NCBI GenBank assembly: GCA_000091205.1 | Contig: AP006492.2 | DNA length: 64,000 bases | Reading direction: 5' to 3' (one strand) | From: Cyanidioschyzon merolae | Taxonomy: Eukaryota | Part shown: positions 1 through 64,000 of the stretch, in pieces | Numbering within the stretch: the first letter of the stretch is position 1 | Layout: each line of letters starts with the position of its first letter | Notes under the pieces: generated by a model | The model's input: only the letters and a program-made list of their open reading frames with translations | What the model was told of the DNA's origin: nothing | The model's database searches: none | Translations under genes and position numbers: made by a program

Positions 1-745
1 TAGAAAACACACCTTCAATGGGGTTGAACCACCCTGTGTTCTAAGGAATGAAAACCAGCTCTATCCAGACAGAATCGCCAAAAGATCGAAAACGAAGGAT
101 AACGGTGAAACGCCACGTTGTCTCATAAAAGCTTGCCGCCGGACGTCAGAGAAAAGTCTTCTATGACTCGACAAAGTGGTTGGTGCTATTCTATGACCCT
201 TGTCCTCGAGTTCGATCGTACACACAACGAGCTCACTGCTCCACGAATACCGATATACGCTCATACCATCTCGTCCGAAGCATGTCTCATTTACTGAAAA
301 GACACACAGTCGTCCCCTTGCTAACATCGATCGTCACTTTCCGGGAACATTGGTGTAGTTGCGATTCCAGTCGAAGATGGCGGTACGCAAACAAGGACTT
401 TTCTGGCAATTGTGTCCCAGTGTTTTCGGGGCCACTCGAACAAGCTGCTGAGAAACAGCGACGAGCGTGGCGGTTACTATCGTCGCTTTTTGCTGTCCGT
501 AAGGCGATCAACGAATCGTTGTCTACCATTGACAGCAAGCGTTTCTCCGAAAATGGGTTTTGGCGTGGTGCGCATATACGCCCTGCCTTCATTGTTCTGA
601 ACCATCAGAGCACTGTGATATAGCTGACCTCAAAGATGAATGCAGTCCTCCTTGCACTGTTCAGTAAAGAATATATCCCATAGGCCATTCGTCTACGATC
701 TATACGGTACATTGCATCGAAGTTTCGTTCTCTCGCTATACATTG
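1..745 (+). repeat. Dispersed repeat family R2, copy 1 (may extend beyond the window start)
   Basis: More than 600 bp of roughly 60-75% nucleotide similarity to 17330-18150. Example: 'tgtcccagtgttttcggggccactcgaacaagctgctgagaaacag' versus 'tatcccagtgttttgagtaccacgtgaacaagctgttgagaaacag'. Both copies share 'cagtcctccttgcac' and 'ctatacggtacattgcat' / 'ctgtacggtacattgcat'. Local GC is lower than in the neighbouring genes. Confidence 0.5.
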
Positions 746-1832
746 CGAAAAAAGCATTCGAATACTATGAGCGGGAATCGAGCAGCGACTCGTTCAGTGA
801 CTATCCACCCAGCTGCGCGAGCCGCTCTGCCACGAGTTGCGTTTGACGTACAAAGATCGAAAACTTGAAGAATACATGTTTTGGGCATGCAACATAGAAG
901 CAATTAAGAAGAGCGTATGCTTGCGCGTATACACTACATCATGGCATGCGTTCTGTGTCGAACTCTTGTTCGATAACGTTGCGACGCGACCCCTTTCCGA
1001 ATACGGAACCGATTCAACCGAAAAATTCGTCACAGGAGCCGCCCTCAAAAAACAACCAAAAAACCTTAAACTACAGTGGAATCTATAAGCCCCTGTTGCC
1101 GTACTTGTCTTGTCGTGACTCTGTATCTTTCAAGTAAAAGAAAATCTTTATGCAGGCACGAAGCGAGCAGTGTACTCCACGGTGACCGCTACACACAAGC
1201 GCAGCGGCAGCGTCTGCGCCACATCGCCCGTGAACGCACGTGCGACGATCACATCCCCGGATGCGTATCGAGCGAACAACCCAGGAACAGCGCGATCGCG
1301 CGAGCGCACCGCACACACACACGCTGGAGGGCGGGATGCGCACCCCTGCCCGGCACCACGAAGACGCAATCGCGGCTTGCGCGAGGCAGGCGGCGTCGCG
1401 CCATTGACTCGATACGCTGGGCTAGATCCCCGCGCGCGCGCGCGCGCTGTCACGGGGATCGTGATCACGCGCAGTCGATGCGTGCGATCGCATCGCACCG
1501 CACGTGCCGGCTGCCTGCTTCTATGCGCGTACGCGCTCGGAGCTGCAGATCAGCCGACACATGCGATCACATCGTGTGCGTGATGCTGACGCGAACGCGA
1601 GGCAGACTCCAGCGTCGGTACACGTCGGTGCAAAGAACAGTGCCCGCAAATGTTACCGCACGGAATTTCCGTGCTGGCGCTCGCGGGAGCACGGCATCGT
1701 ATTCGTCCCGTAAGAAAACAAATTAGTTGACTTGACTTTGGGTTGTAACCGGTTACTGCACTCTGAGCAGGAAACCCTCTGAAAGTCTGGTTCCCAAGTC
1801 ACAAGTACCTGCAACCGTAAGCAACACCAGTC

Positions 1833-2678
1833 ATGAAGCGTAGCCTAGCAGTGATTATTGTCGCAATTCTGCTGTTTGGGTACTCAGCGGTCGTACGGGC
1901 CGCGGTTGTCCGTCGCGCAGCCCCGGCACCTGCTGCATACATGCGAGGAACGGCCTCGGAACTGAAGTTCCGCAGCCAGGCACGTATACGTCTGCCGCCG
2001 CCGCCTCCGCCTCCGCCGAAGCCAACGCCGACGCCACCGCCCGCCGTTGGTGGTGCCGGTGGCGCAGGCGGGGCTGGTGGCGCTGTAGGTAATGGTAACT
2101 ATGGAGGAGCGGGTGGATATGGTGCTTTTGGCGGTGTCGGAGGTAATGGTGGTTTTGGCGGTGGCGGCGGGAACGCTGCCAATGGCGGAAATGCTGGCGA
2201 TGGAGGCACTGGCTTCTTCGGTGGTTCCGGAGGTGCAGGTGGGGACGGTGGATTTGGCAGCTTTGTTGGTAACGGCGGCTTTGGAGGAGACGGTGGAAAT
2301 GCTTCATATTCGGGCTTTGGCGGAACTGGTGGCAATGGAGGTGACGGAGGTGATGCGAGCAATGGAGGATATGGTGGTAATGGTGGGTATGGAGATGGCT
2401 ACGCATTTGGTGGCACCGGCGGTGATGGCGGTGTAGGTGGACCCTCTGGCAATGGTGCTGACGGTGGTGTTGGAGGCGAGGGTGATTTTGGCGGGTTCGG
2501 AGGCACTGGTGGCCCTGGCGGGTTCGGTGGCGCAGTTGCGAACGGTGGCTTTGGAGGCAATGGTGGATACGCATTTGAGGGGGGGAACGGAGGTAATGGT
2601 GGCGTGGGCGGCGGGGGAGGCCTTGCAGCAAACGGCGGCAGAGGAGGCAGCGGTGGCAATGCTAGCTCATTTTATTGA
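1833..2678 (+). CDS. Secreted glycine-rich protein. An N-terminal signal peptide is followed by a Pro-rich linker (PPPPPPPPKPTPTPPP) and then GGxGG / GGNGG repeats.
   Basis: The ORF starts MKRSLAVIIVAILLFGYSAVVRA, a hydrophobic signal-like segment, followed by a poly-Pro stretch and a long Gly-rich repetitive region. The antisense Pro-rich ORFs (1855..2631, 2099..2362, 2399..2659) are artefacts of the GGN repeat. Confidence 0.5.
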   Translation: MKRSLAVIIVAILLFGYSAVVRAAVVRRAAPAPAAYMRGTASELKFRSQARIRLPPPPPPPPKPTPTPPPAVGGAGGAGGAGGAVGNGNYGGAGGYGAFGGVGGNGGFGGGGGNAANGGNAGDGGTGFFGGSGGAGGDGGFGSFVGNGGFGGDGGNASYSGFGGTGGNGGDGGDASNGGYGGNGGYGDGYAFGGTGGDGGVGGPSGNGADGGVGGEGDFGGFGGTGGPGGFGGAVANGGFGGNGGYAFEGGNGGNGGVGGGGGLAANGGRGGSGGNASSFY

Positions 2679-4901
2679 TCGAGCAAGACTTCTACGTACG
2701 CAGACCAACGTTAATGCCGGGATGGATTGAATCTTTTGCCGAACAGGGCCATCATTGGAAAGCCGCATTCGAGAGGATGGCCTCAACAATATCGGGCACC
2801 TAAAGGGCGCACGTCAGATTACAAAAGTCTTGGAAATTTTGGGAGTGCTCCACTTCCGTCCATCAGTCCGGATCTGCGTCTGCTTCCAGATGCAAAAGAT
2901 ACCACGAACGCACGGACGTTGTTGTCAGCACCCAGTATCCAACACAAATTCGGAAGGTCGGCTCCATCGTCGATTTCGATGTCTTTTTTGCAGCGCTGCT
3001 GGAGAAACTCCTTTGAATTCGCTTGCCAGTACGGCAGCGGATTCGCGATCTGGTGGCATTGAGGAATCAACAAGGGCGCTGGGCACTATCCGCCCGAGAG
3101 CGCGTTTTCCTTGCAAGACGCCTTGCCTCGCCGAACGCACTGTAGCAAGGTGCGCGCGTTAGGCCTCAACGGAAGGAGCATTATGTATCGAGCGCGCCCA
3201 AAATTTGAGAGTCCGCGCCCTTGGGGCACGTCACCTACTCCGGTCTTGTGGAAAGGTCCGCGCATGCGTGGCATTCGCGTTCTACCCTCTTACACTGAGC
3301 ACTATGCGTCGAGGCATTTCAGCGGCATGGATCCGTCACAGTCTAGATGTAAACCCGAAAAGTGCTTCTGTTATCGGTGTACGATCAGGAGGAACTCGAC
3401 TAAAATGTCAGGTATGAGGAGCTGATAGATGCTACCCCGGTTTGCGTTCCTGTCCTTTGAGTGTGGTGGGACGAATGTCGACTGGCAAGGCAGTGATCGG
3501 CGGCGAATCCGTATTTCGGCACAAGGTGCTGCCACAGAAAAGAGGACCCAAAATTTCGCGTTCGTAGAGGGGCATCGTGAACGCAGAGACAGGTGTCATG
3601 GACGCCCACGACAAGTTTACCGCAGTCACATGTGCAGGCGGGCACCCAACCGAAGTTGTTTGCGCAGGTGCAAAAGATGGCGTTTTTCCACCGGGCTCGC
3701 AAAATCGTCAAGCGCTCGTGTCGCGACAGCGAATCAGCGTTCTGCATGATACGTCCAGTATGTAACGAACGCCCTATCTGTCACGTCGTATTTTTGGTCA
3801 CTTGATTGTCCAGCATACTTCTAGAAGCGCGTTGCTGACTTTCCGAGGATATCGCACAGCATAGCTCCTCTCCTGTCCGGCGTATGAGAAGCAGACGGGG
3901 GCTCTTGTACAAGAGTCGGCGCTCCTACTGTTCGCCATGGAGGCCCCGAGTCGAACTTCTGTTCAATATATAGTCTAGATAGAGAGGCTGGCAATACCCA
4001 GCGCCCAGAGCTCTGATTCTTCGTGCCTCATGAGATCGATGGGCGTAGGCAATACCGATTAACGAGCAAAAAGCTGTGGCAGCGAGCGAACGTGATTCCT
4101 TGTAAAGTCTAGTCAATACAATCGTGTCGCGCCGACTAGCAACGACCACATATCGCAATGTCAGTGCTGGTGCAGCGTCGCATCGACAGTCGGACGCACT
4201 GGCATAACGCGCTGAACGTCAGACATGCAAAGGTAGGGCAGGAGACCAGGAAACAGCGCGGTGTCCATTTGATTCAGTTTCGTCCCAACAATCACGAAGC
4301 AACGAATGAGTACCGAAAAGGTTTCGTGCATACAAAGCGAAGAATGCATCCACGCGCAACATTCGCCAGAGCAGATAGAGTGCATTCCCGTATTGAGGCA
4401 ACCATATATAAGACGGATCTTCCTTCAGTGCATACATTTGGAGCCCAAGTCGTGAGCCCTTGTTACGATGCCCTGCGTTTGCACGCGCATCATCGAGGCA
4501 AGTGTGCCGCCAAACGAATACTTCGCAAAGCGACAACGCTGCGTGACGCCTCGCCCGTGCGCACTGCACCTCAGCGGGCGACGCTCCCCGTAATGCACCA
4601 GCGATCATATTGGGAACGTGAGTTTCCTTAATCCTGCTGCGGCACAGTGCGAGGTCGCAGCGACAAGAAACCTCGGCAGCATGCTCCCGAAATCACCAGC
4701 AGGTTCGCAGGTCCTATCTGTTTCACCCGCTAAACGAACATCTCGAGTCCTCTGCCAGAATGAGGACATCCATGCACAATTCTAGTGAGCGTATCCGCGA
4801 GAGGCCGCCAAATAGCCATAGCACGTGCTTAGCGGCGGCGGAGTCCCGGAGGTAACGCACTCGCTATCGCTGTGCGCGCAGCCTCAATCAGGTCTGTCAC
4901 A

Positions 4902-5510
4902 CTATGATCCGCAGTTTGGATCGCAGGATGAATGGTTAGCGTGATCCGCAGTTTGGATCGCAGGATGAATGGTTAGCGTGATCCGCTGTCTAGGCCTCCG
5001 CAGCGGTGCCAGCGCCCAGGGCGGCATCACTTCCGCCGTGCCTGTAATCGTCAGTGAAACTATCGGTACCCCAGCTTGCTTTGCGACCCGAAACGGGCGC
5101 TGTTTGAAAGCACGGAGCATCCCGTCTTTCGAGCGCGTGCCCTCCGGAAAAAGCAACAGCGACACCCCGCGTTCCAGTCGCGAAACCATTTCTCGAAAGA
5201 CCCGCAGTTGATCCCGTCGACTATCCCGCTCAATCCCGATTTGACGAGCCATGCCCACCGCCCAGCCGATACTAGGGATCGCAAAAATGCTTCTTTTGGA
5301 GACAAACTTGAAAAACCGGCCTAGAAACGACACCGTGTAGATGTCCAGGTACGAATTGTGATTGCACACATAAAGCACAGTGGCATCAGGCGGAAGCAGA
5401 TTCTCCGTACCAACGGCACGCTGATGAATACCAGTGCTCAGCATGGACAGTCGCATGCAGAGCATCGCGATCCAGTCGTAAGCGCGCGCTCGGTATGGAT
5501 CACGGATCAT
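4902..5510 (-). CDS. 1-acyl-sn-glycerol-3-phosphate acyltransferase (PlsC/LPAAT family), apparently lacking the N-terminal membrane anchor
   Basis: The acyltransferase motif I is present as VCNHNSYLD (NHxxxxD) and motif III as FPEGTRS. The segment GTENLLPPDATVLYV upstream of the motif is typical of PlsC. The ORF starts exactly at the truncated end of Fanzor-like copy A. Its last roughly 25 codons are encoded by a 37-bp tandem duplication. Confidence 0.7.
   Translation of the reverse strand: MIRDPYRARAYDWIAMLCMRLSMLSTGIHQRAVGTENLLPPDATVLYVCNHNSYLDIYTVSFLGRFFKFVSKRSIFAIPSIGWAVGMARQIGIERDSRRDQLRVFREMVSRLERGVSLLLFPEGTRSKDGMLRAFKQRPFRVAKQAGVPIVSLTITGTAEVMPPWALAPLRRPRQRITLTIHPAIQTADHANHSSCDPNCGS
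4907..4990. repeat. Tandem duplication of a 37-bp unit 'atccgcagtttggatcgcaggatgaatggttagcgtg' (2 copies plus a partial third)
   Basis: The direct repeat is visible in the sequence. Its period is not a multiple of 3, and it forms the 3' end of the LPAAT ORF. Confidence 0.8.
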
Positions 5511-7469
5511 TCCATACGTTTCTTGCCGTTGGGAGTTGTACTCACTAATGCAAGGAGTCCATGAACTTTCGCCCTCCTTTCCATTTGCTCCTCCGTCAGC
5601 GGTCCGTACTGTGCTATATCCTCAGGACTCCGTTGGCATTTTTCCATCTCCACTCTCTGAAGTGTGCAACCAAGTTCATGGTGTGTATACGACGCTCGGA
5701 ACTCATCTACAGGTATTGTAACGAAACGCCGTGCGCACTCCCTGCATGTTCTTGTCGTTGGAGCTGGCGTAGTTCCTTTTTGGGTCTTCCAGCGCCCTGC
5801 CCCAAAAGCTACTACGAGCCTTAGACTCTCGTCCTCCTCCAAGGCGCTCAAGTGATTGGAAAAGATCGCGAATGCACGCTGCTTCCCACAGTACAAATTC
5901 ATTCGCAAACGAGCTCACCGAGGCTCGGTATACTCCTCCCACAGCGCATCCCAATGAGCAACGCGAACTTCCATGAATTCCCGAAAAGCTTCAAAGTCCG
6001 CGCCCTGGCTCGTCACCTCGCTCATAGCTTCCAGGTGATCCCTCATTCCTGCATTCCACGTCTCGATATTTTTCCTCGCATTCGTTATACGGGATTCTCG
6101 ATAGTATCTCGCTCTCGAGAACCTCAAAAGAAGCATATATTTCTGACGTATGTTGCCGTCGGTGCAATCTTCCGCACGCTTGGGTACAGCGATGGATATG
6201 ATATTCTTGTTCCAGGGGTTAAGGCCGACGACAAAGTCGTTCTCGTGGGGATTATACATCCAGTGGCCCGCCTTCTTGTTTCCGTGCTTCGGCAAGTGCG
6301 ATAACGTACACGGGATAGGACGAACTGCCTGCAACCGCTGATAGTCTACACATATGTATACCCCATCGTTGTCGATTGTCCCCGTGAATACCTTTTTTTC
6401 GCCGGTCTGGGACGCTTGAAATCGAAGATATTCTGCCAGTAGGAGTCCCGGTCTTCGCCGATGATTTCTTTGTTGCTCACACCGAGCGCTGGACTGATCT
6501 CCTTCATGAAGACGGAGAGGACTCTAGAGTCAATAGTAACAAAATGTGACTTGGACTCGCGTAAGCGAACGACAATGAAGCGCATCTGGAGAAGCGATTG
6601 AATGTCATCTCTCCAACGCTTCATTTTTTCCGTACTCAGCTCCATTTCGGCCTTGCGTTCGAGTTCTCGGTCCAAAAACATGAAGTAGGAGAGAATAAGG
6701 GGATAACATCTCTCTTCGTTTTTTCTCATATCTGACAATTTTTCTCTTGGGTTGACAAGCCCCAAGACCGAACGATGCTTTTGATGAGTCGCGCGAATTA
6801 CAGAAGCCCTATTTTTTCTAGAGCGTGATTTCCCCTTGTCGATGAATTCGATCTGCTGTTCATGCTGGCGATCGTCCTTCACACCGTCGATGACTGCCCA
6901 CATCCCTTCACGAAACAGGCCCGGGTACAGCGCAAAGACGGCGCGTGTCATGAAAAATTTGGGTATACGATCTTATTGTTCCTCACATTCGTGAGGAACC
7001 TCATTGCCCTGTATTCGTAGGTATCTGCGTCACCCCTGTATCGCGCACCGTAGAAGCGGGAGCTTGCGTAATTTTTCGGAGAGCATGGACTGTCTCATTT
7101 CTCCTCGATGTTTCGCAGGTGCCAAACATCAACTGGCTGACAAAGGTCATGTTGAAAACTTCTCCCGGAAACATCACTGTTTCGATGTGCATTGCGTTGC
7201 GGTATATCTCCCTCCGCAAATGCATCAGTCCCGAAAAAAGCGTTACAAACATAGCTTGAGCACGAATCGCCATCGTTTCTGAAGGCCTGTCGCAACGTTT
7301 CCTTGTATGGATCCTTAATATGCCCAAGAAGACAGAATTTCATCACCATTTCATCGATCAGTCGTCTTTCTTGCAACCTTTGACGAAGGGCCTCCCGTTT
7401 TTGCTTCTTCGCGTTAGCCTGTTCCTCTGCACTCGGCACTGTCCTTTGTTCTCTTCCGGCGGCCGGCAA
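5507..7469 (-). pseudogene. Decayed TnpB/Fanzor-like nuclease gene (copy A)
   Basis: Homology to copy B is spread over at least three reading frames. The frameshift positions differ from those in copy B, which argues for decay rather than introns. The C-terminal region carrying the RuvC-III motif and zinc-finger region is missing. Confidence 0.5.
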
Positions 7470-7644
7470 TACCGGTCATCCAGAACCCCATACCTCCAGT
7501 TGCATAAGTTTCGGTTTTTATATAAAACACTAGGGACGCTTCTGCTTTAAACGACGACAAATCAGTTAAATACTTTACCTTGAAGGTTGAAACACGATTG
7601 AAGTAAAACCTACACTTTGCTATCATTTGATCGCAAATACAACT
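5507..7644 (-). mobile_element. Fanzor/TnpB-like (OMEGA-family RuvC nuclease) element, copy A; 3'-truncated and frameshifted
   Basis: The fragmented ORFs 7095..7469, 7001..7327, 6346..6951, 5915..6334 and 5507..5908 are collinear and 55-75% identical in amino acids to the copy-B ORFs at 38399..40674. A RuvC-I-like motif FVVGLNPWNKNIISIAVP matches copy B's [18 protein letters not shown]. The upstream end shares 'ggttgaaacacg..gcaaatacaact' with copy B, with the boundary at about 7644. Homology stops abruptly at 5507, after KKRME, where copy B continues into the RuvC-III motif. The element is roughly 48% GC against roughly 60-65% in flanking genes. Confidence 0.55.
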
Positions 7645-7859
7645 GGCCCCGACACAGCTGTAGGCCAAAAAGTGGCCATTATCGCGTTTCTCTTCGCCGG
7701 CGAGACAGGTTGCGTGTTGTGACGGCCAGATATCGTGGTGCGCGTACGGGCCATATAATACAAAAAAAGAACGGAGTGTGGCCAATTACTTGCAACGAGG
7801 TAACGGTTCCTTTTCACATCTATTGCAGACCTTGAAAAGAGGAACCTTTTGCTCATGGT

Positions 7860-8340
7860 CTAACGATTACCTTCGAGGTGGAAGGTCCCACACACCGGAA
7901 GACGCTACCTGCTTTTGCTCCGCGTGACTCTGAGTGGTGGAGAATGTGACGCACCTGAGCGTCTCGTCCGAATCGCGTTTGGTTCTGGGACTAGGAGCGG
8001 ATGTGCTGCCTATGGGCGTCACCTTGGTCGCGGTGGACTCCTAGGATACCGCTTCGCGGTACCGCAGGCTGAAGGTCTGCATGTACAGCTTGGAGGCTCC
8101 CAGAAATGTAAATAGCCCTGATTCCGTTTCGCGTGAACCAAGCCTCTTCCGACGCCCTCAGTGGTATTGCGAAGCCGTTCTGTCACCGTGGTGCATTAGC
8201 ACCAGCGGTGTAGGTGCTATTCCGGGTGCTCAAGGAAGGTTAGGTGCACCGTTGAACGTGCGAAACAAGCAGTTCATTCGAGAGAAAGTAGGGGTGATGG
8301 AACGTGGAGAAAGAGTGCAGCATGAGGACGCATTCCCGAA
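7860..8340 (+). repeat. Interspersed repeat R1 (SINE-like), copy a
   Basis: The head 'ctaacgattaccttcgaggtggaaggtccc' and core 'ccgacgccctcagtggtattgcgaagccgttctgtc' match the other R1 copies. R1d, for example, reads 'ccgacgccctctgtggtatagaaaagccgtcctacgtc'. It lies about 215 bp beyond the upstream end of Fanzor-like copy A. Confidence 0.6.
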
Positions 8341-9217
8341 AGCCAATATCGATCAGGCAATCTGGGATATATGGTCAGTGGAGACGTTCTGTCGAACCAA
8401 AGAAAGCATAGCGCCGGAGGGAATTCCCTAATGGCTCTGGTGTTCGACGCATCGCCTTGGCAGATGCATATGCGCTGAAATCATCCCGCAGGAGGAAATT
8501 CCCTTATACTTCCGCTGGGCCGGTGCCCGCGGGCGGCAAACGTAGCACTTGCGCGTTTCCACTGCATGATTGACACGCAGTTACCGCCGTGGAGAGGCAC
8601 ACGTTAAGCTCGTTTGGAGCAACTGACCAGCTGCAGTCATATATACGTATCTCATCAACGGAGCGTCTTCAGAGACGTGAGCAAAGACGCGCAGGTCGTT
8701 TTGCGCTAAGCTTTAGAGGCTCGTGCGCGGTCTAAGATAGACGTCGACGCGCCGGTGTTGAGGAGAACGAAAACAGCGCCCTTGTGTGTGTAGTTGTCTG
8801 TCGAAAGACGAACAACTTCACTCCAGTAGAGCGTAAACGGGCGCCCCGGAGTCACGGATTTTGAAACTTGAGAAAACACTGGTGCGAAAGCACTCGTCTT
8901 TTCCACGGACTACACGCGTCACGGCGAGAGCGGGGCTCGTTGCTCATCAGTCGCGGCCGGGACGATTCTGAACCACGGAGACGTGAGTGCTACAGCCCAG
9001 TACACTGGATCAAGCGTTGAATGCACGTGCTCCTGGGGATATTGATAACGGCGCTTCTGATCGCCGCTGCGTTCTGGGTCGCATTGTCGATGGTGCGTCT
9101 GGAACGGCGCCTTGCGGAGCACGAGCAGCAGGCAACACAACGTTTATTGGAACCGCGTAAACCTGGTGAGCGCAGCGTGCGCGCGGAAACGAGCACTGCG
9201 CTCTCGTAGCAATACAT

Positions 9218-10582
9218 ATGGAGCGCTTGGGTGACGCCTGGGCGGGTTTCGGGAACGGCAACTGCAACTGCGGTTACAGTGACTGTTGCGGCACTGGTGA
9301 AATCTGCAAGCATGGTACGGAGGTACCGATGCAGGTATGCGGCGACGTTGCGGAAATAGACCGTACGACACCGCAAGCAGGTTGCACGGCATCACCGGGC
9401 TCGGCATCGGCACCGACTCGCCAGACGAGGCGACTCACGAATCGATTTGGTGCAGCTGTTCTCGCAGCTGCTCGCGGGTGGACAGAGCGGCCACTCTCGA
9501 CAACAGCCGCTGATAATGAAGCGGAGCCGGAACTCGCCGAGAACCTTCCATCGCACTTACCGTTGCGGAGACGGCTGATCAGCCGTACCGGCGTGAGCGA
9601 CTTGCCAGTGTCCACCTCAGAGCACGAGTTTTGGGACCTCTTCTACCGACAAAAGCGTGACCGATTTTTCAAACATCGTTACAATCTGCGAGCAGCGTTC
9701 CCAGAACTTGTACCGCCAAGCGTTCGGGCGGCACCGCATCGGCACGTGCCCGTGCATGAGCCACTACGCCCCCTGGTACCCGATGCGCGACACGTGCTGG
9801 AGGCGTCGCCAGACGAGCCGTCTCACTGGATGCTTGATGATTTCGAGCCTGCGCTAACGCACGGTAAAGTTGTTGTCGCCGAGTGCGGGTGTGGGGTCGG
9901 GAACGCGTTGATCCCGCTGTTGCGTGCGAATCCGGATCTCTTCTTCTTCGCCTTTGACTACTCTTTGGTGGCGCTACGCCTGCTGCTGTTGCAGCCTGAG
10001 TTCGACCAGGCACGCATCTACGCGTACTGCGCTGATCTAGGCGCGCCCGCTGCTCATACAACCGCCTTCGAAGCACCGCATGCGGCTGCTGAGACGCGCT
10101 CCGCAGCAGAAGCACCAGTCCGGAGTGCGCCTGCTGCCCAGCGCTGGACGACGGGCGTCTATCGTGCCCCGCCGCTGACTTGTGATTTCGTGACCTGCGT
10201 CTGGACGCTGAGCGCGCTACCCGTTGCATCGTTACCGCTGGCGGCATCGCGACTAGCTGCCATGCTGAGGCCGGGCGGAGCGCTGCTGCTGCGCGACTAC
10301 GCGGTTGGCGACCTCGCAGAGCTACGGCACCCGGCATGTGCGCGCGTTGGTACCGATCCGCAGCGTCACGAGTACCTCCGTGGCGACGGCACTCGCGTCC
10401 ACTACTTCCAAGTGGCAGAGCTAGAGAATTTATTCCAGCAAGCAGGTTTACAAACTGAATATGCACATATCGTCGAGCGTGAAATCGTGAACCGCCAGAA
10501 ACGACTCGTGATGCATCGCAGATGGATTGCGGGCAAATGGCGGAAACCGGATCTCGCACCAGCGCCAGCACGCATCCGGTGA
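9218..10582 (+). CDS. METTL2/6/8-family SAM-dependent methyltransferase (tRNA m3C-methyltransferase-like)
   Basis: EFWDLFYRQKRDRFFKHRYNLRAAFPEL matches the family N-terminal box. VVAECGCGVGNALIPLL is the SAM-binding motif I. LLLRDYAVGDLAELR and RGDGTRVHYFQVAELENLFQQAGL match the conserved C-terminal blocks. The N-terminal ~170 residues are low-complexity. Confidence 0.75.
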   Translation: MERLGDAWAGFGNGNCNCGYSDCCGTGEICKHGTEVPMQVCGDVAEIDRTTPQAGCTASPGSASAPTRQTRRLTNRFGAAVLAAARGWTERPLSTTAADNEAEPELAENLPSHLPLRRRLISRTGVSDLPVSTSEHEFWDLFYRQKRDRFFKHRYNLRAAFPELVPPSVRAAPHRHVPVHEPLRPLVPDARHVLEASPDEPSHWMLDDFEPALTHGKVVVAECGCGVGNALIPLLRANPDLFFFAFDYSLVALRLLLLQPEFDQARIYAYCADLGAPAAHTTAFEAPHAAAETRSAAEAPVRSAPAAQRWTTGVYRAPPLTCDFVTCVWTLSALPVASLPLAASRLAAMLRPGGALLLRDYAVGDLAELRHPACARVGTDPQRHEYLRGDGTRVHYFQVAELENLFQQAGLQTEYAHIVEREIVNRQKRLVMHRRWIAGKWRKPDLAPAPARIR

Positions 10583-10639
10583 CGTGTCCGCGCGCATGCG
10601 TGCGATCGAAGGTGCGGCCTCCAGCTACCATTCGCTGCC

Positions 10640-10690
10640 AATAACTATCTGTAAATGTATATACTGGTATATACATGTATATAAATATAC
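10640..10690. terminator. AT-rich tract between convergent METTL-like and TBC genes; likely a shared 3'-end / polyadenylation region
   Basis: An isolated AT-rich segment 'ctgtaaatgtatatactggtatatacatgtatataaatatacg' lies in otherwise GC-rich DNA, about 60 nt after the METTL stop codon. The functional role is inferred only. Confidence 0.25.
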
Positions 10691-11022
10691 GTCCTTGTAC
10701 GAATGGAATCCTCTACGCACGAGACAGGGTCCGTGTCCGCGATGCACGCTTCGGGGCTTGGACGGTGTATCGAGTGCAAGGCGAACACAGTGGGCACTTG
10801 CTGTGCACATACACATGCGTCGCCGTTCTTGCGCTTTCAGAAACATAAGCCAAGGATAGATACAGTTGTGCAGATGCTGGGTGCAAGAGGCGCCGCAGCA
10901 GGTCACGCTCTGATACCACGCTTGAGCTGTGCATAGCAACCCATCTTTACAGCGCAATGACGGTGGACACGTCTCGGTATCGCGTGCGCTTCGCGCTCGC
11001 TACCGCGCTAGGTCCAAGCATC

Positions 11023-14000
11023 CTAGCCATCCCCGGGAAACACGCATGGAAGCATCCGGTGCCCCAGGGTGAAGAGCATGCCCCTGCGACGATACCGCTC
11101 GGTGCACACTGGCGGCGGATCACGCTTCCAGCCGCCTTTTTCAGTATAAAACGAGTCGAGTGACGTAATGGCCGAGTCCGTACGGTGTAGTGACGCAATC
11201 TGTTCGGCTGCAACTGATTCGGCGAGCACTTGCCGCAGCGAGCCTTCCTCTTCAGTGCGAGCCTGCGTTTTGCGCGGCATGGCGGCCTCTCGATGCGCCT
11301 GCTGCTTCCGTTTTTGCGCGTTTCGGAATGCTTCCATGCGTTGTCGAAAGCGTGCAAACAAAAGCATCCGCCGGCCGGTTGGCGCGCAATGCTGCATCCT
11401 TGTGCCTGTCGCCGTTTCAGGTGCCTGCTCCAGTGGATGGAGCTGGCGGCGTGAGAATGACACGCTGTGCCATACATCGTTCATGAAGACACCGATCGAT
11501 GGGATCACGGCCTTGTCGGTGGCGAAGCCACGTTGCAAATACATCAACAAATCCTCAAAGGGAATCTCCGGGGAGAGCCTGCCCGCGTGTTCTGCTCGCT
11601 TCAACAACGTCAGCGTCGCGCGATGGAGAACCTTGACGTGGCCGTCGAGGAGCAGCGCGTCCCAGACGCGGCTCACGAGCGGAAACGGGAAATTGTACAG
11701 GAGAGCGGTAAGGTACCATTTGTCCGCGAACATCATGGGCGTAATACCTTTCGCCTCAAGCAGGCGTGCAGTCCGGGGCAGTTTCCGATGCAGAAGCCAA
11801 GCGAACGCCTCTACGCTCTGACATAGACGAGTAAACCCCGGAAGAAAAAACTCCCGAAACTGCAACGCTCCCTGCATAAACTGCACAAGCATGAAAAAGC
11901 AGCGCTCCTCGCTGCCGCCCGCGTATATGTACAGCGCTCCGGTGATGCTCGACATGCCCTGGCAGTAGCCCACGGCCGGATCCAGACAGGCATAAGCTCG
12001 CAGAATGTTGCGCAAGGCGCCAAGTCCCAGGGCTGCCCCACCGCGCCAGAACAATCGATGGTTGCAGAACGTCCTCGTGACGTCTCGGTCGATGATATCG
12101 AGCACTTCACGCGGCACTGGACCGCTTCCCGGGGCCGGCATGGTACTCGCTGCTGCACCACCACGGCTTCCAGTGGTGTCAGCGCGGGACGAGTCCGGTG
12201 CCGCAGTAGCCTTGCGCAAAAGCGTGCGGTACCAGTTGGGCGGCGACCGACCCCGTCGGCGCTCTACCTCCAAGAACAGAGGCCAAAAATACTTTCTCAG
12301 GCGATCGGGGATGCCACAACGACGCACCAGTCTCTGCGTTCGTCGAAAGAGCTCCGGGGGGCAGCGCGGCTCGTCGCTTTCATTGAATCTCCGCCACGCT
12401 CGCAGCAGTTCTAGCCAGGTCGAGGGCGGCTCGCTCGGTATCCGCTGCGTGTGTGCAAACATGGATGCACAGCAAAGACGCCGCCCGGGGCCCACGCTTT
12501 CGGTGTCAAGAGTCTCTGGTGCGGCTGGTACCACGGACGCCTTCTCGTCTATGGGCGTCGCTCCTGGTCGTGGTGCACGCGCGGCTTCACCAGCTGGCTC
12601 TGCGCCCGAAAGCGAATGACTGTGTCGGCTGCTAGTTCTTCGAAGCAGTCGTGCCGGGGCCGCCTCGATCGACGCAGAATCCAGGGTAGCGGTTAACTGA
12701 TCTTTTGTGTTGCGCGGCGCACTTGTTGTAGCAGCGGTGGGCGTATCCGGCCCGGCAGCATCGGATGCAGCAGCCCCCGTGCGGGCCGAGGCCTCCGTTT
12801 GCTGCCGAGCGGACTCGCTGCTTTCGAGACGCTCCGCAAGCTGCAAAGCGTCCTCGATAGCTGTCGAGGCCTCGGGAGCAGCCGCGGTCGCATCCCTACC
12901 TTCCAGTCCAGCTGCGAATGGCCGCCAAGGGCGACGACTCCGCCAGTCAAGCCGGCGGGCCCGCATCCGCAGCGACGCTCTTCTTTCCGACTGGGTTCCG
13001 CGACTCGAACTCCGACGGCGACCAGCGGCGTGCTGTTCTGGTGTCTGCACCAGCGGATCATCATCCAAAAGCTGTGACTCTGGTCTATTCGTCACCAGAA
13101 AACCGAAACAGTCTTCCCACTTGCCCGCCAGGACGCATGCTGCATCCGTCGCGAGCATCGATAGCGGAATCTCGCCCAGTTCACTGTACCGTCGTGCCGC
13201 TACAGCGAGGAAAGCGCCCAGCCCTGCTTGACGCCAAAGTCGATGCAGCGCGCCAAAGCGGGGCTCGTTCGTGGCTCGAATCGTGTCAAACGCTTTCTTC
13301 ATAATGAGAGGTGGAAAGCGCATACAGAACGAGGACCTATCCATGATATCGTTGCGGAGCACGAAGGCAAACGCTGGTAAGACCAGGGAGGTCGAAAACG
13401 CCAGGTACAGCGGATCAGCTGCTGTGGCGGCCATCGACTCGGGATTCGGGCGCGACACAGCCGCGCAGCTCTCGAGTACATGTAGAAATGCATACGCGGC
13501 AGCGTGGTATGGAAAGTCGCTCAGGATTAGTGCTTGCTCATCGGCATCCGACATTATGGGGCATCGCGAAAGCGCCATCGACGGGTGCCGCACCTGACAA
13601 GCGGCATGAATGTTGGCACTCGGCTCCGGGATCGTCGTCGATGAATCTTCAGCAGGCAGCAGAACGCTGTGTCGATATGGCTTGGTATAGAGATACCGCG
13701 GCGCTGACGCTAATGGTGATTCTGGTGCTGTTGGAAATTGCACTGGTGTCGCTGCTTCTTCGATTCTACCGTCGGTGTTGCCCTCCGCAAGTCTCACGAC
13801 CCGTTGTGATGCTGTTCGCAAACACGAGGAAGCATCGGACCGGTTGGCGGCTGCCAAAACCCGCGCGTATTCGAACGCATCCCAGAACTCTGCTTCGTTC
13901 GGATCCGTCGCCAGCGATGGGTCGATGAAACCCTCCGCATCGTGACTATCCCAAGACTGCTCACTTCCTACGTCATCGTCCGTGGCGCCGGGTGTCACCG

Positions 14001-15027
14001 GCGAACAGTTTGGCGACTCTACCAGCGCATCGATCGCTTTTTCGCTTGTGCGTCTATGCGACTGCCGTTTCGAGCGTTGCCGTTGACCATGATGCCCGGC
14101 GCTCGACACGTTTCGCCCGTCAGCGGTTTGGTGTTGCATGAGCTTCGTAAAGTACCGTAGAATACGACCATCTGCAGCACCAAGGACGATGCCAGCAAGG
14201 AATTGCAGCACTTTGCGTCCGTTTGGCGAATTGCATGCATCTGTTGCAGAACAGCACAACGTGAGCACATCTTGGGGTATGCGCGTCACAAGCTGCGCAC
14301 AAACACTCACAGCCGCCAGCTCGAGGTCACTCTCCGTGTGCTCCCTCGCCTCGGTCGGGTCATCGCAGCTGGCCGCTGTCTGCGACACGGGGCCAGCGCC
14401 GAGCGCCACAGGCCACGGCACACGATCAGCGCGCCGGGTTCGAGATTTGAGTTCGTATAGTTTAAATGCTTCATAGCGTGAGCGCAGGCGCCAATTGCGA
14501 GCACTGAGGCTGAGGAATCCGAGAGCGAACTCGCCACTCGGAGCTCGTTCTGCAGAGGATTGCTCGTGTCGGCGCGTGAACTCCTCAGCAAGCAGCACTG
14601 CGACTCGGGTGGCCTCAGACGGCTTCAACGATAAGATTTTCAGGTTCTCGAGGAGCGCGCACAACTGTGAAGCCAGAGAGCTGTCCACATCCTCGGCCGC
14701 GGTGCCCGCTGTACGAAGGCGCTCCAGCGTGGTGACCAGGCGTGCTGTCAGCGCTGGGGAACTCCTCGAGGCAAAAGCCTCTGAATTCATCAGCGACCCG
14801 CCCGTTACAGCGTAGCTTGTCCACAGCTCCGCACGCGGCCAGGAAACCGACCTAGTTGAGGACTGTAGTGAGCCCCGCTGACACGCTTTGAAAACGCCCA
14901 GCAAAGCTAAGCGCTCGTGGGTGCGCTTCTGAGCCCTACCGCCCTGAATCCTGGTTCCCAGTGAGCACAAAGGTGCACCCGAGTCGCTCACGAGCAACAC
15001 CGGTTCGACTGTCACCAGACGAAACAC
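11023..15027 (-). CDS. TBC-domain Rab GTPase-activating protein (1334 aa)
   Basis: The TBC catalytic core reads IDRDVTRTF, carrying the Arg finger, ... VGYCQGMSSITGALYIY with the YxQ Gln finger ... MFADKWYLTALLYNFPF. It is one continuous ORF. All plus-strand ORFs from 11168 to 14815 are antisense artefacts of this gene. Confidence 0.8.
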   Translation of the reverse strand: MFRLVTVEPVLLVSDSGAPLCSLGTRIQGGRAQKRTHERLALLGVFKACQRGSLQSSTRSVSWPRAELWTSYAVTGGSLMNSEAFASRSSPALTARLVTTLERLRTAGTAAEDVDSSLASQLCALLENLKILSLKPSEATRVAVLLAEEFTRRHEQSSAERAPSGEFALGFLSLSARNWRLRSRYEAFKLYELKSRTRRADRVPWPVALGAGPVSQTAASCDDPTEAREHTESDLELAAVSVCAQLVTRIPQDVLTLCCSATDACNSPNGRKVLQFLAGIVLGAADGRILRYFTKLMQHQTADGRNVSSAGHHGQRQRSKRQSHRRTSEKAIDALVESPNCSPVTPGATDDDVGSEQSWDSHDAEGFIDPSLATDPNEAEFWDAFEYARVLAAANRSDASSCLRTASQRVVRLAEGNTDGRIEEAATPVQFPTAPESPLASAPRYLYTKPYRHSVLLPAEDSSTTIPEPSANIHAACQVRHPSMALSRCPIMSDADEQALILSDFPYHAAAYAFLHVLESCAAVSRPNPESMAATAADPLYLAFSTSLVLPAFAFVLRNDIMDRSSFCMRFPPLIMKKAFDTIRATNEPRFGALHRLWRQAGLGAFLAVAARRYSELGEIPLSMLATDAACVLAGKWEDCFGFLVTNRPESQLLDDDPLVQTPEQHAAGRRRSSSRGTQSERRASLRMRARRLDWRSRRPWRPFAAGLEGRDATAAAPEASTAIEDALQLAERLESSESARQQTEASARTGAAASDAAGPDTPTAATTSAPRNTKDQLTATLDSASIEAAPARLLRRTSSRHSHSLSGAEPAGEAARAPRPGATPIDEKASVVPAAPETLDTESVGPGRRLCCASMFAHTQRIPSEPPSTWLELLRAWRRFNESDEPRCPPELFRRTQRLVRRCGIPDRLRKYFWPLFLEVERRRGRSPPNWYRTLLRKATAAPDSSRADTTGSRGGAAASTMPAPGSGPVPREVLDIIDRDVTRTFCNHRLFWRGGAALGLGALRNILRAYACLDPAVGYCQGMSSITGALYIYAGGSEERCFFMLVQFMQGALQFREFFLPGFTRLCQSVEAFAWLLHRKLPRTARLLEAKGITPMMFADKWYLTALLYNFPFPLVSRVWDALLLDGHVKVLHRATLTLLKRAEHAGRLSPEIPFEDLLMYLQRGFATDKAVIPSIGVFMNDVWHSVSFSRRQLHPLEQAPETATGTRMQHCAPTGRRMLLFARFRQRMEAFRNAQKRKQQAHREAAMPRKTQARTEEEGSLRQVLAESVAAEQIASLHRTDSAITSLDSFYTEKGGWKRDPPPVCTERYRRRGMLFTLGHRMLPCVFPGDG

Positions 15028-15028
15028 C

Positions 15029-15046
15029 TGTGTGTGTGTGTGTGTG
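15029..15046. repeat. (TG)9 microsatellite abutting the TBC gene start codon
   Basis: 'ctgtgtgtgtgtgtgtgtgc' is seen directly in the sequence. Confidence 0.8.
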
Positions 15047-17329
15047 CTGCAGTCAAAAGCACGTCCAGCTCGGTGCGGTGAAATCTGTCGCTCCGGGACA
15101 AGTGTTGCGCTAGATTGGCCCGCTTGTGAGCGAAACGGCCAGTCGTCAATCGCGCAGATTGTCCACTATGGGTGTCAATGGGCAGTTACGTGGCGCGGTG
15201 CTGTCGAAGCCGAGACGCGATTATCTGGCGGTGCCAAACATAGCTCCTATGTCCGTTAGGATCATATAGTTCCATAAATGCACTTTCCGCGATGCGCTTG
15301 GATCATGGACGTGCCTCCGGGGCGGGGGCGTATCGCGCGTTCGCGCTGGTGCCCCTCGAGCGCTGGTTCCGTTCTGCGGTACGCAGCGAGGCATCTGAAC
15401 GCGAGTCCGATCGATGCGGAACTCGGACACGTTCGCTCTGTTCCCGCGACTTGGTTTGTTCTCCGAAAATTTTCTAGATGCATAGTCCTGAAATTTGATG
15501 CGCAGCGAAAATCTATTATGGACTCATATGCAGTTCTCAGATGCTCGAACGTATTTTCGGATTAGGTTCTGTTGACGTTCTGCGACTGCTGGCAAGCGAT
15601 GCGTGACCGGAATCGAGATGATTCGCGGCGCACTCGAGCAAGGATTCATGAAATAGCTAATATTGCTGTGCAATGCATACGTTTTGGCGTTTACCTCTCT
15701 CCCTTTCTTACGTTTAACATGCGCACTTCGCACATTCATCGACGTTTGGATCTTTCTCTTTCAAGGCCAGTCGCGGGCGCAACGAAGCGCGGCCATGGAT
15801 TGACGCAGACAGCTACTGAAAATCGTCTGTAAACGACTTGCTCTCCAGCTCATCAAGAGAATTTGCAGAATGTGTCATGTCCAATAGCAATCTCCATTCG
15901 AAACACATACCTTCATTTGGTACAGGTTATCTGCAACACCGCATTTGGCAGCTGCATGATGGCTCTCACGAGATACGCTTCAAGAGGTTCGCGTCGCTTT
16001 TCTTTGTATGCAAAGGAGTGCTGCGCTCGAAATTTGGACATCGCAACGATGCTCTTCGGTAAACAGACCGTCACCGATATGTTGGAATGAAGTACCGACA
16101 GACTGAAATTTTATGGTTTGTTCCCTAGGCTGTTTGTTCCTTCCAGCACTTGTTTCATCCTGGAGAACATTGTGTTTTACGAATCCTCTATTGAATGAAA
16201 CAGCAAGCAGTCGCTTGTGCAAGTCGCAGAGACAACGCAGATACCTGCTGCATGCGCGGAAACATTGCAAGGCATTGCATGGCGCCACGTGCACCAGTCA
16301 AAGGCACGTATCGACCGATCATAGGAGCGTTCACGAGCCACCGGGTGCTGGTCAGATGAGCGGAGGGTTTCGCGGAAATGCGGGAACACCCGCACACAGT
16401 CAAGCCACCGCTGCGAAGACGCACCGATGCAGTATACAAAGATAGAGAGAATGACAAACGAAGCATAGATAGGGGCGGGTGACTCTGCATGAAATGCGTT
16501 GACCACAAGCGGAAGCAGCTCAGTGGGGACGTTAACGCTGCCATCAAGATTCCGCCAATGCTGATAGCGGAACTGGTGGGAATGCAGTTACCAACGTATT
16601 CGAATATGGAGACTCGTATGCGAAAAACAAGGTACAGTGGCAGCGGAACCCTGCAAACACCAGTATTGGTGCTAGAGCGCAGAAACAAAACCTATATTGT
16701 GTACGCCCGACTCTGCGAACCTGCTCTATGTTAACCGAACACGGCAGTATCCAGAATCCCTGAATGCGCTGCTGCGGTATGCAAGCCAATGAAACAGAAA
16801 ATGTCCAACGAGTTTCTAGGGTAAATGAATGACTACCCGCTGACGCCTTCCAGCCTTTTTCGACCGGCCGCCTGCTGTCAGCTTCAGTTTATCCAGGTAT
16901 ACACTGAGCTCGAGAGGCCGACCGAAAAACCTGCATCGCGTCAGTTTCAGAGGTCTCGTCTTCAGCACCGCACATCATCTGATACTGATTGCACCTTTCA
17001 AAGTCTCGGTTCATGAGCTCCTTGCGTTTTTACTGCCGCCGGCAGAATTCACCAGCGCAAGGACTCGTCGAACTCGTGCCCTCGGTGCCATTTCCCGCCC
17101 TGCCAGCTCTCTGTGCTTTTCTGTCGCCAAAACGGTCCGCTGGCTTCTCTCCATCTCGAACTTCAAAAGTGTACACCCTGGTTCATTCCTTATTCATGAA
17201 AATGAATGCACCCCTTTAAGCACTCGGGTGAGGAATTTCGCAGCAGGAGAGGCACTCGCGGAAGACAGACAAAATGTGCCCTGGCGTCACCGTGTCTTGA
17301 ACGCCTCGGCGATTCGTACAATGGACCGA

Positions 17330-18150
17330 TCAACGCGTTTCACCATAGAAACCACTCCTCTTTATAGCGTTGAATCTCGGAGAGGACGGAAGAGTGAAAA
17401 GCAGCTGCACCCCGATAGAATCCGGAAAAGCCCAAACGCAAAGTGAATGCTGAAATACTACGTTGTACAGTAGAAGAACGTCGCCAGAGGTCCGGGGAAA
17501 AGTCTTTAACGAGTCGACAGCATTGCTGCTGTTCTACGAGACTTCTTTACAAGCGAAACTGAGGCCACCAAATGGATCCACTGCTGCTAGAATAGAAGAT
17601 GATAACCTGTATCTCTTCGAGTTCGGTCATAGACACAACGGGCTCCCTCTCTGCAAATACCCATGGACGTTCCGACCGTATCCTCTGAAGCAAGTCTCAT
17701 ACACTGAAAAAAATAATCGACGTTTCTCTGCATCATAGCGATCGCGACGTTTCAGGAACGCTGTCGCTGCGATTTCTGTGGAAGACAGTCGTGCGTGAAC
17801 GCGGACTTTGTTGTGACTGTATCCCAGTGTTTTGAGTACCACGTGAACAAGCTGTTGAGAAACAGAGACACTTGCTGTGTCTACGATCGTTGGTTTTACT
17901 TTCCATATGCTGATCAACGGTTCGTTTTCTATCATTGACGATGAGCAGTCTTTCATAATATTTTTTGCGCAAAGCGCATCTACATGTGCCTTTCAGTAAT
18001 CCTCAACCATCTAAGCACTATGATATGACTCACCTGAACAAGAAATACAGTCCTCCTTGCACAGTTTCGCACAGAATACATCCTAGAGAGATTTCGTCTA
18101 TGATCTGTACGGTACATTGCATTGTGGAGTCGATCGCCTGCTATCCACCA
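17330..18150 (+). repeat. Dispersed repeat family R2, copy 2
   Basis: It is homologous to 1-745 (see copy 1) and carries an internal insertion of about 70 bp relative to copy 1. It sits in the low-GC block 15.4-18.2 kb. Confidence 0.5.
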
Positions 18151-18364
18151 TAGAATGGGTGGAGCAGTCTTGAGTTGAAAAAATTTTGGCTAGACATCTA
18201 CGGATATAACAGCACATAACAGTCATCGTTTTCGAGATCGAACGCGCGATCGCCTGGAACGCATCAGTCTCTGCACTGGTGTGTAGCGTCAGATTCTATG
18301 ATAGACGTTCACCTCTGTACGTTGGTGCAGCGTTGCAGCGATCGCACGCAGCAACTGCTTATCG

Positions 18365-19096
18365 ATGAAGTTGCACACGTTTCGGTGGATGAGTACTCAG
18401 GGTCCAGAGGTAACGTTTGGGCAGGAGTGTTCGCGGAACCCGGAGCGCTCGGTTGCGTTTACGACGGGAGCGAGCTCGAGCGTGCGGTTCCTGGTCGCGC
18501 GCCCTTCACCACCAGCGCCTGCGCTGGCGCAGCGGGCCCGCAACCGCAGCGCTACTCGCTCAACGTCTGGAGCACGCTTTGCGTTGCCCCGCAGAGTCGC
18601 CTGTCACGGTGTGCAAGAACGAAGACGACTGCTCACGTGCCTGGCTGGACAGCCGGATAGAGCGCGGCACGAGTCCGAGGACAACTCGAACGCAGGCGGT
18701 GCGCCTGCCGATAAAACCGGCAACACCGGCGGAAGCATACCACAGCGCAATCCACAACATCAAGTACCAAAAAGCTTGATCGACTGGAACGAAGAATGGA
18801 AGGCGTTCGTGAGTGAGGGAAAAATCGACTGGAGCCAGCTGCCCCGGGAACGGCCGGCGCCAACCGTCTGGACACGCAGCTCTGCCCGAGTGCGCCAACT
18901 ATGGTCGCAGTTTAGAGCGAGAACACCTACCTGGCGAGAGGTTTCTCGTGATTGGCGCTTCTGGGTTGCGCTGCTGATCACGCTGTCAGTGCTGAGTTCG
19001 GTATGGACGTATTCTGACGTCTCGCATCATGAGTCGATCCCGCCAGGCGTGAGGGCCGCACTCGAAAACCTCACAGTACTCTACGCACTGGTCTGA
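18365..19096 (+). CDS. Hypothetical protein with a C-terminal transmembrane segment (FWVALLITLSVLSSVW)
   Basis: The ORF has host-like GC and begins about 215 bp downstream of R2 copy 2. No recognisable domain is present, so this is a weak call. Confidence 0.25.
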   Translation: MKLHTFRWMSTQGPEVTFGQECSRNPERSVAFTTGASSSVRFLVARPSPPAPALAQRARNRSATRSTSGARFALPRRVACHGVQERRRLLTCLAGQPDRARHESEDNSNAGGAPADKTGNTGGSIPQRNPQHQVPKSLIDWNEEWKAFVSEGKIDWSQLPRERPAPTVWTRSSARVRQLWSQFRARTPTWREVSRDWRFWVALLITLSVLSSVWTYSDVSHHESIPPGVRAALENLTVLYALV

Positions 19097-19249
19097 GGCG
19101 TAACGTCTCGGACACGTTCGGCACCAGACAGGTGTATCTGTACGGTATCTTCGAATGGTTCGATCGTGCTGCAGGATGCTGAAAAAAACGATTGGTTTTG
19201 TGCTGTGGAGCCAATTGACGAAATTCATTACAGCGATTCCAGGACATCA

Positions 19250-20580
19250 TAGCTTTGTAGGGCGCAGAATTCTGGAAGCTGCGATCGCGACCCAGATCGG
19301 ATGGAGAACCATAACCGGATACGAACGACCTCTTTTCCTAAACAGTACATCTCGTGGCCGTATCCGGCTGACGCAGGGGGTGGCTTTGATTTTGCGAGCG
19401 CTCATACAAGTAGTGCATGCGCAGCACTGGTTGTCGACAGATACCAACAGCGATGCGTCGCACTGTTGTGCAGCGTGCTGCCCCGGTATCCGCGTCATTG
19501 CAGATACCGCTGAACCCGGGAGTGGAGTGACCGGTACGTTATGGTGAGGATCGCGCTTACCCGGAACACAAAGAATCCTGCAATTCATGACAAGGGGCGG
19601 CGTCTGTGCGTACATATCCATGTCCAAAGCGAGAGCACTTGCCTCCAAGCCATAATTTTGTGTCCAGAAATCGCATCCGTGGTCTACAGCAGACGCGGAT
19701 AAGCGCAAGCGTCGAGACGCTGGCTTGACTCTATACCGGAACTACAACCTCGCATACACATGCAAGTACTGGTGGGAGGCGCTGGAATTCCCGGGACTTG
19801 CTCGAGGTACCCAGTGGCTCGCGAAAATCCGCGTTGATGGCTTCTGGCTACCAGCACGGGCTCTAAGCCGTATAGGGACACTGGAATCGCACTGGGAATC
19901 ACACTGTCCCTGCTATCGAGACGAAATCCCCGAGACGCTGACATATTTAGGCTTACAGTGCCCGCGCTGGAAGCAGGAGCGCAGCGAGCTCCTTGCAGGA
20001 CAGCAGCAGCTGGACATCACCGTGATAGGCGAAGGCCGGACAATCACTTTGAGTGCAGCACTGGCAACTGATGGTCCGCTAACCGAGCCTCAACGCTCAT
20101 TCGTGGCCAATAAACTCACATGCTACCTTCTAGGCAGCAGGTCCAGCGAAGCGGATGCGTACACGGGCACAGTGCGCTTTCTGCGCCTACCTTCTGTGGT
20201 GGGTGTCAAGCACAAATCCGCATTTCCAACCGACAACAACGCATTCCATGCATGATCACCAAGGAGGGAGGCGACTCCCTCGATTTATCCTAACAGCCAA
20301 GTTTCTCCAGCGTGTTGTGCAGCGAAGGCAAGCCTGCATCCGCAGACTGTCCGAGCACACACTGACGACGAGACCCGATTCTACGTCGGGTGAACCACGC
20401 CTTGAGCCGACGCCCTCTGGGGTATAGAAAAGCCGTTCTGTCTCTATGATGCATCTGTACCAAAGGTAAAGACGCCATTGCGGACTATCTTGGCAGGCAT
20501 TAGGTGTGCGATAGAACGTTTGAGACGACCAGTATATCCGAGAAAAAGTATAGGTAATGTAACTTGGACGCATTGGGTAG
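19250..20580 (+). mobile_element. 5'-truncated non-LTR (LINE-like) retrotransposon 3' fragment, terminating in the R1 tail module
   Basis: ORF 19725..20255 contains HWESHCPCYRDEIPETLTYLGLQCPRWKQER, which resembles the C-terminal zf-RVT (C-x2-C ... ET..H....CP) motif of non-LTR ORF2 proteins. An upstream ORF contains a degenerate YPADAGGG that is possibly derived from the YADD box. The 3' 350 bp carry the R1 core 'ccttgagccgacgccctctggggtatagaaaagccgttctgtc' and the R1 tail 'gaccagtatatccgagaaaaagtataggtaatgtaac'. Confidence 0.35.
20230..20580 (+). repeat. R1 repeat, copy b (LINE-3' variant with an alternative head)
   Basis: Its core and tail are shared with R1d/e/f. The head 'cctaacagccaagtttctccagcgtg' is shared only with copy c ('ttctaactgccaagtgtctccaaggc'). 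Confidence 0.55.
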
Positions 20581-20782
20581 TATGATGAACGATTTCTCGA
20601 TGACCGTTAACCATTCCGCATTCTTCGATCCCTGATCCTTGTGAATGGTTTGTCATCGGAGAACAAAAACCATCCTCGTCAAGTGCACGGCGATTGATTG
20701 TATACAGCATTGCTGGGTGCTTTTCTGCAGCCGTTTGCGGGCAGTAGTTATGTGCTTCGTTTTCACATCGTGATTCTTTATC

Positions 20783-21382
20783 ATGAGCCAGGACTTGACT
20801 GCAGATGAGAAGCGAGTGCTCGCAAGCTTGCGTTCGGCCCGAGCGCAGGCGCTGGCTTGTCGTCAGCAGCTTGTTCTGTTGCAGGAACGGCTGCTCGTAG
20901 CACAGGGCGGTCCAGTGGAAACGCAAGTTTCCAGCAGCCTCGTAACACAATATGGCCTTGTGCTGCGGCTTTATGGTCTAGTATGGGCGGAAGTGCAGCG
21001 TCTCCTGGTCGAGTGCGAGTCGTGGCTCGTTGAGCCGGTTGTAGCATCGAGCCGCGTCCCGGAGCTGCTTCGAACACGACTCGACGTCCGCCTTGAGCAG
21101 TCCGACGAAGCACTCGAACGCGCAGCAGCCCGCTTCCTCACCGAGAGCAAATGGAGCTTGACTGAGCTCGAAATGCAAATCAGGGAACATAGCCAGTGCG
21201 TGCTGACTGCCGGCGAGTCGCTGACCGAGACACTGCGTGCGTTCGAGCTCGACGAACGGTACGTGGGACGGCAGGCGCTCTCACCAAGAGTCGGAGACAG
21301 CGAGCGACTATGGAGTGTTGAGGACCTGCTTCCAACGCTTCGAGCACTAGATTCGGGTTATGCACCGCCAGAAACTGGCTAG
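20783..21382 (+). CDS. Hypothetical coiled-coil protein (199 aa)
   Basis: The ORF has host-like composition and sits 200 bp downstream of R1b. No recognised domain. Confidence 0.3.
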   Translation: MSQDLTADEKRVLASLRSARAQALACRQQLVLLQERLLVAQGGPVETQVSSSLVTQYGLVLRLYGLVWAEVQRLLVECESWLVEPVVASSRVPELLRTRLDVRLEQSDEALERAAARFLTESKWSLTELEMQIREHSQCVLTAGESLTETLRAFELDERYVGRQALSPRVGDSERLWSVEDLLPTLRALDSGYAPPETG

Positions 21383-22372
21383 GATAGCGGGCAACGCCAA
21401 CGAATGCCTCGTTCGATACGAGGCACCCGCTCTCTGGCTTGCCGAGAGAGCCTCCTCTATGCTGCGATGACGTTGTGAACCTGTCGTGTTGACGGAGCAG
21501 ACACAGTCCTGTCACTGGCTGGCGGATACGTGCGCTCGGAACGGAACACGACCAGAAAAACAAACCCGTGGCGAAGCGTACACAGAGGTGGCAGTGTTTT
21601 GCGGCAAGCGCCGTGCATTCGCTCTCGAGCCACGACATCGAGTCCAGTAACTGAATAGATTCTAGAGTGTGCGATTTTGGCGCTAGTGCAATTGCTCTGG
21701 AGCATCGACATCGAGTCCATGAGTTGAGCATCTTCCAGACTATGCAAGTTTCGTGCTAGCTAGTGCGGGCGCTGAACGAGAATCGGAGTCCGCGCTATGC
21801 CGGCATACGAGCCCACGAGCGGGGAAGGCGGTCGACTCCGCGAACACTCTACATGAGCGGTGCCGCACCCGTTCCTGGGAATAGATGCGGAACGACGCGG
21901 TGGTGTCAATACGGTCGACGCGGACTCGGAATGCACGGAATCGGCCTCGTTGTATTCCCTATGAACGAATTCGTGCTTTATCCAAAAATCGACGCCTCGG
22001 GAAGCGCCGTTGCTATGAGGCTACCAGCCGGTAGCACCGGCACAAGCCGGCCACCGGATTTGTGTGCTGTTTGGGGTCAGCGACGGCGGATCCGTCCATG
22101 CGCTTCTTGGCGACGCGCGCTGGAGTTAGGTCCGATGGCGCATGGAGACGGACACCGCGCTGGACGCCCATGGACGGCATGGAAAGCACTTGCCTCGCCA
22201 GGATTTTCGCGAGGGTTCCAGTGGCGCAGTGCTCGCTCGAAACGCCCCTTATAGACACAGATTTGCCCTGTACTCTCGACAGAGCGTTTCGACTCGCATG
22301 TCGTAGTCGGTGCGCGCAGCGGCTCCACGGGCAGGCCACTGTGTGCGCTCCGCGAGCGAACCTCGCACCTGA

Positions 22373-23740
22373 TTATTGCGCATCGTACGCACCCATCTGT
22401 GTGTACTTTTGTACAACCAAATGATAGAGATTCTCCGCACGTGCCTGGCGCTTCTCCGACTTGCTTAGTGCCGGACTGATGCCTGCGTCGAGGTCGACTT
22501 GTGGCATTAGACTCATCCAGAGTCGTGCATAACTGACGACGCGCTGTTCGCCTTTCTCTTTTTCTACTTGATCTGGCGGCGGTAACATGTTGAAGGTGCC
22601 GATTGCCATCGGGTAGTAGTGACACGGACGACCTGCCTTCTCAGCCGATAGCCGGAAAAGCTCTATTGCGTCTGGATCAAAAGATGCACAGGTGACGCGT
22701 CCCGTTTCGGGGGAGCGTCGATCACGCCCCCCGCTGGGCGCAAACCAGACGCAGCGGCCTCCGTCGGCGAAGAGACGTTCCATTTCCCGCAGGGTCTTAC
22801 GATTGTGAGCCTGCTTCTCCGAACGCCGATCCGGCTCGTCTAAGATATGTTTTTTCGAGTACACCGTCAGCATGGAGCGACCGACGCTAAACGGCGCTGC
22901 TAGTGGATCGTCACGCACCCGATCACCGGCCATATACAGAATGCTCTCCGCGAGTGCTGCCCCAGATTCGCCGAAATGATGGCGAAACATATGGTAGATG
23001 GCAAAAGGATCGGCTTCGCTTTGATGATTCCCCACCAGGCATACGTTATCACCAGCTGCGAGCTGCGCTCGGATGCATGCGAACGACGCCTCCGAGGACG
23101 GATCCAGGTAGGAGCGTTGCAGATCACAAAGCGGTCGCGAAAATCTGTTTCCAAATGCGGTATAGTTGAACTCAGGTCCGCTCACAGCTTGATGATACGG
23201 CTTGAAATGGAAGGGGTGCTTCAGCTCATAGATAAGAATATCGAAAAGTGTTGAAAAGTTATCCGAGCACCAGCGTAAGACCTGCTTTGGGTCGGTTGAC
23301 GGACACCCGAACAGCACTAGCGCCCCGTCCGCAGCCGCGGCTAGCGCAGCTTTCTCGTACGATTCATACCAGCCGCGTAAAACTGAGCACGCTCTGGTGC
23401 TCAGAAGCGAACGTTGTCGGAAGAGCTCGAGACGCTCGAGAAACGTCAACTTGGGGTTCGCGTCCGAGAACAGCTTTCGGTCACAACAGGTAGGCGTCGG
23501 ACAAAGCAGCTCGATTGGAAAGCGAAAGCTTTCATTTTCCGCGGTCTGGGCAAAAAGTGTGCGCGCCCCGGGGGCATTCGATTCCGCAGCGAGCGCGACC
23601 CAGCGAGGCAGCGCACGCTTGCGTCTCTGTAACTGCCAGTGAAGTCGTTGCCGCGTTAACAACAAGGATAATTGACGCTTCGTTCGTTGTCTAGAACCTC
23701 TCAAACCGAAAGAAATACAAGACACCCACATGGAATGCAC
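22373..23740 (-). CDS. ATS1: Soluble plastid-type glycerol-3-phosphate acyltransferase (ATS1/GPAT family)
   Basis: LVGNHQSEADPFAI matches the ATS1-specific NHQSEADP acyltransferase box. AGDRV..DPL..PFSVGRSMLTVYSKKH, WFAPSGGRDR and LPPPDQVE are all collinear with plant and algal ATS1. Confidence 0.85.
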   Translation of the reverse strand: MHSMWVSCISFGLRGSRQRTKRQLSLLLTRQRLHWQLQRRKRALPRWVALAAESNAPGARTLFAQTAENESFRFPIELLCPTPTCCDRKLFSDANPKLTFLERLELFRQRSLLSTRACSVLRGWYESYEKAALAAAADGALVLFGCPSTDPKQVLRWCSDNFSTLFDILIYELKHPFHFKPYHQAVSGPEFNYTAFGNRFSRPLCDLQRSYLDPSSEASFACIRAQLAAGDNVCLVGNHQSEADPFAIYHMFRHHFGESGAALAESILYMAGDRVRDDPLAAPFSVGRSMLTVYSKKHILDEPDRRSEKQAHNRKTLREMERLFADGGRCVWFAPSGGRDRRSPETGRVTCASFDPDAIELFRLSAEKAGRPCHYYPMAIGTFNMLPPPDQVEKEKGEQRVVSYARLWMSLMPQVDLDAGISPALSKSEKRQARAENLYHLVVQKYTQMGAYDAQ

Positions 23741-24000
23741 GTCTTCTGTTCTTGGAGAGGTTGCTTACACCTCCAAAGGACGCTAGTGCAGGTCCGCAGG
23801 AGGCGCACCCCTCGGCAGCATCGCCGATCGCCGTTGTCGGACGCCCTGTTGCCGTCCGAATTCGGCGGCATGCGCGAATTGCGGCTCGTGCTAGAAACTC
23901 TTTTGTCTACGCGGCTGGACTAGTGCCGAGGCGGAGCGCTCGCTCCAAGTACCCTTATCCGGAACCCAAACACGCTTGGGGCTCTGTCGCTTCGTCCAGG

Positions 24001-24570
24001 GGACTAGCAGCGTCTGTTTGCGGTGATGATGACAAGCGCTTCCAGACTGCTCCCCATGCAGTGATTCCCCAAAAGTCTCTTCGAAGAAAACTTGACGGAC
24101 ACGCTTCTCCTCGACGGCTAGCAGCGTCTCTTTGCGGCGATGATGACAAGCGCTTCCAGACTGCTCTCTATGCGGAGATTCTCCAAAAGTCTCTTCGAAG
24201 AAAACTTGACGGACACGCTTCTCCTCGACGGCTAGCAGCGTCTCTTTGCGGTGATGATGACATGCGCTTCCAGACTGCTCCCCATGCAGTGATTCCCCAA
24301 AAGTGTCTTCGAAGAAAACTTGACGGACACGCTTCTCCTCGACGGCTAGCAGCGTCTCTTTGCGGCGATGATGACAAGCGCTTCCAGACTGCTCTCCATG
24401 CAGTGATTCCCCAAAAGTCTCTTCGAAGAAAACTTGACGGACACGCTTCTCCTCGACGGCTAGCAGCGTCTGTTTGCGGTGATGATGACAAGCGCTTCCA
24501 GACTGCTCTCCATGCAGTGATTCCCCAAAAGTCTCTTCGAAGAAGGCTTGAAAAACACGCATATACGCCC
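24001..24570. repeat. Minisatellite of 5 near-identical copies of a 114-bp (38-codon) unit
   Basis: Units start at about 24001, 24118, 24232, 24346 and 24460 ('gg(a/c)tagcagcgtct(g/c)tttgcgg(t/c)gatgatgaca(a/t)gcgcttccagactgct...'). The repeat is in frame on both strands. The plus strand reads LAASLCGDDDKRFQTALHAVIPQKSLRRKLDGHASPRR, and the minus strand is also open. It lies about 260 bp upstream of the ATS1 start codon. Confidence 0.8.
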
Positions 24571-25160
24571 GCATGAGTGCCGACCCGACGAGTGCGTACC
24601 TCACAGGGCTCGCGCGTCCAAGCGAGTCTCATACAAGACCGGCCGCTCGACGATCCGTCGGCAGCATTGACGTCCCCTGACTCAGCCAACATGAACGCAC
24701 TTTCACCAGAATAAGCTTTGATGCATCCAGTAGCAGAGGCAGAAGGCTAGTGGTATCGACACTCTGCCACAGAAAAACTGATAATTCGCCATACCGAGTC
24801 GATGAGCAATTCGAACGTATGGACAAGAGCCTCGAGACGCAATGCAGCTTTGCAGAAACGACGTGTATGCTGTACAGCGCGGCATCCTGCCAGGAAGCGC
24901 CGTACGCGTCAGGCGCTCGTCATGCGCCCCAGCGGCGCCCAGGGATAGCCACGAGGCCGCGGCATCGCCGATGCCAATCGATCGTCTGTCGCCCGCAAGG
25001 CACTGCACAAACGCGGAGCACGGAGCGTATGCCCCGCGATCAGTTGCCGTTCAGCAGCAGGCCAAAGCAGGCAACAGCGGCTCTTCTGCTTGCAGCCCGC
25101 ATGGTGACAGCATACCGTCGATGATCCCGGAGTCGTCGATCCAGCGCAACGTGTCGAAGC

Positions 25161-25196
25161 AGTAGCAGGAGCAGGAGCAGCAGCAGCAGCAGCAGC
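25161..25196. repeat. (CAG)n trinucleotide microsatellite
   Basis: 'gcaggagcaggagcagcagcagcagcagcagcc'. The poly-Leu and poly-Gln ORFs across it are artefacts. Confidence 0.8.
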
Positions 25197-25498
25197 CACG
25201 CATGCTCTAGCACCCAAGTCGCTCGCATCGTGACAGAATACAGCTTTTATAAAGCTCCATGGCATTTATCCTATTGCCAGCGAGTAGCATGCTCCCGCAC
25301 TGACCATTGGATACGCATCACGATCGACACTGGCACCCTGAACTGGTCACGATAGCACCTCTAGAGGAGCATGTAGCGCCAGGCTGCTGCACGCGGGCTG
25401 GCGGCTGGCATGCGCATTGAATCCCTGGGGGGGCGCGCGTCGCCCCGCGTGGCTCGACGCTATCCTTCGCGTTACCGCGTGGTGCCGTTGCTCTTGCC

Positions 25499-26665
25499 AT
25501 GTCGGCAGAAGGCGGAGCCAGCGAGTCCAAATCTGTTGACAGAGCAGACGAAGACGTTGTCATGCCGGGTGATGTCCAGCAACGAACGCCTATGGAAACC
25601 AGTTCTTCACGAGAACCCGAACAGGCGTCTCCGCCAAGTCCCGCGAGGCGCGACAGCGACGCCGGCGCCCACTCTAGCGTGACGCCAACGGTGCCGTTGC
25701 ACGCTGAGGAGCGCACGTCACCTCGACAGGACCAAACTGGTGCAGGAACCGATGCGACTGCGATTGCAAGCACGGCACCAAGTCCCGGGGGAGCGAATGC
25801 GTCCGGGTTGCCGGATCCTCAAGAACTGGAGCTTGCCGCAGCACGCAAGAGAAGACGACAGTGGTTGTACAGCCAGGAGCGCAATGACCCTGAGGAGGCT
25901 TTCCAGCGTGAGCGTCCGTTCTTGCAGCACGTTCCGCTTGCGGCAACGGCGGCTGGCGCAACGGAATCGGTACCCGAAGCACTCCTGTGCCAGTTACGAC
26001 GTAATCCATACGGAGACTCGCGGGCGTCGGCGTTAGCCTATACCTTGGGCCTGGGCGGGCGTTTACTCCTTCACTCTACTGCGCTTTATTGTCGTCGAAT
26101 GACAGGAATGTGGGGCGAATCCCCAAAGGGTCGATGTATTCAGCGAGTCTGCGCTCGCAAAATCGACGCAGAAACTGGAACAGTTCTCTACTGGTGCGGC
26201 ATCCGTGCGAACGAGGACGCGGGAGACTCCACGAACACCGATTCCGTGACCTGGCGATGGCTGCGTCGTCGAACGCTCGCGCGACTCGCTCCGGAAAAGT
26301 TGCTGGACTTTGACCGTCGACACCCGGAGACACCGCACATTGCGCGCCTCGAGACACTCAAGCAGCAAGGCAAGGTCCGCTACACGCGGGAGGCGCTCGA
26401 CCCCTGCCTTGTTCGTTTGCAAATAGCGCACGGGCGCCTGAATCTGGATATTTATGCGAGCCATGTCGAAATTACGCTACCGGACACGCACTTGCGTCCA
26501 TACCGTCCGACGTTACATCTGGCGGGCAAAGTTTGCGCGCTGCCGTCAACAGACTCGAGCGCTTTATCGTCTTTGATGACGGAACCAGCGTCCCGATTCT
26601 ACGCTCGATTGCGACACTCGCTTGCAAAGTCGCTTGGAAACGGGGCAGATGACTCGCACCCGTAG
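25499..26665 (+). CDS. Hypothetical protein (388 aa) with an acidic, Ser/Pro-rich N-terminus
   Basis: A long ORF of host-like composition. No recognisable domain. Confidence 0.4.
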   Translation: MSAEGGASESKSVDRADEDVVMPGDVQQRTPMETSSSREPEQASPPSPARRDSDAGAHSSVTPTVPLHAEERTSPRQDQTGAGTDATAIASTAPSPGGANASGLPDPQELELAAARKRRRQWLYSQERNDPEEAFQRERPFLQHVPLAATAAGATESVPEALLCQLRRNPYGDSRASALAYTLGLGGRLLLHSTALYCRRMTGMWGESPKGRCIQRVCARKIDAETGTVLYWCGIRANEDAGDSTNTDSVTWRWLRRRTLARLAPEKLLDFDRRHPETPHIARLETLKQQGKVRYTREALDPCLVRLQIAHGRLNLDIYASHVEITLPDTHLRPYRPTLHLAGKVCALPSTDSSALSSLMTEPASRFYARLRHSLAKSLGNGADDSHP

Positions 26666-26940
26666 ACTGCACCGTACGACGTATGAACTGTTGGACGCTG
26701 CTTAGGCTTGATCGCCACCGCAGCGGACCATGCACTCGCATTCGTGGCGTTTTGTTGCTATCGTTGCTGGTGCTCCATATACCACTCTTCTACACCTATC
26801 ATTACTGAGAGGCTGGACATGATTCGGCGCTGCGAGTGTTCTTCGGAGGCGTGATTTCACGCCCTCGTGCAGTTGCTTGCATACCAGCATGCCTGTTGGA
26901 CTTGGCTGTGCGACTGTCCATGAGACGGATCATAGGCTCT

Positions 26941-29328
26941 TTACGTCGGGGTATCTAGTGCGGGATTGGTGCTATTCGCGTCAGCGATCGGCGCGGCCTC
27001 GTTGACGCACACGGGCAAGGGGACTGAAATCCCGGGCGAAGCATCGGCCGGTGTATCCGGCTGCGTCGCATCCGTCGTCTTGGCAACTTCAAAGCCGCCG
27101 CCATGTTGCGTACGGGGCACTGGCCCAGATACCGATCGTACGCCCGCTTCGGTAGTAGACGCAGGCAGTGCCCAGTTGAGCTGGTCGAGAACCCACGGCG
27201 CTAAAGTGAACTTTCCGCGATCTGCTTTGCGAAACGGGGACGACTCGCGCCGTCGCTTCATATTTCGATAAATTTGACTGCTAAAGGTATTGTGCGGCTC
27301 GGGCGAAACCGTGGGATTGAAACCCCGAGCCCGTGCAATCCGGAGAATCTCGCGGGCATCCATTTCGACTCGAGCAGGGAGCGCGGCTCGCGCTTTTGAC
27401 AATCTGTCGCGATCCTGATCAGAGACACCTTCGCCTTGGGTTTCCGCTCTGCTGCTGTATTCGACGACGCGTCGCCGACGCATCCATTCCGCTTCGCGCA
27501 GCACGAGAAACGCAGCTTGTAAAAAGCGGTTATTGGAGAGCCCTGCGGCCTCATCGTAGCCGGTGAGACCTCGCGTTCGCGTCCCTAGAACGTATCGCCT
27601 GCCGTCATCAAGCATCGTCATCACGAGGAGAGGCCCGGCTTCTTCCTCCTCGGGCCGTAACGGTGCCGCTGGCGGCAACGGCACCTGTCTCGCTGTCGAC
27701 GACGCTCTGCGTCTGGATGCTCGCGGCAACCTGGTGCCCGAAGCGGGCGTCGTCGACGTCCAAGTGAGCGGCCCCATAGCTACCCTCGGAGGCACCCATG
27801 GAGCGCCCTGTGCATTCAGCACAACCATATCCGGCTCAAGGAGGCGTGATGCCGGCTCCGGAAGCGGATGCTCGTGGACGCACTGCGCGCACGTGATGAT
27901 CCCGATGCGAAGGCCGGGCTCTAGGGCGTGTCGAATCGCGAACGGCTCATGACGCCTGCCGGCAGGTGCGTGCCGCGCACAGAAGCACCGTGTGCACATC
28001 TTACACAGGTATCCGTAGTCGGTGGGCTGATGGCCACACACGGAACACCCATGTTGATCACAGAGAAAGGGCGTCTCTGCATGTTCAGCAGCGCCCATAC
28101 AGGATGGATGGAAAGCGCGTCTGCAACTCGACAGGATGCAGAAGCGCATTTCGCCCGAGGCCTGCCCACAGATCCCACACGCCTGCAGCGACGTCATCCT
28201 GGGCTCTGCGGTGTTTCGCGGTTGCTGGCTTGTGCTCGTATCGTTCATAACCATTCTGGTCTGTTCGAATCGGGTCGTCTTGCTTTCGTTTGGGGATACG
28301 ACCACCAGGCGCCTATCGTTGCTGCGAAATCGAGAGGCGTGACCCTGATCGGAATCGGTATCCGCTTCGGTTTCGGTGGAGGAGTCATCCGCGGGTTTGG
28401 CGCGTGCCTCGGCGTCGCCCGGGCTCGGTGCGAAATGCACCGGGGCGGGTGCTGCCCTCAGCGGTTCCGTTACAGAGGCGCCAGACGGCTGCACGTCCAT
28501 GGCGGTTGCCGCTGCGGCTGTCGCCGGATGCCCAAAGGTCGGCAAACTCGTGCCGCTCGCAATGCAGGTAGCCAGTTGCGCAGATCGGATGGAAGACAGC
28601 CGTCTGCGCTGACTCGCTGCTGGAGAGCGTACCAAGTGAAATACTGGCCAGAGCCAGAGTGCAAGTGCACTCGCTTCGTTGCCGGATCCAGCGCCTGCTC
28701 CCATGGCCTCCAAAGACTGCGCATTCCGCAAAACCTCTTCCGGGAAAAGCCCGTCTAAAGGCGCTCCGCCCGCCGCTGACTCGAACGTCGCGCTCTTCGC
28801 TCCTTCCCTGCTGATCAAGAGACAGGCTCGCGGTATCAGCGTCCCCTGGAGGTCCATGAGGCACCAGTCCGAGACCGGTGTGCCGTAGACTCCGGAGAAC
28901 GCTCCGTCAGATTCGGTTGTGGGGCCAACAAAAAACCGCTGTGCTTCGTCCAAAAGTTGTCCCGCCGTCAGGCTACTGGTCACTCGAAACCGGCGAAACT
29001 GACCCTGGTAAATAACCCAAGCGAAAGCCGGACCAGCACTCGACGGCCGCGCCGCCTCTGCAGTTCGAGCTCGCTCAGCGTGCTCCAACCGCTGCTGCGG
29101 AGCGTCCTGTGAACCCAGAACATACGCTTGTGCCGGCAACGCGTGTGCGGTATCCCTGGTACTGCCCGCACGGAACACCACCTGAGCCTGGTCACACCCG
29201 ACTGAGGCAGGGCTCGCACAGGCTCCAGCCATCCTGCCTCTTGTGAGCCCTGGGCTCCTCATAAACGGCTCCTGGTACGTATCATGGCCTTGTACAGGCT
29301 CACTGGCGTTCTCGGAGGCACCGTCCAT
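26941..29328 (-). CDS. PHD-like / treble-clef zinc-finger protein (795 aa)
   Basis: CGICGQASGEMRFCILSSCRRAFHPSC has C-x2-C-x9-C-x4-C-x4-H-x2-C spacing. A second Cys/His cluster follows: CDQHGCSVCGHQ...CKMCTRCFCARH. The Cys/His clusters lie in the middle of the ORF (about residue 380 of 795). The plus-strand ORFs 27928..28758 and others are antisense. Confidence 0.55.
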   Translation of the reverse strand: MDGASENASEPVQGHDTYQEPFMRSPGLTRGRMAGACASPASVGCDQAQVVFRAGSTRDTAHALPAQAYVLGSQDAPQQRLEHAERARTAEAARPSSAGPAFAWVIYQGQFRRFRVTSSLTAGQLLDEAQRFFVGPTTESDGAFSGVYGTPVSDWCLMDLQGTLIPRACLLISREGAKSATFESAAGGAPLDGLFPEEVLRNAQSLEAMGAGAGSGNEASALALWLWPVFHLVRSPAASQRRRLSSIRSAQLATCIASGTSLPTFGHPATAAAATAMDVQPSGASVTEPLRAAPAPVHFAPSPGDAEARAKPADDSSTETEADTDSDQGHASRFRSNDRRLVVVSPNESKTTRFEQTRMVMNDTSTSQQPRNTAEPRMTSLQACGICGQASGEMRFCILSSCRRAFHPSCMGAAEHAETPFLCDQHGCSVCGHQPTDYGYLCKMCTRCFCARHAPAGRRHEPFAIRHALEPGLRIGIITCAQCVHEHPLPEPASRLLEPDMVVLNAQGAPWVPPRVAMGPLTWTSTTPASGTRLPRASRRRASSTARQVPLPPAAPLRPEEEEAGPLLVMTMLDDGRRYVLGTRTRGLTGYDEAAGLSNNRFLQAAFLVLREAEWMRRRRVVEYSSRAETQGEGVSDQDRDRLSKARAALPARVEMDAREILRIARARGFNPTVSPEPHNTFSSQIYRNMKRRRESSPFRKADRGKFTLAPWVLDQLNWALPASTTEAGVRSVSGPVPRTQHGGGFEVAKTTDATQPDTPADASPGISVPLPVCVNEAAPIADANSTNPALDTPT

Positions 29329-29789
29329 AGACCAGAACCTCCTGGTAACGAACGCCCCCTGATTCTTGTTCTAGTCGAACGCAAAACTTGTCATCAATGC
29401 GTTCAGGCGTGCGCCAGGACGCGCGCTGCTGCAGTGCATCGTGGCAGGCATCGGCGGCAGCTGCCCTGCGGGACGTTGGATGCGCTGTGCAGCGGCGCAA
29501 CGACGTGCGAGGCGGCGGCGGCGGCGGCGACGGCGCAAGTCGTCCCCGCCAGGAACGGGGTCACAGCATAGGTGTATAGCTGTCGGTGTCCATTGAGCAG
29601 TGGGATTAGAAGATAAACGTATTTACCCATGACAAGTGATAACGATGCGAATCCTTGTACTGTTCGGATATGCAGACACTAGCTGGAGGCACTTTCCGAC
29701 AGACGTTCTCTGTTAGCGTTGCGAAAATCGGAAGCTCGTCCCGAATCGATCCGTCGTAAGGCAGCAGAAGCAGCAGCAGCACTGAGCAG

Positions 29790-30700
29790 GTGTCCAAGAT
29801 CGCACGTGTCCAGCTCTGGATTCTCGCGTGGGCCTCGAAGGTAACGTCAACTCCGGCGAACAGGTTCCGTTTCCATCTGAAAAAGTCCCTTTTCGATGCT
29901 GTGGGTATATTGATGCACGCTTACGCGCTGCTCGTGTCCGTCCGAGGTATCCGGCGATACCGGAAGCGTGCCGTTCGCGACCACTGGGCCCAGCCTCGAC
30001 GTCTTTTGGAGCCTCATGATGCGTGCTCCATGACAGTACGGCTGGATCGGTTCACGTATCGTGTCGTGTACGAAGGACCTCCGGTCCGATTTTTCCCGGT
30101 CGTTGCGCACTCATGCCGCTGGGTTGTCCCCAAGCGTACAGAGCCTCGTGAATCGCGCCGGGCGTGCGTCCATCGAGCGATAGCCCCGCACCAAGTTGTT
30201 AGAGGCGGCGCTAACCGCACACGCACCAGCACATCGACTAGCTGCTCGTCGGGAGGCATTTCATCGAGCAGGACGAGCACGCAGGTTCACGGATTCAGCA
30301 GCACATCGACTAGCTGCTAGTCGGGAGGCATTTCATCGAGCAGGACGAGCACGCAGGTTCACGGATTCAGCAGCACATCGACTAGCTGCTAGTCGGGAGG
30401 CATTTCATCGAGCAGGACGAGCATGCAGGTTCACGGATTCGTTCACCTCGTCACTCGCGTAAGCCGAGCAAAGGTCCGCGTATCGAAACGTCAACACACG
30501 CGATACATGGTGGTGAAGGAGAAACGCGCTCCCCAGAATTCTTTCTAACTGCCAAGTGTCTCCAAGGCAACGTGGCGCGAGTGCAGGTCAGTGTACGCAG
30601 GCTGTCGGAGCATAAATCGATAACGATGAATACCGGTCCCGCATGGAATGAATCAAGTCGCATGCTGATGCCCTTCGCGGCATAGCAAAGCCGTTCTGCC
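29790..30700 (+). mobile_element. Second 5'-truncated LINE-like 3' fragment. It comprises a degenerate ORF, a 72-bp x3 tandem array and the R1 tail module (copy c).
   Basis: ORF 29790..30320 (KIARVQLWILAWASKV...DHWAQPRRLLEPHDACSM) aligns weakly with the 19725..20255 ORF (AKIRVDGFWLPARALS...SHWESHCPCYRDE). The 3' part, about 30490-30700, carries the R1 core '...gcatagcaaagccgttctgcctccgtggtgca' in the same order as copy b. Confidence 0.3.
30228..30440. repeat. Tandem repeat of about 2.9 copies of a 72-bp (24-codon) unit
   Basis: The unit is 'agcacatcgactagctgctcgtcgggaggcatttcatcgagcaggacgagcacgcaggttcacggattcagc'. It encodes AAHRLAASREAFHRAGRARRFTDS in frame. Confidence 0.8.
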
Positions 30701-31092
30701 TCCGTGGTGCACCTGCGCCAGCGCCACAGGCGCTATGGAGGGTGCTTATGAAAGACTCGACCCACCGTGGAACGTTCGACACGACCGTTTTCTCCAGACG
30801 GGTGCTTGGTAAATGCAACTTGGGGGTAGCGTCAAGCACGAGCAACGCTTTATCCAATCTCTATATTCTTTCGTGCCTTCGCAGGCATCTCCAGTCTGTG
30901 TAAAAAACCCCTCTGTCCATCGAGAGAAATCATCGACGCCAGCGCATGATGCCGCTGCGCGCGCGCTGCACCGCACCGCACGGGACCATCGCCAGTCCAT
31001 GCATTTCGTCTGAGATAGCCAGCGGCGATTCCCGTTCCGGAACGTGTAACGTGATTTGTTCAGTGTGAGACAAATACAGCTTCGTACGCAGC

Positions 31093-32133
31093 TTGCATTC
31101 GTCTTTGGAACGGAACATGGATCCTAACAGGAAGAAACTGTGCTGTTTTTTGGGATTATTTTTGCCAGCAGGCAAGCTGCTAACCAAAAGAAAGCAACGG
31201 AAACGTGAGAGTAGCGCTTTCGCGGGGAGGTGCTCGCCTGCGCTGACGCTCTGCGCAGTCACGACGTCAGAACAGACGCCGAAGCCTGTACAGTCAACGG
31301 CTGCTGAAGACTCCGCGGAAAGCGAGCTGCAGCTGCAGCTTCTGGGTCCGTTGCGTAGGCGCTCGCTATGGGAGCGCGTCGACCACTACCGTCAGCAGGT
31401 GGCCGCGGAAACCCCAAGTCTACCCTCAACCCGGAACGCCCTGTTGAGCAACTTTGTTCCACGGAACAAAGCTGCTGCTGAAGAGGGTCTTGGTCTCGAG
31501 TGGGACGAGGCTATCGAGGAACTGGCCTGCGGTGCACCGGCGACGATATGCCCTGTGATTCGCTTCACCTGTCGCCGAGGACACGTGGTTTCAGTGGCAG
31601 CGAATAGCAAGCTCGCTTCCCGGGGTGAATGCCCTGTTTGTCAGTATGCGGCGCGCTGCGGACGGGCGTCGTCTTTGAGGGAGTATCGACCTCTGCAAAG
31701 CAAGCGCTTTGAGCGCTACACGCTCGACATGCTCAAGGCTGCTGCAATGGAACGCGGCGGCGAGCTCCTCTCCACCGAATACGTCAATGCACGTCGGAAG
31801 CTGCTCTGGCGCTGTGGACAGTGTAAGCACGAGTGGTTCGCTACGACGGACAATATTTTGAGACTCGGTTCGTGGTGTCCAAAGTGCGCTCGCCGCCAGG
31901 GCCGTAATCGGGTAACGCTTGCAGATATGCAGGCCATTGCGGATATGCATGGTGGAGTGTGTCTGTCGAAAGAGTATCGGGGTGCCATGGTTCCACTACA
32001 GTTTCGTTGTGCAGAGGGTCACGAGTTCTGGGCGAACCCGAATAACATACGGCGAGGGATTCGTGGCCATGGAACGCAGCGCAAGCCGAGCTGGTGCCCG
32101 CACTGCGCGCGTGAGCGCCGCCAAAAGTCTTGA
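31093..32133 (+). CDS. Protein with three DUF4379-type zinc-ribbon repeats
   Basis: The repeats are FTCRRGHVVSVAANSKLASRGECPVCQ, WRCGQCKHEWFATTDNILRLGSWCPKCAR and FRCAEGHEFWANPNNIRRGIRGHGTQRKPSWCPHCAR. All fit W/F-x-C-x2-GH-x-W/F...CP-x-CA. The start may instead be M9 (MDPNRKK). Confidence 0.6.
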   Translation: MHSSLERNMDPNRKKLCCFLGLFLPAGKLLTKRKQRKRESSAFAGRCSPALTLCAVTTSEQTPKPVQSTAAEDSAESELQLQLLGPLRRRSLWERVDHYRQQVAAETPSLPSTRNALLSNFVPRNKAAAEEGLGLEWDEAIEELACGAPATICPVIRFTCRRGHVVSVAANSKLASRGECPVCQYAARCGRASSLREYRPLQSKRFERYTLDMLKAAAMERGGELLSTEYVNARRKLLWRCGQCKHEWFATTDNILRLGSWCPKCARRQGRNRVTLADMQAIADMHGGVCLSKEYRGAMVPLQFRCAEGHEFWANPNNIRRGIRGHGTQRKPSWCPHCARERRQKS

Positions 32134-35100
32134 GTCCAGCACGCTGTGCACAGTGCTCGAGAGCCTGCACACAACCAACGACATTCGTCGCTGGTTTGAT
32201 GGACTCCGAGCATTTCAAAGCAGCAAGAGTGTCGTGCGGCAGCTCTAAGGGTCATCATGGCGTCGATTGCGCGCATGAAGGGTACGGAAGTTCGATTGTC
32301 GAGGCCGGAACGCTAGCCTGGTGGCGGATGACACGGATCACGACGCAGCGCATCGTCGGCTTGAGACCGCCCGGAACGGCAGTTCCTCAGTCTGGGTACA
32401 CCTGCATCATCAACACGCTTCGTTGACGCTGGAGAAGAGACTGATGGCGATTGTTGGTAACGTTGTGCGGTGGATGTGGCGCTCGCCCTACAGTTTAAAG
32501 TTTTCGGGATTGCATTTTTTGTGCTTAAGGTTGTTTTTAGAAATCGCATCACTTTAGGACTCGAATACGCAACAGTGGGCCGGTACGCTAGATTTTGCGA
32601 GCTAGAACTTTGGACACGAGCGCGTCGTAGGGACCCCGTATGGTCGTAAAGGTATGGCGTGCACCCCGTACGGAAACGGAAACGAGACACCGCGCGGTGT
32701 GTTGTTATCACGATTGTCAGGTTCTATCATACGTTGTACATAAAGGTCAAATCATGGGACGTCATGGTCGTTCGCCATGTACCGAAAGGAACTGGTCTTA
32801 GCGTACATGACCTGCGCTGCAGCCTCGCTGGATTGCTGAACCGCATCACGCCGGGGCATCGCTCCAGACAAGAATCCAATGTAATGAGGCGTACCCACTG
32901 GTTTCATGATCCCAAGTGAGCAGCGTTTCAGCACAATGCCCTCACTGAATACGAAATGAATCCCTCAAGGGCTCGCCTGAAAGCAAGAAGCTGGACGCTC
33001 GGGAAGCTCGAACGATTTTCCGGAATTTTGATCGAGCATACGGCGTCTCGATATAGAAGGTGCTTCCGCGCATCGCTGCTGCTAGAATGATACCCAAGTT
33101 AGCCGCGCATCCGCGATTGCCTCGGCATCTGCTCTTCGATCAGCGTACCGTGCGCCATCTCGTGCGTCCGCCTCTGTTCCACGTTCGTCTGTTCTATCTG
33201 TTCCAGCGTGCACCTACGCTAGTGATTTGTTGATTTCGTCCGGATCGCATCGATGAGAATCGAGAACGATGGCGTCCTGGAAGCGTTGTACACTTACGTC
33301 AGTGGAGCATGCGTACAGCGTTTGAGCGCTGCAGCATGCCGAGCGCAATGGATACCCACAACTCAATGCGACATAGCGGCCATTTCCTCATCCAACTCTT
33401 TGAACAAGTTGCCGAATGCAAGTTTTTCGTCAAAGTACAAGTGAAACAATTGGCGGCCCAACACGTTTTCATATATTCCTGCGAAAAATCGTCGACGTGC
33501 GCCGTTTCAACGCCCATTTACGCGCTTGATCAAGCGTACGAAACATCCACCTCTGCTCTATACGGTGCTGAGGACGTCGATATCAAAATCCTGGCGTCGT
33601 CACGCGCCATGCTGATATGCTTCCTGGCATTCAGTGTGCCCGTCCCTCGATAAATTCGGAACCGCGCATACGTTGAGCAGGTTCATCTGCTTTCCAATCA
33701 AGTTTCTGGCGTTGTGCTCTTGGTTTCGAGGCACGACGATCTCCTTGGTGACCGTCGCTCCAGGAAACACGCTCATCACAAAGTGCTTCTCTTCATTGAC
33801 ATAATTCCGTTGAAATTGTGTCCCGTTGCTCCACGCAGGCCTGAGCTTCACTGCGTGCATATAGATCGGTGTTCCGTCGCTCTCCATCGTACTCATATAT
33901 TACGCTTCACGTACTCCTCGTAAACATGAAACATTGAACGAGCTCCGCCGGTGCACTCTGCCATGGTGTTTGAATGCTTCATACTTGCTCGCAGAAACGA
34001 TCTCCTTATCCGCTTCCACCATTGCGTGGGCGGATGGCATGCATGTGATCTTCATTCTCTAAATCCACTTTTTCCATGGTTTCAGACATAATCGGGGACG
34101 ATGGCGCTCGAGCTCGCCTCTTCGATATATGGGTCGAGTATTCCGCAGGTACTTTGCGTCACCTTCTCTGGAGCGGGCACGCCTATGGGCCGCAGCGCGA
34201 CTTTCCGCCCCGCCCTGCGTACGAGCAGGAGTTCCTTAGCTCGCTTCAGGGCTAGCACAGCGAAAGAATGGTTCGTAAACGAACATTGCCACGGATGCGA
34301 ACGACTCGTCTATTGATCTGTGAGCATCAAATTGGTGTTGGATAACAGAAAAGACGCCTTCGACTGGACTGAATCAGAAACAATAGACTGCACCGGAGTG
34401 CAGCGCAAAGTCGAACTATGCTGTGAAATATTGCACGGTTTTTGGGCGATAAAAAGTGACCTCGACATAGCGCATGACAGACGAGCATCGGACGGCGACG
34501 GCACGAAGCATGCATCGACAAAACGTCATATGATGAACGATCTTTTCTGTTGGACGCTTCATAGGCAAGCGCGCGACTGAGTCGGCTACGAGGCCCATGA
34601 TTTCGAAATGCTTGCTCGTCGCTTCTTCATGATGAGCAGATTTTCCCGCTTTGAGTACCCCGAGAAAGGTCTACGATTTCTCCCGAATGAAGTTTCATTG
34701 AGCAAGACGAACACCTGCCGCTCCTGTAATACGCGTTCACGTTTCAGTGCGAAATCAATCGGTTGTTGTTCGATGCACGACGCTCTCGAGCAGAAGCAAG
34801 CCTTATCGCGTTGTCCATCGGTTTCTTTTCTTCACCTTTCATAGCACCGGTAGAGACGCATCATATCGCGTGGCTCGTTTCGACTTCATTTCATCATAGA
34901 TTGTATGAAAAAGAAAGGATTGGCGAAGAGACATTCGCGCGGCAAGCGTTTGATAATTTCTGATTCAGTTGCACAACGTTCAGGGTATTGACTACCAGAA
35001 CGGTGGTTCATCCATCTGGTTCATGTGAAATAACTGACTTAAGCAATAAATCCCGTTTTTCGCGAGAGACCAGTGACACCATCGATTCCTTCCTCAACCA

Positions 35101-35444
35101 TTCCCCAATCTACAGGATACGTTTCTTCTGTTGAATTCCTGTAAGAAAAACAAACAAAAGCGGAAAAGCGTGCACTGATAAGAGCATTATGCAAGTCACT
35201 ACGCTTCCCCTAACGCTAGGCTCCGAACACGACCGCGACGGTGTATTCGCCTCGGTGGTCTTCGCTCTGACCCCAATCCATGGAAGCGAGCCGAATGCAT
35301 GTACATCGAGACGCAGCGCGTTCACGTGGTCAGCATATCCAGAGAAGCAAACCTGATGTGCGTAGACAGCTGAGGAGGCGTCGCTGCATCGGCTGCTGGG
35401 GCGCAGATTTTGCCCATTGTTGCAGCGCGGACAAGTGTTCCGAA

Positions 35445-36028
35445 TTCTCGAAAATTTACCTTCTAGGTGGAAGGTCTCGCGAGCCGGACGAGCCTGCCGG
35501 GCATACGCCCTGTGCGCCTCTGCAGCGACCGATGCTGTAGGGAGATCTCCGCTGCCCCTCGGCAACGTAATCAATCTGGGGCTCGCAGCGAGTATGCTGC
35601 GTTTCCGCGTCGCGCAGGTCGCAGAGGACTCCGAGCATATCGCTTCGCGCTATCGCAGGCAATACGTCTGTATGCGCATCTTGCAGGCTCCCTGAATGAC
35701 AATGAATCCCGAATCCATATCGTGCAGAACACGCCTCGAGCCGACGCCCTCTGTGGTATAGAAAAGCCGTCCTACGTCCGTGATGCATCCGTACCAAAGG
35801 TAAAGACGCCACTGCGGACTATCAGGGCAGGCATTAGGTGTCCGATAGAACGTAGGAAACGACCAGAATATCCGAGAAAAAGTATAGGTAATGTAACATG
35901 GAAGTAGGGCGTTTGAAGGATACTTCACCTCGCACTAAAAAAACACAAAAAAAAAGTAAGAAAAGAAAAATGCGCGTGATCGGAGAACGCTGGCACAAGT
36001 ACACCTTTTGTCCATGAAAAAAAAATCG
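35445..36028 (+). repeat. R1 repeat, copy d (most complete copy, with an A-rich tail)
   Basis: Head 'ttctcgaaaatttaccttctaggtggaaggtctcgcgagccggacgag'. Core 'cctcgagccgacgccctctgtggtatagaaaagccgtcctacgtccgtgatgcatccgtaccaaagg'. Tail 'gaccagaatatccgagaaaaagtataggtaatgtaac...aaaaaaacacaaaaaaaaagtaagaaaagaaaaatgcgc...gtccatgaaaaaaaaatcgg'. It ends 408 bp upstream of the bZIP ATG. Confidence 0.6.
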
Positions 36029-36435
36029 GTGCTTCCAATTCTGGACACAGGTGGTGCTGGCGCAGCATCGCACAGCGCGCTCCATCAGCATGCCGCGGCA
36101 CACCGCGCGCCGTGGGCGCCACACACGCGAGCGTCTGCTCAGCGCGCTGCGCGGCACAGGAATCCAGATGCATGCGGTCTGTTGTTTTTTTTGATTGTTC
36201 GTTGCTGGTGGTCGCGTCTCGGCTGCAAGTTGCATATTCTTCGTGTCGGCGTGGTTGTGGGGTGCGTTCTTCCACTGGTACTAGAGGACAGGTTGTCAAT
36301 CTTGGTCGCTGACGACGAAAGCGCTCTTTAAGGGTTAGGCGCTGCGCTACTAACGCGGCACGCGTTTGACGGCAAGCTCTCTGCACCAGATAGGACGCTG
36401 CGGCTGCACCGACGCGTTCGCTTCGGCGTTCGTGT

Positions 36436-38151
36436 ATGAGTGAGGAGCGTGTGCATCAAAGCTCACCGCCTGCCTGCTTTAGAGGACCAGAATCAACGCC
36501 GTCTGTTTCGTCCACCGACGAACTCGCTGGTACGAAGCGTGAGCACCTTGTAGACTCGGAAAGGAGTTACCTGCAGCTGCCGGCGCTGACGGATCACTCC
36601 GATCTTTCGCTTGCCAGTTTACCCCTATTAGTGCAAGTCTCGGACACCCAGTCAGGGGATAGCGCGAAATCTGACTCGGAGCGAGCTTATGCACTAGTGC
36701 ACGTGTCACCTATTGCGACGGTTCGGGAGGTAAAGCAAGAGCTCGTGAAACAGGGTATAATCCCTGTCGAAGATCTACCTTCGGTGCAGCTGATATTTGG
36801 AGAAGAGACGTTATCGGAAAACTCCCCTTTAACAGAGTACTTCCTTCCGGAACTCTACGACTATTCGGAGGCATTGCTGCGAATGATTGATCAAGGAGGA
36901 CTCGACGTGGAGCAGAAACATGAAGCCATGGAGCGCGCGCTCCAAGTGATAGGGAGTATGCGCGATGGAATCTCCTCGGGCCGCGAGTCCAGCAGCACGA
37001 AGCCATCTGTGGCAAGTGCGGTTCAGCGCGCGGCAGCGCCTGGTAGCGAGCGACTTCAGCTGCCCGGAATCGACATGCTACCGCGGCCGTTAGGAACGAG
37101 CGCCGTCCATCTCGAGAACGAGGGCGCTACCGACGTTGTGGCAACTAGAAACGTTTCACCCGGGAAGGGCGTGACAGCAGCGCCTCTATGGTCGCCTATG
37201 CTGCCGTCTTTGTCGCCCACAGGAGCCAGCGTCATCGCAACCGAACCGTATGCGCTCTGGACGCCAATGCAGCTGAGCACGCCGATGGATATGGCCGAAA
37301 GGTTACACATGCTGGAGCCGAGACTTTTCACACCTGAGGGTGTTTCTGCTGTGGGGGCGTTCGTGCCGCTTTCAGCACGTCTGCGGCAGCAGAACGGGGG
37401 CCATTCCGCCCGTCTTATCGCGCAAGAGCCGGCTCTTCAACCAGGCGGTGGAGCGATAAGTGGCACCTCCTCCTTCGTCGACGCTAGAACACGCTCGCTG
37501 GCAGAAGCAGGACCGCTCGAATCCTCAGTAATACGGGGATCAGAAGCTCCTTGTGACATACCCAAGAAACGTGCAAAATACGCGAGGGCCGCGTCCGGAG
37601 CGCGAACCAGCACAGCGGGTAGCTCGTACTCGAGCGATATGACTGGACAATCACGCTGCGATCAGGACTGCGAATCTCCGCAACCTGGCGACGCAAGCTC
37701 CCTAGCGAGGAGCGGACCCCATGAACACACGGCGTCCGTTCAGAGCGCCGCGAACCAGCGTCTTGTTTCGAATTTGAAAAATTTACCGGATCGATGGGTC
37801 ATGGAAGGCGCCCACGAGGGCCAGGTCCCTGTTCGCGGTCGTAGCCAGGCGAGTCAGGGAACAGAGGCGTCTTCGAGCGACAGCCGCCCAGTACGGCTTG
37901 CGAGCCTGTCGCCCGAAGAGCGCCGCCGGCGCCGCATGGAGCAGAACCGCAAAAGCGCGGAACGCTCGCGCTTGCGCAAAAAGGAACTCGAACAGCGATA
38001 TCGTGCGGCGGTCCGTCAGCTTAGTGAAGAGAATGCTGAGCTGCGTCGACAGCTCGACTCGTTTCGCGAACAAATTCAACGAATGCAGCAGCTACTCGCG
38101 GTGCAGATGCGAGCGACATCCGCACCGCTGGACACACCGTCGCAACAGTAA
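36436..38151 (+). CDS. bZIP transcription factor with a possible N-terminal ubiquitin-like segment
   Basis: The C-terminus RRRRRMEQNRKSAERSRLRKKELEQRYRAAVRQLSEENAELRRQLDSFREQIQRMQQLL carries the N-x7-R basic-region signature NRKSAERSRLRKK followed by heptad leucines. Confidence 0.8.
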   Translation: MSEERVHQSSPPACFRGPESTPSVSSTDELAGTKREHLVDSERSYLQLPALTDHSDLSLASLPLLVQVSDTQSGDSAKSDSERAYALVHVSPIATVREVKQELVKQGIIPVEDLPSVQLIFGEETLSENSPLTEYFLPELYDYSEALLRMIDQGGLDVEQKHEAMERALQVIGSMRDGISSGRESSSTKPSVASAVQRAAAPGSERLQLPGIDMLPRPLGTSAVHLENEGATDVVATRNVSPGKGVTAAPLWSPMLPSLSPTGASVIATEPYALWTPMQLSTPMDMAERLHMLEPRLFTPEGVSAVGAFVPLSARLRQQNGGHSARLIAQEPALQPGGGAISGTSSFVDARTRSLAEAGPLESSVIRGSEAPCDIPKKRAKYARAASGARTSTAGSSYSSDMTGQSRCDQDCESPQPGDASSLARSGPHEHTASVQSAANQRLVSNLKNLPDRWVMEGAHEGQVPVRGRSQASQGTEASSSDSRPVRLASLSPEERRRRRMEQNRKSAERSRLRKKELEQRYRAAVRQLSEENAELRRQLDSFREQIQRMQQLLAVQMRATSAPLDTPSQQ

Positions 38152-40825
38152 TCCATTGAGGTCCCTACGCTTTACTTAGAGCTTTTCGTTCGCTTTTAAG
38201 CCGAGACGGCAGGTTGCGCAACGTCATCGAGTTGTAGACGCGCACGAATAGCGAGTGCTTATTTCTCGACACGATGAAACTGGATTCGGAAAATAGATTC
38301 ATGAACTAAAGAGTGAACTGATTCCCGATGGAGGCCGAACGCCGTTCGAAAGTCGAACGACGGCAGTGCACCGTAGTGGCGAGAAGGCCGCCCTAGACTT
38401 AACGACTCCAACTGGCGTACTGACGCTTCCTAGGCTTTCTGGACCGGCCACCCACTACTGATTCCAACTTCTTCTCATATAAATCAACTTTGAGAGGTTG
38501 TCCAATAAAGTTCTCTCGTGTCCGCTCTGGAGGTCTTTTCTCCAGCACCGCGCATCTCCTGATATTGATAGCGGCGTTGAAGTCTCGGTTAACGAACTCC
38601 ATACGCTTCTTGCCATCATTGGTTGTACATACTAATGCAATGAGTCCACGAACTTTTGCCTTCCGTTCCATTTGCTCTCCCGTCAGCGGTCCGTACTTTG
38701 CAATTTCCTCAGGACTCCTCTGGCACTTTTCCATCTCCAGGCTCTGGAGTGTGCACCCCAGTTCATGATGTGTATAAAATGTTCGAAACTCATGGATCGG
38801 TATTGTGACAAAACGCCGTGCACACTCCTTGTACGTTCTTGTCGTCGGAGCTGGCAGAGTTCCTTTTTGGGTGTTCCATCGCCCTGCTCCGTACGCTACT
38901 ACAAGCCTCTGTCTTTCATCCTTCTTCGAGGCGCTCAACTCATTGAAAAAATTCGCGAACGCCCGCTACCTCCCACCATATAGATTCGTACGCAGACGAG
39001 CCCACCGGGGCTCTGTATACTCCTCCCACAGCGCCTCCCAATGGGCAACAAGAACTTCCATGAAATTCCGAAAAGCTGTAAAGTCCGCTCCTCGGCTCGT
39101 CACCTCGCTCATAGCTTCAAGGTGATCCTTCATTCCTGCGTTCCACGTAACGATTTTCTTCCTTGCATTCATTATACCGGATTCTCGGTAGTATCTTGCT
39201 CTGGAGAACCTCCAAAGGCGCATGTCTTTCTGACGTAATTTGCCGTCAGTACCATATTCCGCACGCTTCGGTGCTGTGATGGTTATGATATTCGTGTTCC
39301 CAGGGTCTGCGCCGACGACAAAGTCGTTATCTTGGACTCTCTCCGTCGCAGGACCCGCCTCCTTCTTTTCTTCATGTTTCGCCGCGCCAACGACAAGGTC
39401 GTTATCCCGCACCTCCTGCATTGCAGGACCCGCCTTCTTCTCATCTTCATCCTTCGTGACGGGCGCAGCCAAAGGCGGACCAGCACGATCTTTCTACAAC
39501 CGCCGATAGTGTACACACAAGGCTACTCCATCGGTTTCGATCAACCCAGTGAACCACTTTTGCTCGCTCATTTTGAGACGTTTGAAATTGAAGATATTCT
39601 TCCAGTACGTTTCCCGGTTTTCATCGGAGAACTCCTCCCTGTTACCATTGAACTCCGGACTGATCCCCTTCATGATGCCGTAAAGGACTCTGGAGTCGGT
39701 ACTCACGAAATGTGACTTGATGTTGCACATTGGAACGACGTTGAAGCGCTTCCCCATTGGGACAGCCTTCCGTCTCTCCCACTCTTCATTTTTTTTCCCC
39801 ACTCAGCTTCATCTCTGCTTTGCGCTCGAGTTCTCGGTCCATGAACACGAAATACCGTACGACGAGGCGATCGTATCTTTCCTTATCTTTTTTCATGTCT
39901 GATATCTTGTCTGTTGGATTCGCCAACCCAGTACCGCACGATGCTCTTGAATAGCCGCACGGATTACAGAAGCTTCATTCGTGCTCTCGTTTGACGCCTT
40001 CTCGTCGACAAATTCGACCTCATCTTCACGCTTGCGATCTTTCACGATGTCGTTGATAATCGCCCATTTCCCATGGCGAGAGATGCCCTGGTACAGCGCA
40101 AACACGGCGCGTATCATGAAACGTTCGGGGTTCACTGTCAAATGGTTCTTCAGATTCGTGAAGTACTTCATTGCCCCGTCTGTGTAAATATCCCCGTCAC
40201 CCTTGTATCGAGTACCCTCGAGGCTGTAAAAGGGATGTTTTTCGTGGAGAGCATGCACTAGCTCATTTTGCCTCCTCGTTTCCCCTGTACCAAGCATCAG
40301 GTAACGAATAAAGTCTTATCGAAAAACTCGTCCGGAATCTCGACCGTTTCCGTGTGCGTCACGTCTCCGTACATCTCCCTCGCCAAATGAATCAATCCTG
40401 ACGACACCTCGACAACACGCTTGGAGTACGAGTCGACACGTTTTGCTGATACCCTCTCGCAACTTTTCCCTCTAGGGATCCTTGATATGTCCAAGACGAA
40501 AAGGTTTTCACCATAATATCGTCGTGCTGTCGTCTTTCCTGCAGCTTCTGACGTTGGACCTCTCCGTTTTGCCTCTTCGTCTTGTATTGTGGCTCCGGGC
40601 TTGGTACTTTTGTTCGTTTTTTTTCTGGCAGCCGGCGACACCTGTCTTCCAGGATCCTTCATTTCCATGTCCATAGCTTTCCTTTGTTATTTTTTTGAAG
40701 AAGAGCGCACATGAAACGCGTTTGCTGTACACCGCGGGAAAGCACTTGAGTACACGCATTTGAGGGTTGAAACACGGTTGCACTGACAGACTATACGCTG
40801 CTAGGGCTTTAATGCAAATACAACT
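38152..40825 (-). mobile_element. Fanzor/TnpB-like (OMEGA-family RuvC nuclease) element, copy B; the more complete copy
   Basis: The ORF series 40297..40674, 39893..40297, 39494..39802, 38966..39472 and 38399..38938 reconstructs a roughly 700-aa protein. A RuvC-I-like motif reads [18 protein letters not shown]. The C-terminus has a TnpB-like Cys-containing helper region (EFRTFYTHHELGC...EKCQ) and a RuvC-III-like motif FVNRDFNAAINIRRC. Its upstream boundary at about 40825 is defined by homology to copy A ending after 'gcaaatacaact'. The low-GC 3' flank 38152-38398 presumably holds the right end of the element. Confidence 0.6.
38399..40674 (-). pseudogene. TnpB/Fanzor-like RuvC nuclease gene (copy B), interrupted by at least three frameshifts and an internal 20-codon tandem duplication
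   Basis: See the mobile-element entry. The frameshift sites differ from those of copy A. A duplicated peptide [20 protein letters not shown] / [21 protein letters not shown] lies immediately before RuvC-I. Confidence 0.55.
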
Positions 40826-41033
40826 CGTACGTTATAGCAATACGCTCATATTAAGGATCGCGTTTCCCAGTTACGGCAAGATGCGCTTTGCGTCTCATGC
40901 ATGCCAGATATGGAGATGCGCGTCTTGACTGCGCTCTAAAATAAAGAGCGGATAGGAACCTCTAAATACCAACTATATAACAATTTCTGGCCCCGCCTGC
41001 GATAAACGTTGAAAAAGGGAAAAGCTTACGGTA

Positions 41034-41640
41034 TTCTCGAAAGTATACCTTTTAGGTGCAAGGTCCCGCGAGCCGGACGATTCTGCCAGGGTTGTGCCTC
41101 ATGGTCGCCGCAGTGCTTCGTGCTGTAGTAAGATCTGAGCAGTTCGTCCGAAACGCAGTTGATTCTGGTACTCGTAGCGGGTATGCTGCACGTGGGCGTC
41201 GCTCTGGTCGCAGTGGACTCCTCGAATATCGTTTCGCGCTGCCACCGGCACTACGTCCGTCTCTACTGTTTCCACGCTCCCGGAATAATAATGTACTCCA
41301 GACCACGTGTCGGATGCATCATAATTCGATCCGACGCCCTCAGAAGCATGGAAAACCCGCCCTGACTTCGTGCTGCATCTGCCGCAGCGGTCTGACCGCA
41401 GACGCGGGTGCCCCAGACAGGCAAGACCCCCGATAGAACGTAAAAGAACGATCAGTATTTTCGAAAGCAAGTCTGAATGATAGACCTTGGTACACCAGCA
41501 TGACGAACGCTTTGTTTCGATTACCAGTACGCATCCCGCAATCTGGGATCCTTCGTCAATGGAACCGGTTTATCAAGAGTAGAGAAGATCACAAGCAGCG
41601 TGGCCGCCGCCTGCCTGACACAGCGGCTACACGGCCTACA
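41034..41640 (+). repeat. R1 repeat, copy e
   Basis: Head 'ttctcgaaagtataccttttaggtgcaaggtcccgcgagccggacgattctgccaggg'. Core 'ccgacgccctcagaagcatggaaaacccgccctgac'. Its extended 3' part, 'gcatcccgcaatctgggatcc', is shared with copy g ('gcatcccgcagtctaggatcc'). It lies about 210 bp beyond the upstream end of Fanzor-like copy B, separated by a spacer homologous to that of copy A. Confidence 0.55.
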
Positions 41641-41728
41641 GCATTGCTGTTTATCGACGCGCTGCCAAACGGACGCGCAGGGACTCGTCGTACGCGTTAC
41701 ACTCTCTCGGTGGAAGCACACGTTTCCA

Positions 41729-42115
41729 ATGGCAACACGACACATGCTTTGGATGCTTGGACGTTATATTCGAAAGGTGCCTTTAGGGCGTTTGGGTGAC
41801 TCGGCACGGGCGCGAGCGCTGTCAAGCAGCGCGGCGCGCGGGCATGCCTCCTCTTCGCACGTCGCTGGCTCGGAAGGTGCACACGCGAACGCTACGTTTG
41901 AACGCTGGCGACTGATGAGCGCACTCGGAGCACTACCCGTTCTGATCTACGGTGTATGGCTGTTCCGGCAGCCGCACGAGCACGCAGAGCCGCCGCCTCC
42001 GTACCCGTATCTGCGGAGGCGGGTGCGCGATCCAGCTTTTCCCTGGGGCAACCACGAGCTGCTGGGCACGCCCTGGGATCATGAGTCGCCCCACGCTCAC
42101 ACAGACTCTGAGTGA
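41729..42115 (+). CDS. COX6A: Cytochrome c oxidase subunit VIa (COX6A). The start is uncertain, because the ORF opens at 41600 inside the R1e tail.
   Basis: WRLMSALGALPVLIYGVWLF is a single TM helix. It is followed by PYPYLRRRVRDPAFPWGNHELLGTPWDHE, which matches the COX6A signature (hlriRtKpfPWGdGnhtlFhN). Confidence 0.55.
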   Translation: MATRHMLWMLGRYIRKVPLGRLGDSARARALSSSAARGHASSSHVAGSEGAHANATFERWRLMSALGALPVLIYGVWLFRQPHEHAEPPPPYPYLRRRVRDPAFPWGNHELLGTPWDHESPHAHTDSE

Positions 42116-42445
42116 GCATCACGGACTGAGGGGACGCGTTGGTTTTCTAGTCTGGCAATATGCCCGAGCATCGCGTGTAACGGCTTCGATCGCGGATACA
42201 TCCTAATCATCAGGCTTATCGTCACGGAAGCTTTTCATGGAAATCCTATCTCGAACTCAGGTAATGCTGCGGATGTGGACGGGTGCTCGCGTGGTCTCTT
42301 GGGTCTCGTCACCTCTCGCCCGGCATACAGAGCATGCTACGGACGGGCGCGTGCCCATCAGGAACACAACGTGCCTGTGATCTCCCGTTCCCGTACGCGA
42401 TGCTCGTTTCTGTAGCGCGCTGGATGCAGCCTCCACCCTGGTAAC

Positions 42446-43876
42446 ATGCGTAAAATGCTCGACACGATGTTGAAGAACGCTCCCGAGCGTCCCGCGGCCT
42501 CCGATATCCGCATCCCCGGTGAGCCAGGAGGCACCGGCACCAGCCGCGCGCGCGCACATGCACCCCGAATCCGCGCCCCTGAGCATGGCTCGCTGTCGAC
42601 GAGCGGGCCTCTTCCTTCCAGTGCCTTGGCAAAGCTGGGTTTCTCAACGAAGGTTTCCGGGTTGCGGGCGCTTGTGCTGCGCGCTGTCGCAGGCAGAGGC
42701 GGGCCCGGGTGCGTTTCGTTTGCTCGGGCGCGCTTTCGCCGTGTAGGTCCGCCGGACGGTGGCACCGGTGGCGACGGCGGGAACGTCATCGTTCAGGTCA
42801 GTGCGTCCGTGAGCTGCTTGCCTTCTCATCGGCACGTGGTCGTCGTGCGTGCAGAGAATGGTGCTCCAGGCCAACGCTGGGAACGGAGTGGACGTCGCGG
42901 CAAGGACGTGCGCTTCGTGGTGCCTCCAGGCACCTGGCTGCGCTGGCTGCGTGATCCAAGCACCATCGACAGTAGTCGCCCGCATGTGTTTCTGAATCTG
43001 AACGATACCGAGGATGACCAGCGCATGAACGACGCGGTACAAGCTCTTTCGGCCTTGGAGCCGTCTTGCTTTGCGCGAAACGATGCGTCTGATTCTGTTA
43101 AATTTGATGTGGACGACGGAGCGGCAACGTCGGCGTCCTCGGATTTCCCGGCGTCCGTCAAGTCCGCACCCGCCCATGTTTTGGTGAAGAGCAGCGTTGT
43201 TGCTGCCGCAGGCGGTAAGGGAGGACACGGAAACACCTTTTATCAGTCGTCGGTGAATCGCTCACCAAAGCAAGCGCAGGCGGGTCTTGAGGGCGCCGAA
43301 CAGCTCGTGCTGCTCGAGCGGCTCCCAGTCGCTGATATCGCCATCGTCGGTGCCCCGAATGCCGGCAAGTCGAGTTTGTTGGCAACATTGACGCGTGCGC
43401 GGCCTGAGATTGCGCCAACCCCATACACCACGACGGAGCCGATGCTGGGCGTACTCGAAGATCACCAGACCTGGATGCGGTCGATCCTGGTGGAGATTCC
43501 CTCCAAGACCCTGGAAGACGCCCAGCAAAGCCCGGAACTTGTGTGGCACTTATTTCGCGCGTGCCGTCATGTGGTTGCAGTGGTCGACCACCAGCGTACC
43601 GCGGGCAATACGCGACTGCTGCGGGAGCAGGTTCGTGCTCTGCAACGCATGGTCGCACCTCGAGTCCTCGCTGGTTGCGTCGTGCGTTCGCATTTGCTCC
43701 AGGGCCAGCCACAAAAGGACCAAGCGATGCCGCAACACATGGAAGGCGTGGCGTTGCTTACGCGTTTAGCGGATGTGCGCCAGGCTTTACTCAAACTAAC
43801 CACAGAGCCACCCTGGGTGCTTCACACGGACAATGAACAGGGAACGCGGCATTCGCAACGGATGCTTGGGCGTTGA
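42446..43876 (+). CDS. OBG: Obg/CgtA-family GTPase (organellar type) with a divergent G3 region
   Basis: The Obg-fold N-domain reads FARARFRRVGPPDGGTGGDGGNVIVQ ... AENGAPGQ ... VPPGTWLR. The G1 motif is IAIVGAPNAGKSSLL and the G2 region is TPYTTTEPMLGV. The expected DxxG (G3) is replaced by VEIPS. A long acidic insertion separates the Obg fold from the G domain. Confidence 0.8.
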   Translation: MRKMLDTMLKNAPERPAASDIRIPGEPGGTGTSRARAHAPRIRAPEHGSLSTSGPLPSSALAKLGFSTKVSGLRALVLRAVAGRGGPGCVSFARARFRRVGPPDGGTGGDGGNVIVQVSASVSCLPSHRHVVVVRAENGAPGQRWERSGRRGKDVRFVVPPGTWLRWLRDPSTIDSSRPHVFLNLNDTEDDQRMNDAVQALSALEPSCFARNDASDSVKFDVDDGAATSASSDFPASVKSAPAHVLVKSSVVAAAGGKGGHGNTFYQSSVNRSPKQAQAGLEGAEQLVLLERLPVADIAIVGAPNAGKSSLLATLTRARPEIAPTPYTTTEPMLGVLEDHQTWMRSILVEIPSKTLEDAQQSPELVWHLFRACRHVVAVVDHQRTAGNTRLLREQVRALQRMVAPRVLAGCVVRSHLLQGQPQKDQAMPQHMEGVALLTRLADVRQALLKLTTEPPWVLHTDNEQGTRHSQRMLGR

Positions 43877-43900
43877 CCACGAGGCGAAAGCGCCGACCGT

Positions 43901-45073
43901 TTAGCCGCTCTGTGGTGTACGCAGGTCAAACTCAAAGTATGCGCTACATAGCTCGGTGATAGTATCGTTGAGCCGTCTAAAATCCTCTTGCCGTTCCAGC
44001 GCATGATCGCCATGCTTCACGAGAGTGACGGTGACGTCACGGGAGCGCAGCAGCTGGGCGAGCAGAATTGAGCGCTCCGCTGGTACTTCTTCATCATTTA
44101 AGCCGTGGATGAGGCGAACTGGAACGTCGATGGGTAGCGACCCGGGTTCGCCGCGCAGGAGAAGATGCGAACGAGCGTCCTCGACGAGCGCGCGTGAGAT
44201 GGGATACTCCTCGAAACCGTGTTTCCACATGATACTGCCTTTTTCCACGACCTGCCGCTGTTGCTCTGGCGTCATTCGCGGCCAGACCAGGTCTTCGGTA
44301 AAGTCCGGATCCGCTGCTAGCCCAATGATGCCGCTGATGCGCTCCGGACGTCTCATGGCGAGCAGCAGCGCAATCCAGCCGCCGATACCTTCGCCAACCA
44401 ACAGCACTCGACCGCAAGCGCCGAGCACCTTCTCCAGCAGCGCCTCCGCGTGCGAGGTCCATAAAGACAAGGTTCCGATCTCAGTGAAGACTCCAGAGGA
44501 TCGGCCGGTACCGGCGTAGTCGGCACAGAACATGCCCTGCCCGGTCTGACGGCAGAACACCTCCAGTTCAGACGCTTTCGAGTGCATGCGCGATTTCGCT
44601 AAACCCGGCAGGAAGAACACAAACGGACGCACCGTACCCAATTGAAAGTCATAGTATATTGAAAAACCCTCAATGTCCACCACTTTGTTCCGTCCAGCCA
44701 CTGGCGTCAACCGCTTCAGCGCCGACGTAGGCAGCGTCGTCGTCGCCCGCAGGCCACCGAGGTGAACGCTGGGCTTCCGCACGCGACGCGTTTCCGCCCC
44801 GAGTCCTGGTCTAGGGCTCACACTTTCGCATCTAGACTCGTGACAACTACGAAACGTGGAATTGAACCCTTTGAAAGGAACACTGAGGAACGCCATACCA
44901 AACGCTATCGCAACTGCGGAACAAGTACACTGCACGCAACGTGCATGCATGCGTGTGCCTGCGTTCATGCGGGACGCGAGATGTCGATCGCTTCTGCGCG
45001 CTGCGTGTGTTCTCAGGCGTGCGTCCCGCGGGCATCTGGCGCAGGGCGCGGTGTCCGTGCGCTGGCGCGCCAA
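43901..45073 (-). CDS. Alpha/beta-hydrolase-fold protein; the nucleophile elbow reads GEGIGG instead of GHSMGG
   Basis: LLVGEGIGGWIALLLAMRRPERISGIIGLAADPDF and the downstream HG...D / KHGDH blocks fit the alpha/beta-hydrolase fold. The Ser of GxSxG appears to be replaced by Gly. The stop codon lies only 24 bp from the Obg stop (convergent genes). Confidence 0.65.
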   Translation of the reverse strand: MARQRTDTAPCARCPRDARLRTHAARRSDRHLASRMNAGTRMHARCVQCTCSAVAIAFGMAFLSVPFKGFNSTFRSCHESRCESVSPRPGLGAETRRVRKPSVHLGGLRATTTLPTSALKRLTPVAGRNKVVDIEGFSIYYDFQLGTVRPFVFFLPGLAKSRMHSKASELEVFCRQTGQGMFCADYAGTGRSSGVFTEIGTLSLWTSHAEALLEKVLGACGRVLLVGEGIGGWIALLLAMRRPERISGIIGLAADPDFTEDLVWPRMTPEQQRQVVEKGSIMWKHGFEEYPISRALVEDARSHLLLRGEPGSLPIDVPVRLIHGLNDEEVPAERSILLAQLLRSRDVTVTLVKHGDHALERQEDFRRLNDTITELCSAYFEFDLRTPQSG

Positions 45074-45079
45074 TCGCCA

Positions 45080-45690
45080 AGCCCTGTATGCCCAGCGACA
45101 CGCTGATCGATGCTCTTGTCATCAACAGAGCGACTATAGAAAAGACCGGGGATATGCGATTTCATGCCTGGTATCAGCAAATGGAAAAGCGTTCATCGAT
45201 CCAGAGCCTATATCCGAGTCCCATGTACGCGTCAATCAATCGCCGGCTTCGCGTACCGCGTTGCACCCGAGCGCTAGCATCTTGCGTGCGTTGGGGTGCG
45301 CGCGCCGGCACGCACCTCTCGATGCGTGCCGGCGCATTCGGGCGGGCGATGCTGCGAGTAACGCCTCTGCTGCTGCCGAGCATGCAACAGGCGATGCGTC
45401 CTCGAGCCGACGCCCTCTGTATGGTACGGCAACGCCGTTCTGTCTCCGTGCAGGGACCGCACCGGCGCTATAGGCGCTATTGCGGTCGCCGCTTTCGGCA
45501 GGCACTAGGCACACACGATAGGACGTATGAGATGACCAGAATATCCGAGATGAAGGATAGGTAATGTAACGTGGGAGTAGGGGATTCGGTGGATACTTGA
45601 CCGCGCACTGAAAAAATAACACAAAAAAGTAGGAATAGAAAAATACGCATTATCGGAGAACGCTGGCCTAAGTAAACGTTTTGTCAATGA
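45080..45690 (+). repeat. R1 repeat, copy f (head partly degenerate)
   Basis: Core 'cctcgagccgacgccctctgtatggtacggcaacgccgttctgtctccgtgcaggg'. Tail 'gaccagaatatccgagatgaaggataggtaatgtaacgtgggagtagggg...gcgcactgaaaaaataacacaaaaaagtaggaatagaaaaatacgc...gtcaatgaaagaaaaactgg'. Confidence 0.55.
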
Positions 45691-46761
45691 AAGAAAAACT
45701 GGCAACACGTATGATGCAGAATGACACGGTGGGCGTGCTTGCCCCGATGGTATCTCGCGTTTGGCGTCGAGCCCTGGCGTGCGTCTGTGCGTGCCACGCG
45801 CGTCACGTAAGCGATACATGATGCTGGTGTGTGCCTCTGCCCACGGGACGCTCCCGTGTCGAACGGCGGGCCGCCTTCACGAAGCGTCTGCGCGGAGCCA
45901 ACACCCAGGTGCCTCCAGAAGGGTACGCAGAGACCAGTTGACCTGAGGCAGCGCTTGCGCCAGTACGGACGCGTTTCTGGTGCATGACCGCAGCGCTACC
46001 CCTATCGGATACTTGTCGTTGGTGTTGGTCGGCACAGCGAGCCGTACGAGTGTGCGTTCCGGCGCCTGTCGCGCTCAAGAGAACCCTGTATGGATAGCGC
46101 CAAGCGTGCGATACCCGGTTCCGAGGCCAGCTTCCATGACGCCGTATAGCCGTCCCGCCTCTCCGTCAGGCAACAGCAGCAGCGCACCCGGCTGCACAAC
46201 AAGTATCTACGATAGGCTCTGCATTCGTGAGGTCGATGGATCGCTCGAACCCCTATATCCCAGATAATGCCTTTTCCATACGTCGTGCTGTACATCCATC
46301 TATGGACAAGAAGTGTACTCGATTCCGCACCTGCCTGCGGAAAGCGCCGCCAGCACCAGCAGCTCGCGCGCCCTTGTTATCATGGTGAAAGTTCAATGAA
46401 ACGTTCCACGGCATCCGCCAAGCAAAGTCGTTCTCAGCATGACGCAAGACGTGCACCAAGCTGCACCAGCAAAAATTACCGCTCATGCTTGCCTGTGGAC
46501 GTCTCATCTTGGTGTCGCGCTGGATCATGATACCGGTTACCTGGCGCGCGAGATGCGCCAGTGCCACACAGCGGCGCGCGTGTGGCCAGCACGACGCCCC
46601 GCTCCGCCTCCCTGCCCTGAACGTATCGTGTGTCGAGGGGCAGGCATCGCTGCGTACTAGCACTGGTACCAGGTGCGAGCAGTCCGGTGTGACTTCGCTT
46701 TCCAGGCGTACGGGTGTTGTGTCTGTGACGATACGCACGGTGGTTTGCAAAAAATCGCAAA

Positions 46762-49700
46762 ATGGGACTGGTCTCTTTTCGGCAGCGGTCGTACCGCTGG
46801 TTTGACCGTTTCTCGGTGATGCTGACGCGGAACCTACGTCTCGTGTACCGCGACACCTTTGCGCTCGTGCTGGTGTTGCTCGTTCCGTTCCTCTTCACGT
46901 TCTTTGTCTTTATCGCGCACTTGTCGTACAATGACGATGCGATTTTCTCTCGAACGACGGGGCCGAAACCGGACCCGCCGGCAATTCCTTTATCCAGCTA
47001 CGTGGAGCCGTGTCGTGCAGTTGTCAGTGATCGTTGCTACAACTTTGCGGTGGTTCCTGGCTCCAACAGCACCGTGGTCGGCTGGGTACAGGAGGTCTCC
47101 AGGCGCCTTGGGCTGTCCACCGCAGTGAACGAGTCGGGAGGTATCATTACATTCGAAACCTCTGATGCGTTGAACGAGTTCATGGTTGCCAACCCGAACG
47201 TGACCCAGGCTGCGTACGTGTTCGAGCCCGAGCAGCTGCGCGCTATCGACGCTGGACGCATTAGTTTCACGGTTCAGTACAACCAGTCTTGCCAACAGAC
47301 GTTTCCTGGTTTTATTTGTAGATACCAGGAGGTGTATTTGGTCCCTGGAATGATTGCGGCGATGAACGACGTCCTGCTGGGGACCAGGCTGAACCTGAGC
47401 AGCGCCTTCATGCCGCATCCGAAACTGCAGTCTGCATTGGACGCTTTTGAAGAATTCGGTCCCTTTATGATGTTTGGATCGCTGGTTATTGTTTTTGTTT
47501 ATTATCTGATGGTCTTGGTGGGTGAGAAAGAGTTGAAACTGCGAGAGGCGTTGAAAATGATCGGTTTGTCGCAGTCGCTGTACTTTCTGAGCGAGGGCGT
47601 TGTTTTCATCCTCGTTTCGACGCTATCAGTATTTCTGCTGTATGCGTTCGGAGCCCTTTTCCAATTTCAGTTCTATCTTAAGAACGCCTTTGGATGCGTG
47701 TTTTTCACGTACTGGATTTTCTCTCTGAGTTTGATATGCTGGGCGTTTTTCTTCCACGTTTTCCTAACCCGATCGAATCAGGTTTCATCGGCTGCGTTCG
47801 TTTTCTTCATCCTGAGTTACCTGTTGGGGTCCTCCGGCGCCTACCTCTACTACGACAAACCCTCGGGAGGTCCATTCGTATCGAGGTCGCTTCTATTTCT
47901 GCGATATGTATTCGCGCTTTTGAGCCCAGTGATGTTTTACAAATGCGTTACCGACCTGAGTATTTACTCGGCTGTGTTCACTGGTCTAAGATGGAGCGAT
48001 CGCGCCAGCTACACGAACTTGTGGCCGCTGACGCAGTGCTGGAGCTGGATGATCTGGACGGGCATCGTCGTTCTGGTGCTCGCCATCTACCTCGACAACG
48101 TGCTTCCGAACGTCTATGGTGTCAGCCTGCCCTGGTGGTACCCGTTCTCTGCTGCCTACTGGCGAGGAGACGCACTGCATCTCCAGCAGCAAAAGCGAAA
48201 AGCATGGCGCCTTTTCCGCCGCCACCGCCGCCAGCGTAGCCAAACAGACACCACCGGCGATGCAGACGACGCGGAAGCGGACGAGGCAGTCAGCGCTGCG
48301 ATCGCAGCGCTCACTGCCCAGCAGCGACATGTGGACGCTGACGACGCGGTCAACGGCAAGGAGGGATACGAGCCGAAAGACGCTGCTGCGGCCGCTGCAC
48401 TGACGAAGTCGTGGGCGGCCTCTGCGCTCGAACACAATGGTGACATGCCCGCTATCGACGCCAGCGATCACGAGGGTATCATTGTGGCTCCGGAAACAGA
48501 CGCCAAGGCAGCGTCAGCGCCGTTGATATTGGCATCATCATCATCATCACCAATGTCGTCGTCGACGGAGTTGGAGTCTGCCAGGGAGCCCGATACGACG
48601 GCGTCGTTCCTGGAACGGCTCCAGTCCATGGTGGAGGTCGCACGCGAGCCTTCACATCGTCACAGCGATGACACGCCAGAAGCGAAGACGGCGGACGCAG
48701 CAGTCGACGCAGACGTGGCAGCGGAGCGCGAGGCCGTTCTCAGCGGTAGAGGGCTCTCGCCGGCGAGCGCTCTGGTGATCCGCCGTCTCACGAAGCATTT
48801 CCGCAAGCAGCTTGCCGTCGACGATCTGTGTTTGTCGGCCGACCATGGAGCACTGACCTGTCTTCTGGGTCCGAATGGAAGCGGGAAGACAACCACCTTT
48901 AATATGCTCACCGGTGTGTTTCGTCCTACCGCTGGAGACGCCTGGGTCTACGGTTACTCGATCACGCAGGAACAGCAGCTGTTACGCCCACTCATGGGGG
49001 TGTGTCCGCAGCACGATATTCAGTGGGCGAATCTCACGGCCGCTGAACATGTGTACTTGTTTGCGACGTTGAAAGGCATCCCCCGATCGAAGCGGCACGA
49101 TGAAGTGAGCCGACGTCTCGAGCAGGTGGATCTGCTGCGTGTTAGCCACAAGTACCCGCGTCAGATGTCCGGTGGCATGCGGCGGCGGCTCTCGGTGGCC
49201 ATGGCCCTGGTCGGAGATCCGCTCATTGTCTACCTCGATGAACCGACGACAGGCATGGACCCGAGCATGCGGAGAGCAGTCTGGAACATGATTGCCGCTG
49301 CGAAACCAGGTCGAACAATCGTGCACACGACGCATTCTATGGAGGAGGCTGACGTGCTGGGTGACCGCATCGCGATCATGTATCGCGGGCGACTGTCGGT
49401 ACTCGGAACACCGCTTCGTCTGAAACACAAGTTTGGTACCGGGTATCGACTGAGCGTCACAGTGCAGGCAACGCAGAGCGAGGCTTTGCACGATCGCCTG
49501 CGGGCGCTCTACCCACGAGTCAAGCGCCTGAGCATCAGCACGCTCGCAGACCAGCGGTATGTGCTGTGTGAATACGAGCTGGTGCCGCTGGAGTCCACGA
49601 ATCTCTTCCGCACCAGTGATGGCGGTGGCACGAACCAGTATCGCTCAGTGCAAGCGCAGCGACGCCTCTTCCAAGAGATGGAGAACAATGCCAGCGGCTG

Positions 49701-49929
49701 GGGAATTGCCGACTTTTCGGTGAGTGGCACCTCCCTCGAGAGCGTGTTTATTCGTGTATTTGAGCTTAACGAGCAGCTTCAGCATACGGCGGAAGCGAGC
49801 GCTAGGGCGGCAGCCGCTGAACCTAAGCGGCGGACCTGGCCTTGGCTGCGTTGGCCTTGGGTCAAATCTCGTCGAGGCGAGCTCCAGTCGCAGCCGATGC
49901 AAACCGCAGAGACGGAGACTCGTCGCTAG
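46762..49929 (+). CDS. ABCA-family half-size ABC transporter with one TMD and one NBD
   Basis: An N-terminal TM helix is followed by a large extracytosolic loop and then a multi-helix TMD. Walker A is LLGPNGSGKTTTFNMLTG, the ABC signature is MSGGMRRRLSVAMAL, Walker B is LIVYLDEPTTGMD and the H-loop is HTTHSMEEAD. A Ser-rich low-complexity insert (SSSSSPMSSS) precedes the NBD. Confidence 0.85.
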   Translation: MGLVSFRQRSYRWFDRFSVMLTRNLRLVYRDTFALVLVLLVPFLFTFFVFIAHLSYNDDAIFSRTTGPKPDPPAIPLSSYVEPCRAVVSDRCYNFAVVPGSNSTVVGWVQEVSRRLGLSTAVNESGGIITFETSDALNEFMVANPNVTQAAYVFEPEQLRAIDAGRISFTVQYNQSCQQTFPGFICRYQEVYLVPGMIAAMNDVLLGTRLNLSSAFMPHPKLQSALDAFEEFGPFMMFGSLVIVFVYYLMVLVGEKELKLREALKMIGLSQSLYFLSEGVVFILVSTLSVFLLYAFGALFQFQFYLKNAFGCVFFTYWIFSLSLICWAFFFHVFLTRSNQVSSAAFVFFILSYLLGSSGAYLYYDKPSGGPFVSRSLLFLRYVFALLSPVMFYKCVTDLSIYSAVFTGLRWSDRASYTNLWPLTQCWSWMIWTGIVVLVLAIYLDNVLPNVYGVSLPWWYPFSAAYWRGDALHLQQQKRKAWRLFRRHRRQRSQTDTTGDADDAEADEAVSAAIAALTAQQRHVDADDAVNGKEGYEPKDAAAAAALTKSWAASALEHNGDMPAIDASDHEGIIVAPETDAKAASAPLILASSSSSPMSSSTELESAREPDTTASFLERLQSMVEVAREPSHRHSDDTPEAKTADAAVDADVAAEREAVLSGRGLSPASALVIRRLTKHFRKQLAVDDLCLSADHGALTCLLGPNGSGKTTTFNMLTGVFRPTAGDAWVYGYSITQEQQLLRPLMGVCPQHDIQWANLTAAEHVYLFATLKGIPRSKRHDEVSRRLEQVDLLRVSHKYPRQMSGGMRRRLSVAMALVGDPLIVYLDEPTTGMDPSMRRAVWNMIAAAKPGRTIVHTTHSMEEADVLGDRIAIMYRGRLSVLGTPLRLKHKFGTGYRLSVTVQATQSEALHDRLRALYPRVKRLSISTLADQRYVLCEYELVPLESTNLFRTSDGGGTNQYRSVQAQRRLFQEMENNASGWGIADFSVSGTSLESVFIRVFELNEQLQHTAEASARAAAAEPKRRTWPWLRWPWVKSRRGELQSQPMQTAETETRR

Positions 49930-50494
49930 GTAGCGTTTCGCGAACAATTCAGCACGCGACTCCCGCATGATATTGAACCAGCAAGATGTCGCGATACCTG
50001 AACAAGGAACGAGTGCGGGCATTTCCTCAAGCGTTCCGCAGATGGCAAAGGTGAAGCACAACTCGAACGCTCCATGCTGCAGTGTCGGTAACCAGATATC
50101 AAAGTGGCGACGCATGCTTCATGAGCTGGACAAGCGATATCGTCTCAGCTTGACTTGGTGCGTTGGCGTCTGTAAAGATCGGCATATACGGCCAGCAGAG
50201 CTACAGTTTGGACATGACTTTGCTGTTCAGCGACGCAGTCGTCGCAAGCGTCGTCTACCAGTCACGTCGGTGGTCGTAGCACATCGCCGATGCCTAGCTG
50301 TTGCCTCCGCGTTTGGCACTAGGATGTTCGGCGCACTGCAGCAGCGAGAACAGCAGCAGTGCGCGCTGAGGTCTGTCTGCCAAATGGGGAACCCTGCGCG
50401 GTCTGTGCAGCGTGCCGGTCGCAGCAGGTACTGGACTAGACGCCGACGGTACGGCGGTACAGGGTATTTTGCCTATGCTCGAATGCAGCAGGCG

Positions 50495-50545
50495 CTCTTC
50501 CGTATTCACACACAAACACACAGACACACAGACAAACATAGATCA
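50495..50545. repeat. Imperfect (CA)n / (ACAG)n microsatellite
   Basis: 'cacacaaacacacagacacacagacaaacatagatcaaca'. Confidence 0.7.
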
Positions 50546-51174
50546 ACAAGGAGTGCCCGATGTCGCTGCTCAAGGAACGTGTCGATGACGCCCTATGCAA
50601 ATACACGCGGGTACATTGGACACGATTTCGCGTGCGCCGCTCTTCAAACATACACTCTTGGGAAAAACCTTTTTCACGCAGGCGCCGCTGCTTGGTAACC
50701 TATCGCGCAGCAGTGATCCAGCGTGTCTCGACCTGACACCTTCATTCATGAACCCGCGCTTCATACCAAGCAGCAGAGCATGGAGCCAGAATCTCTGTTA
50801 TCCGACGCTGTCTGCATAGAGGAGTGCTCGCATGCAACCTGCTGGCGCATGTGGATACGCGTTCTTCACAGCTTTCTGCCCTTGGACTAGTCTACGGGCG
50901 TGCGCGCTCACTTTCCCCGAAAGTCGATAGAGCAATCACTCGACGGCACCAAGCGTCGTCATTCTTCGCGGGAAACGTCGTCTTCGCTTCGATGGTTGTC
51001 GACAACAGTCGCGCATCCAGGGGATACTGGTACCATGCATCAGTCGCATGCAATCAGTGAACACACTGAACGAGATACCAGAAACAAAACGAGAGAAACC
51101 AAATTCTAACTAGCGTCTAGATAAGAATGTCGTTCAAACTTCACGGTAAGCATTGACAGGGAGACGTTTTCCGC

Positions 51175-52030
51175 GTATTCGAGTGTTACGCTTCTGGGGG
51201 CAGGAGGCCCCGCGAACCGGACGAGTCTACCGGGCTTGCGCTCCGTGTGCCTCTGCATTGCCGGGCTCAGGAGCAAGACGCAAGGAACTCGTTCGCCACG
51301 CAGTTCATTCTGGGACTAGGAGCGGTTGGGCTGTCTCTGGGCGTCGACCTGGTCACGGAAGTCTCCAAGCATATCGCTCCACGCTGCCGCAAGCTGAAGA
51401 GCTGGCTGCGCAACTCGCACGCTCCCAGCAGGACGAAGAGGCCGGATTCCTTGTTCAATGAACCACGCCTCGAGCCGACACCCCCAGTGGTGTGGCAAAG
51501 CCGTTCTGACTGGGTGCTCCATTCGCACCGGCGGTACAGACGTTACGGTGGGTGCTCACTGGATGCGCTCAGTCCACGACAGATCGTATCGAGCGACCAG
51601 TCCATCCGAGAGCAAGGATCGGAGATGGAACTTGAAGGTACACTGAAGAATAATGGACGCTTTTCTTAATCTCAATATGCATCCCGCAGTCTAGGATCCA
51701 CGCTCCAAGTAAACGTTCTGGATGAACAAACGCAATCCACAAGGGTCGTCTGCGCCGCTGTGCCGCTCCGGGAACGCGGCAGCGATCCATGCAATCGCCC
51801 AGCTCGCTTGCAACGCATGGCGATCGTCCCGGAGGCGCGGCCGGAGCGGCAGCTCAAGGCAACGAAGGGCGAGGCGAGGCAGCGCGGTGCGGCAGGCGCC
51901 ACCGGCGGCGATCGCATCGATCACATGCACCGCGCACTGAAAAACCCCCCAAAAAGAAAGGCAAAATGCGCATCATCGGAGAACGCTGGCCTGAGTGAAC
52001 GTTTTGTCCATGAAAAAGAAAATCGATCGC
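51175..52030 (+). repeat. R1 repeat, copy g (with a duplicated or extended 3' region)
   Basis: Head 'gtattcgagtgttacgcttctgggggcaggaggccccgcgaaccggacgagtctaccgggc'. Core 'cctcgagccgacacccccagtggtgtggcaaagccgttctgac'. Tail 'gcgcactgaaaaaccccccaaaaagaaaggcaaaatgcgcatcatcggagaacgctggcctgagtgaacgttttgtccatgaaaaagaaaatcgatcgc'. The tail overlaps the first codons of the SAS-6 ORF. Confidence 0.55.
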
Positions 52031-53818
52031 ATGCGCGCCAGCTGCGCGCACACGCACGTCGCTGCCGGCAGTTCAAAATCATTCGCCGCTGCGCAACGCA
52101 CAACGCGATCCTGGACAGTTGCCGCATTCCCAGGGCGCACGCGCGTGGCGCCCTTCGTGCATCCGACGGTTGCGGAGGTACTGGTGCTGGTACCCGCGAG
52201 CGTGGACATTGCTTTCCACCAAGTGCTGGGTTGGCGACAGGCCCCTTGGATGAATGAACCTCCAACGTTTGGATCAGCGTCAGCGCTGACGGATCCGCGA
52301 AGTCAAAACGGGGTACCTGAGCGTGCTGACGCTTTTCCTGGGCGCTACGAACAGCGTGTCCCGTTTACGGTGCGATGCGTGCGTACCGGTAGCGAGCGCA
52401 CGCAGGTTCCGCTGCGTGTTCAGCTGCGTGCAGACGGCGCTGATCAGGAGGCTGGGGATGATGATGCATCTGCACCTCCTTGGGAGTCCTCGGAGCGGTA
52501 TGCTCGTGGAATGGGTGTGTCTGCGGCCTCAGCGAGCGAACTGTCGACTGGCCGACGCGTCGCGCACGTCGGACCGCTGGCGCTGCGAACTTTGCGACTG
52601 CGTATCACTGACCCCGCAGACCCGATCTTTCTATACGAGTGGCGCATGACAGAGGAAGAGTATCCACGGTTCAAGGCAGACCAGTGTCTCTTTGTTGATT
52701 TTGGCCGCTTTCCGCGAACACTGGTGGACCTCTTCGAACAGTGTCGTCGGGAGGGAAGCGGTTTTCACGCCTTGCTCCGCCTGGAAGACGGGGCAGCACG
52801 ACTTTCGGTCTTCGAAACGACAGCGTTCCGAAACTTGCCGCACTTGGCATTGGAATTGCAGGCAGCGAGCGGGGAACGGCTACAGCGCTACCTCGTCTCG
52901 AGTCTGCACAGCGCGGAACGGAGAGCTACCCGTTTGGAGGAGTCCATGGAGCAGATGCGCCGATCACTAGACGAGCGCACGGCTCGAGTCCAGGAGCTCA
53001 TGGGACAGGTGGCGCAACTCCAACAAGAGCGCTCTCAGGCAGCGGAGGCAGCACGGGCCCAGCATCAGGCCGAGCTCGCCGAGGTCCGCGAGCAAGCCCT
53101 CAAAGAGGCGCTCCAGAGACAGGAGCAGTGGCAGCAGGAGCGTCGTGCACTCGAAGAACGATATCGGGAGGAGATAGCCACGCTCTCGGAGCGAATACGA
53201 CAGAACGAAACGGACATGCAGCGGCTCACCGACGAACGATACGCCCGTGAGCAACAGATTCGGCAGCTCGAGCTACGCCTGAGCGCCCAGCAGAGCGAGC
53301 ACGAAACCATGCGGTCGGAGCTGGACAGAGTGCGCCAGGATCTTCGGGAGCGCGCCCGTGCGGTGCACGAGCTTGAGCGACAACTGGACGCAGTGAACGC
53401 CCAGATCCAGGGACTGGAGCGGGCCCTGCAAGACAAAGACGCCTGGATAGAACGCATGCGCCAGATGCTAGAGCTTGCGAACGCTCAAAAGAGCACACTG
53501 GAAGAGACAATTTTAGCCCATCGGGAGGCTCGGGCACGCCTCGAACGACAGCTCGAGGCAGCAGCTGCCGAAATAGAGCGCGGCAATAGTCTCCTGGAGC
53601 GATTACAGTCAGCGCTCCGCGAGGCCAAGACGAAGGCGCGACTCAAGGCTGCGGTTGCGGAGCAGCAGGAGGCGCTGCTGCGAGAGCGCCAGCGCGAGAT
53701 CGACGCTCTGAGAGAGCAGCTCACCGCGCTGACGACGCACACACGACCATGGCGTGCCCCTGGGGCTCCCCCGGAGCCGACCTCGGCATCAGCAAGCTCA
53801 GAAATTTCCGCCCCCTGA
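51995..53818 (+). CDS. SAS6: SAS-6 centriole cartwheel protein. The true start is probably downstream, at M13 (52031) or M86 (52250).
   Basis: The N-terminal head domain ITDPADPIFLYEWRMTEEEYPRFKADQCLFVDFGRFPRTLVDLFEQC matches the SAS-6 PISA block; human SAS-6 reads [47 protein letters not shown]. About 330 residues of heptad-rich coiled coil follow. The first 12 codons of the ORF are R1g tail sequence. Confidence 0.8.
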   Translation: MNVLSMKKKIDRMRASCAHTHVAAGSSKSFAAAQRTTRSWTVAAFPGRTRVAPFVHPTVAEVLVLVPASVDIAFHQVLGWRQAPWMNEPPTFGSASALTDPRSQNGVPERADAFPGRYEQRVPFTVRCVRTGSERTQVPLRVQLRADGADQEAGDDDASAPPWESSERYARGMGVSAASASELSTGRRVAHVGPLALRTLRLRITDPADPIFLYEWRMTEEEYPRFKADQCLFVDFGRFPRTLVDLFEQCRREGSGFHALLRLEDGAARLSVFETTAFRNLPHLALELQAASGERLQRYLVSSLHSAERRATRLEESMEQMRRSLDERTARVQELMGQVAQLQQERSQAAEAARAQHQAELAEVREQALKEALQRQEQWQQERRALEERYREEIATLSERIRQNETDMQRLTDERYAREQQIRQLELRLSAQQSEHETMRSELDRVRQDLRERARAVHELERQLDAVNAQIQGLERALQDKDAWIERMRQMLELANAQKSTLEETILAHREARARLERQLEAAAAEIERGNSLLERLQSALREAKTKARLKAAVAEQQEALLRERQREIDALREQLTALTTHTRPWRAPGAPPEPTSASASSEISAP

Positions 53819-53957
53819 TCGTCACCGACCAGACTCGCTGGAGCGAGTCTGCCCAGACAGCTGACCGCCAAGTCGCCAACACAGCAACGGCGTCTGCGCG
53901 GTCCCGCTCCAGACCAGGACATATGAGGTACTCGTTGCGGCCTTGTCTTGGCGACAC

Positions 53958-55364
53958 TCATTGAAAAGGCGGCTCCAGTGGTGTGGATCTCGGGCCGGTC
54001 TCTGCTTTTGGACGTCGACGCTTCCCCGTTGCCGGCCACTGATGATGTTTGTAATGGCGGTAGCTTCCTTGTTGTTGTTGTTGTTGTTGTTGTTGTTGAA
54101 GCGCCTCGGCGGCATGCCTGCCGTCGCTCGATGTGTGGCGAGGCTTGCGAATCAGCGGGCCGGATGATGGCGACGGCTCTTTGCGCATTGCCTCCGCTTG
54201 CTGATGCTTTCCAACGGCGTGCGGTGGCGGAGCTCGGCTTGCTCCTGCCAGCTGACGCGATGTCGTCTCCTGCGCTGTATCAGCGACAATCTCGACAGCG
54301 CATTCGGCAAGCGTTGCTCCGGATGGCGCCCCGAGCGCCCGGGCTGACGCTGGGAGTCGCTGCCAGGCGGCGGCATCGGCCGCGCGACGCTGCGCTCTGC
54401 AGAGCCGCGCAAAATAGTCCGCGCGGAAACGATCAAGCGCAGACGCCAAGGTTGGTGCGTCGATATGACACTCACGTAGCCATTGCGCAATATCCTCGCC
54501 GGCACGCAAACGACACAGGCACATGGCCACACAAAGCGCAGCAGCGGCTAACTCCTCCTTCGGATACAGACACGCGCAGACTGTGCGGTGAGCTTCGTTT
54601 AGAAACGAGCACGCAACCTGCAGCATTGTTCGCACGCTCGTCTCAGACCAGGGCACAGTATCGCCGTTTCGGGCGCGAATGAGCTTTTCCAACAAAGCCC
54701 ACTGATGAAACATTGTTCGGTGGACGCTTTCGCCCACATCTAAATCCCAGTTCAGGGTTTGTAGCACATCTCGCTCCGCTTGGGCAATACGCTCACGGCA
54801 GCGGACGTAGAGGTCTTGATGGAGCTGCTCGTCGAGCAGCAGGCACCCGCCTGTGCGGAGGGCGTAGCTCTGGCGAACGAGATCTCGCATGCGAACCACA
54901 TTCTCAGTTGCTTTACAGGCAATCGAAACACAAGCGGTTGCGATATCGAGCTCATCAAACGTCGCATCAAAGCGCTCGAGCAGGAAGAAGCGATGAAAGA
55001 GCAGGCGCGCTGCGATCAGTGTCGTTATCGGTAGCCGCAGACTCGCACGAAGCCGCTCACCTACACCACTACGCTCTGCGCGGTGCGATCCAGCAGCCGT
55101 TTCAGCGTCGAGCGTCGTTGTCGACGGCGACGACGACGTTGTCACCGGTTCACCTATTCTCTGACACAGACGGTCCATGAACGCCATCACAAGGCGACGT
55201 CGTCGCTCGTCTTCGCGAAGGGCACCAGCATCAGGCGCCGTCGTCTCGGACGCACGCGTTGCCTTAGTTGCCGTCCCGCGAGAGACCGCCTCGCGTGCCG
55301 TAAACACCCACAGCGAGTCCAGCTGTCGCAGCGGCGGACGCTGACGCTGACCTGCAGCCGCCAT
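53958..55364 (-). CDS. Transcriptional-type cyclin (cyclin L/K/T/C family fold) with a C-terminal poly-Gln tract
   Basis: LRLPITTLIAARLLFHRFFLLE ... LDIATACVSIACKATE matches cyclin-box helices 1-3 of the C/H/K/L/T group. A second repeat follows. The QQQQQQQQQ tract is encoded by (TTG)n on the plus strand at 54069-54098. The plus-strand ORF 53948..54682 is antisense. Confidence 0.7.
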   Translation of the reverse strand: MAAAGQRQRPPLRQLDSLWVFTAREAVSRGTATKATRASETTAPDAGALREDERRRRLVMAFMDRLCQRIGEPVTTSSSPSTTTLDAETAAGSHRAERSGVGERLRASLRLPITTLIAARLLFHRFFLLERFDATFDELDIATACVSIACKATENVVRMRDLVRQSYALRTGGCLLLDEQLHQDLYVRCRERIAQAERDVLQTLNWDLDVGESVHRTMFHQWALLEKLIRARNGDTVPWSETSVRTMLQVACSFLNEAHRTVCACLYPKEELAAAALCVAMCLCRLRAGEDIAQWLRECHIDAPTLASALDRFRADYFARLCRAQRRAADAAAWQRLPASARALGAPSGATLAECAVEIVADTAQETTSRQLAGASRAPPPHAVGKHQQAEAMRKEPSPSSGPLIRKPRHTSSDGRHAAEALQQQQQQQQQQGSYRHYKHHQWPATGKRRRPKAETGPRSTPLEPPFQ

Positions 55365-55794
55365 GCCAGCTGCAGTGTCCGCGGATGCCGCAACCTCAAC
55401 CGCTCGGTGCCGGAGTTCCGAAACTGACCCCTCTCCGAGTCTTGTTTACGAGTCGTTCCAGGGCTCCCGCCAGTCGGTCGCTGCTGCGGAGCCTCGTCAA
55501 CGAGCGCTGGGTGCGCGGCCCCAGCGACTACGCACGAGACACCGCGAAACGCTGCACGCAACGAGTCAACCAGCTTCACTGCAGCCGCAAGCGCCTTGAG
55601 CCCTTGCTCACTGGTGATAAACCGGGCTTGACAAACGGAACACTCGTTGACGGGTACGCAACGCACACGCAGCAGCAGAGGCACACGCCTACCGCCGTTC
55701 CATCGCAGCGACACGGCGGCGTGCCGGGCGAGGCGGCGCCTTCGATCGACTGCCGCGCGATGCGTAGGCGCGCCGCCTCGCCCGGCACGCCGCT

Positions 55795-55985
55795 GAGAGT
55801 GTGTGTGCTTGTGTATCTGCGTCTGCGTCTGTGTGCTTGTGTATCTGTGTGTCTGTGTGCTTGTGTGTCTGTGTCTGTGTCTGTGAGTGTGTGTGCTTGT
55901 GTGTCTGTGTCTGCGTCTGTGTGCGTCTGCGTCTGTGTGTCTGTGTGCTTGTGTGTCTGTGTCTGTGTCTGTGTGTCTGTGTCGG
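55795..55985. repeat. Imperfect (TGTGTC)n / (TGTGCG)n microsatellite of about 190 bp
   Basis: It lies between the GapA 3' end and the cyclin 5' end, both on the minus strand. ORFs 55187..56083, 55385..56017, 55576..56034 and 55801..56064 are repeat artefacts. Confidence 0.85.
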
Positions 55986-56539
55986 GATACAGGAAGCGTC
56001 CAGCGAGTCGCTGCTGACTGCACGTGTTCCGCAAAGCCCAGAGCGTGCCAGTCTCGGACGATAACTGGACCGTATTGCGTCATCGGGATCGTGCTTTCGC
56101 CGCCTTACCGACGACGAGCTTCGCTTGCAATGAAGTACGCACCATCGAAGCATCCTTGAGGCAGCATGCGCTGGATGCGCGCTACCATCAGGGTAGCATC
56201 CATCGCTGCCCTCTCTTTCACCGTCTCACTCTACATCAGAAGACGTTCGACGCGCCTCAGACCCGCCTTGATATCGGGATCGGGTGCTCGGTGCGTCACG
56301 CGCTGCTCAAGGTGCCACGGGGCATCTGGCAGGTGCTTGCGATACCACCAGGGCTGGTGGTGTGAAACCGGAGCCCGCCCGGAGCAAATGCACCCGCGTC
56401 GGATGATCGGATGCAGATGCGTGGTGTCCGCTGGAGAGTATTTTCGGTTCTTCCGGTCGCTTTACCTGGGATGAACATTCGGATACGCGTCTGTGCTGCT
56501 CGTTCGATCGAGTCCGTTTACCACTTGCTTGCTCCGTGT

Positions 56540-57781
56540 CTAGAAATGCTGCGCTATGTAGTTGGCCAAGTCCACAACCCGTTGACTGTAGCCATACTCG
56601 TTGTCGTACCAGGCTACCACTTTGACGAGCGTATCACCCATCACCGTCGTCAGCGCTGCATCCACAATGCTTGAGTTGACGTTCATCCGATAATCCGATG
56701 AGACGAGCGGCTCATCGCTCACCGCCAGGATACCCTTCATTGGCCCTTCCGCTGCTCGTACGAAAGCTGCATTCACTTCCTCCTTGAACGTTGGTTTCTT
56801 CACCGTGCAGACAAAGTCGACGATAGAAACGTTCGGGGTCGGCACTCGCAGGGCAATGCCGGTGAGCTTGCCCTTCACTGGTGGATACACCAGCGCAACC
56901 GCCTGCGCGGCACCCGTCGAGGTCGGCACGATGTTCAACGCGGCCGCACGGGCGCGACGCAGGTCGCGATGCGATGCATCCAGCAGACGCTGGTCCCCGG
57001 TATACGAATGCGTCGTGGTCATCATGCCGGAAACGATGCCGAATTCCTCGTCGAGCACCTTCACGAACGGTGCCATGCCGTTGGTGGTGCACGACGCGTT
57101 GCTCACCACATGGTCGGTGGCGTGGTTATACTGGGTGTTGTTCAGACCCATGACAAAGGTCGGGACGCCTTCGCCTTTCGCTGGCGCTGTGATGACCACC
57201 TTTTTGGCACCCGCTTCGATGTGCTTGCCTGCCCCGTCCCTTGAGATAAAGACACCCGTTGCCTCGATGACGATGTCGACGTTGAGGTCCCTCCAAGGCA
57301 GCTGGGTCGGATCGCGGTTGCTGACAACGGTAACCGGCTTCCCGTCAATGAGCATGGTACTCTCCCCGCTAACCTTCACGTCAAACGGTGCAATTCCCAG
57401 AATAGAGTCGTACTTCAGCAGATGAGCGGCAGTTTTGATGCCAGCCGTATCGTTGATCCCCACCAGCTCCAGGTTCGCGTTCGGGGTCGCTTGCAGGCAG
57501 CGCACAAAGTTGCGTCCGATGCGACCGAACCCGGAAACCGCTACCCGCACCTTCATCACAAGATTCGAGTGCGCAGCACGTTGCCGGCTCCGCGTCAGCG
57601 GCACACCTAAGCTTCGCGTACGTGCAGTGAAGGCACCAGGCTGGTCACCAGCCTGCAGCCGGGGTCCGACGGCCTCGCGGCTCGTAGCGCGCACCGCCGT
57701 GCCGCGAAAACCACCAACTGGAGCTACGAAAGCAGCACACGTAAACACCATTCTCCAAAAAGAGAGCGTTTTTCTTGTCAA
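56540..57781 (-). CDS. GAPA: GapA/B-type plastid glyceraldehyde-3-phosphate dehydrogenase (Calvin-cycle type) with an N-terminal targeting extension of about 75 aa
   Basis: It is near-collinear with plant and algal GapA: [87 protein letters not shown] and [24 protein letters not shown]. The N-terminal extension [36 protein letters not shown]... is hydrophobic, then hydroxylated and basic. Confidence 0.9.
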
Positions 57782-57939
57782 TTCACTGGTTACAACGACC
57801 GCAGAAGACCTAAAGGCGCCGACGTCGTCCTACAATGAGACAGCGAACGCGATAACACGTACGAGTTTGCGAATGCAGCAGCCGCGAGCGCAGCGCCCAG
57901 TCTCGCCGCGTCGCCAGAAGATCAGCTGGTGGACGAAGC

Positions 57940-58068
57940 CGCTGCTGCTGCGGCTCCTGCGGCTGCTGCGGCTGCTGCTGCGGCTGCCGCGGCTGCGGTC
58001 TATCGCGTCGACGTCGATGTCGCCGCCGCCGCCGCCGCCGCCGCCGCGAGGCATCGACGACGCCCACG
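57940..58068. repeat. GC-rich trinucleotide repeats, (GCT/GCG)n then (GCC)n
   Basis: 'gctgctgctgcggctcctgcggctgctgcggctgctgctgcggctgccgcggctgcgg...gccgccgccgccgccgccgccgccgcg'. They lie in the divergent intergenic region between GapA and the DnaJ-HEAT gene. Confidence 0.8.
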
Positions 58069-58084
58069 AACGCATCGAGGCGCA

Positions 58085-58155
58085 GCGCGAATCGTATCGG
58101 GTATAAAATGTATAACTAGGTTTTATATGGAACATGTTTGTATACAATTATATTA
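58085..58155. promoter_or_regulatory. AT-rich, TATA-like island in the divergent GapA / DnaJ-HEAT intergenic region; a candidate bidirectional promoter
   Basis: 'gtataaaatgtataactaggttttatatggaacatgtttgtatacaattatattaaaatgaatatatgg' is embedded in DNA of more than 65% GC. This call rests on position and composition only. Confidence 0.3.
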
Positions 58156-58223
58156 AAATGAATATATGGACATAGATCGGGCGAGCTGGCACTTTCCGCA
58201 TCCCAGGTCTGCTCAGTACCTGC

Positions 58224-59858
58224 GTGGCATTGACGACAGGTCTGGATGGCTGGGTTCGGTCGGTGCGAGACCATCGCGGGTTACACGTTGTCGCTCCGTC
58301 AGCTTCCATGTTTCTATCACTAGCAGACATTCGAAGGTGTTCTCTGCGCGACCGTCGGTGGTCGGGGCGGCGGCGCGCGCAACCCAGGTCAGTGTGCTGG
58401 CAGTGTGCGCAGCGCAACGCGAGCACGCGTCGCCAAGGCGTTGCACGCGAGGACCTGTACCGAGTTCTGGGGGCAACGCGGGACTCGAGCCCGGCGGAGA
58501 TCCGGCGCGCGTTCCTTGAACAGAGCCAGCGGTGGCATCCTGATCGCAACCCGGGTGACGAGCGCGCGAGCGAGCGTTTTGAGGCTGTCAAAACCGCTTA
58601 CCAGGTGCTCCGCGATGCAACCCTCCGAGCAGCGTACGACGAAGCCGGATTTGCCGGCCTGGACGCTGTTATCTCGGTTGAGTCTCGACACGAGCGAATG
58701 AAAGACGCTTTAAAGGAGGTGCAGCAGCTCGAACGTGATAACGCGAGCACTGAAGAACTCGCGTTCTGGGGACTCGACGGCAGCAACCTGGCCCTACTCG
58801 AAGGCGCCGAGCCCGTAGTACCCTCGGACGGGGGCGCATCCAGCGCTGTGGACCAACCGACCGACGCTCGGCCGCGTTCTGTTGCCGAAGCAATAGCGAA
58901 TTTGAATCATCCCGATGAGGGCTATCGCTACTATGCCGTCTGGTGGTTGTCGCGGTTTCGTGTTCGAGAGGCAGCCGATGCCCTCGTGGCGGTGTTACGT
59001 CATTCCACGGACCGAACGGCGCTTGGCGGGTACCCGCTCCGACGACGCGCTGCCTTGGCGCTCGGCAACCTTGGTGCATTAGAGGCGTTAACATTCCTTC
59101 AGGAGGCGCTCGGCAATGACGAGGACTGGCATCTGCGCCACAGAGCCGCTGAGGCTATCGCCAAAATTCTCATGCAGCAACCGAGCTACATGCCGAACTC
59201 CCAGTTGACAGAAGCGCTCCTGTCTCGACTGGAAACGTTTCAGAGCGAGGCGCACAACGAAACCGAATCGGTGACGCTGCCACCAGGCTTCGACCTCTCG
59301 ACGCTGGACGAGGCGAAGCGAGCGCGTCTGCTCGAGATCTTTGCTAAGCGACGCGCCGATGAGGCGCGAGCTCGTCGCAGCACCCAGACACCAACACTGG
59401 GTGTCGATCTCCAATCAGCGATGATGCAGGAACCGTACGAATGGCTCCTGAAAGCACTTGGATACGTAGCTGGACGCATGCGCTCGGATCCGGCCGTCTG
59501 GGCGCGTTACGAAGACCGTTTCGTCTCAGCGATGCGACCCCTGACGAAACATCCAGTGCCGCTCGTACAGTACGCAGCGCACAAGGCCATGTACCAAGCG
59601 ACCGGCAAAGTGGAACATTTGCATGCACTTCATGGTGCTCTCGAATTCGGTGCCGAACATCACTTTTCCCAGCGCGTCCTCGTACGAGATCTCGGAGAGC
59701 TCGGGCAGCTTGAGTCGGCATCGGCCATTGCGAACTGTGCGATGGTCGAAAATAGCTTCAAAGTTTTCGCCATTCGCCAGATCATTCAGCGTTGCAACTT
59801 GGAGCTCACGCACTCGGCCCTCGACCCGCTCTTTCACCTCTTGGACGACCTGCTCTAA
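58224..59858 (+). CDS. J-domain protein fused to E/Z-type (PBS-lyase / CpcE / NblB-like) HEAT repeats
   Basis: The J domain reads DLYRVLGATRDSSPAEIRRAFLEQSQRWHPDRNPGDERASERFEAVKTAYQVLRD and includes HPD. The HEAT repeats are NHPDEGYRYYAVWWLSRFRVREAADALVAVL, RRRAALALGNLGALEALTFLQEAL and NDEDWHLRHRAAEAIAKI. All fit the PBS-lyase repeat consensus D..VR..AA.ALG.IG...A...L...L.D. Confidence 0.75.
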   Translation: MALTTGLDGWVRSVRDHRGLHVVAPSASMFLSLADIRRCSLRDRRWSGRRRAQPRSVCWQCAQRNASTRRQGVAREDLYRVLGATRDSSPAEIRRAFLEQSQRWHPDRNPGDERASERFEAVKTAYQVLRDATLRAAYDEAGFAGLDAVISVESRHERMKDALKEVQQLERDNASTEELAFWGLDGSNLALLEGAEPVVPSDGGASSAVDQPTDARPRSVAEAIANLNHPDEGYRYYAVWWLSRFRVREAADALVAVLRHSTDRTALGGYPLRRRAALALGNLGALEALTFLQEALGNDEDWHLRHRAAEAIAKILMQQPSYMPNSQLTEALLSRLETFQSEAHNETESVTLPPGFDLSTLDEAKRARLLEIFAKRRADEARARRSTQTPTLGVDLQSAMMQEPYEWLLKALGYVAGRMRSDPAVWARYEDRFVSAMRPLTKHPVPLVQYAAHKAMYQATGKVEHLHALHGALEFGAEHHFSQRVLVRDLGELGQLESASAIANCAMVENSFKVFAIRQIIQRCNLELTHSALDPLFHLLDDLL

Positions 59859-60248
59859 TGCCTAGGAGCATCTATGATGCACGTGTCTAACGACGTTCAC
59901 GAGCGGGAGCAGTTTTATTTTGACACGATTTCGATGGACGCGGAGGCACAGATGAGTAGACCGCTCACACGTAGTCTGCCTCCGTTCGTACAGGCGACTT
60001 TTGTGTGTGTGCGTGTCTGTCGCTGATGCACCTCTTGGCGGCAGCAGCAGGATTCGTTCATTACTTCGTTCGTCGGGGATGGCATCGGCAACATCTGCCA
60101 ACGCACGCACCATTCCACCACCCGCACTTCCATCCGATTTAAATGATCCGAAACCACAAATTCCCGTCCCGATCGGCAAGGGAGTATCGAAGGAGTAGCG
60201 TCGACGCGTGAGCACGTCCCAGCAGGCACGGCGGGCTATGCGCTCACT

Positions 60249-61442
60249 TCAGGTATCGGCAGCGTGGACGCAGCGCGCCGTGCTGGAGGCTGGGGATGAT
60301 GTTGCCTCATTGAACTGAGCAAGTGCGCGCTGCGCTCGAGCTCGTACCACCACATCTGCATCCTGGTTTGCAATGTGAGCCAAAATATTGGTTATTTCTG
60401 GCTTTTCGATAAACTTGCGATGCAGTAAATGCGATAGCGACCAAACCAACGCATAACGTATTGTCCAGTCGGGGTCACCCACGAGCGACGACAGCGATGC
60501 GACTGCATCCTCACAACGCGCTCTCCCGTTTGCCGACTCTTCGTATTTCAGCTGAGCGAGGCAGCGCACCGCAGCACGCCGTACGTTAGGAATGGGTCCA
60601 CGAAGCGCACACTGCTTTGCAACCGTGAAGACCGCGTCTGCGTCGCCTATTGCACCCAGTGCTCGCAGCGCGTACGCGTTAACGGCATAGTTCAGAGCGC
60701 CAACGCCCTGTAGCAGTACCGGGACGGCGCCCTTTCCATAAAGTCGCACGAGAAGATCCAGCGCTATTCGCGCTGCAACCGGATTATTGTAGCCGAGCGA
60801 GTCCACAAGAAAAGGAATGAGCGTATCCGGCGGTCTGGTGCCTCTGTCATTGGCAGACTGCTGCTGTTGCCAAAGCCAGTCGGCTATGCGTTCCATAGCG
60901 TCGATGAATGCAGCTGGTGAGTCAGGACCGCGAACAATCATCTGGACCAAGGGTTTGATCTGATCCGGAAGCTGTTGCTCATCAATGTCGTACGCAAGGC
61001 CCCCATTGACACCAGACATTCGTGGTTCGGTGCGTGCTGGGCCTTGGAGCCGCTGCGCAGGGCGATAGCGCCGGCTTGCAACTGCCCATGTGCGAGCGGT
61101 TGGAGCGCTCAGACACCTCGGTGCACGGGCAGCCGCTGCTGAGCGTCTCCATCGCTGTACACAGTGCGCTGTCCAGGTCGTGAACATGAGGCGTCTGTGA
61201 CACTCTGGAAACCCAGAGTACGTGCTCGTGCTCCGGCACGAACGAGTGTCGACACAGCACCGTTTGTGCGTCGCCTCAGCGGCAACGAACTTGCTGCGCT
61301 CGCGTGCTTTGAGAAGAGAAACTGGATTAATATGTACATTTATGGACTCGGTACATCGAGGGAATTTTGTTTGATCGCTGGTAAGTGCTGCTGTAGTGCG
61401 GCGGCAGCAGCGCCTTCTGCCCCGCCTTCGAATCGGCGACAT
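60249..61442 (-). CDS. E/Z-type HEAT-repeat (PBS-lyase-like) protein, convergent with the DnaJ-HEAT gene
   Basis: NPVAARIALDLLVRLYGKGAVPVLLQGV, NAYALRALGAIGDADAVFTV, PNVRRAAVRCLAQL and GDPDWTIRYALVWSLSHL are repeated E/Z HEAT units. Confidence 0.6.
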   Translation of the reverse strand: MSPIRRRGRRRCCRRTTAALTSDQTKFPRCTESINVHINPVSLLKARERSKFVAAEATHKRCCVDTRSCRSTSTYSGFPECHRRLMFTTWTAHCVQRWRRSAAAARAPRCLSAPTARTWAVASRRYRPAQRLQGPARTEPRMSGVNGGLAYDIDEQQLPDQIKPLVQMIVRGPDSPAAFIDAMERIADWLWQQQQSANDRGTRPPDTLIPFLVDSLGYNNPVAARIALDLLVRLYGKGAVPVLLQGVGALNYAVNAYALRALGAIGDADAVFTVAKQCALRGPIPNVRRAAVRCLAQLKYEESANGRARCEDAVASLSSLVGDPDWTIRYALVWSLSHLLHRKFIEKPEITNILAHIANQDADVVVRARAQRALAQFNEATSSPASSTARCVHAADT

Positions 61443-62606
61443 AGCAAACTTGTGTCGCCTGCTTCGGTATCCAACGCTGCACGTGATCTGAGCTTGGCGG
61501 GAAAAGCTGTGAGCAAAAGCATCCAGTCACTACGTTCGAACTCGCGATAGATCGAGCGAGTCGAAGCAAACAATCTGCTGTCGTGGAGGACTTGGAGGCG
61601 TTGCACGCTCACCACGCATCCCATCGGCACGGCAATGGCGTTCGCAACGACGCTTCCGACGCTGCTGCTACTGCTACTGGCACATGCGCTCAGCTCGGCA
61701 TCCGGAGAACCGCTCGAACGAAGCGTGATACCGCATTGCAGGTCTGGTCTGTAATCCATGAAACGGATGACATCTAGGTCTGGTGAGCGGTCTCGTTCCT
61801 GACTGCCGACAACAGTCCCGCATCCGATGGACATACAGAACGCCTCATCGCTTCCGTACCCGCGATGACGACAACAGCAACAACAAATGGCGTTCGCCAC
61901 GCGTGGCGGAGCGATGCCCTGCACCATCCGCGAGTGCGTTCGTGACTCGCGGGCGCCAAAAGAGGTACACTTGGCAGGGCGCGCCAAGCGCACGCTCGCT
62001 GTATCATACCGTACTCTAAACGGGAATTCAGGTCGGGAGCGTTCTGGATGGGGAAGCGCATGTCGTGGATTTGCGGTATCCTGTCCGGCGACCCACAGCT
62101 GTTGTGCTCCCGGATACCTGATGTGCGATGCTGCAACGCGATGTACTTGAGAACTGGGTGTGCGGCCAAGGCATGGGACCCCTAACCTGTGTCCTATAAA
62201 TACAGGAATATACAGCTTCCAACTAAGGTCTTTGGCGGGTCGCACCCCGCGGTGCACCACTGCTGCACTAGCGCTGCTTTAACGTGCTCGGTACTAGTCC
62301 GTGCTCAGTGTGGACGTTTCGCTGCTCGGTGCGGCCTTGTTCTGGGTACAGAACGTATGGTTGTACGGAGTCGTTGCGTGCAGCACGAAAGCCGAATCTG
62401 GTGCTCGCCACTGCGGTTCAGAACGTGCGCTAGAGTGTCGCGAGGTGTTCGCCGCGACCCCGCAGAGCCACCATTCGAGCGCAGTGTCGCACCAGGGGAG
62501 CGACCAAGGCGCCTTAACGTTGTAAGAAGCAGTGCGCGGGAATATTGGACCTGCTGCTGCGCAGCACGAAGGAACCAGGGACGAACGCGAACTGCCCGGT
62601 AGTCAC

Positions 62607-64000
62607 ATGTCGTGCGCGGACGGAGCGCTAGCGTCTTTGATGACCACAGTGCATAACGCGATTGCAAACACGGCGACTTGTTTGCAGCAGTGTCTAGAGA
62701 CACTGACTGAGGACTTGAGGTCGCAGTTGTGCTCTGGGCAGCAACAGCAGGTCGTACCGCAGCGGCGCCGCGAGCTCTTCTTTCGTCTGCGTGCATGGGC
62801 TGCGGCCACTGCACGAAGCAAAGTTCGCATACTAGAGTTTGCGACGTCTGGTGCCAACGCGTTACGACAAAATGGCGTCATCAGTTTCGACGAACAGCTT
62901 TTAGAGTGGTTTGCTACGCAGCTTGCGCATGTTCAGCCTGAGGATAGAAACGGAAACTCTATCGTTTCTCCTCCAGAGACACACCATCTGGCAGCCTTGT
63001 TCGTGCTCGTGGAAGCGCTTCGAAGTTGGATTCAGGTCCAGACCAAGCTTGTCAACTTGCAGCGGACAGGTCAACACACGAAAAAGCGTGTGCAGGAGTT
63101 GGAAACTTTGGAGGAGTGGTATGAATGGTGGCGATCGAAGGGTCTAGCAGCCTTGTGGCGCATCGTAAGTGAGGCTTTCTTGAAGCTCCTTTACGGACTC
63201 GCTTCGGAGCGGGGACTGCTCGAGTTTCCAGCATCCAACCTCCGGAGCACAGCAGAAGCACATCTGGGCATGCGACTGTGGCTCATTTCAGTGTTAGAGC
63301 GTATGATGCTGCTTTGGATGGAGGTTTTTCTGCAAAATACTGTCGATCCTGCAGTGGAAATCAGCGACACCGACTCCTCGACAGAAAGCGAGCAGAGTAT
63401 TCACCTGCCGCCGAGTGGCTGGCCAGAAGCGCTCGCGCTCTACAGTGTTCGGCTTGTGCAGGGCGTTGCAGCCGTGTTCGCGTTCGCCTCCAGGGAGGCG
63501 TCCAGGTCATCACCATCATTATCATCATCATTACCGACGCCGTCGTCGCCGTATTTGAACCTTGCGCTAACCACCATGGAGGCTACACGCATCCTGAGTC
63601 GAGTACATTGCACCTGCTGGGCATCTCCAGAGCAAGCCAAACAGTTTCTGATCTCCCTCATGCGCGCACTCTTCAAAAGTACGGACCCGGCGCTCCGGAC
63701 GACATCAGCGGTCACCTTCGAGGAAGTCGCCCGCGACGCGCTTCACTTTGATGTTATGCGACTTGTGGTGCGGTCGCACGGTCTCGACGCCGTGTGCCTT
63801 GCGATGGAGCAGATAGCCGCGGGCGAGGTATCCAGCCCCAGCGGCTTATGGATGGCTCTCTGTCACTGCGGCTCAGCGTGGATGGAGTCGCCCGATGTAG
63901 TGAACGCTTTGGTCGCTGCGGATCTGCAGGAAGCAGAACAAACCGACGAGCGCATGGTTGACCTTGTTGATGGCTTCCTCAACATGTGGGACAGCACCCT
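62607..64000 (+). CDS. Hypothetical protein, 5' partial view. The ORF runs off the 3' end of the window and is absent from the supplied ORF track because it has no in-window stop.
   Basis: Manual translation from the ATG at 62607 (MSCADGALASLMTTVHNAIANTATCLQQCLETL...) stays open for more than 464 codons, to position 64000, with host-like codon composition. It includes a Ser-rich tract (SSPSLSSSLPTPSSP). No recognised domain. Confidence 0.4.
   Translation, partial: MSCADGALASLMTTVHNAIANTATCLQQCLETLTEDLRSQLCSGQQQQVVPQRRRELFFRLRAWAAATARSKVRILEFATSGANALRQNGVISFDEQLLEWFATQLAHVQPEDRNGNSIVSPPETHHLAALFVLVEALRSWIQVQTKLVNLQRTGQHTKKRVQELETLEEWYEWWRSKGLAALWRIVSEAFLKLLYGLASERGLLEFPASNLRSTAEAHLGMRLWLISVLERMMLLWMEVFLQNTVDPAVEISDTDSSTESEQSIHLPPSGWPEALALYSVRLVQGVAAVFAFASREASRSSPSLSSSLPTPSSPYLNLALTTMEATRILSRVHCTCWASPEQAKQFLISLMRALFKSTDPALRTTSAVTFEEVARDALHFDVMRLVVRSHGLDAVCLAMEQIAAGEVSSPSGLWMALCHCGSAWMESPDVVNALVAADLQEAEQTDERMVDLVDGFLNMWDST

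Follow-up and report, generated by a model that had tools for sequence, protein, structure and literature searches.

The LPAT1 reading frame of Cyanidioschyzon merolae 10D starts at the broken end of a dead Fanzor1 transposon and probably represents a truncated plastid-type LPAAT

Introduction

Fanzor-bearing transposons of the red alga Cyanidioschyzon merolae were described as CMe-1A, an element of about 3 kb whose copies are ~80% identical to each other and which carries a single Fanzor1 ORF but no terminal inverted repeats; its 5' module of 635 bp was also found as a separate element (PMC3627910). Structures were solved for Fanzor1 proteins of Spizellomyces punctatus (8gkh) and Parasitella parasitica (9cf0). 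The gene CMJ021C, otherwise LPAT1, was in turn presented as coding for an ER-localised, rate-limiting enzyme of TAG synthesis and as an engineering target in this model alga (PMC4928187, PMC8152781). Both lipid papers dealt base for base with the ORF considered here and treated it as an ordinary ER-type LPAT, and in the three consulted papers mentioning CMJ021C there is no description of a truncation, a plastid-type origin, an abutting transposon or a 37-bp repeat. Neither the element family nor the gene is itself new; what is new is the origin of the gene.

The window analysed here is a stretch of 64,000 nucleotides from chromosome 10 of C. merolae 10D, its ORFs matching proteins of that chromosome exactly. 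It holds five Fanzor-related pieces. Scanned for Rfam families and tRNAs, it gave no matches. Two of the pieces are of primary concern: copy A, a dead, 3'-truncated Fanzor1 transposon of CMe-1A type (5510–8368, minus strand), and copy B (38338–41551, minus strand), which is full-length but decayed too and served for comparison. Copy A lies between the 202-aa LPAAT ORF of CMJ021C (4902–5510, minus strand) and the methyltransferase gene BAM80172 (9218–10582, plus strand), which bounds the locus, starts ~850 bp past the element and points away from the LPAAT. The gene order RabGAP – methyltransferase – LPAAT is common to 10D and to the loci of a relative (L003–L005).

Results

Copy A and its family

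Homology of copy A to copy B and to copies from metagenomes extends from about 8368/8232 down to 5509–5511, with 80–85% identity to other family members in the 3' block. The element opens with a non-coding 5' module (7473–8368, minus strand), which can be compared with Bao and Jurka's TE-N2_CMe and aligns to copy B (41050–41551), to the pieces C (35444–35789) and D (51205–51699, where the module stands alone) and to L001; the sequence common to these modules starts at (G)GATCCCAGATTGC. The upstream boundary placed at 7644 by the first-pass annotation has to be moved, therefore, to ~8368, where this conserved module ends.

The module is followed by a degraded Fanzor1 coding region (5510–7472, minus strand), delineated by three-frame translation and by tblastn with P0001 and P0037, which ends with ...GKKRME just before RuvC-III. 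Its RuvC-I motif (6212–6226) is mutated, reading GLNPW against GADPG in copy B, so that the catalytic Asp is replaced by Asn; in family alignment A2 neither the D nor the P of this motif varies. RuvC-II (5690–5710) reads VDEFRAS and keeps its Glu, as seen from translation and alignment to 9cf0/8gkh. The reading frame is broken by two in-frame stops and two frameshifts, all on the minus strand: TAA at 6973–6975, TGA at 5915–5917 in place of a conserved Trp (RWARLR in B and relatives), a frameshift at the A7 homopolymer CGAAAAAAAGG (6379–6405, run at ~6385–6395) and a second frameshift region at 7001–7030, copy B being continuous at both of the latter. Recoding of TGA as Trp was considered for 5915 and ruled out, since read-through of the TGA at 5507–5509 yields no RuvC-III sequence. 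The last ~266 bp of the element, with RuvC-III, the protein C-terminus and the terminal hairpin, are missing. Devoid of the RuvC-I Asp, of RuvC-III and of the 3' end that may encode a guide (omega) RNA, and with four lesions in its frame, copy A cannot be an active nuclease.

Copy B, of ~3.2 kb, preserves what copy A has lost: after GKKRME it runs on through FVNRDFNAAINIRR, the RuvC-III motif (38561–38590), as had been noticed from the sequence at the outset, and reaches the terminal hairpin at about 38340–38364. It bears its own lesions, namely frameshifts at ~40297, 39893 and 39800, stops at 38966–38968 and about 39495, and also a 78-bp internal duplication. They lie at other places than those of copy A, which upholds the initial proposal that the two copies decayed separately. 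The amino-acid identity of 55–75% initially ascribed to A and B was not reproduced; over the four fragments it measured 76%, 65%, 38% and about 39–45%.

A family search with the reconstructed protein collected 51 proteins. Pfam and NCBIfam found nothing in single Fanzor fragments or in full-length family members, and only the profile search against PDB placed the family: a profile of 11 members matched 9cf0 with E=3.4e-22 and 8gkh with E=1.7e-17, the alignment covering the DPG, (I/V)DEFRTS and NRDxNAAxN motifs. Distant family members carry Pfam PF07282. The designation of copy A as Fanzor-like is therefore well founded, even though this copy itself differs from the solved proteins in its RuvC-I residue, its absent RuvC-III and its broken frame. 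Independent copies from different loci show pairwise identity of 80–86%, and four of five have the hairpin CGTTCGA-CTT-TCGAACG at their 3' end, which has no Rfam match; in L001 and L014dn a hairpin at the 3' end is built from different sequence. Occurrence in the same genome, size, inter-copy identity of ~80–85% and the solo 5' module all agree with the published description of CMe-1A, and judging by this description the family is most probably CMe-1A. Terminal inverted repeats and target-site duplications did not come to notice in copies A and B. What sets copy A apart from the described element is the loss of its right end and the fusion to a host gene.

The junction

On the minus strand the sequence across the joint reads ...GGC AAG AAA CGT ATG GAA TGA TCC GTG... 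and DNA homology of A with every other copy ends at 5509–5511. When the window is aligned to B, L011 and L014, the deletion junction falls on the four bases ATGA (5507–5510, minus strand): the element ends with A5510 (of GAA), and from T5509 onward the sequence belongs to LPAAT (cTGATCC, Leu160-Ile161). The overlap of the element-frame TGA (5509–5507) with the ATG of the ORF (5510–5508), reported by the first-pass annotation, is thus real, and both codons are products of the joint. The ATG is chimeric, with A taken from GAA of the element and TG from CTG of Leu160, while the stop of the element frame is supplied by the LPAAT sequence (cTGAtc). Microhomology at the joint does not exceed 1 nt. 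As the element and the LPAAT are read in different frames, the joint gives no fusion protein. Of the idea that the element was truncated exactly at the start codon of the gene, the position holds, as homology does end there, but the ATG is not ancestral: instead of being cut at a start codon, the inside of the element was joined to codon 160.

The region contains repeats, and contigs assembled from metagenomes often break within the element, which could raise the suspicion that the joint originated during assembly of the reference genome. The same junction was, however, found at about 99% identity in contigs of different metagenomes (L010, L015, L017, L041, L043 and L044), and its presence in at least six independent assemblies leaves an artefact with a negligible probability.

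The truncated LPAAT reading frame

The 202-aa ORF is identical to BAM80171.1/XP_005534778.1, and the published cloning primers for CMJ021C (J021_Fw, J021_Rv) match the window exactly; the qRT-PCR pair matches it too. It matches Pfam Acyltransferase (PF01553, E=1.6e-24) and TIGR00530 (E=1.8e-24). Its best named homologues are plant plastid LPAATs (ATS2/LPAT1, BAT2; 42–47% identity), and it matches PlsC of T. maritima (5kym) with E=4e-23; in both cases catalytic motifs are shared. Motif I, NHNSYLD (NHxxxxD; 5343–5363, minus strand), is intact, and so is motif III, FPEGTRS (5130–5150, minus strand), in 10D, while in L010 and L011 it reads FPKGTRS.

Unlike these homologues, the 10D ORF has neither the transit/extension region, nor the first membrane helix, nor the native C-terminus. 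The early remark that the N-terminal membrane anchor and transit region are absent was accurate: Met1 of the ORF stands in the place of Leu160 in a 373-aa form found in relatives, so that a 33-residue hydrophobic stretch and the preceding 127 residues are gone. In terms of PlsC the ORF starts at about residue 36, without the first and half of the second membrane-anchoring helix. According to the 5KYM study, the membrane-anchoring motif of PlsC is reportedly required for activity.

At the other end there are two tandem 37-bp units (4907–4980, minus strand), the second of which shifts the frame and leads to a premature stop at 4902–4904. The native C-terminal coding sequence, ...SVTDLIEAARTAIASALPPGLRRR*, still persists at 4832–4906 (minus strand) but is now out of frame; it was recognised by blastn to L003 and by tblastn with the C-terminus of the relative, which gave a match at 4945–4832 with 74% identity. 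There is one 37-bp unit in the 373-aa versions and there are four in L010, L016 and L028. Rescue of the C-terminus by the four-copy repeat (+111 nt, in frame) was considered and ruled out by a stop in the third unit, and every truncated version has a premature stop caused by the 37-bp duplication. From these comparisons CMJ021C appears to be a truncated remnant of the 373-aa plastid-type (PlsC/ATS2-like) LPAAT.

Intact versions in relatives

Contigs of related environmental strains (L011, L013, L014) have the 373-aa LPAAT, and in all of them homology to the window starts at 5509. Upstream of the equivalent position they contain ...INLVGVFFLLVTFAWSLPLFIIMLILYPFVLIL and the start codon, which a spacer of 92 bp separates from a Fanzor copy whose 3' end is complete. 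The gap between the 10D and the 373-aa arrangements amounts to 836–837 bp in the coordinates of L011, L013 and L014. The 373-aa version possesses the N-terminal extension and the membrane helix; this helix is also present in LPAATs of Cyanidium caldarium and plant chloroplasts and aligns to the N-terminus of PlsC from T. maritima (5kym). Comparison of the orthologous locus, suggested in advance as a check, showed full-length LPAAT and no element in the more distant relative (L003–L005). With full-length versions in relatives and the N-terminus missing in 10D, the first of the explanations offered initially, replacement of the 5' end of the gene by the element, is borne out.

The second one, that LPAAT has an unrecognised intron which holds the element, with the N-terminal exon further upstream, is called for by the missing N-terminus only. 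Searches by tblastn and blastn with N-terminal regions of three orthologs found no N-terminal coding sequence in the 64-kb window, in L011, L014 and L003 the N-terminus runs on directly into the catalytic domain, and the next upstream gene is divergent. We consider an intron, therefore, to be very improbable. Introns number only a few dozen in the C. merolae genome.

Between copy A and the Fanzor copy that precedes the 373-aa gene, identity is ~80–81%, against ~95% between the adjoining LPAAT sequences. Such a disparity means that the preceding copy is probably not the ortholog of A, and 836 bp is accordingly only an estimate by analogy for the 10D lineage. Every contig with the 373-aa gene ends inside the upstream element, so that its chromosomal locus is only possibly that of 10D, and the downstream flank diverges after ~1 kb, containing further Fanzor copies (extra ones around the gene in L014) and an unrelated gene. 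L011, a mosaic of the two haplotypes, may have arisen by recombination or as a chimera during assembly. Contigs that include the neighbouring methyltransferase comprise more truncated-type ones and two odd ones (L046, L048), breaking at 8591.

Substitutions in the truncated lineage

In the truncated lineage 7 nonsynonymous changes are fixed against 1 synonymous one, and 10D alone adds 3 to 2, making 10 to 3 for the remnant against 0 to 4 for the full-length lineage. For these small counts the difference between the lineages has Fisher p=0.01, which rises to 0.08 if all three unpolarised synonymous changes are given to the truncated lineage. Replacements in the remnant affect, among others, positions that are otherwise conserved (W15C, I77S, P149S, W169R). 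The pattern is roughly near-neutral, that is, one of relaxed constraint.

Discussion

Most likely, with a probability of about 0.85, a deletion fused a CMe-1A relic to a 5'-truncated plastid-type LPAAT and thereby produced CMJ021C. Copy A would once have resided close to a plastid-type LPAAT gene located beside the methyltransferase and RabGAP, either immediately upstream or within the 5' part of this gene. A single deletion would then have taken the last ~266 bp of the element (RuvC-III, the protein C-terminus and the right-end terminal hairpin), the short spacer holding the upstream region of the LPAAT gene itself, and the first 159 LPAAT codons, which specify N-terminal extension and hydrophobic membrane helix. 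The chance joint ATGA would have become at once the start of the 202-aa ORF and the stop of the element frame, and the remnant would later have drifted by approximately neutral substitution and by the 37-bp tandem duplication, which shifted its C-terminal frame. While anatomy of the copy, the joint itself, intact alleles for comparison, asymmetry of substitutions and identity of the gene were observed directly, we infer the order of events, the occurrence of one deletion instead of several, and the start of any present-day transcription of the remnant inside the transposon relic.

A history of several steps, in which copy A landed already 3'-truncated or inside the LPAAT coding region and the 5' fragment of the gene was lost separately, is encouraged by the probable non-orthology of A and the element upstream of the 373-aa gene (81% vs 95%) and by the evident proneness of the region to rearrangement, with its five Fanzor pieces, the additional copies in L014 and the breakpoints at 8591 in L046 and L048. 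It needs, however, at least two events where one deletion suffices, no 5' fragment of LPAAT was found on the far side of the element, and the element occupies exactly the interval between methyltransferase and LPAAT, as expected for an intergenic insertion followed by local deletion. We regard such a sequence of events as improbable.

Published expression data may be considered in the light of a fusion by single deletion. Overexpression of CMJ021C raised its transcript 520-fold (PMC8152781), which implies very low basal expression, and the protein was absent from the detections of a proteome study (PMC13306765). Localisation of LPAT1 was described as ER or cytosolic (PMC4928187, PMC8152781). 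Low expression, non-plastid localisation and absence from the proteome are consistent with a promoter-less remnant devoid of its targeting region. On the other hand, four overexpressors of transcription factors showed CMJ021C induction of 2- to 133-fold, while overexpressed FLAG-LPAT1 was stable, co-localised with calnexin and increased TAG 3.3-fold (PMC8152781). Stability of the tagged protein together with the gain in TAG suggests that the remnant may still be catalytically active, and the term "relic" is used here only to name the origin of CMJ021C.

These data also nourish a different view on the present status of the ORF, with the same origin: it may be a working neo-gene, for which the relic provides promoter, 5' UTR and start codon. 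Loss of the targeting region might then have moved a plastid-type LPAAT to the ER/cytosol, where it would feed TAG synthesis under stress. Both propositions are possible, though rather unlikely. The intact NHxxxxD and FPEGTR motifs in 10D, the induction and the behaviour of FLAG-LPAT1 speak for them, as do heat-shock-element-like matches: nine of the 15 in the window fall inside Fanzor elements, and two are within 460 bp upstream of the ATG. Their total number, however, equals that expected by chance (13.5), the ratio of 10 nonsynonymous to 3 synonymous changes looks neutral, with conserved residues among those replaced, the number of frameshifting 37-bp repeats differs among strains with a stop in all versions, one strain reads FPKGTRS, membrane-anchoring helices known from PlsC are lost in part, and the protein was undetected in the proteome study. 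Somewhat more doubtful still is the full scenario of co-option, according to which a dead Fanzor donated promoter, 5' UTR and the A of the start codon, giving rise to a stress-inducible ER/cytosolic LPAT1 whose induction upon overexpression of HSF1, BRD1 and MYB would stem from regulatory sites within CMe-1A. If that were true, other CMe-1A copies in the genome might share the induction response of LPAT1.

If CMJ021C did arise by deletion, as we favour, published results on this gene need to be re-read, its 10D allele being a remnant that is deleted at the 5' end, frameshifted at the C-terminus and fused to a dead transposon. The ER/cytosolic localisation should be reconsidered given that the targeting region is gone, and near-zero basal expression together with absence from the proteome given that the gene's own upstream region is gone, while the strong induction by overexpressed transcription factors might be due to transcripts that begin within the element. 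The full-length natural allele of related strains may be a better enzyme to test. More generally, the locus provides a base-resolved case of a Fanzor1 element involved in gene truncation within a very compact genome, by a mechanism that is not new in kind.

Identity of the acyltransferase gene and its intact relatives

The 202-aa ORF at 4902-5510 (-), which borders the Fanzor-like element copy A, is identical to BAM80171.1/XP_005534778.1, "probable 1-acylglycerol-3-phosphate O-acyltransferase", and six of seven long ORFs of the window compared by exact sequence, CMJ029C, CMJ030C, a bZIP factor and an ABC-A transporter among them, exactly match annotated 10D proteins on the 839,707-bp chromosome 10. 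Published cloning primers for CMJ021C ("LPAT1") also match this ORF exactly: J021_Fw (ATGATCCGTGATCCATACCGA) corresponds to 5510-5490, J021_Rv ends at the last codon preceding its TAG, and the published qRT-PCR pair falls within it. Based on protein identity and primer matches, the LPAAT gene is therefore CMJ021C/LPAT1. Another ORF with an acyltransferase domain (22373-23740, minus strand) is, judging from gene order, probably the plastid GPAT CMJ027C, which together with CMJ021C makes two glycerolipid acyltransferase genes within 18 kb. The methyltransferase adjoining the element (9218-10582) is annotated with 454 aa in 10D and called with 417 aa in most environmental contigs, so that either its start may be mis-annotated or its N-terminus may be strain-specific.

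The closest homologues of the 202-aa ORF are a 222-aa metagenome/NCBI protein (79% identity) and Cyanidium caldarium CDCA13G3736 (339 aa, 62%), while identity to plant chloroplast LPAATs is 42-47%. All full-length homologues possess an N-terminal extension and then a hydrophobic helix just before the 10D start point, in agreement with the first-pass annotation, which described the ORF as lacking the usual N-terminal membrane anchor and transit region. At three loci with the 79% relative (L003-L005) the order RabGAP, methyltransferase, LPAAT is the same as in the window, the element is absent, and the LPAAT frame remains open upstream, via ...LNLVGIFFLLVTFAWSLPLFLLMLVLYPLVVLFDPYRARVYDW, as far as an ATG some 137 codons away.

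Metagenome contigs scanned with the 202-aa ORF fell into two groups. Group H1 (L010, L015, L016, L017, L028, L041, L043, L044) shares about 99% identity with the window, and an identical junction between copy A and LPAT1 was found in six of the six contigs spanning it; the other two, L016 and L028, start downstream. Since every spanning contig has the same junction, it is real and common to 10D-like strains. In group H2 (L011-L014) the ORF is 94-95% identical, homology to the window starts at 5509, and upstream sequence completes a 373-aa protein, MYLAL...RTRINLVGVFFLLVTFAWSLPLFIIMLILYPFVLILDPYRARVYDW... The 90% cluster of BAM80171.1 holds many 373-aa proteins; none of the 15 of 21 named members listed has NCBI as a source, so the intact form is probably unannotated in 10D. 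All H2 contigs end within the upstream element and their downstream flank departs from 10D after 1 kb; the H2 gene is probably allelic to the chromosome-10 locus. Over roughly its first 96 shared codons the LPAAT of L011 (2982-3553) resembles H2, and thereafter H1; its downstream sequence is 99.4% identical to 10D, yet it has a single repeat unit and ancestral W and K residues, making it either a recombinant or mosaic haplotype or a chimeric contig. Two other contigs, L046 (1-2400) and L048 (1-480), match the window at 99% only right of 8591/8592, with unrelated genes (a C2/PRT_C protein in one, a low-GC cytochrome c in the other) to the left of exactly that base; this breakpoint, 222 bp outside the element, reflects either chimeric assemblies or real rearrangements.

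Copy A belongs to a known Fanzor1 family

Copy A was assigned previously to 5507-7644, but its conserved non-coding 5' module reaches about 8368, the position at which five copies start aligning at (G)GATCCCAGATTGC. The comparison copy B occupies about 38338-41551 on the same strand. DNA identity between them is 82.5% over A 6248-5511 and 66.6% over A 8209-6317. Against the 55-75% protein identity given earlier for four fragments, the values obtained here are 76%, 65%, 38% and about 39-45%, and those of the N-terminal half are lower than stated. Three-frame translation located in A a TGA at the Trp of B and relatives (5915-5917), a TAA (6973-6975) and two frameshifts, one within an A7 homopolymer (~6385-6395) and another at ~7001-7030; GLNPW replaces the RuvC-I motif GADPG at 6212-6226. 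Lesions of B (three frameshifts, two stops and a 78-bp internal duplication) are all different, so the two copies did decay independently, as had been proposed. With the RuvC-I Asp, RuvC-III and the reading frame lost, copy A is dead. The 78-bp (26-aa) unit directly before RuvC-I is duplicated in B (39309-39461), single in A and present 4-5 times in the metagenome Fanzor-family protein P0001 (residues ~390-480); it makes up a variable acidic/lysine-rich linker.

The reconstructed protein of copy B has 51 relatives, nearly all metagenomic and unnamed, and neither Pfam nor NCBIfam gave a match on the Fanzor fragments or full-length family members. Searched against PDB, a profile of 11 members matched the Fanzor1 proteins of Parasitella parasitica (9cf0, E=3.4e-22) and Spizellomyces punctatus (8gkh, E=1.7e-17) and no other entry; the DPG, IDEFRTS and NRDxNAAxN motifs align with both. 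The 64-kb window holds five Fanzor-related pieces, far denser than ~150 copies spread over some 16.5 Mb of genome would predict. The C. merolae Fanzor1 element CMe-1A was described by Bao and Jurka as about 150 copies of about 3 kb, each about 80% identical to the consensus, without terminal inverted repeats or a definable target-site duplication, whose 5' 635 bp also form a separate element, TE-N2_CMe (PMC3627910). The copies studied here agree with this description, being about 3.2 kb long with 80-86% pairwise identity among independent copies from different loci, and copy A is thus a member of CMe-1A. A solo 5' module at 51205-51699 with no Fanzor ORF behind is consistent with TE-N2_CMe.

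A third Fanzor1-like element, copy C (32923-35789, minus strand), represents a more distant subfamily; its protein is about 28% identical to P0001 and another family protein, P0037, and it shares the conserved 5' module at 35444-35789. An isolated fragment at 16921-17187 (-) codes for the C-terminal ~89 residues of a Fanzor1 protein (40% identity to P0001); in DNA, 16842-17013 weakly matches the 3' end of the element. The end hairpin CGTTCGA-CTT-TCGAACG, a candidate end signal of the transposon or last stem of a Fanzor guide RNA, is conserved (B ~38340-38364; L001 ~7630-7660; L002 ~8390-8425; L014 ~2470-2508 and ~8165-8205), with a longer stem in some copies, and lost from copy A; in L001 and L014dn a hairpin at the same place is built from different sequence. 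In L014 two Fanzor copies (1508-2508 and 7197-8200) flank the 373-aa LPAAT in direct orientation, the second 5.7 kb downstream of the first. Their 99.9% identity suggests very recent activity in this lineage, by duplication or transposition; both read VGKFRTS, with the RuvC-II Glu lost.

A probable deletion at the junction

The minus strand at the junction reads ...GGC AAG AAA CGT ATG GAA TGA TCC GTG ATC CAT ACC... As noted in the first reading of this DNA, the GKKRME frame ends with TGA (5509-5507) overlapping the ATG of the ORF (5510-5508), and copy B indeed continues beyond this point with FVNRDFNAAINIRR... An alignment of the window to B, L011 and L014 resolved the junction: the element side extends up to ...CGT ATG GA(A), and LPAAT sequence begins with TGATCC; H2 has gtgc-TGATCCTTGATCC here (Leu160-Ile-Leu-Asp-Pro). 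The ATG thus combines the A of the element Glu codon with TG of the Leu160 CTG, and the element "stop" is LPAAT sequence in a different frame. The two sides have no more than one T in common.

The H2 gene is preceded by a 92-bp spacer, and this in turn by a Fanzor copy whose 3' end is complete (NRDFNAAINIRR plus terminal hairpin). In H2 coordinates the segment missing from 10D amounts to 836 bp, of which the element 3' end contributes 266 bp, the spacer 92 bp and coding sequence 478 bp. Its element part has matches in copy B and in a fragment at about 17 kb; its LPAAT part has no match anywhere in the 64-kb window. An element sitting in an intron of the LPAAT gene, considered earlier as an alternative, is excluded by this lack of the LPAAT 5' part in the window and by the methyltransferase gene, which lies divergently oriented some 850 bp past the element. 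Replacement of the LPAAT 5' end, also proposed earlier, stands. Most probably a deletion brought a plastid-type LPAAT, at its codon 160, up against a dead CMe-1A Fanzor1 copy, and the joint by chance supplied the start codon of annotated CMJ021C/LPAT1. We infer the layout preceding this deletion in the 10D lineage from the H2 arrangement. Since the H2 upstream copy is only about 80-81% identical to A and the adjacent gene 95%, the two copies are probably independent insertions, or one was overwritten.

State of the remnant

A two-helix motif is said, in the 5KYM study, to anchor the active site in the membrane. In alignment to T. maritima PlsC (5kym) CMJ021C starts at about residue 36 and therefore lacks N-terminal helix 1 entirely and helix 2 in part; its catalytic motifs NHNSYLD and FPEGTRS are intact. 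Near its 3' end a 37-bp unit occurs twice in 10D (4907-4980), once in H2 373-aa alleles and four times in L010 (6530-6680), L016 and L028. The extra copy shifts the frame, giving the C-terminus ...HANHSSCDPNCGS*, with the native C-terminal coding sequence next, out of frame; in the four-copy H1 contigs the frame is restored, but a stop lies in the third unit. J021_Rv is inside this unit and so has two annealing sites in 10D.

With the 79% relative as outgroup, substitutions were polarised over the 181 codons in common. The H1 branch carries 7 fixed nonsynonymous changes and 1 synonymous, 10D alone adds 3 and 2, and the H2 branch has 0 and 4 (Fisher p=0.01; 0.08 under the most conservative assignment). 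For the truncated lineage omega comes to about 1 (about 403 nonsynonymous sites and 140 synonymous), a pattern characteristic of relaxed constraint following truncation.

Expression and implications for lipid biology

CMJ021C was localised to the ER by both GFP and FLAG (PMC4928187, PMC8152781), as expected for a plastid-type enzyme without its targeting region. The plastid-localised LPAT is a different gene, CMF185C (PMC4928187), which would make a CMJ021C-type gene dispensable. Upon overexpression the CMJ021C transcript rose 520-fold, implying very low basal expression, and TAG increased 3.3-fold to reach 0.2% of dry matter; four transcription-factor overexpressors raised the transcript 2- to 133-fold (PMC8152781). 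The protein was undetected in a 2026 proteome study (PMC13306765). For the short protein, the overexpression phenotype argues for some activity, and the substitutions, the repeat and the missing helix for decay. Of 15 window matches to the heat-shock-element pattern GAAnnTTCnnGAA with one mismatch, nine are inside Fanzor elements (about 15% of the window), including 5558-5570 and 5965-5977 in copy A and further sites in B and C; the window total is what chance would give, and AT content is higher in the elements. For the HSF1-dependent induction of CMJ021C this is only a weak lead.

Published accounts of CMJ021C, as far as searched, make no mention of truncation or transposon. Neither the element family nor the gene is new; what is new is the recognition of the studied LPAT1 as a truncated remnant, which is relevant mainly to the lipid biology of C. 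merolae and as a clear case of a gene truncated beside a transposon.

Follow-up and report, generated by a model that had tools for sequence, protein, structure and literature searches.

The two Fanzor-bearing blocks in the analysed window, a stretch of 64,000 nt from chromosome 10 of Cyanidioschyzon merolae 10D, are very probably members of CMe-1A, a dispersed, old and mostly dead transposable element family of C. merolae whose composite unit has been copied as one piece. Four ORFs in the window match C. merolae 10D proteins exactly. The mobile unit has already been published, the blocks are not a local duplication, and the observation itself adds nothing to the literature. CMe-1A was described as an element of ~3 kb that encodes Fanzor1, with ~150 copies roughly 80% identical to the consensus, no terminal inverted repeats (TIRs) and target site duplications (TSDs) that could not be determined (Bao & Jurka 2013, Mob DNA 4:12; PMC3627910). 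Its 5′ 635 bp are 95% identical to the whole of a second repeat, TE-N2_CMe (~70 copies) (PMC3627910). The assignment to CMe-1A / TE-N2_CMe draws on organism, size, copy structure and this published description, and should be read as a probable match by description rather than by alignment to the Repbase consensus.

Read in the gene sense, a full unit measures ~3.26 kb. It runs from a ~660 bp module, which starts with a T-run and also occurs alone as TE-N2_CMe (the repeat R1 together with the initial ~77 nt of the "spacer"), through a conserved ~260 bp leader and a Fanzor1 gene of ~760-790 codons, encoding a TnpB-like RuvC nuclease, to a ~60 nt tail with a hairpin at its end. This agrees with one of the two proposals of the first-pass annotation, a ~3.3 kb mobile unit with R1-like sequence at one of its ends, which is borne out by the published relation between CMe-1A and TE-N2_CMe and by the census of related loci below.

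Two homologous blocks in the window

We found that 5511-8410 (copy 1, truncated at its 3′ end) and 38335-41591 (copy 2, 3,257 bp) are colinear and homologous across the Fanzor gene, the "spacer" and R1. They share one orientation and are separated by 33 kb. Their features are as follows.

7755..8410, minus strand: copy 1, TE-N2_CMe-like 5′ module; R1a (7834-8410) plus the first ~77 nt of the leader
7506..7754, minus strand: copy 1, proximal 5′ leader of the Fanzor core; spacer profile
5511..7505, minus strand: copy 1, Fanzor1 pseudogene; three-frame translation and tblastn
40932..41591, minus strand: copy 2, TE-N2_CMe-like 5′ module; R1e (41009-41591) plus the first 77 nt of the "spacer"
40675..40931, minus strand: copy 2, proximal 5′ leader of the Fanzor core; the "spacer" holding the motifs quoted earlier; spacer profile
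38399..40674, minus strand: copy 2, Fanzor1 pseudogene; ATG at 40674, stop at 38399; three-frame translation
38335..38398, minus strand: copy 2, 3′ tail; terminal hairpin CCGTCGTTCGA-CTT-TCGAACGGCG, then TTCGG at the unit end

In a self-BLAST, 5511-6248 matched 38598-39335 at 82.5% and 6317-7411 matched 39482-40579 at 70.5%. Looser scoring extended the matches at a near-constant offset of ~33,180 across the spacer and R1, up to 8393/41574. Chance similarity between the copies was gauged by dinucleotide-shuffle tests, which gave z = 5.6 for the spacer alone, z = 11.4 for the region from the ATG to R1 and z = 46.7 for R1. The 500 bp past the R1 outer end (z = 0.1) and the 500 bp past the Fanzor 3′ side (z = -0.9) showed no similarity between the copies. 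Thus, the local alignment of the two blocks proposed in the first-pass annotation revealed colinear homology that ends at both unit ends, and the colinearity and shuffle scores confirm its observation that both Fanzor copies are followed by a homologous spacer and then R1. The copies differ by 26% in the ORF and by 37-40% in R1 and leader, and their mutual distance equals or exceeds the distance of either one to copies at other loci.

All of the strings quoted earlier are present, although their coordinates were slightly off: gcaaatacaact lies at 7633 and 40814, gccagatatcgtggtgcgcgt at 7725-7745 (previously 7716-7736) and gccagatatggagatgcgcgt at 40903-40923 (previously 40888-40908). R1 does adjoin each spacer, but the family profile moves its limits from 7860-8340 to 7834-8405 for R1a and from 41034-41640 to 41009-41588 for R1e. 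The R1 profile has 587 positions, with R1a matching positions 6-584 (E = 9.8e-145) and R1e positions 4-586 (E = 5.4e-163). The outer end of the copy 2 module is a degenerate T-run, and homology stops past 41591.

The spacer profile was seeded with the two window spacers and nine other loci. Its matches to copy 1 (7830-7375, E = 7e-106) and copy 2 (positions 1-470 at 41008-40542, E = 6.6e-135) are partly circular, since both window spacers are among the seeds. Support independent of the seeds comes from many other loci that match equally strongly, from position 1 or from ~78. The boundary between module and leader falls at position 78 of this profile, and the leader is kept in all locus classes from about that position onward.

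Copy 2 is a full-length element broken by several in-frame stops and one frameshift. Its RuvC motifs GADPG, HEFRT and NRDFNAAINI are still legible, with all three D-E-D residues kept, and it carries a 75-bp internal tandem duplication at 39309-39450. The Fanzor1 profile matches its ORF fragments, tblastn gives 62% identity to the family member P0058 across aa 34-752, and the 3′-end profile matches its tail region (38500-38297, E = 1.3e-54). Copy 1, with its ATG-equivalent at 7505-7503, has several frameshifts and stops, and its RuvC-I motif (GLNPW) has N for the first catalytic D. It is cut at ~aa 720 and therefore lacks RuvC-III and the 3′ tail; the final ~370 bp are lost, and the break adjoins the ATG, at 5510, of a neighbouring ORF identified by Pfam as an acyltransferase. 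In each of R1, leader and ORF it diverges more than any other copy, and it is older than copy 2. Both window copies are pseudogenes without an intact ORF.

The Fanzor1 gene and the 3′ end of the unit

Homology, a predicted WED-REC-RuvC-NUC fold and the D-E-D triad indicate that the family encodes Fanzor1. A single-sequence search and a shallow profile gave no match. A deeper profile, A3, comprising P0058 and 40 distant relatives, matched only Fanzor1 chains in the PDB (9cf0, 6.7e-22; 8gkh, 5.6e-12; 9cer, 1.5e-5). The AF2 model of P0058 (pLDDT 79.7, pTM 0.76) retrieved Fanzor1 proteins (SpuFz, PpFz, GtFz) as all of its top 7 Foldseek hits, with E = 1e-16 to 4e-14 and target TM up to 0.72; Cas12 proteins ranked after them. 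D484 and E656 of the triad are invariant in the family and D725 is nearly so, and the motifs GxDPG, DEFRT and NRDxNAAxN that hold them have aligned counterparts in 9cf0 and 8gkh. The CxxC pairs of the zinc ribbon (TNB) are absent from the family consensus between RuvC-II and RuvC-III. PF07282 matches 7/41 distant relatives, and P0058 only at E = 0.23.

Divergence by codon position (0.163 / 0.141 / 0.233) indicates that the gene was formerly under purifying selection. Among the 62 element entries scanned, representing ~33 independent loci, an ORF of >700 aa is kept only at the P0058 locus.

The 3′-terminal hairpin is present in 32/32 independent copies, with a median of -11.8 kcal/mol and a mean z of -2.4, against z = +0.18 for the flank control. 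A left-end hairpin was not significant (mean z = -0.38). The last ~200 nt on the 3′ side are conserved, with the hairpin at their end, and are mostly coding as well. RNAalifold gave a long-range stem with little covariation there, and Rfam gave no match in the region. The unit ends 3′ in GGCGTT(C/T)GG. Its opposite terminus, the outer end of R1, consists of 7-10 consecutive T when read in the Fanzor sense (A on the opposite strand), and its length varies.

By analogy with characterised Fanzor and TnpB systems, the Fanzor protein would be an RNA-guided nuclease rather than the enzyme that transposes the unit, and a guide RNA (ωRNA) may be transcribed from the element 3′ end. Since the unit encodes no transposase, the composite, copied around the genome as a single piece, would have been moved in trans by another enzyme.

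Solo R1 copies, related loci and alternative readings

Five further R1 copies stand in the window.

35420..36027, minus strand: R1d, solo TE-N2-like; R1 profile positions 3-586, E = 5.5e-162
51157..52025, minus strand: R1g, solo; ~200 bp insertion near the outer end
20124..20665, minus strand: R1b, degenerate solo; R1 profile positions 7-343 and 473-549
30620..30923, minus strand: R1c, partial solo; R1 profile positions 12-310
45399..45699, minus strand: R1f, partial solo; R1 profile positions 4-273

The outer end of R1d is a run of 9 T, and no leader or Fanzor sequence lies behind it, with no spacer-profile match downstream. R1g has a possible leader-like extension of ~55-60 nt below 51157, a weak match (E = 0.23). 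Solo copies run only as far as the inner end of R1 or ~70 nt beyond it, inside the leader, and R1 with up to ~75 nt of leader is found alone both in the window and at other loci. The solo copies carry no Fanzor 3′ tail or hairpin, and are thus not simple internal deletions of the larger unit, as had been proposed. Genuine internal-deletion derivatives that keep both ends do occur, as a set distinct from the solo R1 copies.

For the wider family, we took a census of 80 related loci from metagenome contigs, ~99% identical to the window where checked. The same R1–leader–Fanzor junction (class I), including 77 nt of shared leader, was identical at 11 independent loci, with the R1 end 400-420 bp upstream of Fanzor aa 1. 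At six further loci R1 is fused to Fanzor aa ~35, 121, 146 or 499 with the 3′ tail kept; the aa ~35 junction is common to three loci with different flanks.

The first-pass annotation had called for a genome-wide census of whether Fanzor-like copies always co-occur with R1. In the 80 metagenome loci they do not: about half of the sampled Fanzor copies lack a direct R1, so the composite is only one of several forms. Their upstream contexts are instead a module X (n=13), an inverted R1 (n=4) or other flanks (n=~5), and R2 is also among the upstream modules. The alternative modules are all joined near one leader position, ~78, and the Fanzor 3′ tail recurs as a copy within module X itself. Although the composite is a mobile unit, its R1 and Fanzor core are separable.

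A star-like neighbour-joining tree, in which cores of the different classes intermingle, does not demonstrate a single origin of the composite. The distances of R1 and core are correlated (Mantel r = 0.58, p = 0.027). The search for TSDs around the ~3.3-kb unit, also suggested earlier, gave no consistent TSD in six flank pairs, and no inverted repeat joins the unit ends in four units. Because no transposase, TSD or empty site was found for the unit, we infer its mobility from recurrence. An LTR-like element, with R1 as terminal direct repeat and solo R1 as solo LTR, was rejected as R1 is not at both unit ends: R1 is absent after the 3′ tail in both window copies and at most loci. At one locus (assembled as L036, L041 and L079), R1 begins 212 nt after Fanzor aa 752.

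It is unlikely that the ~2.6 kb hairpin-ended Fanzor core is itself a discrete unit that has become attached, always through the same 5′ breakpoint, to the ends of no fewer than four different repeats (TE-N2 direct, TE-N2 inverted, module X and R2). If so, the core could record RNA-guided or target-specific homing beside repeats, or read-through chimeras made by an HUH-type copy-and-paste transposase. Either would offer a first clue to the mechanism of a so far unclassified Fanzor1 transposon.

A rather improbable alternative is repeated independent juxtaposition, with the ~2.6-kb core as the real mobile unit that lands next to the termini of other repeats (TE-N2 in both orientations, module X, R2) or is copied there by RNA-guided homing; the association with R1 would then reflect target choice, not co-transposition. 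Four upstream contexts share the breakpoint near leader position 78, and at four loci an inverted R1 meets it exactly by its T-run. L007 and L009 are the same locus on one side of the R1 T-run and differ on the other, where L009 has an inverted Fanzor core. GCAT precedes the core in three independent contexts of six, which can be set beside the TAM of SpuFz1, CATA (PMC10432273). The interspersed classes in the core tree also fit, but that tree is unresolved and so not positively incongruent. However, with the class I junction identical at 11 loci and a deletion variant with its own junction at three, descent of the composite is simpler. Moreover, R1, leader and core co-vary in age, with copy 1 ranking as oldest for each, and past their 3′ ends the class I units border on unique sequence instead of TE-N2.

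We regard it as very improbable that the unit is a retroposon on the opposite strand, with the R1 outer end as a poly(A) tail, R1 as the 3′ end common to a LINE/SINE-like pair, and solo and partial copies as 5′ truncations. The variable T-run at the R1 outer terminus would suit such an element, as would the solo copies, which have the outer end in common and vary at the other, and copy 1, which lacks the end that would be 5′ on that strand; Bao & Jurka also draw a HAL1/L1 analogy (PMC3627910). Against this, we found no reverse transcriptase, no TSDs and, in R1, nothing that matches tRNA or Rfam. Many derivatives have lost internal sequence while retaining both ends, unlike a 5′-truncation pattern, the Fanzor gene, under past purifying selection, would be antisense to the RNA intermediate, and the other terminus carries the conserved hairpin.

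The other earlier proposal, a segmental duplication of the [Fanzor–spacer–R1] block within the chromosome arm, fits the same orientation, 33-kb spacing, colinearity and near-constant offset of the blocks, but is extremely unlikely given their unrelated flanks, a divergence no lower than that from other loci, and the recurrence of the same block at no fewer than 11 unlinked loci.

Comparison with known systems

The preferred reading, a CMe-1A composite copied as one piece, agrees with the published family in organism, size (~3 kb; 3,257 bp here), Fanzor1 as the only gene and strong divergence of the copies. The 5′ ~635-660 bp are likewise common to a short solo repeat, TIRs are absent and TSDs are not resolvable. 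Nothing that we tested differs from the CMe-1A account, the consensus sequences being compared by description only. To that description we add copies with other upstream modules (X, inverted R1, R2) and a 3′ hairpin in every copy. For annotation, both blocks should be masked, together with the other five R1 copies, under the repeat names CMe-1A / TE-N2_CMe and not treated as genes or as a duplication.

A parallel in structure is the MCi-2 Fanzor1 family of Mucor circinelloides, which has a constant Fanzor-encoding 3′ part, variable 5′ regions that define subfamilies, no TIRs and "fuzzy" 5′ ends (PMC3627910). However, MCi-2 copies are 99% identical with 11-12-bp TSDs, and one subfamily has a partial Crypton transposase (PMC3627910), whereas the C. 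merolae copies are old, with no detectable TSD and no transposase fragment.

TnpB-only elements of the IS200/IS605 type (IS1341-like, OMEGA) likewise carry only a TnpB-type nuclease, with no TIRs, no TSD and a right-end hairpin. In such elements a guide RNA whose scaffold stops at the element boundary is expected at the 3′ end, and the C. merolae unit may encode one likewise. The C. merolae element differs in being eukaryotic with a Fanzor1 protein, in its non-significant left-end hairpin and in having no TnpA that we could find; GCAT stands 5′ of the core in only 3/6 contexts.

Helitrons and Replitrons, mobilised by HUH/Rep proteins, resemble the unit in several respects: they lack TIRs and mostly TSDs too, a hairpin sits close to the 3′ end, the 5′ ends are fuzzy or chimeric, and there are non-autonomous partners (PMC10288648). 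Some Helitrons carry Fanzor genes, and Replitrons were not detected in red algae (PMC10288648). A Helitron was rejected: the unit has the 3′ hairpin, but lacks 5′-TC / 3′-CTRR termini (its 3′ end is GGCGTT(C/T)GG and its 5′ end a T-run) and a Rep gene.

How transposase-less Fanzor1 elements move, and what use the nuclease is to them, are questions posed since 2013. With its many old copies, alternative 5′ modules, constant hairpin 3′ end and signs of long purifying selection on the nuclease, this family is a reasonable system in which to address ωRNA production, TAM or target choice and transposition chemistry.

Limits of the repeated block

The window lies on chromosome 10 of the red alga C. 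merolae 10D, and four of its long ORFs are annotated 10D proteins (exact matches): BAM80176 (CMJ030C), BAM80178 (bZIP), BAM80180, and BAM80182. The first-pass annotation had proposed that a Fanzor-like element, a homologous spacer, and the short repeat R1 are duplicated together at two loci. This was confirmed by self-BLAST, permissive alignment, and shuffle controls. Self-BLAST aligned 5511-6248 with 38598-39335 (82.5%) and 6317-7411 with 39482-40579 (70.5%), and more permissive scoring revealed further colinear matches at a nearly constant offset of ~33,180.

Colinear matches found with permissive scoring
7580-7644 with 40760-40825
7868-7902 with 41046-41080
7955-8209 with 41135-41391
8352-8382 with 41533-41563

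Similarity between the copies was then judged region by region against dinucleotide-shuffle controls.

Similarity of copy 1 and copy 2 over dinucleotide shuffles
213-nt spacer: z = 5.6
ATG-to-R1 interval: z = 11.4
R1: z = 46.7
500 bp outside the R1 outer end: z = 0.1
500 bp outside the Fanzor 3′ side: z = -0.9

Local alignment of the blocks is colinear through the spacer and R1, with no similarity past their ends. The colinear matches and shuffle scores therefore indicate that the repeated unit is larger than the nuclease gene and has sharp limits, upholding the proposed bigger mobile unit. Segmental duplication, the other reading on offer, was rejected because the flanks of both blocks scored only 0.1 and -0.9. 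The short sequences quoted in the first-pass annotation do exist, and the positions assigned to them were off by 2 to 15 nt. Family profiles delimit the blocks as follows.

38335-41591, minus strand: copy 2, 3,257 bp
5511-8410, minus strand: copy 1, without the last ~370 bp

The homology of copy 1 ends at 5510/5511, one base from the ATG of an acyltransferase ORF at 4902-5510(-) (PF01553, E = 1.6e-24), so the upstream region of this gene is a Fanzor remnant. The exact sequence of this ORF matched no protein in the collection, and exact-protein look-ups for the neighbours of copy 1, three in all, gave no match either. Five tandem repeats were found elsewhere in the window: a 114-bp unit in ~4.8 copies (24004-24551), a 72-bp unit in 3 copies (30224-30440), a 73-bp unit in 2 copies (21613-21758), a GT-rich microsatellite-like array (55785-55992), and, within the 3′ end of the acyltransferase ORF, an exact repeat of 37-bp period (4905-4986). 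The product of the ORF at 1833-2678 (+) looks secreted and is extremely rich in glycine, with a proline-rich stretch followed by GGxGG repeats.

Identity and decay of the Fanzor gene

Both copies carry, on the minus strand, a single long frame interrupted by stops and frameshifts. Copy 2 retains the motifs GADPG, HEFRT, and NRDFNAAINI; copy 1 has GLNPW where the first motif is expected and ends at ~aa 720. Pfam found no Fanzor-related family in the window ORF fragments, and phmmer found no PDB match to the reconstructed 758-aa protein. An AF2 model from a 14-sequence alignment was unusable (pLDDT 32), and angiogenin, the sole PDB match of a shallow family profile, was judged spurious. These failures were overcome by adding distant relatives. 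A large protein collection yielded 39 relatives, all from JGI metagenomes, of which the best was P0058 (752 aa), and 1.8 billion representatives, searched exhaustively, yielded 1,232, many of them 600-700 aa long with 30-40% identity. The PDB matches of a profile built from P0058 and 40 distant relatives were Fanzor1 chains only.

PDB matches of the P0058 profile
Parasitella Fanzor1, 9cf0, E = 6.7e-22
Spizellomyces Fanzor1, 8gkh, E = 5.6e-12
Guillardia Fanzor1, 9cer, E = 1.5e-5

The three RuvC motifs aligned with those of the matched chains, and across the family D484 and E656 are invariant and D725 nearly so. An AlphaFold model from the distant-relative alignment reached pLDDT 79.7, and its top 7 PDB structure matches (E = 1e-16 to 4e-14) were all Fanzor1, with Cas12 proteins ranking next. 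Thus, the label "Fanzor-like" was correct by both profile and structure, and the gene is specifically a Fanzor1.

An ORF longer than 700 aa was found only at the P0058 locus, and almost all copies are pseudogenes. Copies differ pairwise by 20% in the ORF and by 32-33% in R1 and the leader (the stretch between the R1 inner end and the Fanzor ATG), and divergence amounts to 0.163, 0.141, and 0.233 at codon positions 1, 2, and 3. This pattern shows that the nuclease was under purifying selection during family diversification, which fits the long-lasting coding capacity remarked on in PMC3627910. The copy 2 remnant accumulates differences between strains at 2 to 5 times the rate of adjoining genes, consistent with present neutral decay.

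The copy 2 ORF contains a 75-bp tandem duplication (39309-39375 / 39384-39450) just before RuvC-I. It encodes the acidic unit KHEExKEAGPAxQEVxDNDxVV, four of which occur in P0058 (aa ~380-470), and the AF2 model of P0058 is disordered over this stretch (residues 374-470). The Fanzor 3′ tail of one metagenome locus (L001 7992-8195) differs from 38297-38500 by 14 mismatches in 204 nt (93%), where the strains are otherwise ~99% identical, which suggests that another, ectopic copy served as donor in gene conversion. A much more diverged Fanzor-like remnant at 33024-33794 (-) matched P0058 aa 475-732 by tblastn (28%, E = 7.6e-17) and did not match the distant-family profile. It may represent an older or second Fanzor lineage.

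Modular forms and probable movement of the composite

Metagenome contigs ~99% identical to the window stood in for a genome-wide census. Scanning them with the family alignment gave 80 loci, each set in the orientation of the Fanzor gene; many are one locus seen in several samples, and clustering reduced them to ~39 independent Fanzor loci. Profiles were built for R1 (587 positions), the spacer/leader (470), the 3′ end (214), and module X, another conserved upstream module. The spacer can be aligned between loci from the R1 inner end through to the ATG. It belongs to the element as a conserved segment and is not residual similarity, and its homology is real both over shuffles (z = 5.6) and across loci.

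R1, the full leader, and Fanzor share an identical junction at 11 independent loci (the two window copies, L015, L022, L033, L034, L037, L044, L052, L057, and L085). At six further loci, R1 is joined to internal Fanzor positions (aa ~35, 121, 146, or 499) with the 3′ tail retained; these are deletion derivatives retaining both ends. The aa ~35 junction is identical at L019, L053, and L074, whose flanks differ, indicating that the deletion variant itself propagated. Upstream of the core (leader, Fanzor, and 3′ tail), 13 loci carry module X (at least 1 kb), which includes one copy of the Fanzor 3′ tail, 4 carry an inverted R1 with its T-run end against the core, and about 5 have other flanks, all joined near leader position 78. 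Constant adjacency of Fanzor and R1 thus holds at the 11 loci and fails at many copies without a direct R1, so the composite is one form among several in a modular family. A copy of the terminal ~100 nt of the element's Fanzor 3′ side lies at module X positions 193-300 (L018 370-484, L056 294-401, L051 3875-3968), about 720 bp upstream of the core; therefore, elements with module X contain 3′-tail sequence twice, in direct orientation.

The better reading is that the composite transposed as a unit, given the junction shared by 11 loci, the propagated deletion variant, and the co-divergence of the parts: no copy has diverged further than copy 1 in R1, in the leader, or in the ORF, and R1 and core distances are correlated (Mantel r = 0.58, p = 0.027). 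A core tree with interspersed classes and a difference between L007 and L009 exactly at the R1 T-run count against this reading or leave it undecided; we consider the alternative, repeated targeted juxtaposition, improbable. The neighbour-joining tree of cores, which tested a single composite origin, was star-like and uninformative. L007 4401 and L009 1659 are the same locus (98.5%) on one side of the T-run and unlike beyond it, where an inverted Fanzor core abuts the T-run in L009 and a host 2OG-oxygenase gene is found in L007; the difference reflects a structural polymorphism or else contigs joined in assembly precisely at the element end. Presence/absence polymorphism was sought among near-identical loci, and no empty site was found. 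Copy 2 was found in all strains fetched, and no census locus is an orthologue of copy 1.

R1 also occurs alone in the window.

R1 copies, all seven on one strand
7834-8405, in copy 1
20124-20665
30620-30923
35420-36027
41009-41588, in copy 2
45399-45699
51157-51720

Solo copies terminate at the R1 inner end or ~70 nt within the leader, with no Fanzor 3′ tail behind any of them. The suggestion that they are internally deleted derivatives is therefore unsupported. Several R1 copies lie 0.4-1 kb from divergent plus-strand ORF starts (bZIP, OBG GTPase, ABC transporter). Chance (about 1.6%) could explain the one-strand arrangement, as could a bias in insertion or in retention. Another dispersed repeat, R2, was found at 203-717 and 17614-18122 (70% identity) and at L030, L032, L043, L057, L069, and L076. 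Read in the Fanzor sense, the copy at 17.6 kb is closely followed by a C-terminal piece of Fanzor (aa 664-752, 40% identity) and part of the 3′ tail, an arrangement that resembles a further deletion derivative, one carrying another 5′ module.

16921-17187, minus strand: Fanzor fragment
16839-16884, minus strand: 3′-tail piece

Element ends and known systems

R1 begins at its 5′ end with 7-10 T followed by CATTGACAAAACGTTTAC, and the reading frame extends to ~60 nt from the 3′ end of the element. A 3′-terminal hairpin was present in 32/32 independent copies, in two sequence variants with different pairing registers (median -11.8 kcal/mol; mean z -2.4, with 20/32 below -2; flank control z = +0.18). 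Hairpins at the core left end (mean z = -0.38) and across the R1/leader junction (-0.59) were not significant and were dropped. In the 3′ region, RNAalifold predicted a single long-range stem that showed almost no covariation, and Rfam and tRNA scans of the entire window found no match. No terminal inverted repeats (TIRs) join the two ends in four units searched, and inspection by eye of six flank pairs of units with direct R1 found no consistent target-site duplication (TSD). LTR-like and reverse-strand retroposon structures were considered and rejected.

Where Fanzor systems have been characterised, the transposon end gives rise to the ωRNA, and the guide is the sequence immediately 3′ of it (PMC10432273). 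By analogy, the boundary hairpin would fit this layout as part of a putative ωRNA. With no TIRs or TSDs, a 3′ hairpin, and variable 5′ ends, the element resembles HUH-type elements (IS200/IS605, Helitron, Replitron). Neither an HUH-type transposase nor canonical termini were found for it, and a Helitron reading was rejected on this ground.

Bao & Jurka (2013, PMC3627910) described CMe-1A in C. merolae, with ~150 copies roughly 80% identical to a ~3 kb consensus, no TIRs, and undetermined TSDs. In their description, its first 635 bp at the 5′ end share 95% identity with the entire short repeat TE-N2_CMe (~70 copies). By organism, size, and structure, as published, the block is CMe-1A and R1 is TE-N2_CMe; the composite structure has thus been known since 2013. 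Our additions to that description are secondary: modules that are separable at a common breakpoint, a deletion variant that itself propagated, a 3′ hairpin shared by all copies, and a signature of selection. The Mucor family MCi-2 has a constant 3′ region and variable 5′ regions (PMC3627910), and the modular C. merolae family is built likewise.

Follow-up and report, generated by a model that had tools for sequence, protein, structure and literature searches.

Background

The Cyanidioschyzon merolae genome is among the simplest and most repeat-poor of eukaryotes, and its repeats were catalogued early. Elsewhere, short non-autonomous elements related to LINEs are known. Stringent LINE/SINE pairs, in which the two partners have a common 3′ tail, were reportedly described by Ohshima, Okada and co-workers, for example eel UnaL2/UnaSINE1 and tortoise CR1 with its Pol III SINE. 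In such pairs the SINE has a Pol III head derived from tRNA or 5S, and only tens of nucleotides in common with the LINE. Another kind is that of LINE deletion derivatives, such as the trypanosome pairs ingi/RIME and L1Tc/NARTc, in which RIME and NARTc retain both ends of the LINE. Insertion of L1 independently of its endonuclease, at DNA breaks and telomeres, is said to have been described by Morrish et al. in 2002 and 2007. HAL1 has also been cited as a LINE deletion derivative (Bao and Jurka, 2013; PMC3627910).

In C. merolae, class I elements are annotated as “retroelement,” and 26 non-LTR copies have been reported (Nozaki et al., 2007; PMC1955436). A survey of Fanzor elements identified a 635-bp stretch of the element CMe-1A as TE-N2_CMe, with ~70 copies, and listed both TE-N2_CMe and CMe-1A without terminal inverted repeats or target-site duplications and as of unknown class (Bao and Jurka, 2013, Mobile DNA 4:12; PMC3627910). 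The DNA considered here, the window, is a stretch of 64,000 nucleotides from C. merolae 10D chromosome 10. It holds genes with bZIP, PHD and SAS-6 domains (Pfam) as well as several copies of a short repeat, R1. Six of its ORFs match C. merolae 10D proteins exactly, and with these genes they speak against a trypanosomatid origin (ingi/RIME, SIDER). A preliminary description of the window suggested that R1 might be a SINE borrowing the 3′ end of an autonomous LINE, of which two plus-strand loci would be 5′-truncated copies.

A dead LINE copy in the window

The first of these loci had been placed at 19250-20580. A LINE copy does lie there, although its true bounds are 19717 to ~20672:

19717..20255, + strand: 3′ remnant of LINE ORF2, last ~179 codons (blastn, phmmer, tblastn)
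20130..20154, + strand: within the terminal part of ORF2, a copy of the 25-nt box CTAGGCGGAAGGTCCCGCGAGCCGG (consensus comparison, direct reading)
20256..20672, + strand: LINE 3′ UTR, with the core common to R1, an R1-type last 106 nt and the end GGTTTGTCATCGGAGAACAAA

Judged from these alignments, 19717-20672 (+) is a dead, 5′-truncated non-LTR retrotransposon copy that retains 956 of ~4256 bp. Its family is the single non-LTR retrotransposon family in C. merolae, the one annotated as “retroelement” (PMC1955436); the window fragment itself is not an annotated gene. In blastn comparisons with the LINE copies and their consensus, the alignments of every copy begin at 19717 and none earlier, and 18900-19716 is single-copy DNA with matches in orthologous contigs alone (98-99% identity). 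The window copy starts at position 3283 of the 4256-position LINE consensus (blastn) and is without the reverse transcriptase (RT) part; it was presumably left behind by abortive target-primed reverse transcription. Its ORF2 remnant is 90% identical to the consensus (blastn), and the H of its CCHC zinc knuckle is mutated to Y. An empty site was sought in four orthologous contigs (L030, L036, L037, and L045), all of which carry the insertion; in L037 and L036 synteny with the window breaks off at 20443.

The ORF at 19725-20255 and the peptide HWESHCPCYRDEIPETLTYLGLQCPRWK, which had been read as a zf-RVT-like block, are both present. Pfam gave no match at all for this ORF, zf-RVT being unmatched at E ≤ 1. 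Pfam was blank on both of the flagged ORFs, and homology had to come from an exhaustive phmmer search. Residues 4-91 of the ORF proved homologous to the stretch that follows the RT domain, on its C-terminal side, in proteins of 1000-1700 aa that bear Exo_endo_phos and RVT_1 domains (library-wide E-values 4e-12 to 1e-8), and tblastn recovers the same ORF2 C-terminal region. Together with the start at consensus position 3283, this similarity bears out the proposal that the locus is a 5′-truncated non-LTR copy.

The R1-type core and tail reported at this locus were likewise recovered within its ~415-bp 3′ UTR. Positions 354-646 of the R1 consensus match 20374-20667 at 77% identity. Against the R1 tail, along the full length of which they align, the last 106 nt score 68; against the LINE-type tail they score 28. 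In addition, 20582-20672 is 70% identical to R1 tails in related loci.

Three further LINE-lineage pieces are present in the window:

30467..30851, + strand: old, strongly 5′-truncated LINE-lineage 3′ fragment, ~385 bp
45400..45697, + strand: LINE-type 3′ fragment, 300 bp, 5′-truncated, A-rich tail variant (LINE consensus 3964-4251, 81%)
51928..52032, + strand: LINE-type tail fragment, ~100 bp (LINE consensus 4159-4256, 79%)

The fragment at 30467..30851 belongs to the second proposed locus (29790-30700); its identity over the shared region is 56-61% with LINE copies and 44-52% with R1 copies. It alone is the element-derived part of that locus; the ORF at 29790-30320 is unrelated, with no Pfam match and no similarity to RT-bearing or LINE-family proteins. 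Matches to LINE-family proteins begin at ~30386-30389, past the end of the ORF at 30320, and the only repetition in 29700-30466 is its own 72-bp × 3 tandem repeat. The head said to be common to the two loci and absent from R1 is real: 20209-20457 and 30467-30715 are 65.6% identical (E = 3.7e-6).

Structure of the parent LINE

The LINE was rebuilt from 66 related loci in hot-spring metagenome contigs, 675 kb in all. Seven full-length copies with one common 5′ end yield a 4256-bp (4.26-kb) element with a ~400-bp 3′ UTR. Coverage across the 66 loci starts at 6 copies at the 5′ terminus and climbs to ~60 at the 3′ terminus, with internal truncation points at consensus positions 2921, 2984, 3120, 3181, 3283, and 3391, which is the 5′-truncated series with a common 3′ end that characterizes LINEs. 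The consensus matches RVT_1 (Pfam, E = 1.3e-20), and a PDB sequence search with it returned the RTs of R2 and L1 ORF2p (E ~1e-17); by these matches the full-length copies encode an RT of non-LTR type. RT-encoding copies with this 3′ end, for which the preliminary description had recommended a search, thus exist. A C-terminal CCHC zinc knuckle, another LINE feature, follows the RT in the consensus (CPCCGDETPETLTYLGLQCP), and P0038 retains its H (GDEIPETLTHLLLQCPRW). The RT part is 89-91% identical to 348-aa “retroelement, alive” proteins of strain 10D, the only form in which RT ORFs appear in the C. merolae annotation. This protein search used the RT part; the full ORF2 consensus gave little in the word-indexed search, being swamped by a low-complexity K-rich segment.

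The supposition that the partner LINE is autonomous found no support. Frameshifts are present in all seven full-length copies, and no intact ORF2 was found among the LINE copies examined. Moreover, the element has neither an APE-type nor a REL-type endonuclease: in the full-length copies the ~285-aa APE body is swapped for ~160 aa of K/S/T-rich low-complexity sequence, leaving only the pre-APE region and an “ASWNI” motif, which align to P0237 (E = 0.02). No APE was detected by Pfam in the N-terminal 524 aa of the consensus, nor by blastp, and tblastn with four APE domains against the 675 kb gave nothing at E < 0.5. With no intact ORF2 and no endonuclease body found, these copies provide no evident source of competent enzyme; they may descend from a once-competent ancestor.

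R1 is TE-N2_CMe and shares its 3′ end with the LINE

The R1 consensus is ~646 bp long and non-coding. It is identical at 599/628 positions (95.4%) to the reverse complement of nt 1-630 of CMe-1A, the sequence of which was taken from the supplement of the survey cited above (PMC3627910). From this match to the inverted start of CMe-1A and the statement of that paper on the 635-bp stretch, R1 is by sequence the published TE-N2_CMe read on the opposite strand. The two agree in sequence, in length (635 vs. 646 bp) and in attachment to a ~2.55-kb Fanzor core, but in that survey the orientation is opposite and a relation to a LINE goes unmentioned, whereas here R1 is colinear with a LINE 3′ end. Four R1 copies lie in the window:

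7766..8405, + strand: nearly full-length R1, with an opposite-strand Fanzor1 core whose left end adjoins its 5′ end (consensus 23-633, 77%)
35429..36026, + strand: R1 5′-truncated at consensus 75, with a LINE-type A-rich tail variant
40943..41590, + strand: full-length R1, 5′ end 9 bp from the left end of a Fanzor1 core (consensus 1-634, 76.5%)
51094..51733, + strand: solo full-length R1 with unique flanks and no Fanzor core adjoining (consensus 8-631, 75%)

At least eight copies have a common 5′ end at consensus positions 1-9, and truncated copies begin at ~60, 75 and beyond 250. The copy at 35429..36026, with its LINE-type tail, is an intermediate form.

All of R1 from position ~105 on is colinear with the last ~55 codons and the 3′ UTR of the LINE (~540 nt). 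Three blocks stand out: R1 185-209 with LINE 3817-3841 (96%, the 25-nt box by consensus comparison, the most conserved block between the two consensi), R1 425-636 with LINE 4054-4268 (79%, the core) and R1 680-727 with LINE 4337-4383 (75%). Globally, 421/610 aligned positions are identical (69%), and the two elements have the same terminus, GTTTTGTCATCG(A)n. Such colinearity and identity argue that this part of R1 descends from the same sequence as the end of the LINE, and the tail-sharing partnership proposed between the two stands. In a tree, R1 and the LINE form separate clades, R1 being the more diverged; the phylogeny of R1 itself is old, star-like and uninformative. Core-attached R1 copies were considered as a clade of their own, which was rejected given their interleaving with solo copies in this tree.

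R1 is short, non-coding and dispersed, has a defined 5′ end and has a 3′ tail in common with its partner LINE, all as in SINEs. The Pol III-derived head with internal promoter of classical SINEs, however, is lacking: two full-length copies gave no Rfam match (tRNA, 5S, 7SL or other) at E ≤ 5, and ARAGORN found no tRNA in the window. The designation of R1 as a SINE in that sense is therefore abandoned. Compared with the first ~105 nt of R1, neither the colinear LINE stretch nor the whole LINE, on both strands, gave anything significant. Unlike RIME and NARTc, R1 has a head in which no similarity to the LINE 5′ end was found. Target-site duplications, a check recommended for solo R1 copies in the original proposal, were not above chance (mean best flank match 5.9 vs. 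5.5 in mismatched flank pairs), although two cases are plausible (13 bp in L007 and 10/11 bp in L066). A search for conserved RNA structure in the core common to R1 and the LINE gave nothing convincing (consensus energy -2.6 kcal/mol); one hairpin there shows some compensatory changes, which may merely reflect subfamily structure.

Fanzor1 cores and their junctions

Two of the R1 copies adjoin Fanzor1 cores:

5511..7644, - strand: degenerate Fanzor1 (CMe-1A) core, right end short by ~260 bp
38338..40933, - strand: full-length degenerate Fanzor1 (CMe-1A) core, right end hairpin CGTTCGACTTTCGAACG, no A-tail

These neighboring 2.55-kb cores encode the CMe-1 Fanzor1 protein in decayed form: in tblastn the published protein matches 38708-40627(-) at 64% identity over 646 aa and 5621-7505(-) at 45-76%. 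No intact Fanzor ORF was found in the 675 kb, all copies being broken by stops or frameshifts. The core at 38338..40933 together with the antisense R1 at 40943..41590 reproduces the published CMe-1A arrangement. Truncation of the cores was assessed for the directionality that retroposition would leave; internal fragments are without polarity, and most apparent right-end-only fragments are artefacts of contig ends.

LINE and R1 termini meet the left end of the Fanzor1 core in five distinct ways. Four of these junction types fall within ~2 bp of the first nucleotide of the core, which there meets a sense LINE tail or, in antisense orientation, a full-length R1 head, a full-length LINE head or a truncated LINE. 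In the fifth, the junction with a sense LINE tail lies ~57 bp into the core. At two loci, LINE and R1 5′ ends also come after the core right end.

Origin of R1

We consider it probable that R1 is a tail-sharing, non-autonomous LINE derivative mobilized in trans, and not a Pol III-headed SINE. R1 transcripts would have been copied and inserted in trans by a LINE-family RT that recognizes the 3′ region common to both, in the manner of stringent LINE/SINE pairs, and the outcome would be an older burst of R1 (~20% from consensus) and a younger burst of the LINE (~5-13%). The homology, colinearity, common termini, 5′-truncation series and a LINE copy with an R1-type tail are observed directly; mobilization in trans and the choice of sequence recognized by the RT are what we infer from them. 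Counting against this reading are the want of target-site duplications above chance, of an intact ORF2 with its endonuclease body and of a convincing conserved RNA structure in the core. Over the shared region, moreover, R1 and the extant LINE are only ~66% identical, so the true partner of R1 would belong to a subfamily now extinct. The resemblance to stringent pairs lies in a short non-coding repeat that has the 3′ region and terminal nucleotides of a LINE and undergoes 5′ truncation. R1 differs from them in having no Pol III head and ~540 nt in common with the LINE, including a coding end.

The R1 copies might instead be ordinary 5′-truncated copies of an older, extinct LINE subfamily and no separate family, with an apparent common 5′ end that marks where upstream similarity faded below detection. 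The colinearity from ~105 onward, a weak colinearity of the first 105 nt (CACTAGCAACTAGAT vs. CACTGGCAACT-GAT, p ~0.07), the occurrence of truncated R1 copies and the old, star-like phylogeny would all fit. We nevertheless find this unlikely, because the eight or more copies that start at consensus 1-9 include solo ones with unrelated upstream flanks (window 51094, L047 9021, L010 507), nowhere in 675 kb does R1-type sequence run into RT-coding DNA, and a 635-bp unit with ~70 copies was defined independently (Bao and Jurka, 2013; PMC3627910). A derivation from the Fanzor side, in which R1 is first and foremost an end module of the DNA element CMe-1A, the role that the Repbase consensus gives it, appears quite improbable. 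A LINE 3′ fragment would then have been taken up by an ancestral CMe-1A, and R1 copies now found solo would be broken or deleted CMe-1A and not retroposons. The published consensus does open with the reverse complement of R1, all type-B copies have a homologous R1-core junction, an indication that it arose once and was then co-amplified, and intermediates of R1 plus 430 bp of core occur (L046-L049 group). Yet the outer end of R1 is a LINE-type A-rich 3′ terminus, and solo copies keep this end while shortening from the core-facing side, the polarity of retroposon truncation; they also start at AAAGAACAG, without the 9-bp spacer of the composites. At the same boundary cores also border a sense LINE tail, an antisense full-length LINE 5′ end or an antisense truncated LINE, so R1 is not an obligatory core terminus. 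Nor do core-attached and solo copies separate in the tree. This account does fit the window in that, of its three full-length R1 copies, two are attached to Fanzor1 cores; some R1 thus spread within CMe-1A and not alone.

Selection by the host on functional elements, whether regulatory DNA or structured RNA, could in principle explain the blocks common to R1 and the LINE, given that all eight LINE/R1 pieces of the window lie on the + strand and that the 25-nt box is 96% conserved between the consensi. This is very hard to credit with no Rfam family matched, an unsupported consensus structure, and copies that are 60-76% identical pairwise, carry indels and truncations and occupy varied intergenic positions.

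Alongside the favored origin of R1 as a LINE derivative, we raise as a speculation of low probability that the endonuclease-less LINE and R1 are linked in mechanism to Fanzor1, an RNA-guided nuclease element. Either DNA breaks at the ends of the Fanzor element would prime endonuclease-independent reverse transcription, or the LINE RT would copy Fanzor-element RNA and then switch template. The likeness to endonuclease-independent L1 consists in a LINE without an endonuclease body, target-site duplications that are mostly absent, and insertions that gather at one boundary, the left end of the Fanzor core, at which breaks are hypothetical.

Implications for C. merolae repeats

With respect to the original claim the result is modest: a LINE derivative that shares the tail of its partner, of a type already well known, and dead. 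TE-N2_CMe (~70 copies) and the 5′ fifth of CMe-1A have nonetheless been of “class unknown” since 2013, and CMe-1A is the most abundant repeat of the genome, with ~150-250 copies making up ~5% of it. Reading TE-N2_CMe as an inverted LINE 3′ derivative places the module in a known class, and makes a chimera, part retroposon and part TnpB-like element, of the most abundant C. merolae repeat. Were the LINE RT to copy Fanzor-element RNA as outlined above, CMe-1A would spread at least partly by retroposition. The finding thereby raises the question of how so precise a union of an endonuclease-deficient LINE family with an RNA-guided-nuclease element arose.

A LINE Fragment at the First Locus

The ORF at 19725-20255 (176 aa) and the peptide HWESHCPCYRDEIPETLTYLGLQCPRWK within it, both named in the preliminary description, are present, and the similarity of this ORF to non-LTR ORF2 C-termini was found by phmmer. 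Pfam gave no match on the ORF. A word-indexed search returned 46 close relatives (75-90% identity) in hot-spring metagenomes, and phmmer, run exhaustively over 1.8 billion representatives, aligned residues 4-91 with the C-terminal part of 1000-1700-aa proteins (E = 4e-12 to 1e-8) in which Exo_endo_phos and RVT_1 are present. Because the homologous block reads CPCCGDETPETLTYLGLQCP in relatives and GDEIPETLTHLLLQCPRW in one of them, the block in the first locus is a CCHC knuckle with H changed to Y in the window.

The boundaries first assigned to this locus, 19250-20580, were wrong: none of the ~60 related copies aligns upstream of 19717, the preceding stretch (18900-19716) is single-copy and matched only by orthologous contigs (98-99%), and on the 3′ side the element extends to ~20672. 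The window copy starts at position 3283 of the consensus of its family, a C. merolae non-LTR retrotransposon referred to here as the LINE. Metagenome locus L030 represents the same genomic region at 98%, and the orthologous contigs compared (L030, L036, L037, and L045) offered no empty site. In a 94%-identical strain (L037/L036), collinearity with the window stops at 20443, inside the LINE 3′ UTR, which marks the breakpoint of a rearrangement within the element.

Six long window ORFs are exactly identical to C. merolae 10D proteins (BAM80172-BAM80184, on the 839,707-bp chromosome 10) from a genome of ~57% G+C with few introns, and Rfam and ARAGORN gave no matches on the window. The following repeats were also recorded:

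30224-30440, tandem repeat, 72-bp unit, three copies, just upstream of the second locus (copy number differs in L030)
24004-24560, tandem repeat, 114-bp unit, ~5 copies, inside mechanical ORFs called by the ORF finder on both strands
55793-55982, tandem repeat, ~88-bp unit
39309-39456, tandem repeat, 73-75-bp unit, within a Fanzor core
203-717 and 17614-18122, unrelated direct repeat pair, ~515 bp, 70% identity

The Parent LINE

The family was sampled as 66 loci encoding relatives, taken from metagenome contigs. With RT-bearing proteins as tblastn queries, RT-coding sequence was found upstream of the common C-terminus in many loci, and copy coverage, measured on the longest copies, is 6 at the 5′ end, climbs to ~60 close to the 3′ end, and falls beyond that point. 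One 5′ end (CAAACTAGTC...) is common to seven copies and thus defines a 4256-bp element. The consensus, built from seven full-length copies (L010, L016, L017, L023, L026, L040, and L063), matches RVT_1 (E = 1.3e-20) as well as the RTs of R2 and L1 ORF2p (PDB), and LINE copies are 87-95% identical to it. In the 10D annotation, the only RT ORFs are those of 348 aa labeled “retroelement, alive” (89-91% identity to the consensus), in agreement with the published 26 non-LTR “class I” elements of the genome (PMC1955436).

Frameshifts occur in every full-length copy. All seven keep the pre-endonuclease region and first APE motif (GFASWNICGI) at the N-terminus, a region that aligns with relative P0237 (E = 0.02), and in all seven ~160 aa of K/S/T-rich low-complexity sequence replace the ~285-aa APE body, at ~656-1400 of the 4506-nt working consensus. 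No APE domain was found anywhere in the 675 kb examined. The partner had been proposed to be an autonomous LINE; with no intact ORF2 and no endonuclease, autonomy is unsupported.

Two full-length LINEs from different metagenomes (L023 6949-11206 and L026 1876-6133) have a common 3′ flank and unrelated 5′ flanks, reflecting either LINE-LINE recombination or chimeric assembly through the repeat.

R1 and Its Relationship to the LINE

Self-comparison, supplemented as indicated, placed these R1- and LINE-derived pieces in the window:

7766-8405 (+), R1 copy, also from the consensus; repeat span also given as ~7788-8393
20374-20667 (+), R1-like part of the first-locus LINE copy
30626-30851 (+), R1-like part of the second locus
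35429-36026 (+), R1 body with LINE-type tail, also from tail typing
40943-41590 (+), R1 copy attached to a Fanzor core
45400-45697 (+), repeat copy
51094-51733 (+), R1 copy

A tail piece of ~100 bp lies at 51928-52032 (+). Neighboring genes lie on both strands, yet all eight pieces of LINE or R1 origin in the 64 kb are on the plus strand (two-sided binomial p ~0.008).

The R1 consensus draws on 9 of the 12 copies aligned, spans 646 bp, and runs from AAAGAACAGAAACTAAC to GTTTTGTCATCGG(A)n. At least 8 copies begin at consensus positions 1-9; others are 5′-truncated. The first 630 nt of the consensus of CMe-1A, a Fanzor1 element, printed in the supplement of Bao and Jurka (2013; PMC3627910), are the reverse complement of R1 (599/628 positions identical). 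This stretch of CMe-1A, given there as 635 bp, was reported to be 95% identical to TE-N2_CMe, the published name of R1, with ~70 copies; both elements are without terminal inverted repeats, and their class is listed as unknown (PMC3627910). No further paper in the literature covered by text search mentions TE-N2_CMe.

Three blocks are colinear and equally spaced between the R1 and LINE consensi (R1 positions are those of the untrimmed 819-nt consensus; subtracting 82 gives the 646-bp numbering): R1 185-209 with LINE 3817-3841 (96%), within the last 55 codons of ORF2; R1 425-636 with LINE 4054-4268 (79%); and R1 680-727 with LINE 4337-4383 (75%). The global alignment has 421/610 identical positions (69%), with two 50-nt stretches at 84-90%. 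Over its first ~105 nt, R1 is not significantly similar to the colinear LINE stretch (135/2000 shuffles reached the score) or to the remaining LINE, and matches no Rfam family at E ≤ 5. For the core common to R1 and the LINE, no consensus RNA structure was supported.

Most LINE copies have an additional A-rich block in the tail. In the window LINE copy the last 106 nt are R1-type (score 68 vs. 28), and therefore link LINE and R1 directly; 35429-36026 is the opposite case. According to an identity matrix and an NJ tree, the R1 copies radiate in a star-like pattern (60-76% between pairs, 76-85% to their own consensus), apart from a more compact clade that holds the LINE copies (80-87% between pairs).

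By the same measures, the second locus is closer to the LINE clade (56-61%) than to R1 (44-52%). Only ~30467-30851 is element-derived there, 29700-30466 with its 72-bp tandem repeat being unique, and the ORF at 29790-30320 gave no Pfam match and resembles neither RT proteins nor proteins of the family. The head said to be shared by the two loci is real, and consists of LINE 3′ UTR upstream of the R1-like core.

Two hallmarks of retroposition were observed: truncation at the 5′ end and an A-rich 3′ terminus common to the copies. Target-site duplications were not evident across 16 copies (mean best flank match 5.9 nt vs. 5.5 for mismatched flank pairs), the only convincing candidates being at L007 (ATCGATACGTGTA) and a short L066 copy (10/11 nt).

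Junctions With Fanzor1

CMe-1A accounts for the two ~3-kb repeats (5511-8405 and 38338-41590), whose cores match the published CMe-1 protein:

38338-40933 (-), Fanzor1 core, 64%
5511-7644 (-), Fanzor1 core, 45-76%

Further Fanzor-related remnants lie at 33192-33938 (-), a weak protein match (CMe-1 residues 361-621, 23% identity, E = 1.7e-7), and at 16950-17186, a 237-bp DNA piece 67% identical to 38530-38766.

The core (~2.55 kb) has sharp ends in >15 copies, with a hairpin and no A-tail at the right end. Five classes of sequence adjoin the left end, with classes 1-4 joined within ~2 bp of the first core nucleotide:

Class 1, sense LINE tail: L066, L059, L052, L038, L022
Class 2, antisense full-length R1 head: both window copies, L056, L010 (the published CMe-1A arrangement)
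Class 3, antisense full-length LINE head: L017, L063
Class 4, antisense truncated LINE: L001, L009 group
Class 5, sense LINE tail joined ~57 bp inside the core: L002, L044, L051

L020 is also among the loci with the left end joined to LINE/R1 termini, and in two loci (L010 and the L009 group) LINE or R1 5′ ends lie directly past the right end. Class frequencies are biased since the fetched loci were chosen for LINE content. Five junction classes at one boundary are nevertheless hard to ascribe to chance and, together with the missing endonuclease and absent target duplications, are compatible with a LINE-Fanzor coupling. In such a coupling, breaks at Fanzor ends could serve as primers; alternatively, the RT could switch templates.

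Status of R1

R1 had been proposed to be a SINE that borrows the 3′ end of a LINE. Neither of the two refuting conditions set for this idea applies, as an RT-encoding element with such a 3′ end exists and the first-locus ORF resembles ORF2 C-termini. The core and tail of R1 recur as the 3′ terminus of a LINE that encodes RT, and the two are therefore related. Since R1 is without a Pol III head, it is not a SINE in the strict sense. Its homology to the LINE suggests that R1 may have been mobilized in trans. The R1 burst predates the LINE copies now present, and the real partner would thus be an earlier LINE subfamily with an R1-type tail.

Follow-up and report, generated by a model that had tools for sequence, protein, structure and literature searches.

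Why should every copy of a short interspersed repeat in a gene-dense genome segment lie on the same strand, and just 5′ of a gene? The question is raised by R1, a repeat of which the focal copy occupies positions 35390-36030 of the stretch of DNA analysed here, a segment of 64,000 nt that we refer to as the window. Exact protein matches identified the window as part of chromosome 10 of Cyanidioschyzon merolae 10D, spanning reference proteins 15 to 30; its annotated genes use both strands, 8 of the 13 being on the plus strand. A first-pass annotation had offered three possible answers: promoter-directed insertion, exaptation of R1 as a promoter or 5′UTR cassette, and selection against copies that run antisense to their neighbours. 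The reading that we favour, with a probability of about 0.72, is that R1 is the 3′-terminal module, ~0.55-0.64 kb in length, of a C. merolae LINE-type retrotransposon and was spread by its reverse transcriptase (RT), and that the position of full-length copies upstream of same-strand genes reflects a survival filter.

The repeat itself is not in doubt. Self-BLAST of the window, and BLAST of positions 35445-36028 against the window, placed all copies on the plus strand, confirming the seven copies and their shared orientation as originally described and adding an eighth insertion, a tail fragment. Identity of the window copies to copy d, the focal copy, was 66-85% by BLAST, and a degenerate 48 nt core pattern (CCGACGCCCTC...GCCGTTCTG) matched six copies and nothing in 100 shuffles. 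Copy limits were defined with an nhmmer profile built on R1 copies. The coordinates first given stood for copies a, d, e and g, whilst those for b and c proved too narrow and the left end of f had been set ~300 bp too far to the left. The R1 insertions of the window are:

7859-8407, plus strand: copy a, which forms the R1 module of composite element E1 and runs antisense to its Fanzor ORF (E=2.5e-148 over nhmmer model positions 10-562); 811 bp separate its 3′ end from the methyltransferase ATG at 9218.
20125-20661, plus strand: copy b, the R1 part (nhmmer) of a LINE fragment at 19717-20668.
30409-30929, plus strand: copy c, a solo copy (nhmmer), with its 3′ end 188 bp before the CMJ033C ATG at 31117.
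35390-36030, plus strand: copy d, the focal one, solo and of TE-N2 type (nhmmer 35439-36030 plus a 5′ head of ~50 nt), with the A-rich insertion present and the terminal letters ...GTCCATGAAAAAAAAA; the bZIP ATG lies 406 bp downstream.
41029-41605, plus strand: copy e, the R1 module of composite element E2 (nhmmer to 41593), ending about 130 bp from the annotated COX6A start at 41729.
45374-45704, plus strand: copy f, 5′-truncated (nhmmer, model positions 268-567 only), 1058 bp from the ABCA ATG.
51125-51737, plus strand: copy g, a solo copy with a tail of the older type (nhmmer 51171-51720).
51928-52026, plus strand: the eighth insertion, a heavily 5′-truncated tail of ~100 bp of the younger type (nhmmer 51961-52024), containing an ATG at 52010 and ending 224 bp short of 52250, where the annotated SAS-6 begins.

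R1 was thus rightly seen as an oriented interspersed element, but two aspects had been missed: the family is published, and copies a and e belong to 3 kb Fanzor1 elements. Bao & Jurka 2013 (PMC3627910) described ~150 copies of a ~3 kb Fanzor1 element, CMe-1A, in C. merolae, of which the 5′ 635 bp correspond to TE-N2_CMe, present in ~70 copies; no terminal inverted repeats (TIRs) were found, target site duplications (TSDs) could not be determined and the class was given as 'unknown'. By published description rather than by consensus alignment, R1 matches TE-N2_CMe, the end module of CMe-1A. The two share the organism, a unit of ~635 bp that also ends a ~3 kb element, the Fanzor1 protein, the lack of TIRs, a high copy number and copies that are ~65-85% alike, and the solo R1 copy that is bounded by a TSD measures ~640 bp, comparable to the 635 bp of TE-N2_CMe. 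The descriptions differ in that the paper reads the unit as the beginning (5′) of the Fanzor element, whereas in the present analysis its other strand is shown to be sense for an RT-encoding LINE that ends with it, and in that one TSD, of 13 bp, is reported here.

The R1 family is also already known as part of the 253-copy repeat of Nozaki 2007 (PMC1955436), in which transcribed repeats of ~3.2 kb, whose truncated ORF weakly resembles WSV486 of WSSV, were found to make up ~5% of the genome in a distribution called random. The size and truncated ORF of that repeat fit composites E1 and E2, whereas the R1 module, the link to a LINE and the orientation were not separated out in that study and are distinguished here. 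Set against the Nozaki 2007 repeat, the density in the window is ~7 times the genome average. As written, the original R1 finding was an ordinary one, because the repeat is a catalogued transposable element; what is added here to the published family is the assignment of R1 to a LINE tail, a single clean TSD and a co-directional rule common to R1 and the Fanzor unit.

Copies a and e form the ends of a longer duplication, in which 5511-8209 matches 38598-41391 by self-BLAST, and both continue into 2.3-2.7 kb with minus-strand ORFs. The broken ORFs carry the RuvC motifs GADPGNTNI and NRDFNAAINI, and have 227 close homologues, nearly all from hot-spring metagenomes. Pfam searches of the window ORF pieces and of the close homologues found no domain, searches of the PDB with the single sequence and with a shallow profile returned no matches, and AlphaFold prediction from a 20-sequence alignment reached a pLDDT of 33. 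The assignment to Fanzor1 rests instead on a profile deepened with distant relatives from a search of 1.8 billion proteins, which matched the solved Fanzor1 structures of Parasitella (9CF0, E=2e-20) and Guillardia (9CER, E=5e-4). The D, E and D positions are invariant in the family alignment, and relatives of the ORF gave weak matches to Cas12f1-like_TNB. Three features of the window belong to this unit:

5511-7858, minus strand: body of E1, a degenerate Fanzor1 gene with broken ORFs, matching E2 reference positions 261-3054; the last ~260 bp of the Fanzor unit are missing, and the truncated end abuts codon 1 of LPAAT at 5510.
38338-41028, minus strand: body of E2, a Fanzor1 pseudogene with ORF pieces between 38399 and 40674; together with copy e, the whole of E2 spans 38338-41605.
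16950-17186, minus strand: an isolated Fanzor1 C-terminal fragment, 67% identical to 38530-38766.

The LPAAT protein next to the truncated end of E1 is itself shortened, at 202 aa in the window versus 282/373 aa in relatives.

To place R1 beyond the window, metagenomes were scanned with the repeat. Twenty of the 26 stretches recovered were orthologues of the same window (98.4-99.6% identical) and are not independent, and for that reason the independent orientation sample is small; it consists of L001, L025, L029, L031, L032, L038, L039 and L040. Scans of viral and prokaryotic genome collections returned no matches.

In L028, an ORF with an RVT_1 domain (Pfam, E=2.9e-22) lies upstream of R1 on the same strand, and R1 constitutes the last ~550 bp of the element. 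The same layout, in which the RT is followed by a 3′UTR, R1 and an A-run, is repeated in L025 (94% identity) and L039 (91%); the flanks of the three LINEs differ, and we therefore treat them as separate copies. In total, R1 is continuous with the LINE 3′ end at 89-94% identity in three RT-bearing copies and one truncated copy. Within the window, copy b is a 5′-truncated non-LTR retrotransposon, with ~400 bp of LINE 3′UTR followed by R1, and 19717-20568 matches positions 3344-4190 of the L028 LINE at 91% identity. Close relatives of the RT include C. merolae proteins named 'retroelement, alive'; 26 RT-encoding copies have been reported for C. merolae 10D, of which 3 are intact. RVT_1 was the only Pfam match in the LINE, with no endonuclease domain found by Pfam; the one hint of such a domain is the motif 'ASWNICG', which resembles the N-terminus of an APE endonuclease. 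Judged from sequence continuity, R1 probably represents the 3′ tail of a C. merolae LINE-type retrotransposon. Since the LINE reverse transcriptase is encoded on the same strand, the plus strand of R1 is the retroposon sense strand, and the Fanzor ORF of CMe-1A is therefore antisense to the retroposon.

The structure of individual copies is consistent with retroposition. All six partial copies (b, f, the tail at 51928-52026, L029#2, L031 and L032) have kept the 3′ end and lost the 5′ part, each retaining R1 model positions ~530-567. At the 3′ end the copies have TTGTCnnnGAAAAA and a run of A that varies from 5 to 10 nt, although an A-run this short may have been part of the template. In L039, a solo copy (8188-7550) is flanked by a perfect 13 bp TSD, ATCGATACGTGTA, a length reached in 0 of 300 control windows. 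This is the one clear TSD among about 15 R1 copies, and the 13 others tested, which show none, are too old to judge. TIRs were looked for in R1 elements and none was found, and neither a conserved stem-loop nor a consensus RNA structure was detected in the R1 3′ tail. No tRNA- or 5S-like head and no Rfam match were detected in R1, which thus lacks the canonical Pol III head of a SINE. Solo copies start at a discrete point ~50 nt upstream of the start of LINE homology, and not at scattered truncation points.

The Fanzor unit is ~2.6 kb long. Its outer terminus (...TTCGACTTTCGAACGGCGTT, window 38338) is precise and, together with a hairpin, is kept in 10 of 11 copies; in E2 the terminus has AACGCCGTTCGAAAGTCGAACG at 38338. 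Variable starts on the Fanzor side of R1-type composites, which had been considered, proved to be a BLAST edge effect, as the alignment shows the terminus in those same 10 of 11 copies. Folding of the Fanzor-side terminal region gave conserved stems, with only one compensatory pair. We also observed that this precise, hairpin-bearing terminus looks more like the end of a DNA transposon. At least five different sequences adjoin the Fanzor unit on its upstream side:

R1 head in opposite orientation: E1, E2, L001, L029 and L038.
LINE 5′ region: L002 and L028.
Other DNA: L031c and L032.
R1 copy in the orientation of the Fanzor gene: L040.
LINE tail in the orientation of the Fanzor gene: L025.

Fragments with the Fanzor-side end and without R1 were found in L031a/b, in L032 and at 16950-17186 of the window. 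The Fanzor unit need not end in R1, because such units occur without it, with at least four other sequences in its place. The R1-type composite has nevertheless been amplified as a whole, and its end coincides exactly with the LINE end. LINE-mediated retroposition is one explanation for the spread of the composite, and a DNA-level mechanism is a possible alternative.

We then turned to the orientation of R1 relative to genes. The first-pass annotation had placed each copy just 5′ of a plus-strand gene. For six copies (a and c-g) this holds, the first annotated gene on their right being a plus-strand one; for b it fails, as the gene assigned to it, ORF 20783, is unannotated. Three ORFs (20783, 18365 and 49967) are absent from the reference annotation, two of which, 20783 and 18365, had been used as genes in the earlier argument. 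The codon-position GC of ORF 20783 is gene-like, and no homologues were found beyond its own cluster.

Across all loci, 12/12 full-length R1 copies point with their 3′ end to the 5′ side of an ORF on the same strand. These comprise a, c, d, e and g in the window, five host-gene cases outside it, and two in which a Fanzor ORF serves as the 'gene' (L025 and L040). The host genes downstream of R1 outside the window are:

L001: an MFS gene, 279 bp from R1.
L038: a DJ-1 gene, 194 bp from R1.
L025: a PGK gene, about 145 bp from R1.
L039: an L32e gene, 1165 bp from R1.
L039: a photolyase gene, 340 bp from R1.

The pattern of R1 lying upstream of a same-strand gene therefore extends beyond the window for full-length copies (5/5 host genes). 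Of the truncated copies only 2/6 follow it, namely copy f and the tail at 51928-52026, and the exceptions are b, L029#2, L031 and L032. Full-length and truncated copies were separated only after the data had been seen, and the census is small. L040 was obtained after the rule had been formulated, and fits it. The Fanzor unit obeys a parallel rule, with its outer terminus 0-560 bp upstream of a co-oriented gene in 10/11 independent loci. What does not generalize is the shared orientation of neighbouring copies, as only one of three neighbouring R1 pairs in other loci is co-oriented; for the 7-8 all-plus insertions of the window, the nominal two-sided p of 0.016-0.008 was calculated after the pattern had been seen. 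Taken together, the co-orientation rule for full-length copies seems real.

Could R1 be a promoter or 5′UTR cassette that arrives by oriented insertion into promoters, or that has been exapted to drive the plus-strand genes downstream? The full-length copies lie 80-1165 bp before co-oriented starts in 10/10 host-gene cases, five of them outside the window; several are 100-280 bp from the ATG, close enough that an insertion should disturb a compact promoter or take its place, and the repeat family is transcribed (Nozaki 2007, PMC1955436). However, among near-identical strains R1 varies at 0.0156 sites per bp, like other non-coding DNA (0.0160) and at three times the rate of genes (0.0051), with Fanzor bodies at 0.0224; R1 thus shows no constraint beyond that of other spacer DNA. 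Nor do the ATGs of R1 coincide with annotated starts. The R1 tail had been credited with supplying an ATG to SAS-6 and possibly to COX6A. The ATG at 52010 does share the reading frame of SAS-6; in the reference, however, the SAS-6-domain protein begins at 52250 and COX6A at 41729, the latter position outside R1, and neither longer form is listed there. Promoter-directed insertion is weakened because truncated copies, which have the same 3′ tail and integration step, should share the target choice of full-length copies, yet only 2/6 obey the rule. Furthermore, in 4/10 host-gene cases the flanking genes diverge, so that R1 fits the rule either way round. We consider the cassette, in either form, improbable, and of the three original options it is selection against antisense-running copies that fits best, and it also covers the parallel rule of the Fanzor unit. 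The non-coding-like variation of R1, its failed start codons and the truncated rule-breakers together lead us to favour a survival filter over exaptation and targeting. From these small numbers, we infer that copies persist where their outgoing transcription is co-directional with the next gene.

The same figures leave some room for a plainer account, in which the window pattern reflects chance and layout, namely a transposon-rich region near a chromosome end, an excess of plus-strand genes and insertions that are tolerated only in promoter-containing spacers. C. merolae transposable elements are reported to be enriched toward chromosome ends, 8/13 annotated window genes are on the plus strand, the rule is automatic for copies a, c and f, which lie between divergent genes, and elsewhere two of the three neighbouring pairs are not co-oriented. 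The p value for the five outside cases is 0.03 (binomial, null 0.5) and rises to about 0.13 if convergent spacers are closed to insertions; with those spacers excluded, giving a null of ~0.67 per copy, the 10/10 host-gene cases have a p of about 0.02. Against chance stand the spacers between tandem genes, where 4/4 full-length copies are co-oriented with the downstream gene versus 0/3 truncated copies, the later-obtained L040, and the similar behaviour of the Fanzor unit in independent loci. We regard chance and layout as a possible but rather unlikely source of the whole pattern. A further alternative concerns the nature of R1 rather than its orientation: it could be the left end of a DNA transposon, CMe-1A, with solo copies as non-autonomous or deletion derivatives mobilized by some transposase and the LINE having acquired R1 secondarily. 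Bao & Jurka 2013 (PMC3627910) treat TE-N2_CMe and CMe-1A as unclassified elements of such a sort, the other Fanzor terminus is precise and has a hairpin, as in IS200/IS605-type ends, and the inner boundary of the solo copies is discrete. This is difficult to reconcile with the four LINE copies, three RT-bearing and one truncated, in which R1 is the continuous 3′ end at 89-94% identity, with the truncation of all partial copies at the 5′ end in the LINE sense, with a 13 bp TSD, which is long for most DNA transposons, with the absence of TIRs, or with the Fanzor units that carry at least four other sequences on the R1 side. A DNA-transposon origin of R1 is, in our judgement, improbable.

We therefore return to R1 as a LINE 3′ module, which would exist in three forms: as the end of the 3′UTR in RT-encoding copies; as discrete solo elements of ~640 bp, the equivalent of TE-N2_CMe; and joined in opposite orientation to the upstream side of the 2.6 kb Fanzor1 unit, giving the 3 kb composite CMe-1A. 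By target-primed reverse transcription, the LINE RT would begin its cDNA at the 3′ end of R1, primed from a nicked target, so that RNAs ending in R1 would be copied into new sites. Copying of this kind would be expected to yield 5′-truncation, a short 3′ A-run and TSDs. In spacers of ~1 kb, copies would then survive where the outgoing transcription of the element runs with the next gene.

It is tempting to extend this model to the Fanzor composites. We speculate that the ~150 CMe-1A composites were spread by the LINE machinery, through an RNA that extends from the Fanzor-side terminus into the R1 tail and has Fanzor1 in antisense, alongside a genome-wide orientation filter in which R1 and the Fanzor unit persist only if transcribed co-directionally with the next gene. 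We hold this combined proposal to be unlikely, and offer it tentatively. If true, it would provide the first retroposon-borne Fanzor, as well as a genome-wide orientation filter in an ultra-compact eukaryote. A 2026 review found no evidence for a retrotransposon encoding a Fanzor. Our results raise the question of whether a Fanzor1 gene, encoding an RNA-guided nuclease, can travel on a retroelement, for which current thinking sees no reason. For TE-N2_CMe and CMe-1A, the class of which has been 'unknown' since 2013, the link to a LINE 3′ tail gives a testable answer. C. merolae, a transformable model with a minimal genome, could also be used to measure how strongly orientation relative to neighbours decides the survival of a transposon.

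Comparison with known systems helps to place R1. Leishmania SIDERs are likewise degenerate retroposons of ~0.5 kb that are co-oriented with genes. They lie in 3′UTRs, whereas R1 lies upstream of genes; a SIDER-like, kinetoplastid reading of the window was considered and rejected, as its genes occupy both strands and it belongs to C. merolae, which is not a kinetoplastid. Another parallel is found in the eel UnaL2/UnaSINE1 and the RTE/Bov-tA pairs, in which non-autonomous elements and their RT-encoding partners share a 3′ end and show 5′-truncations and TSDs. R1 and its LINE resemble them as a short element and an RT element with a common 3′ end. They differ in that R1 has no detected Pol III head (tRNA, 5S or 7SL) or conserved 3′ stem-loop, and in that the shared tail of ~550 bp is unusually long.

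The position of R1 relative to genes recalls Dictyostelium TRE5-A and yeast Ty3, which integrate upstream of genes with specificity of position and orientation in compact genomes, and which target Pol III genes via known protein contacts. Like them, R1 is a retroelement of a gene-dense genome that sits upstream of genes in a single orientation, at a short and fairly constant distance. Unlike them, R1 has Pol II protein-coding genes as its neighbours, and its truncated copies break the rule. That truncated copies fall outside the rule points to selection after insertion, rather than to targeting of the kind used by TRE5-A and Ty3.

The ~2.6-kb Fanzor unit, which carries Fanzor1, has one side that can be joined to R1 and, opposite it, an outer terminus. 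In 10 of the 11 independent loci, a co-oriented host gene lay 0-560 bp downstream of this terminus. The loci that fitted this rule were L001, L002, L025, L029, L031, L032, L033, L038 and L040, together with the window locus at 5511. L035 was the exception among the independent loci, and composite element E2 was the exception within the window. The outer terminus is expected to be the guide RNA side of the unit. The Fanzor-side terminus AACGCCGTTCGAAAGTCGAACGACGG (window 38338-38365) forms a hairpin, and equivalent ends were found in L002, L025, L031, L032 and L035. The hairpin is kept by different bases in some copies (e.g. L032, L029 and L040); covariation support is weak. It could be a hairpin bound by a transposase, or else part of an omega RNA, namely its guide-proximal stem. 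At L031 5505-8004, two Fanzor units lie head to head and make up a 2.5-kb palindrome; both are truncated, at around position 1200-1265.

The truncated end of composite E1 coincides exactly with the start of an annotated gene:

Window 4902-5511, LPAAT gene (BAM80171, 202 aa)

The 90% cluster to which this protein belongs also holds relatives of 282 or 373 aa, compared with 202 aa in strain 10D. The N-terminus of these longer proteins is genuine and contains a membrane helix. The C-terminus of the 10D protein is also unlike that of its relatives. The 5' part of the gene in strain 10D seems to have been lost to element E1, or to a deletion linked to its insertion.

Two long stretches of the window, 15027-22373 and 32133-35390, contain no annotated gene. 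The former is packed with transposon debris, comprising a Fanzor fragment, R2 and a truncated LINE. The latter has no ORF of at least 150 aa before 35110, and a ~240-bp piece of it (about 34600-34840) shares 70% identity with L031 19723-19962. [quoted passage not shown]

R2 is a separate interspersed repeat of ~560 bp, with copies that are 67-70% identical:

Window 203-717, R2
Window 17614-18122, R2
L032 2592-3148, minus strand, R2

It carries no A-run, and by BLAST it is related neither to R1 nor to the LINE nor to the Fanzor unit. In L032, a co-oriented DEAD helicase gene is situated 238 bp downstream of the R2 end.

Three tandem repeats were identified, the second of which directly adjoins R1 copy c on its left:

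Window 24004-24560, 114 bp x 5, 94% identity
Window 30224-30440, 72 bp x 3, 96-98% identity
Window 55793-55982, units of about 50-88 bp

In the annotated protein at window 52250-53818, Pfam clearly identifies a SAS-6 N-terminal domain (E=6e-26). Centrioles are generally said to be absent from the red alga C. merolae, and the protein may be an XRCC4-superfamily relative and not a centriole protein.

Two loci carry an insert in sense orientation upstream of the Fanzor gene, with the Fanzor start codon ~200-260 bp downstream:

L040 8047-8606, R1 copy, sense to the Fanzor gene
L025 10563-10987, LINE tail, sense to the Fanzor gene

These insertions are independent events, and their orientation is the opposite of the arrangement in CMe-1A, the R1-Fanzor composite.
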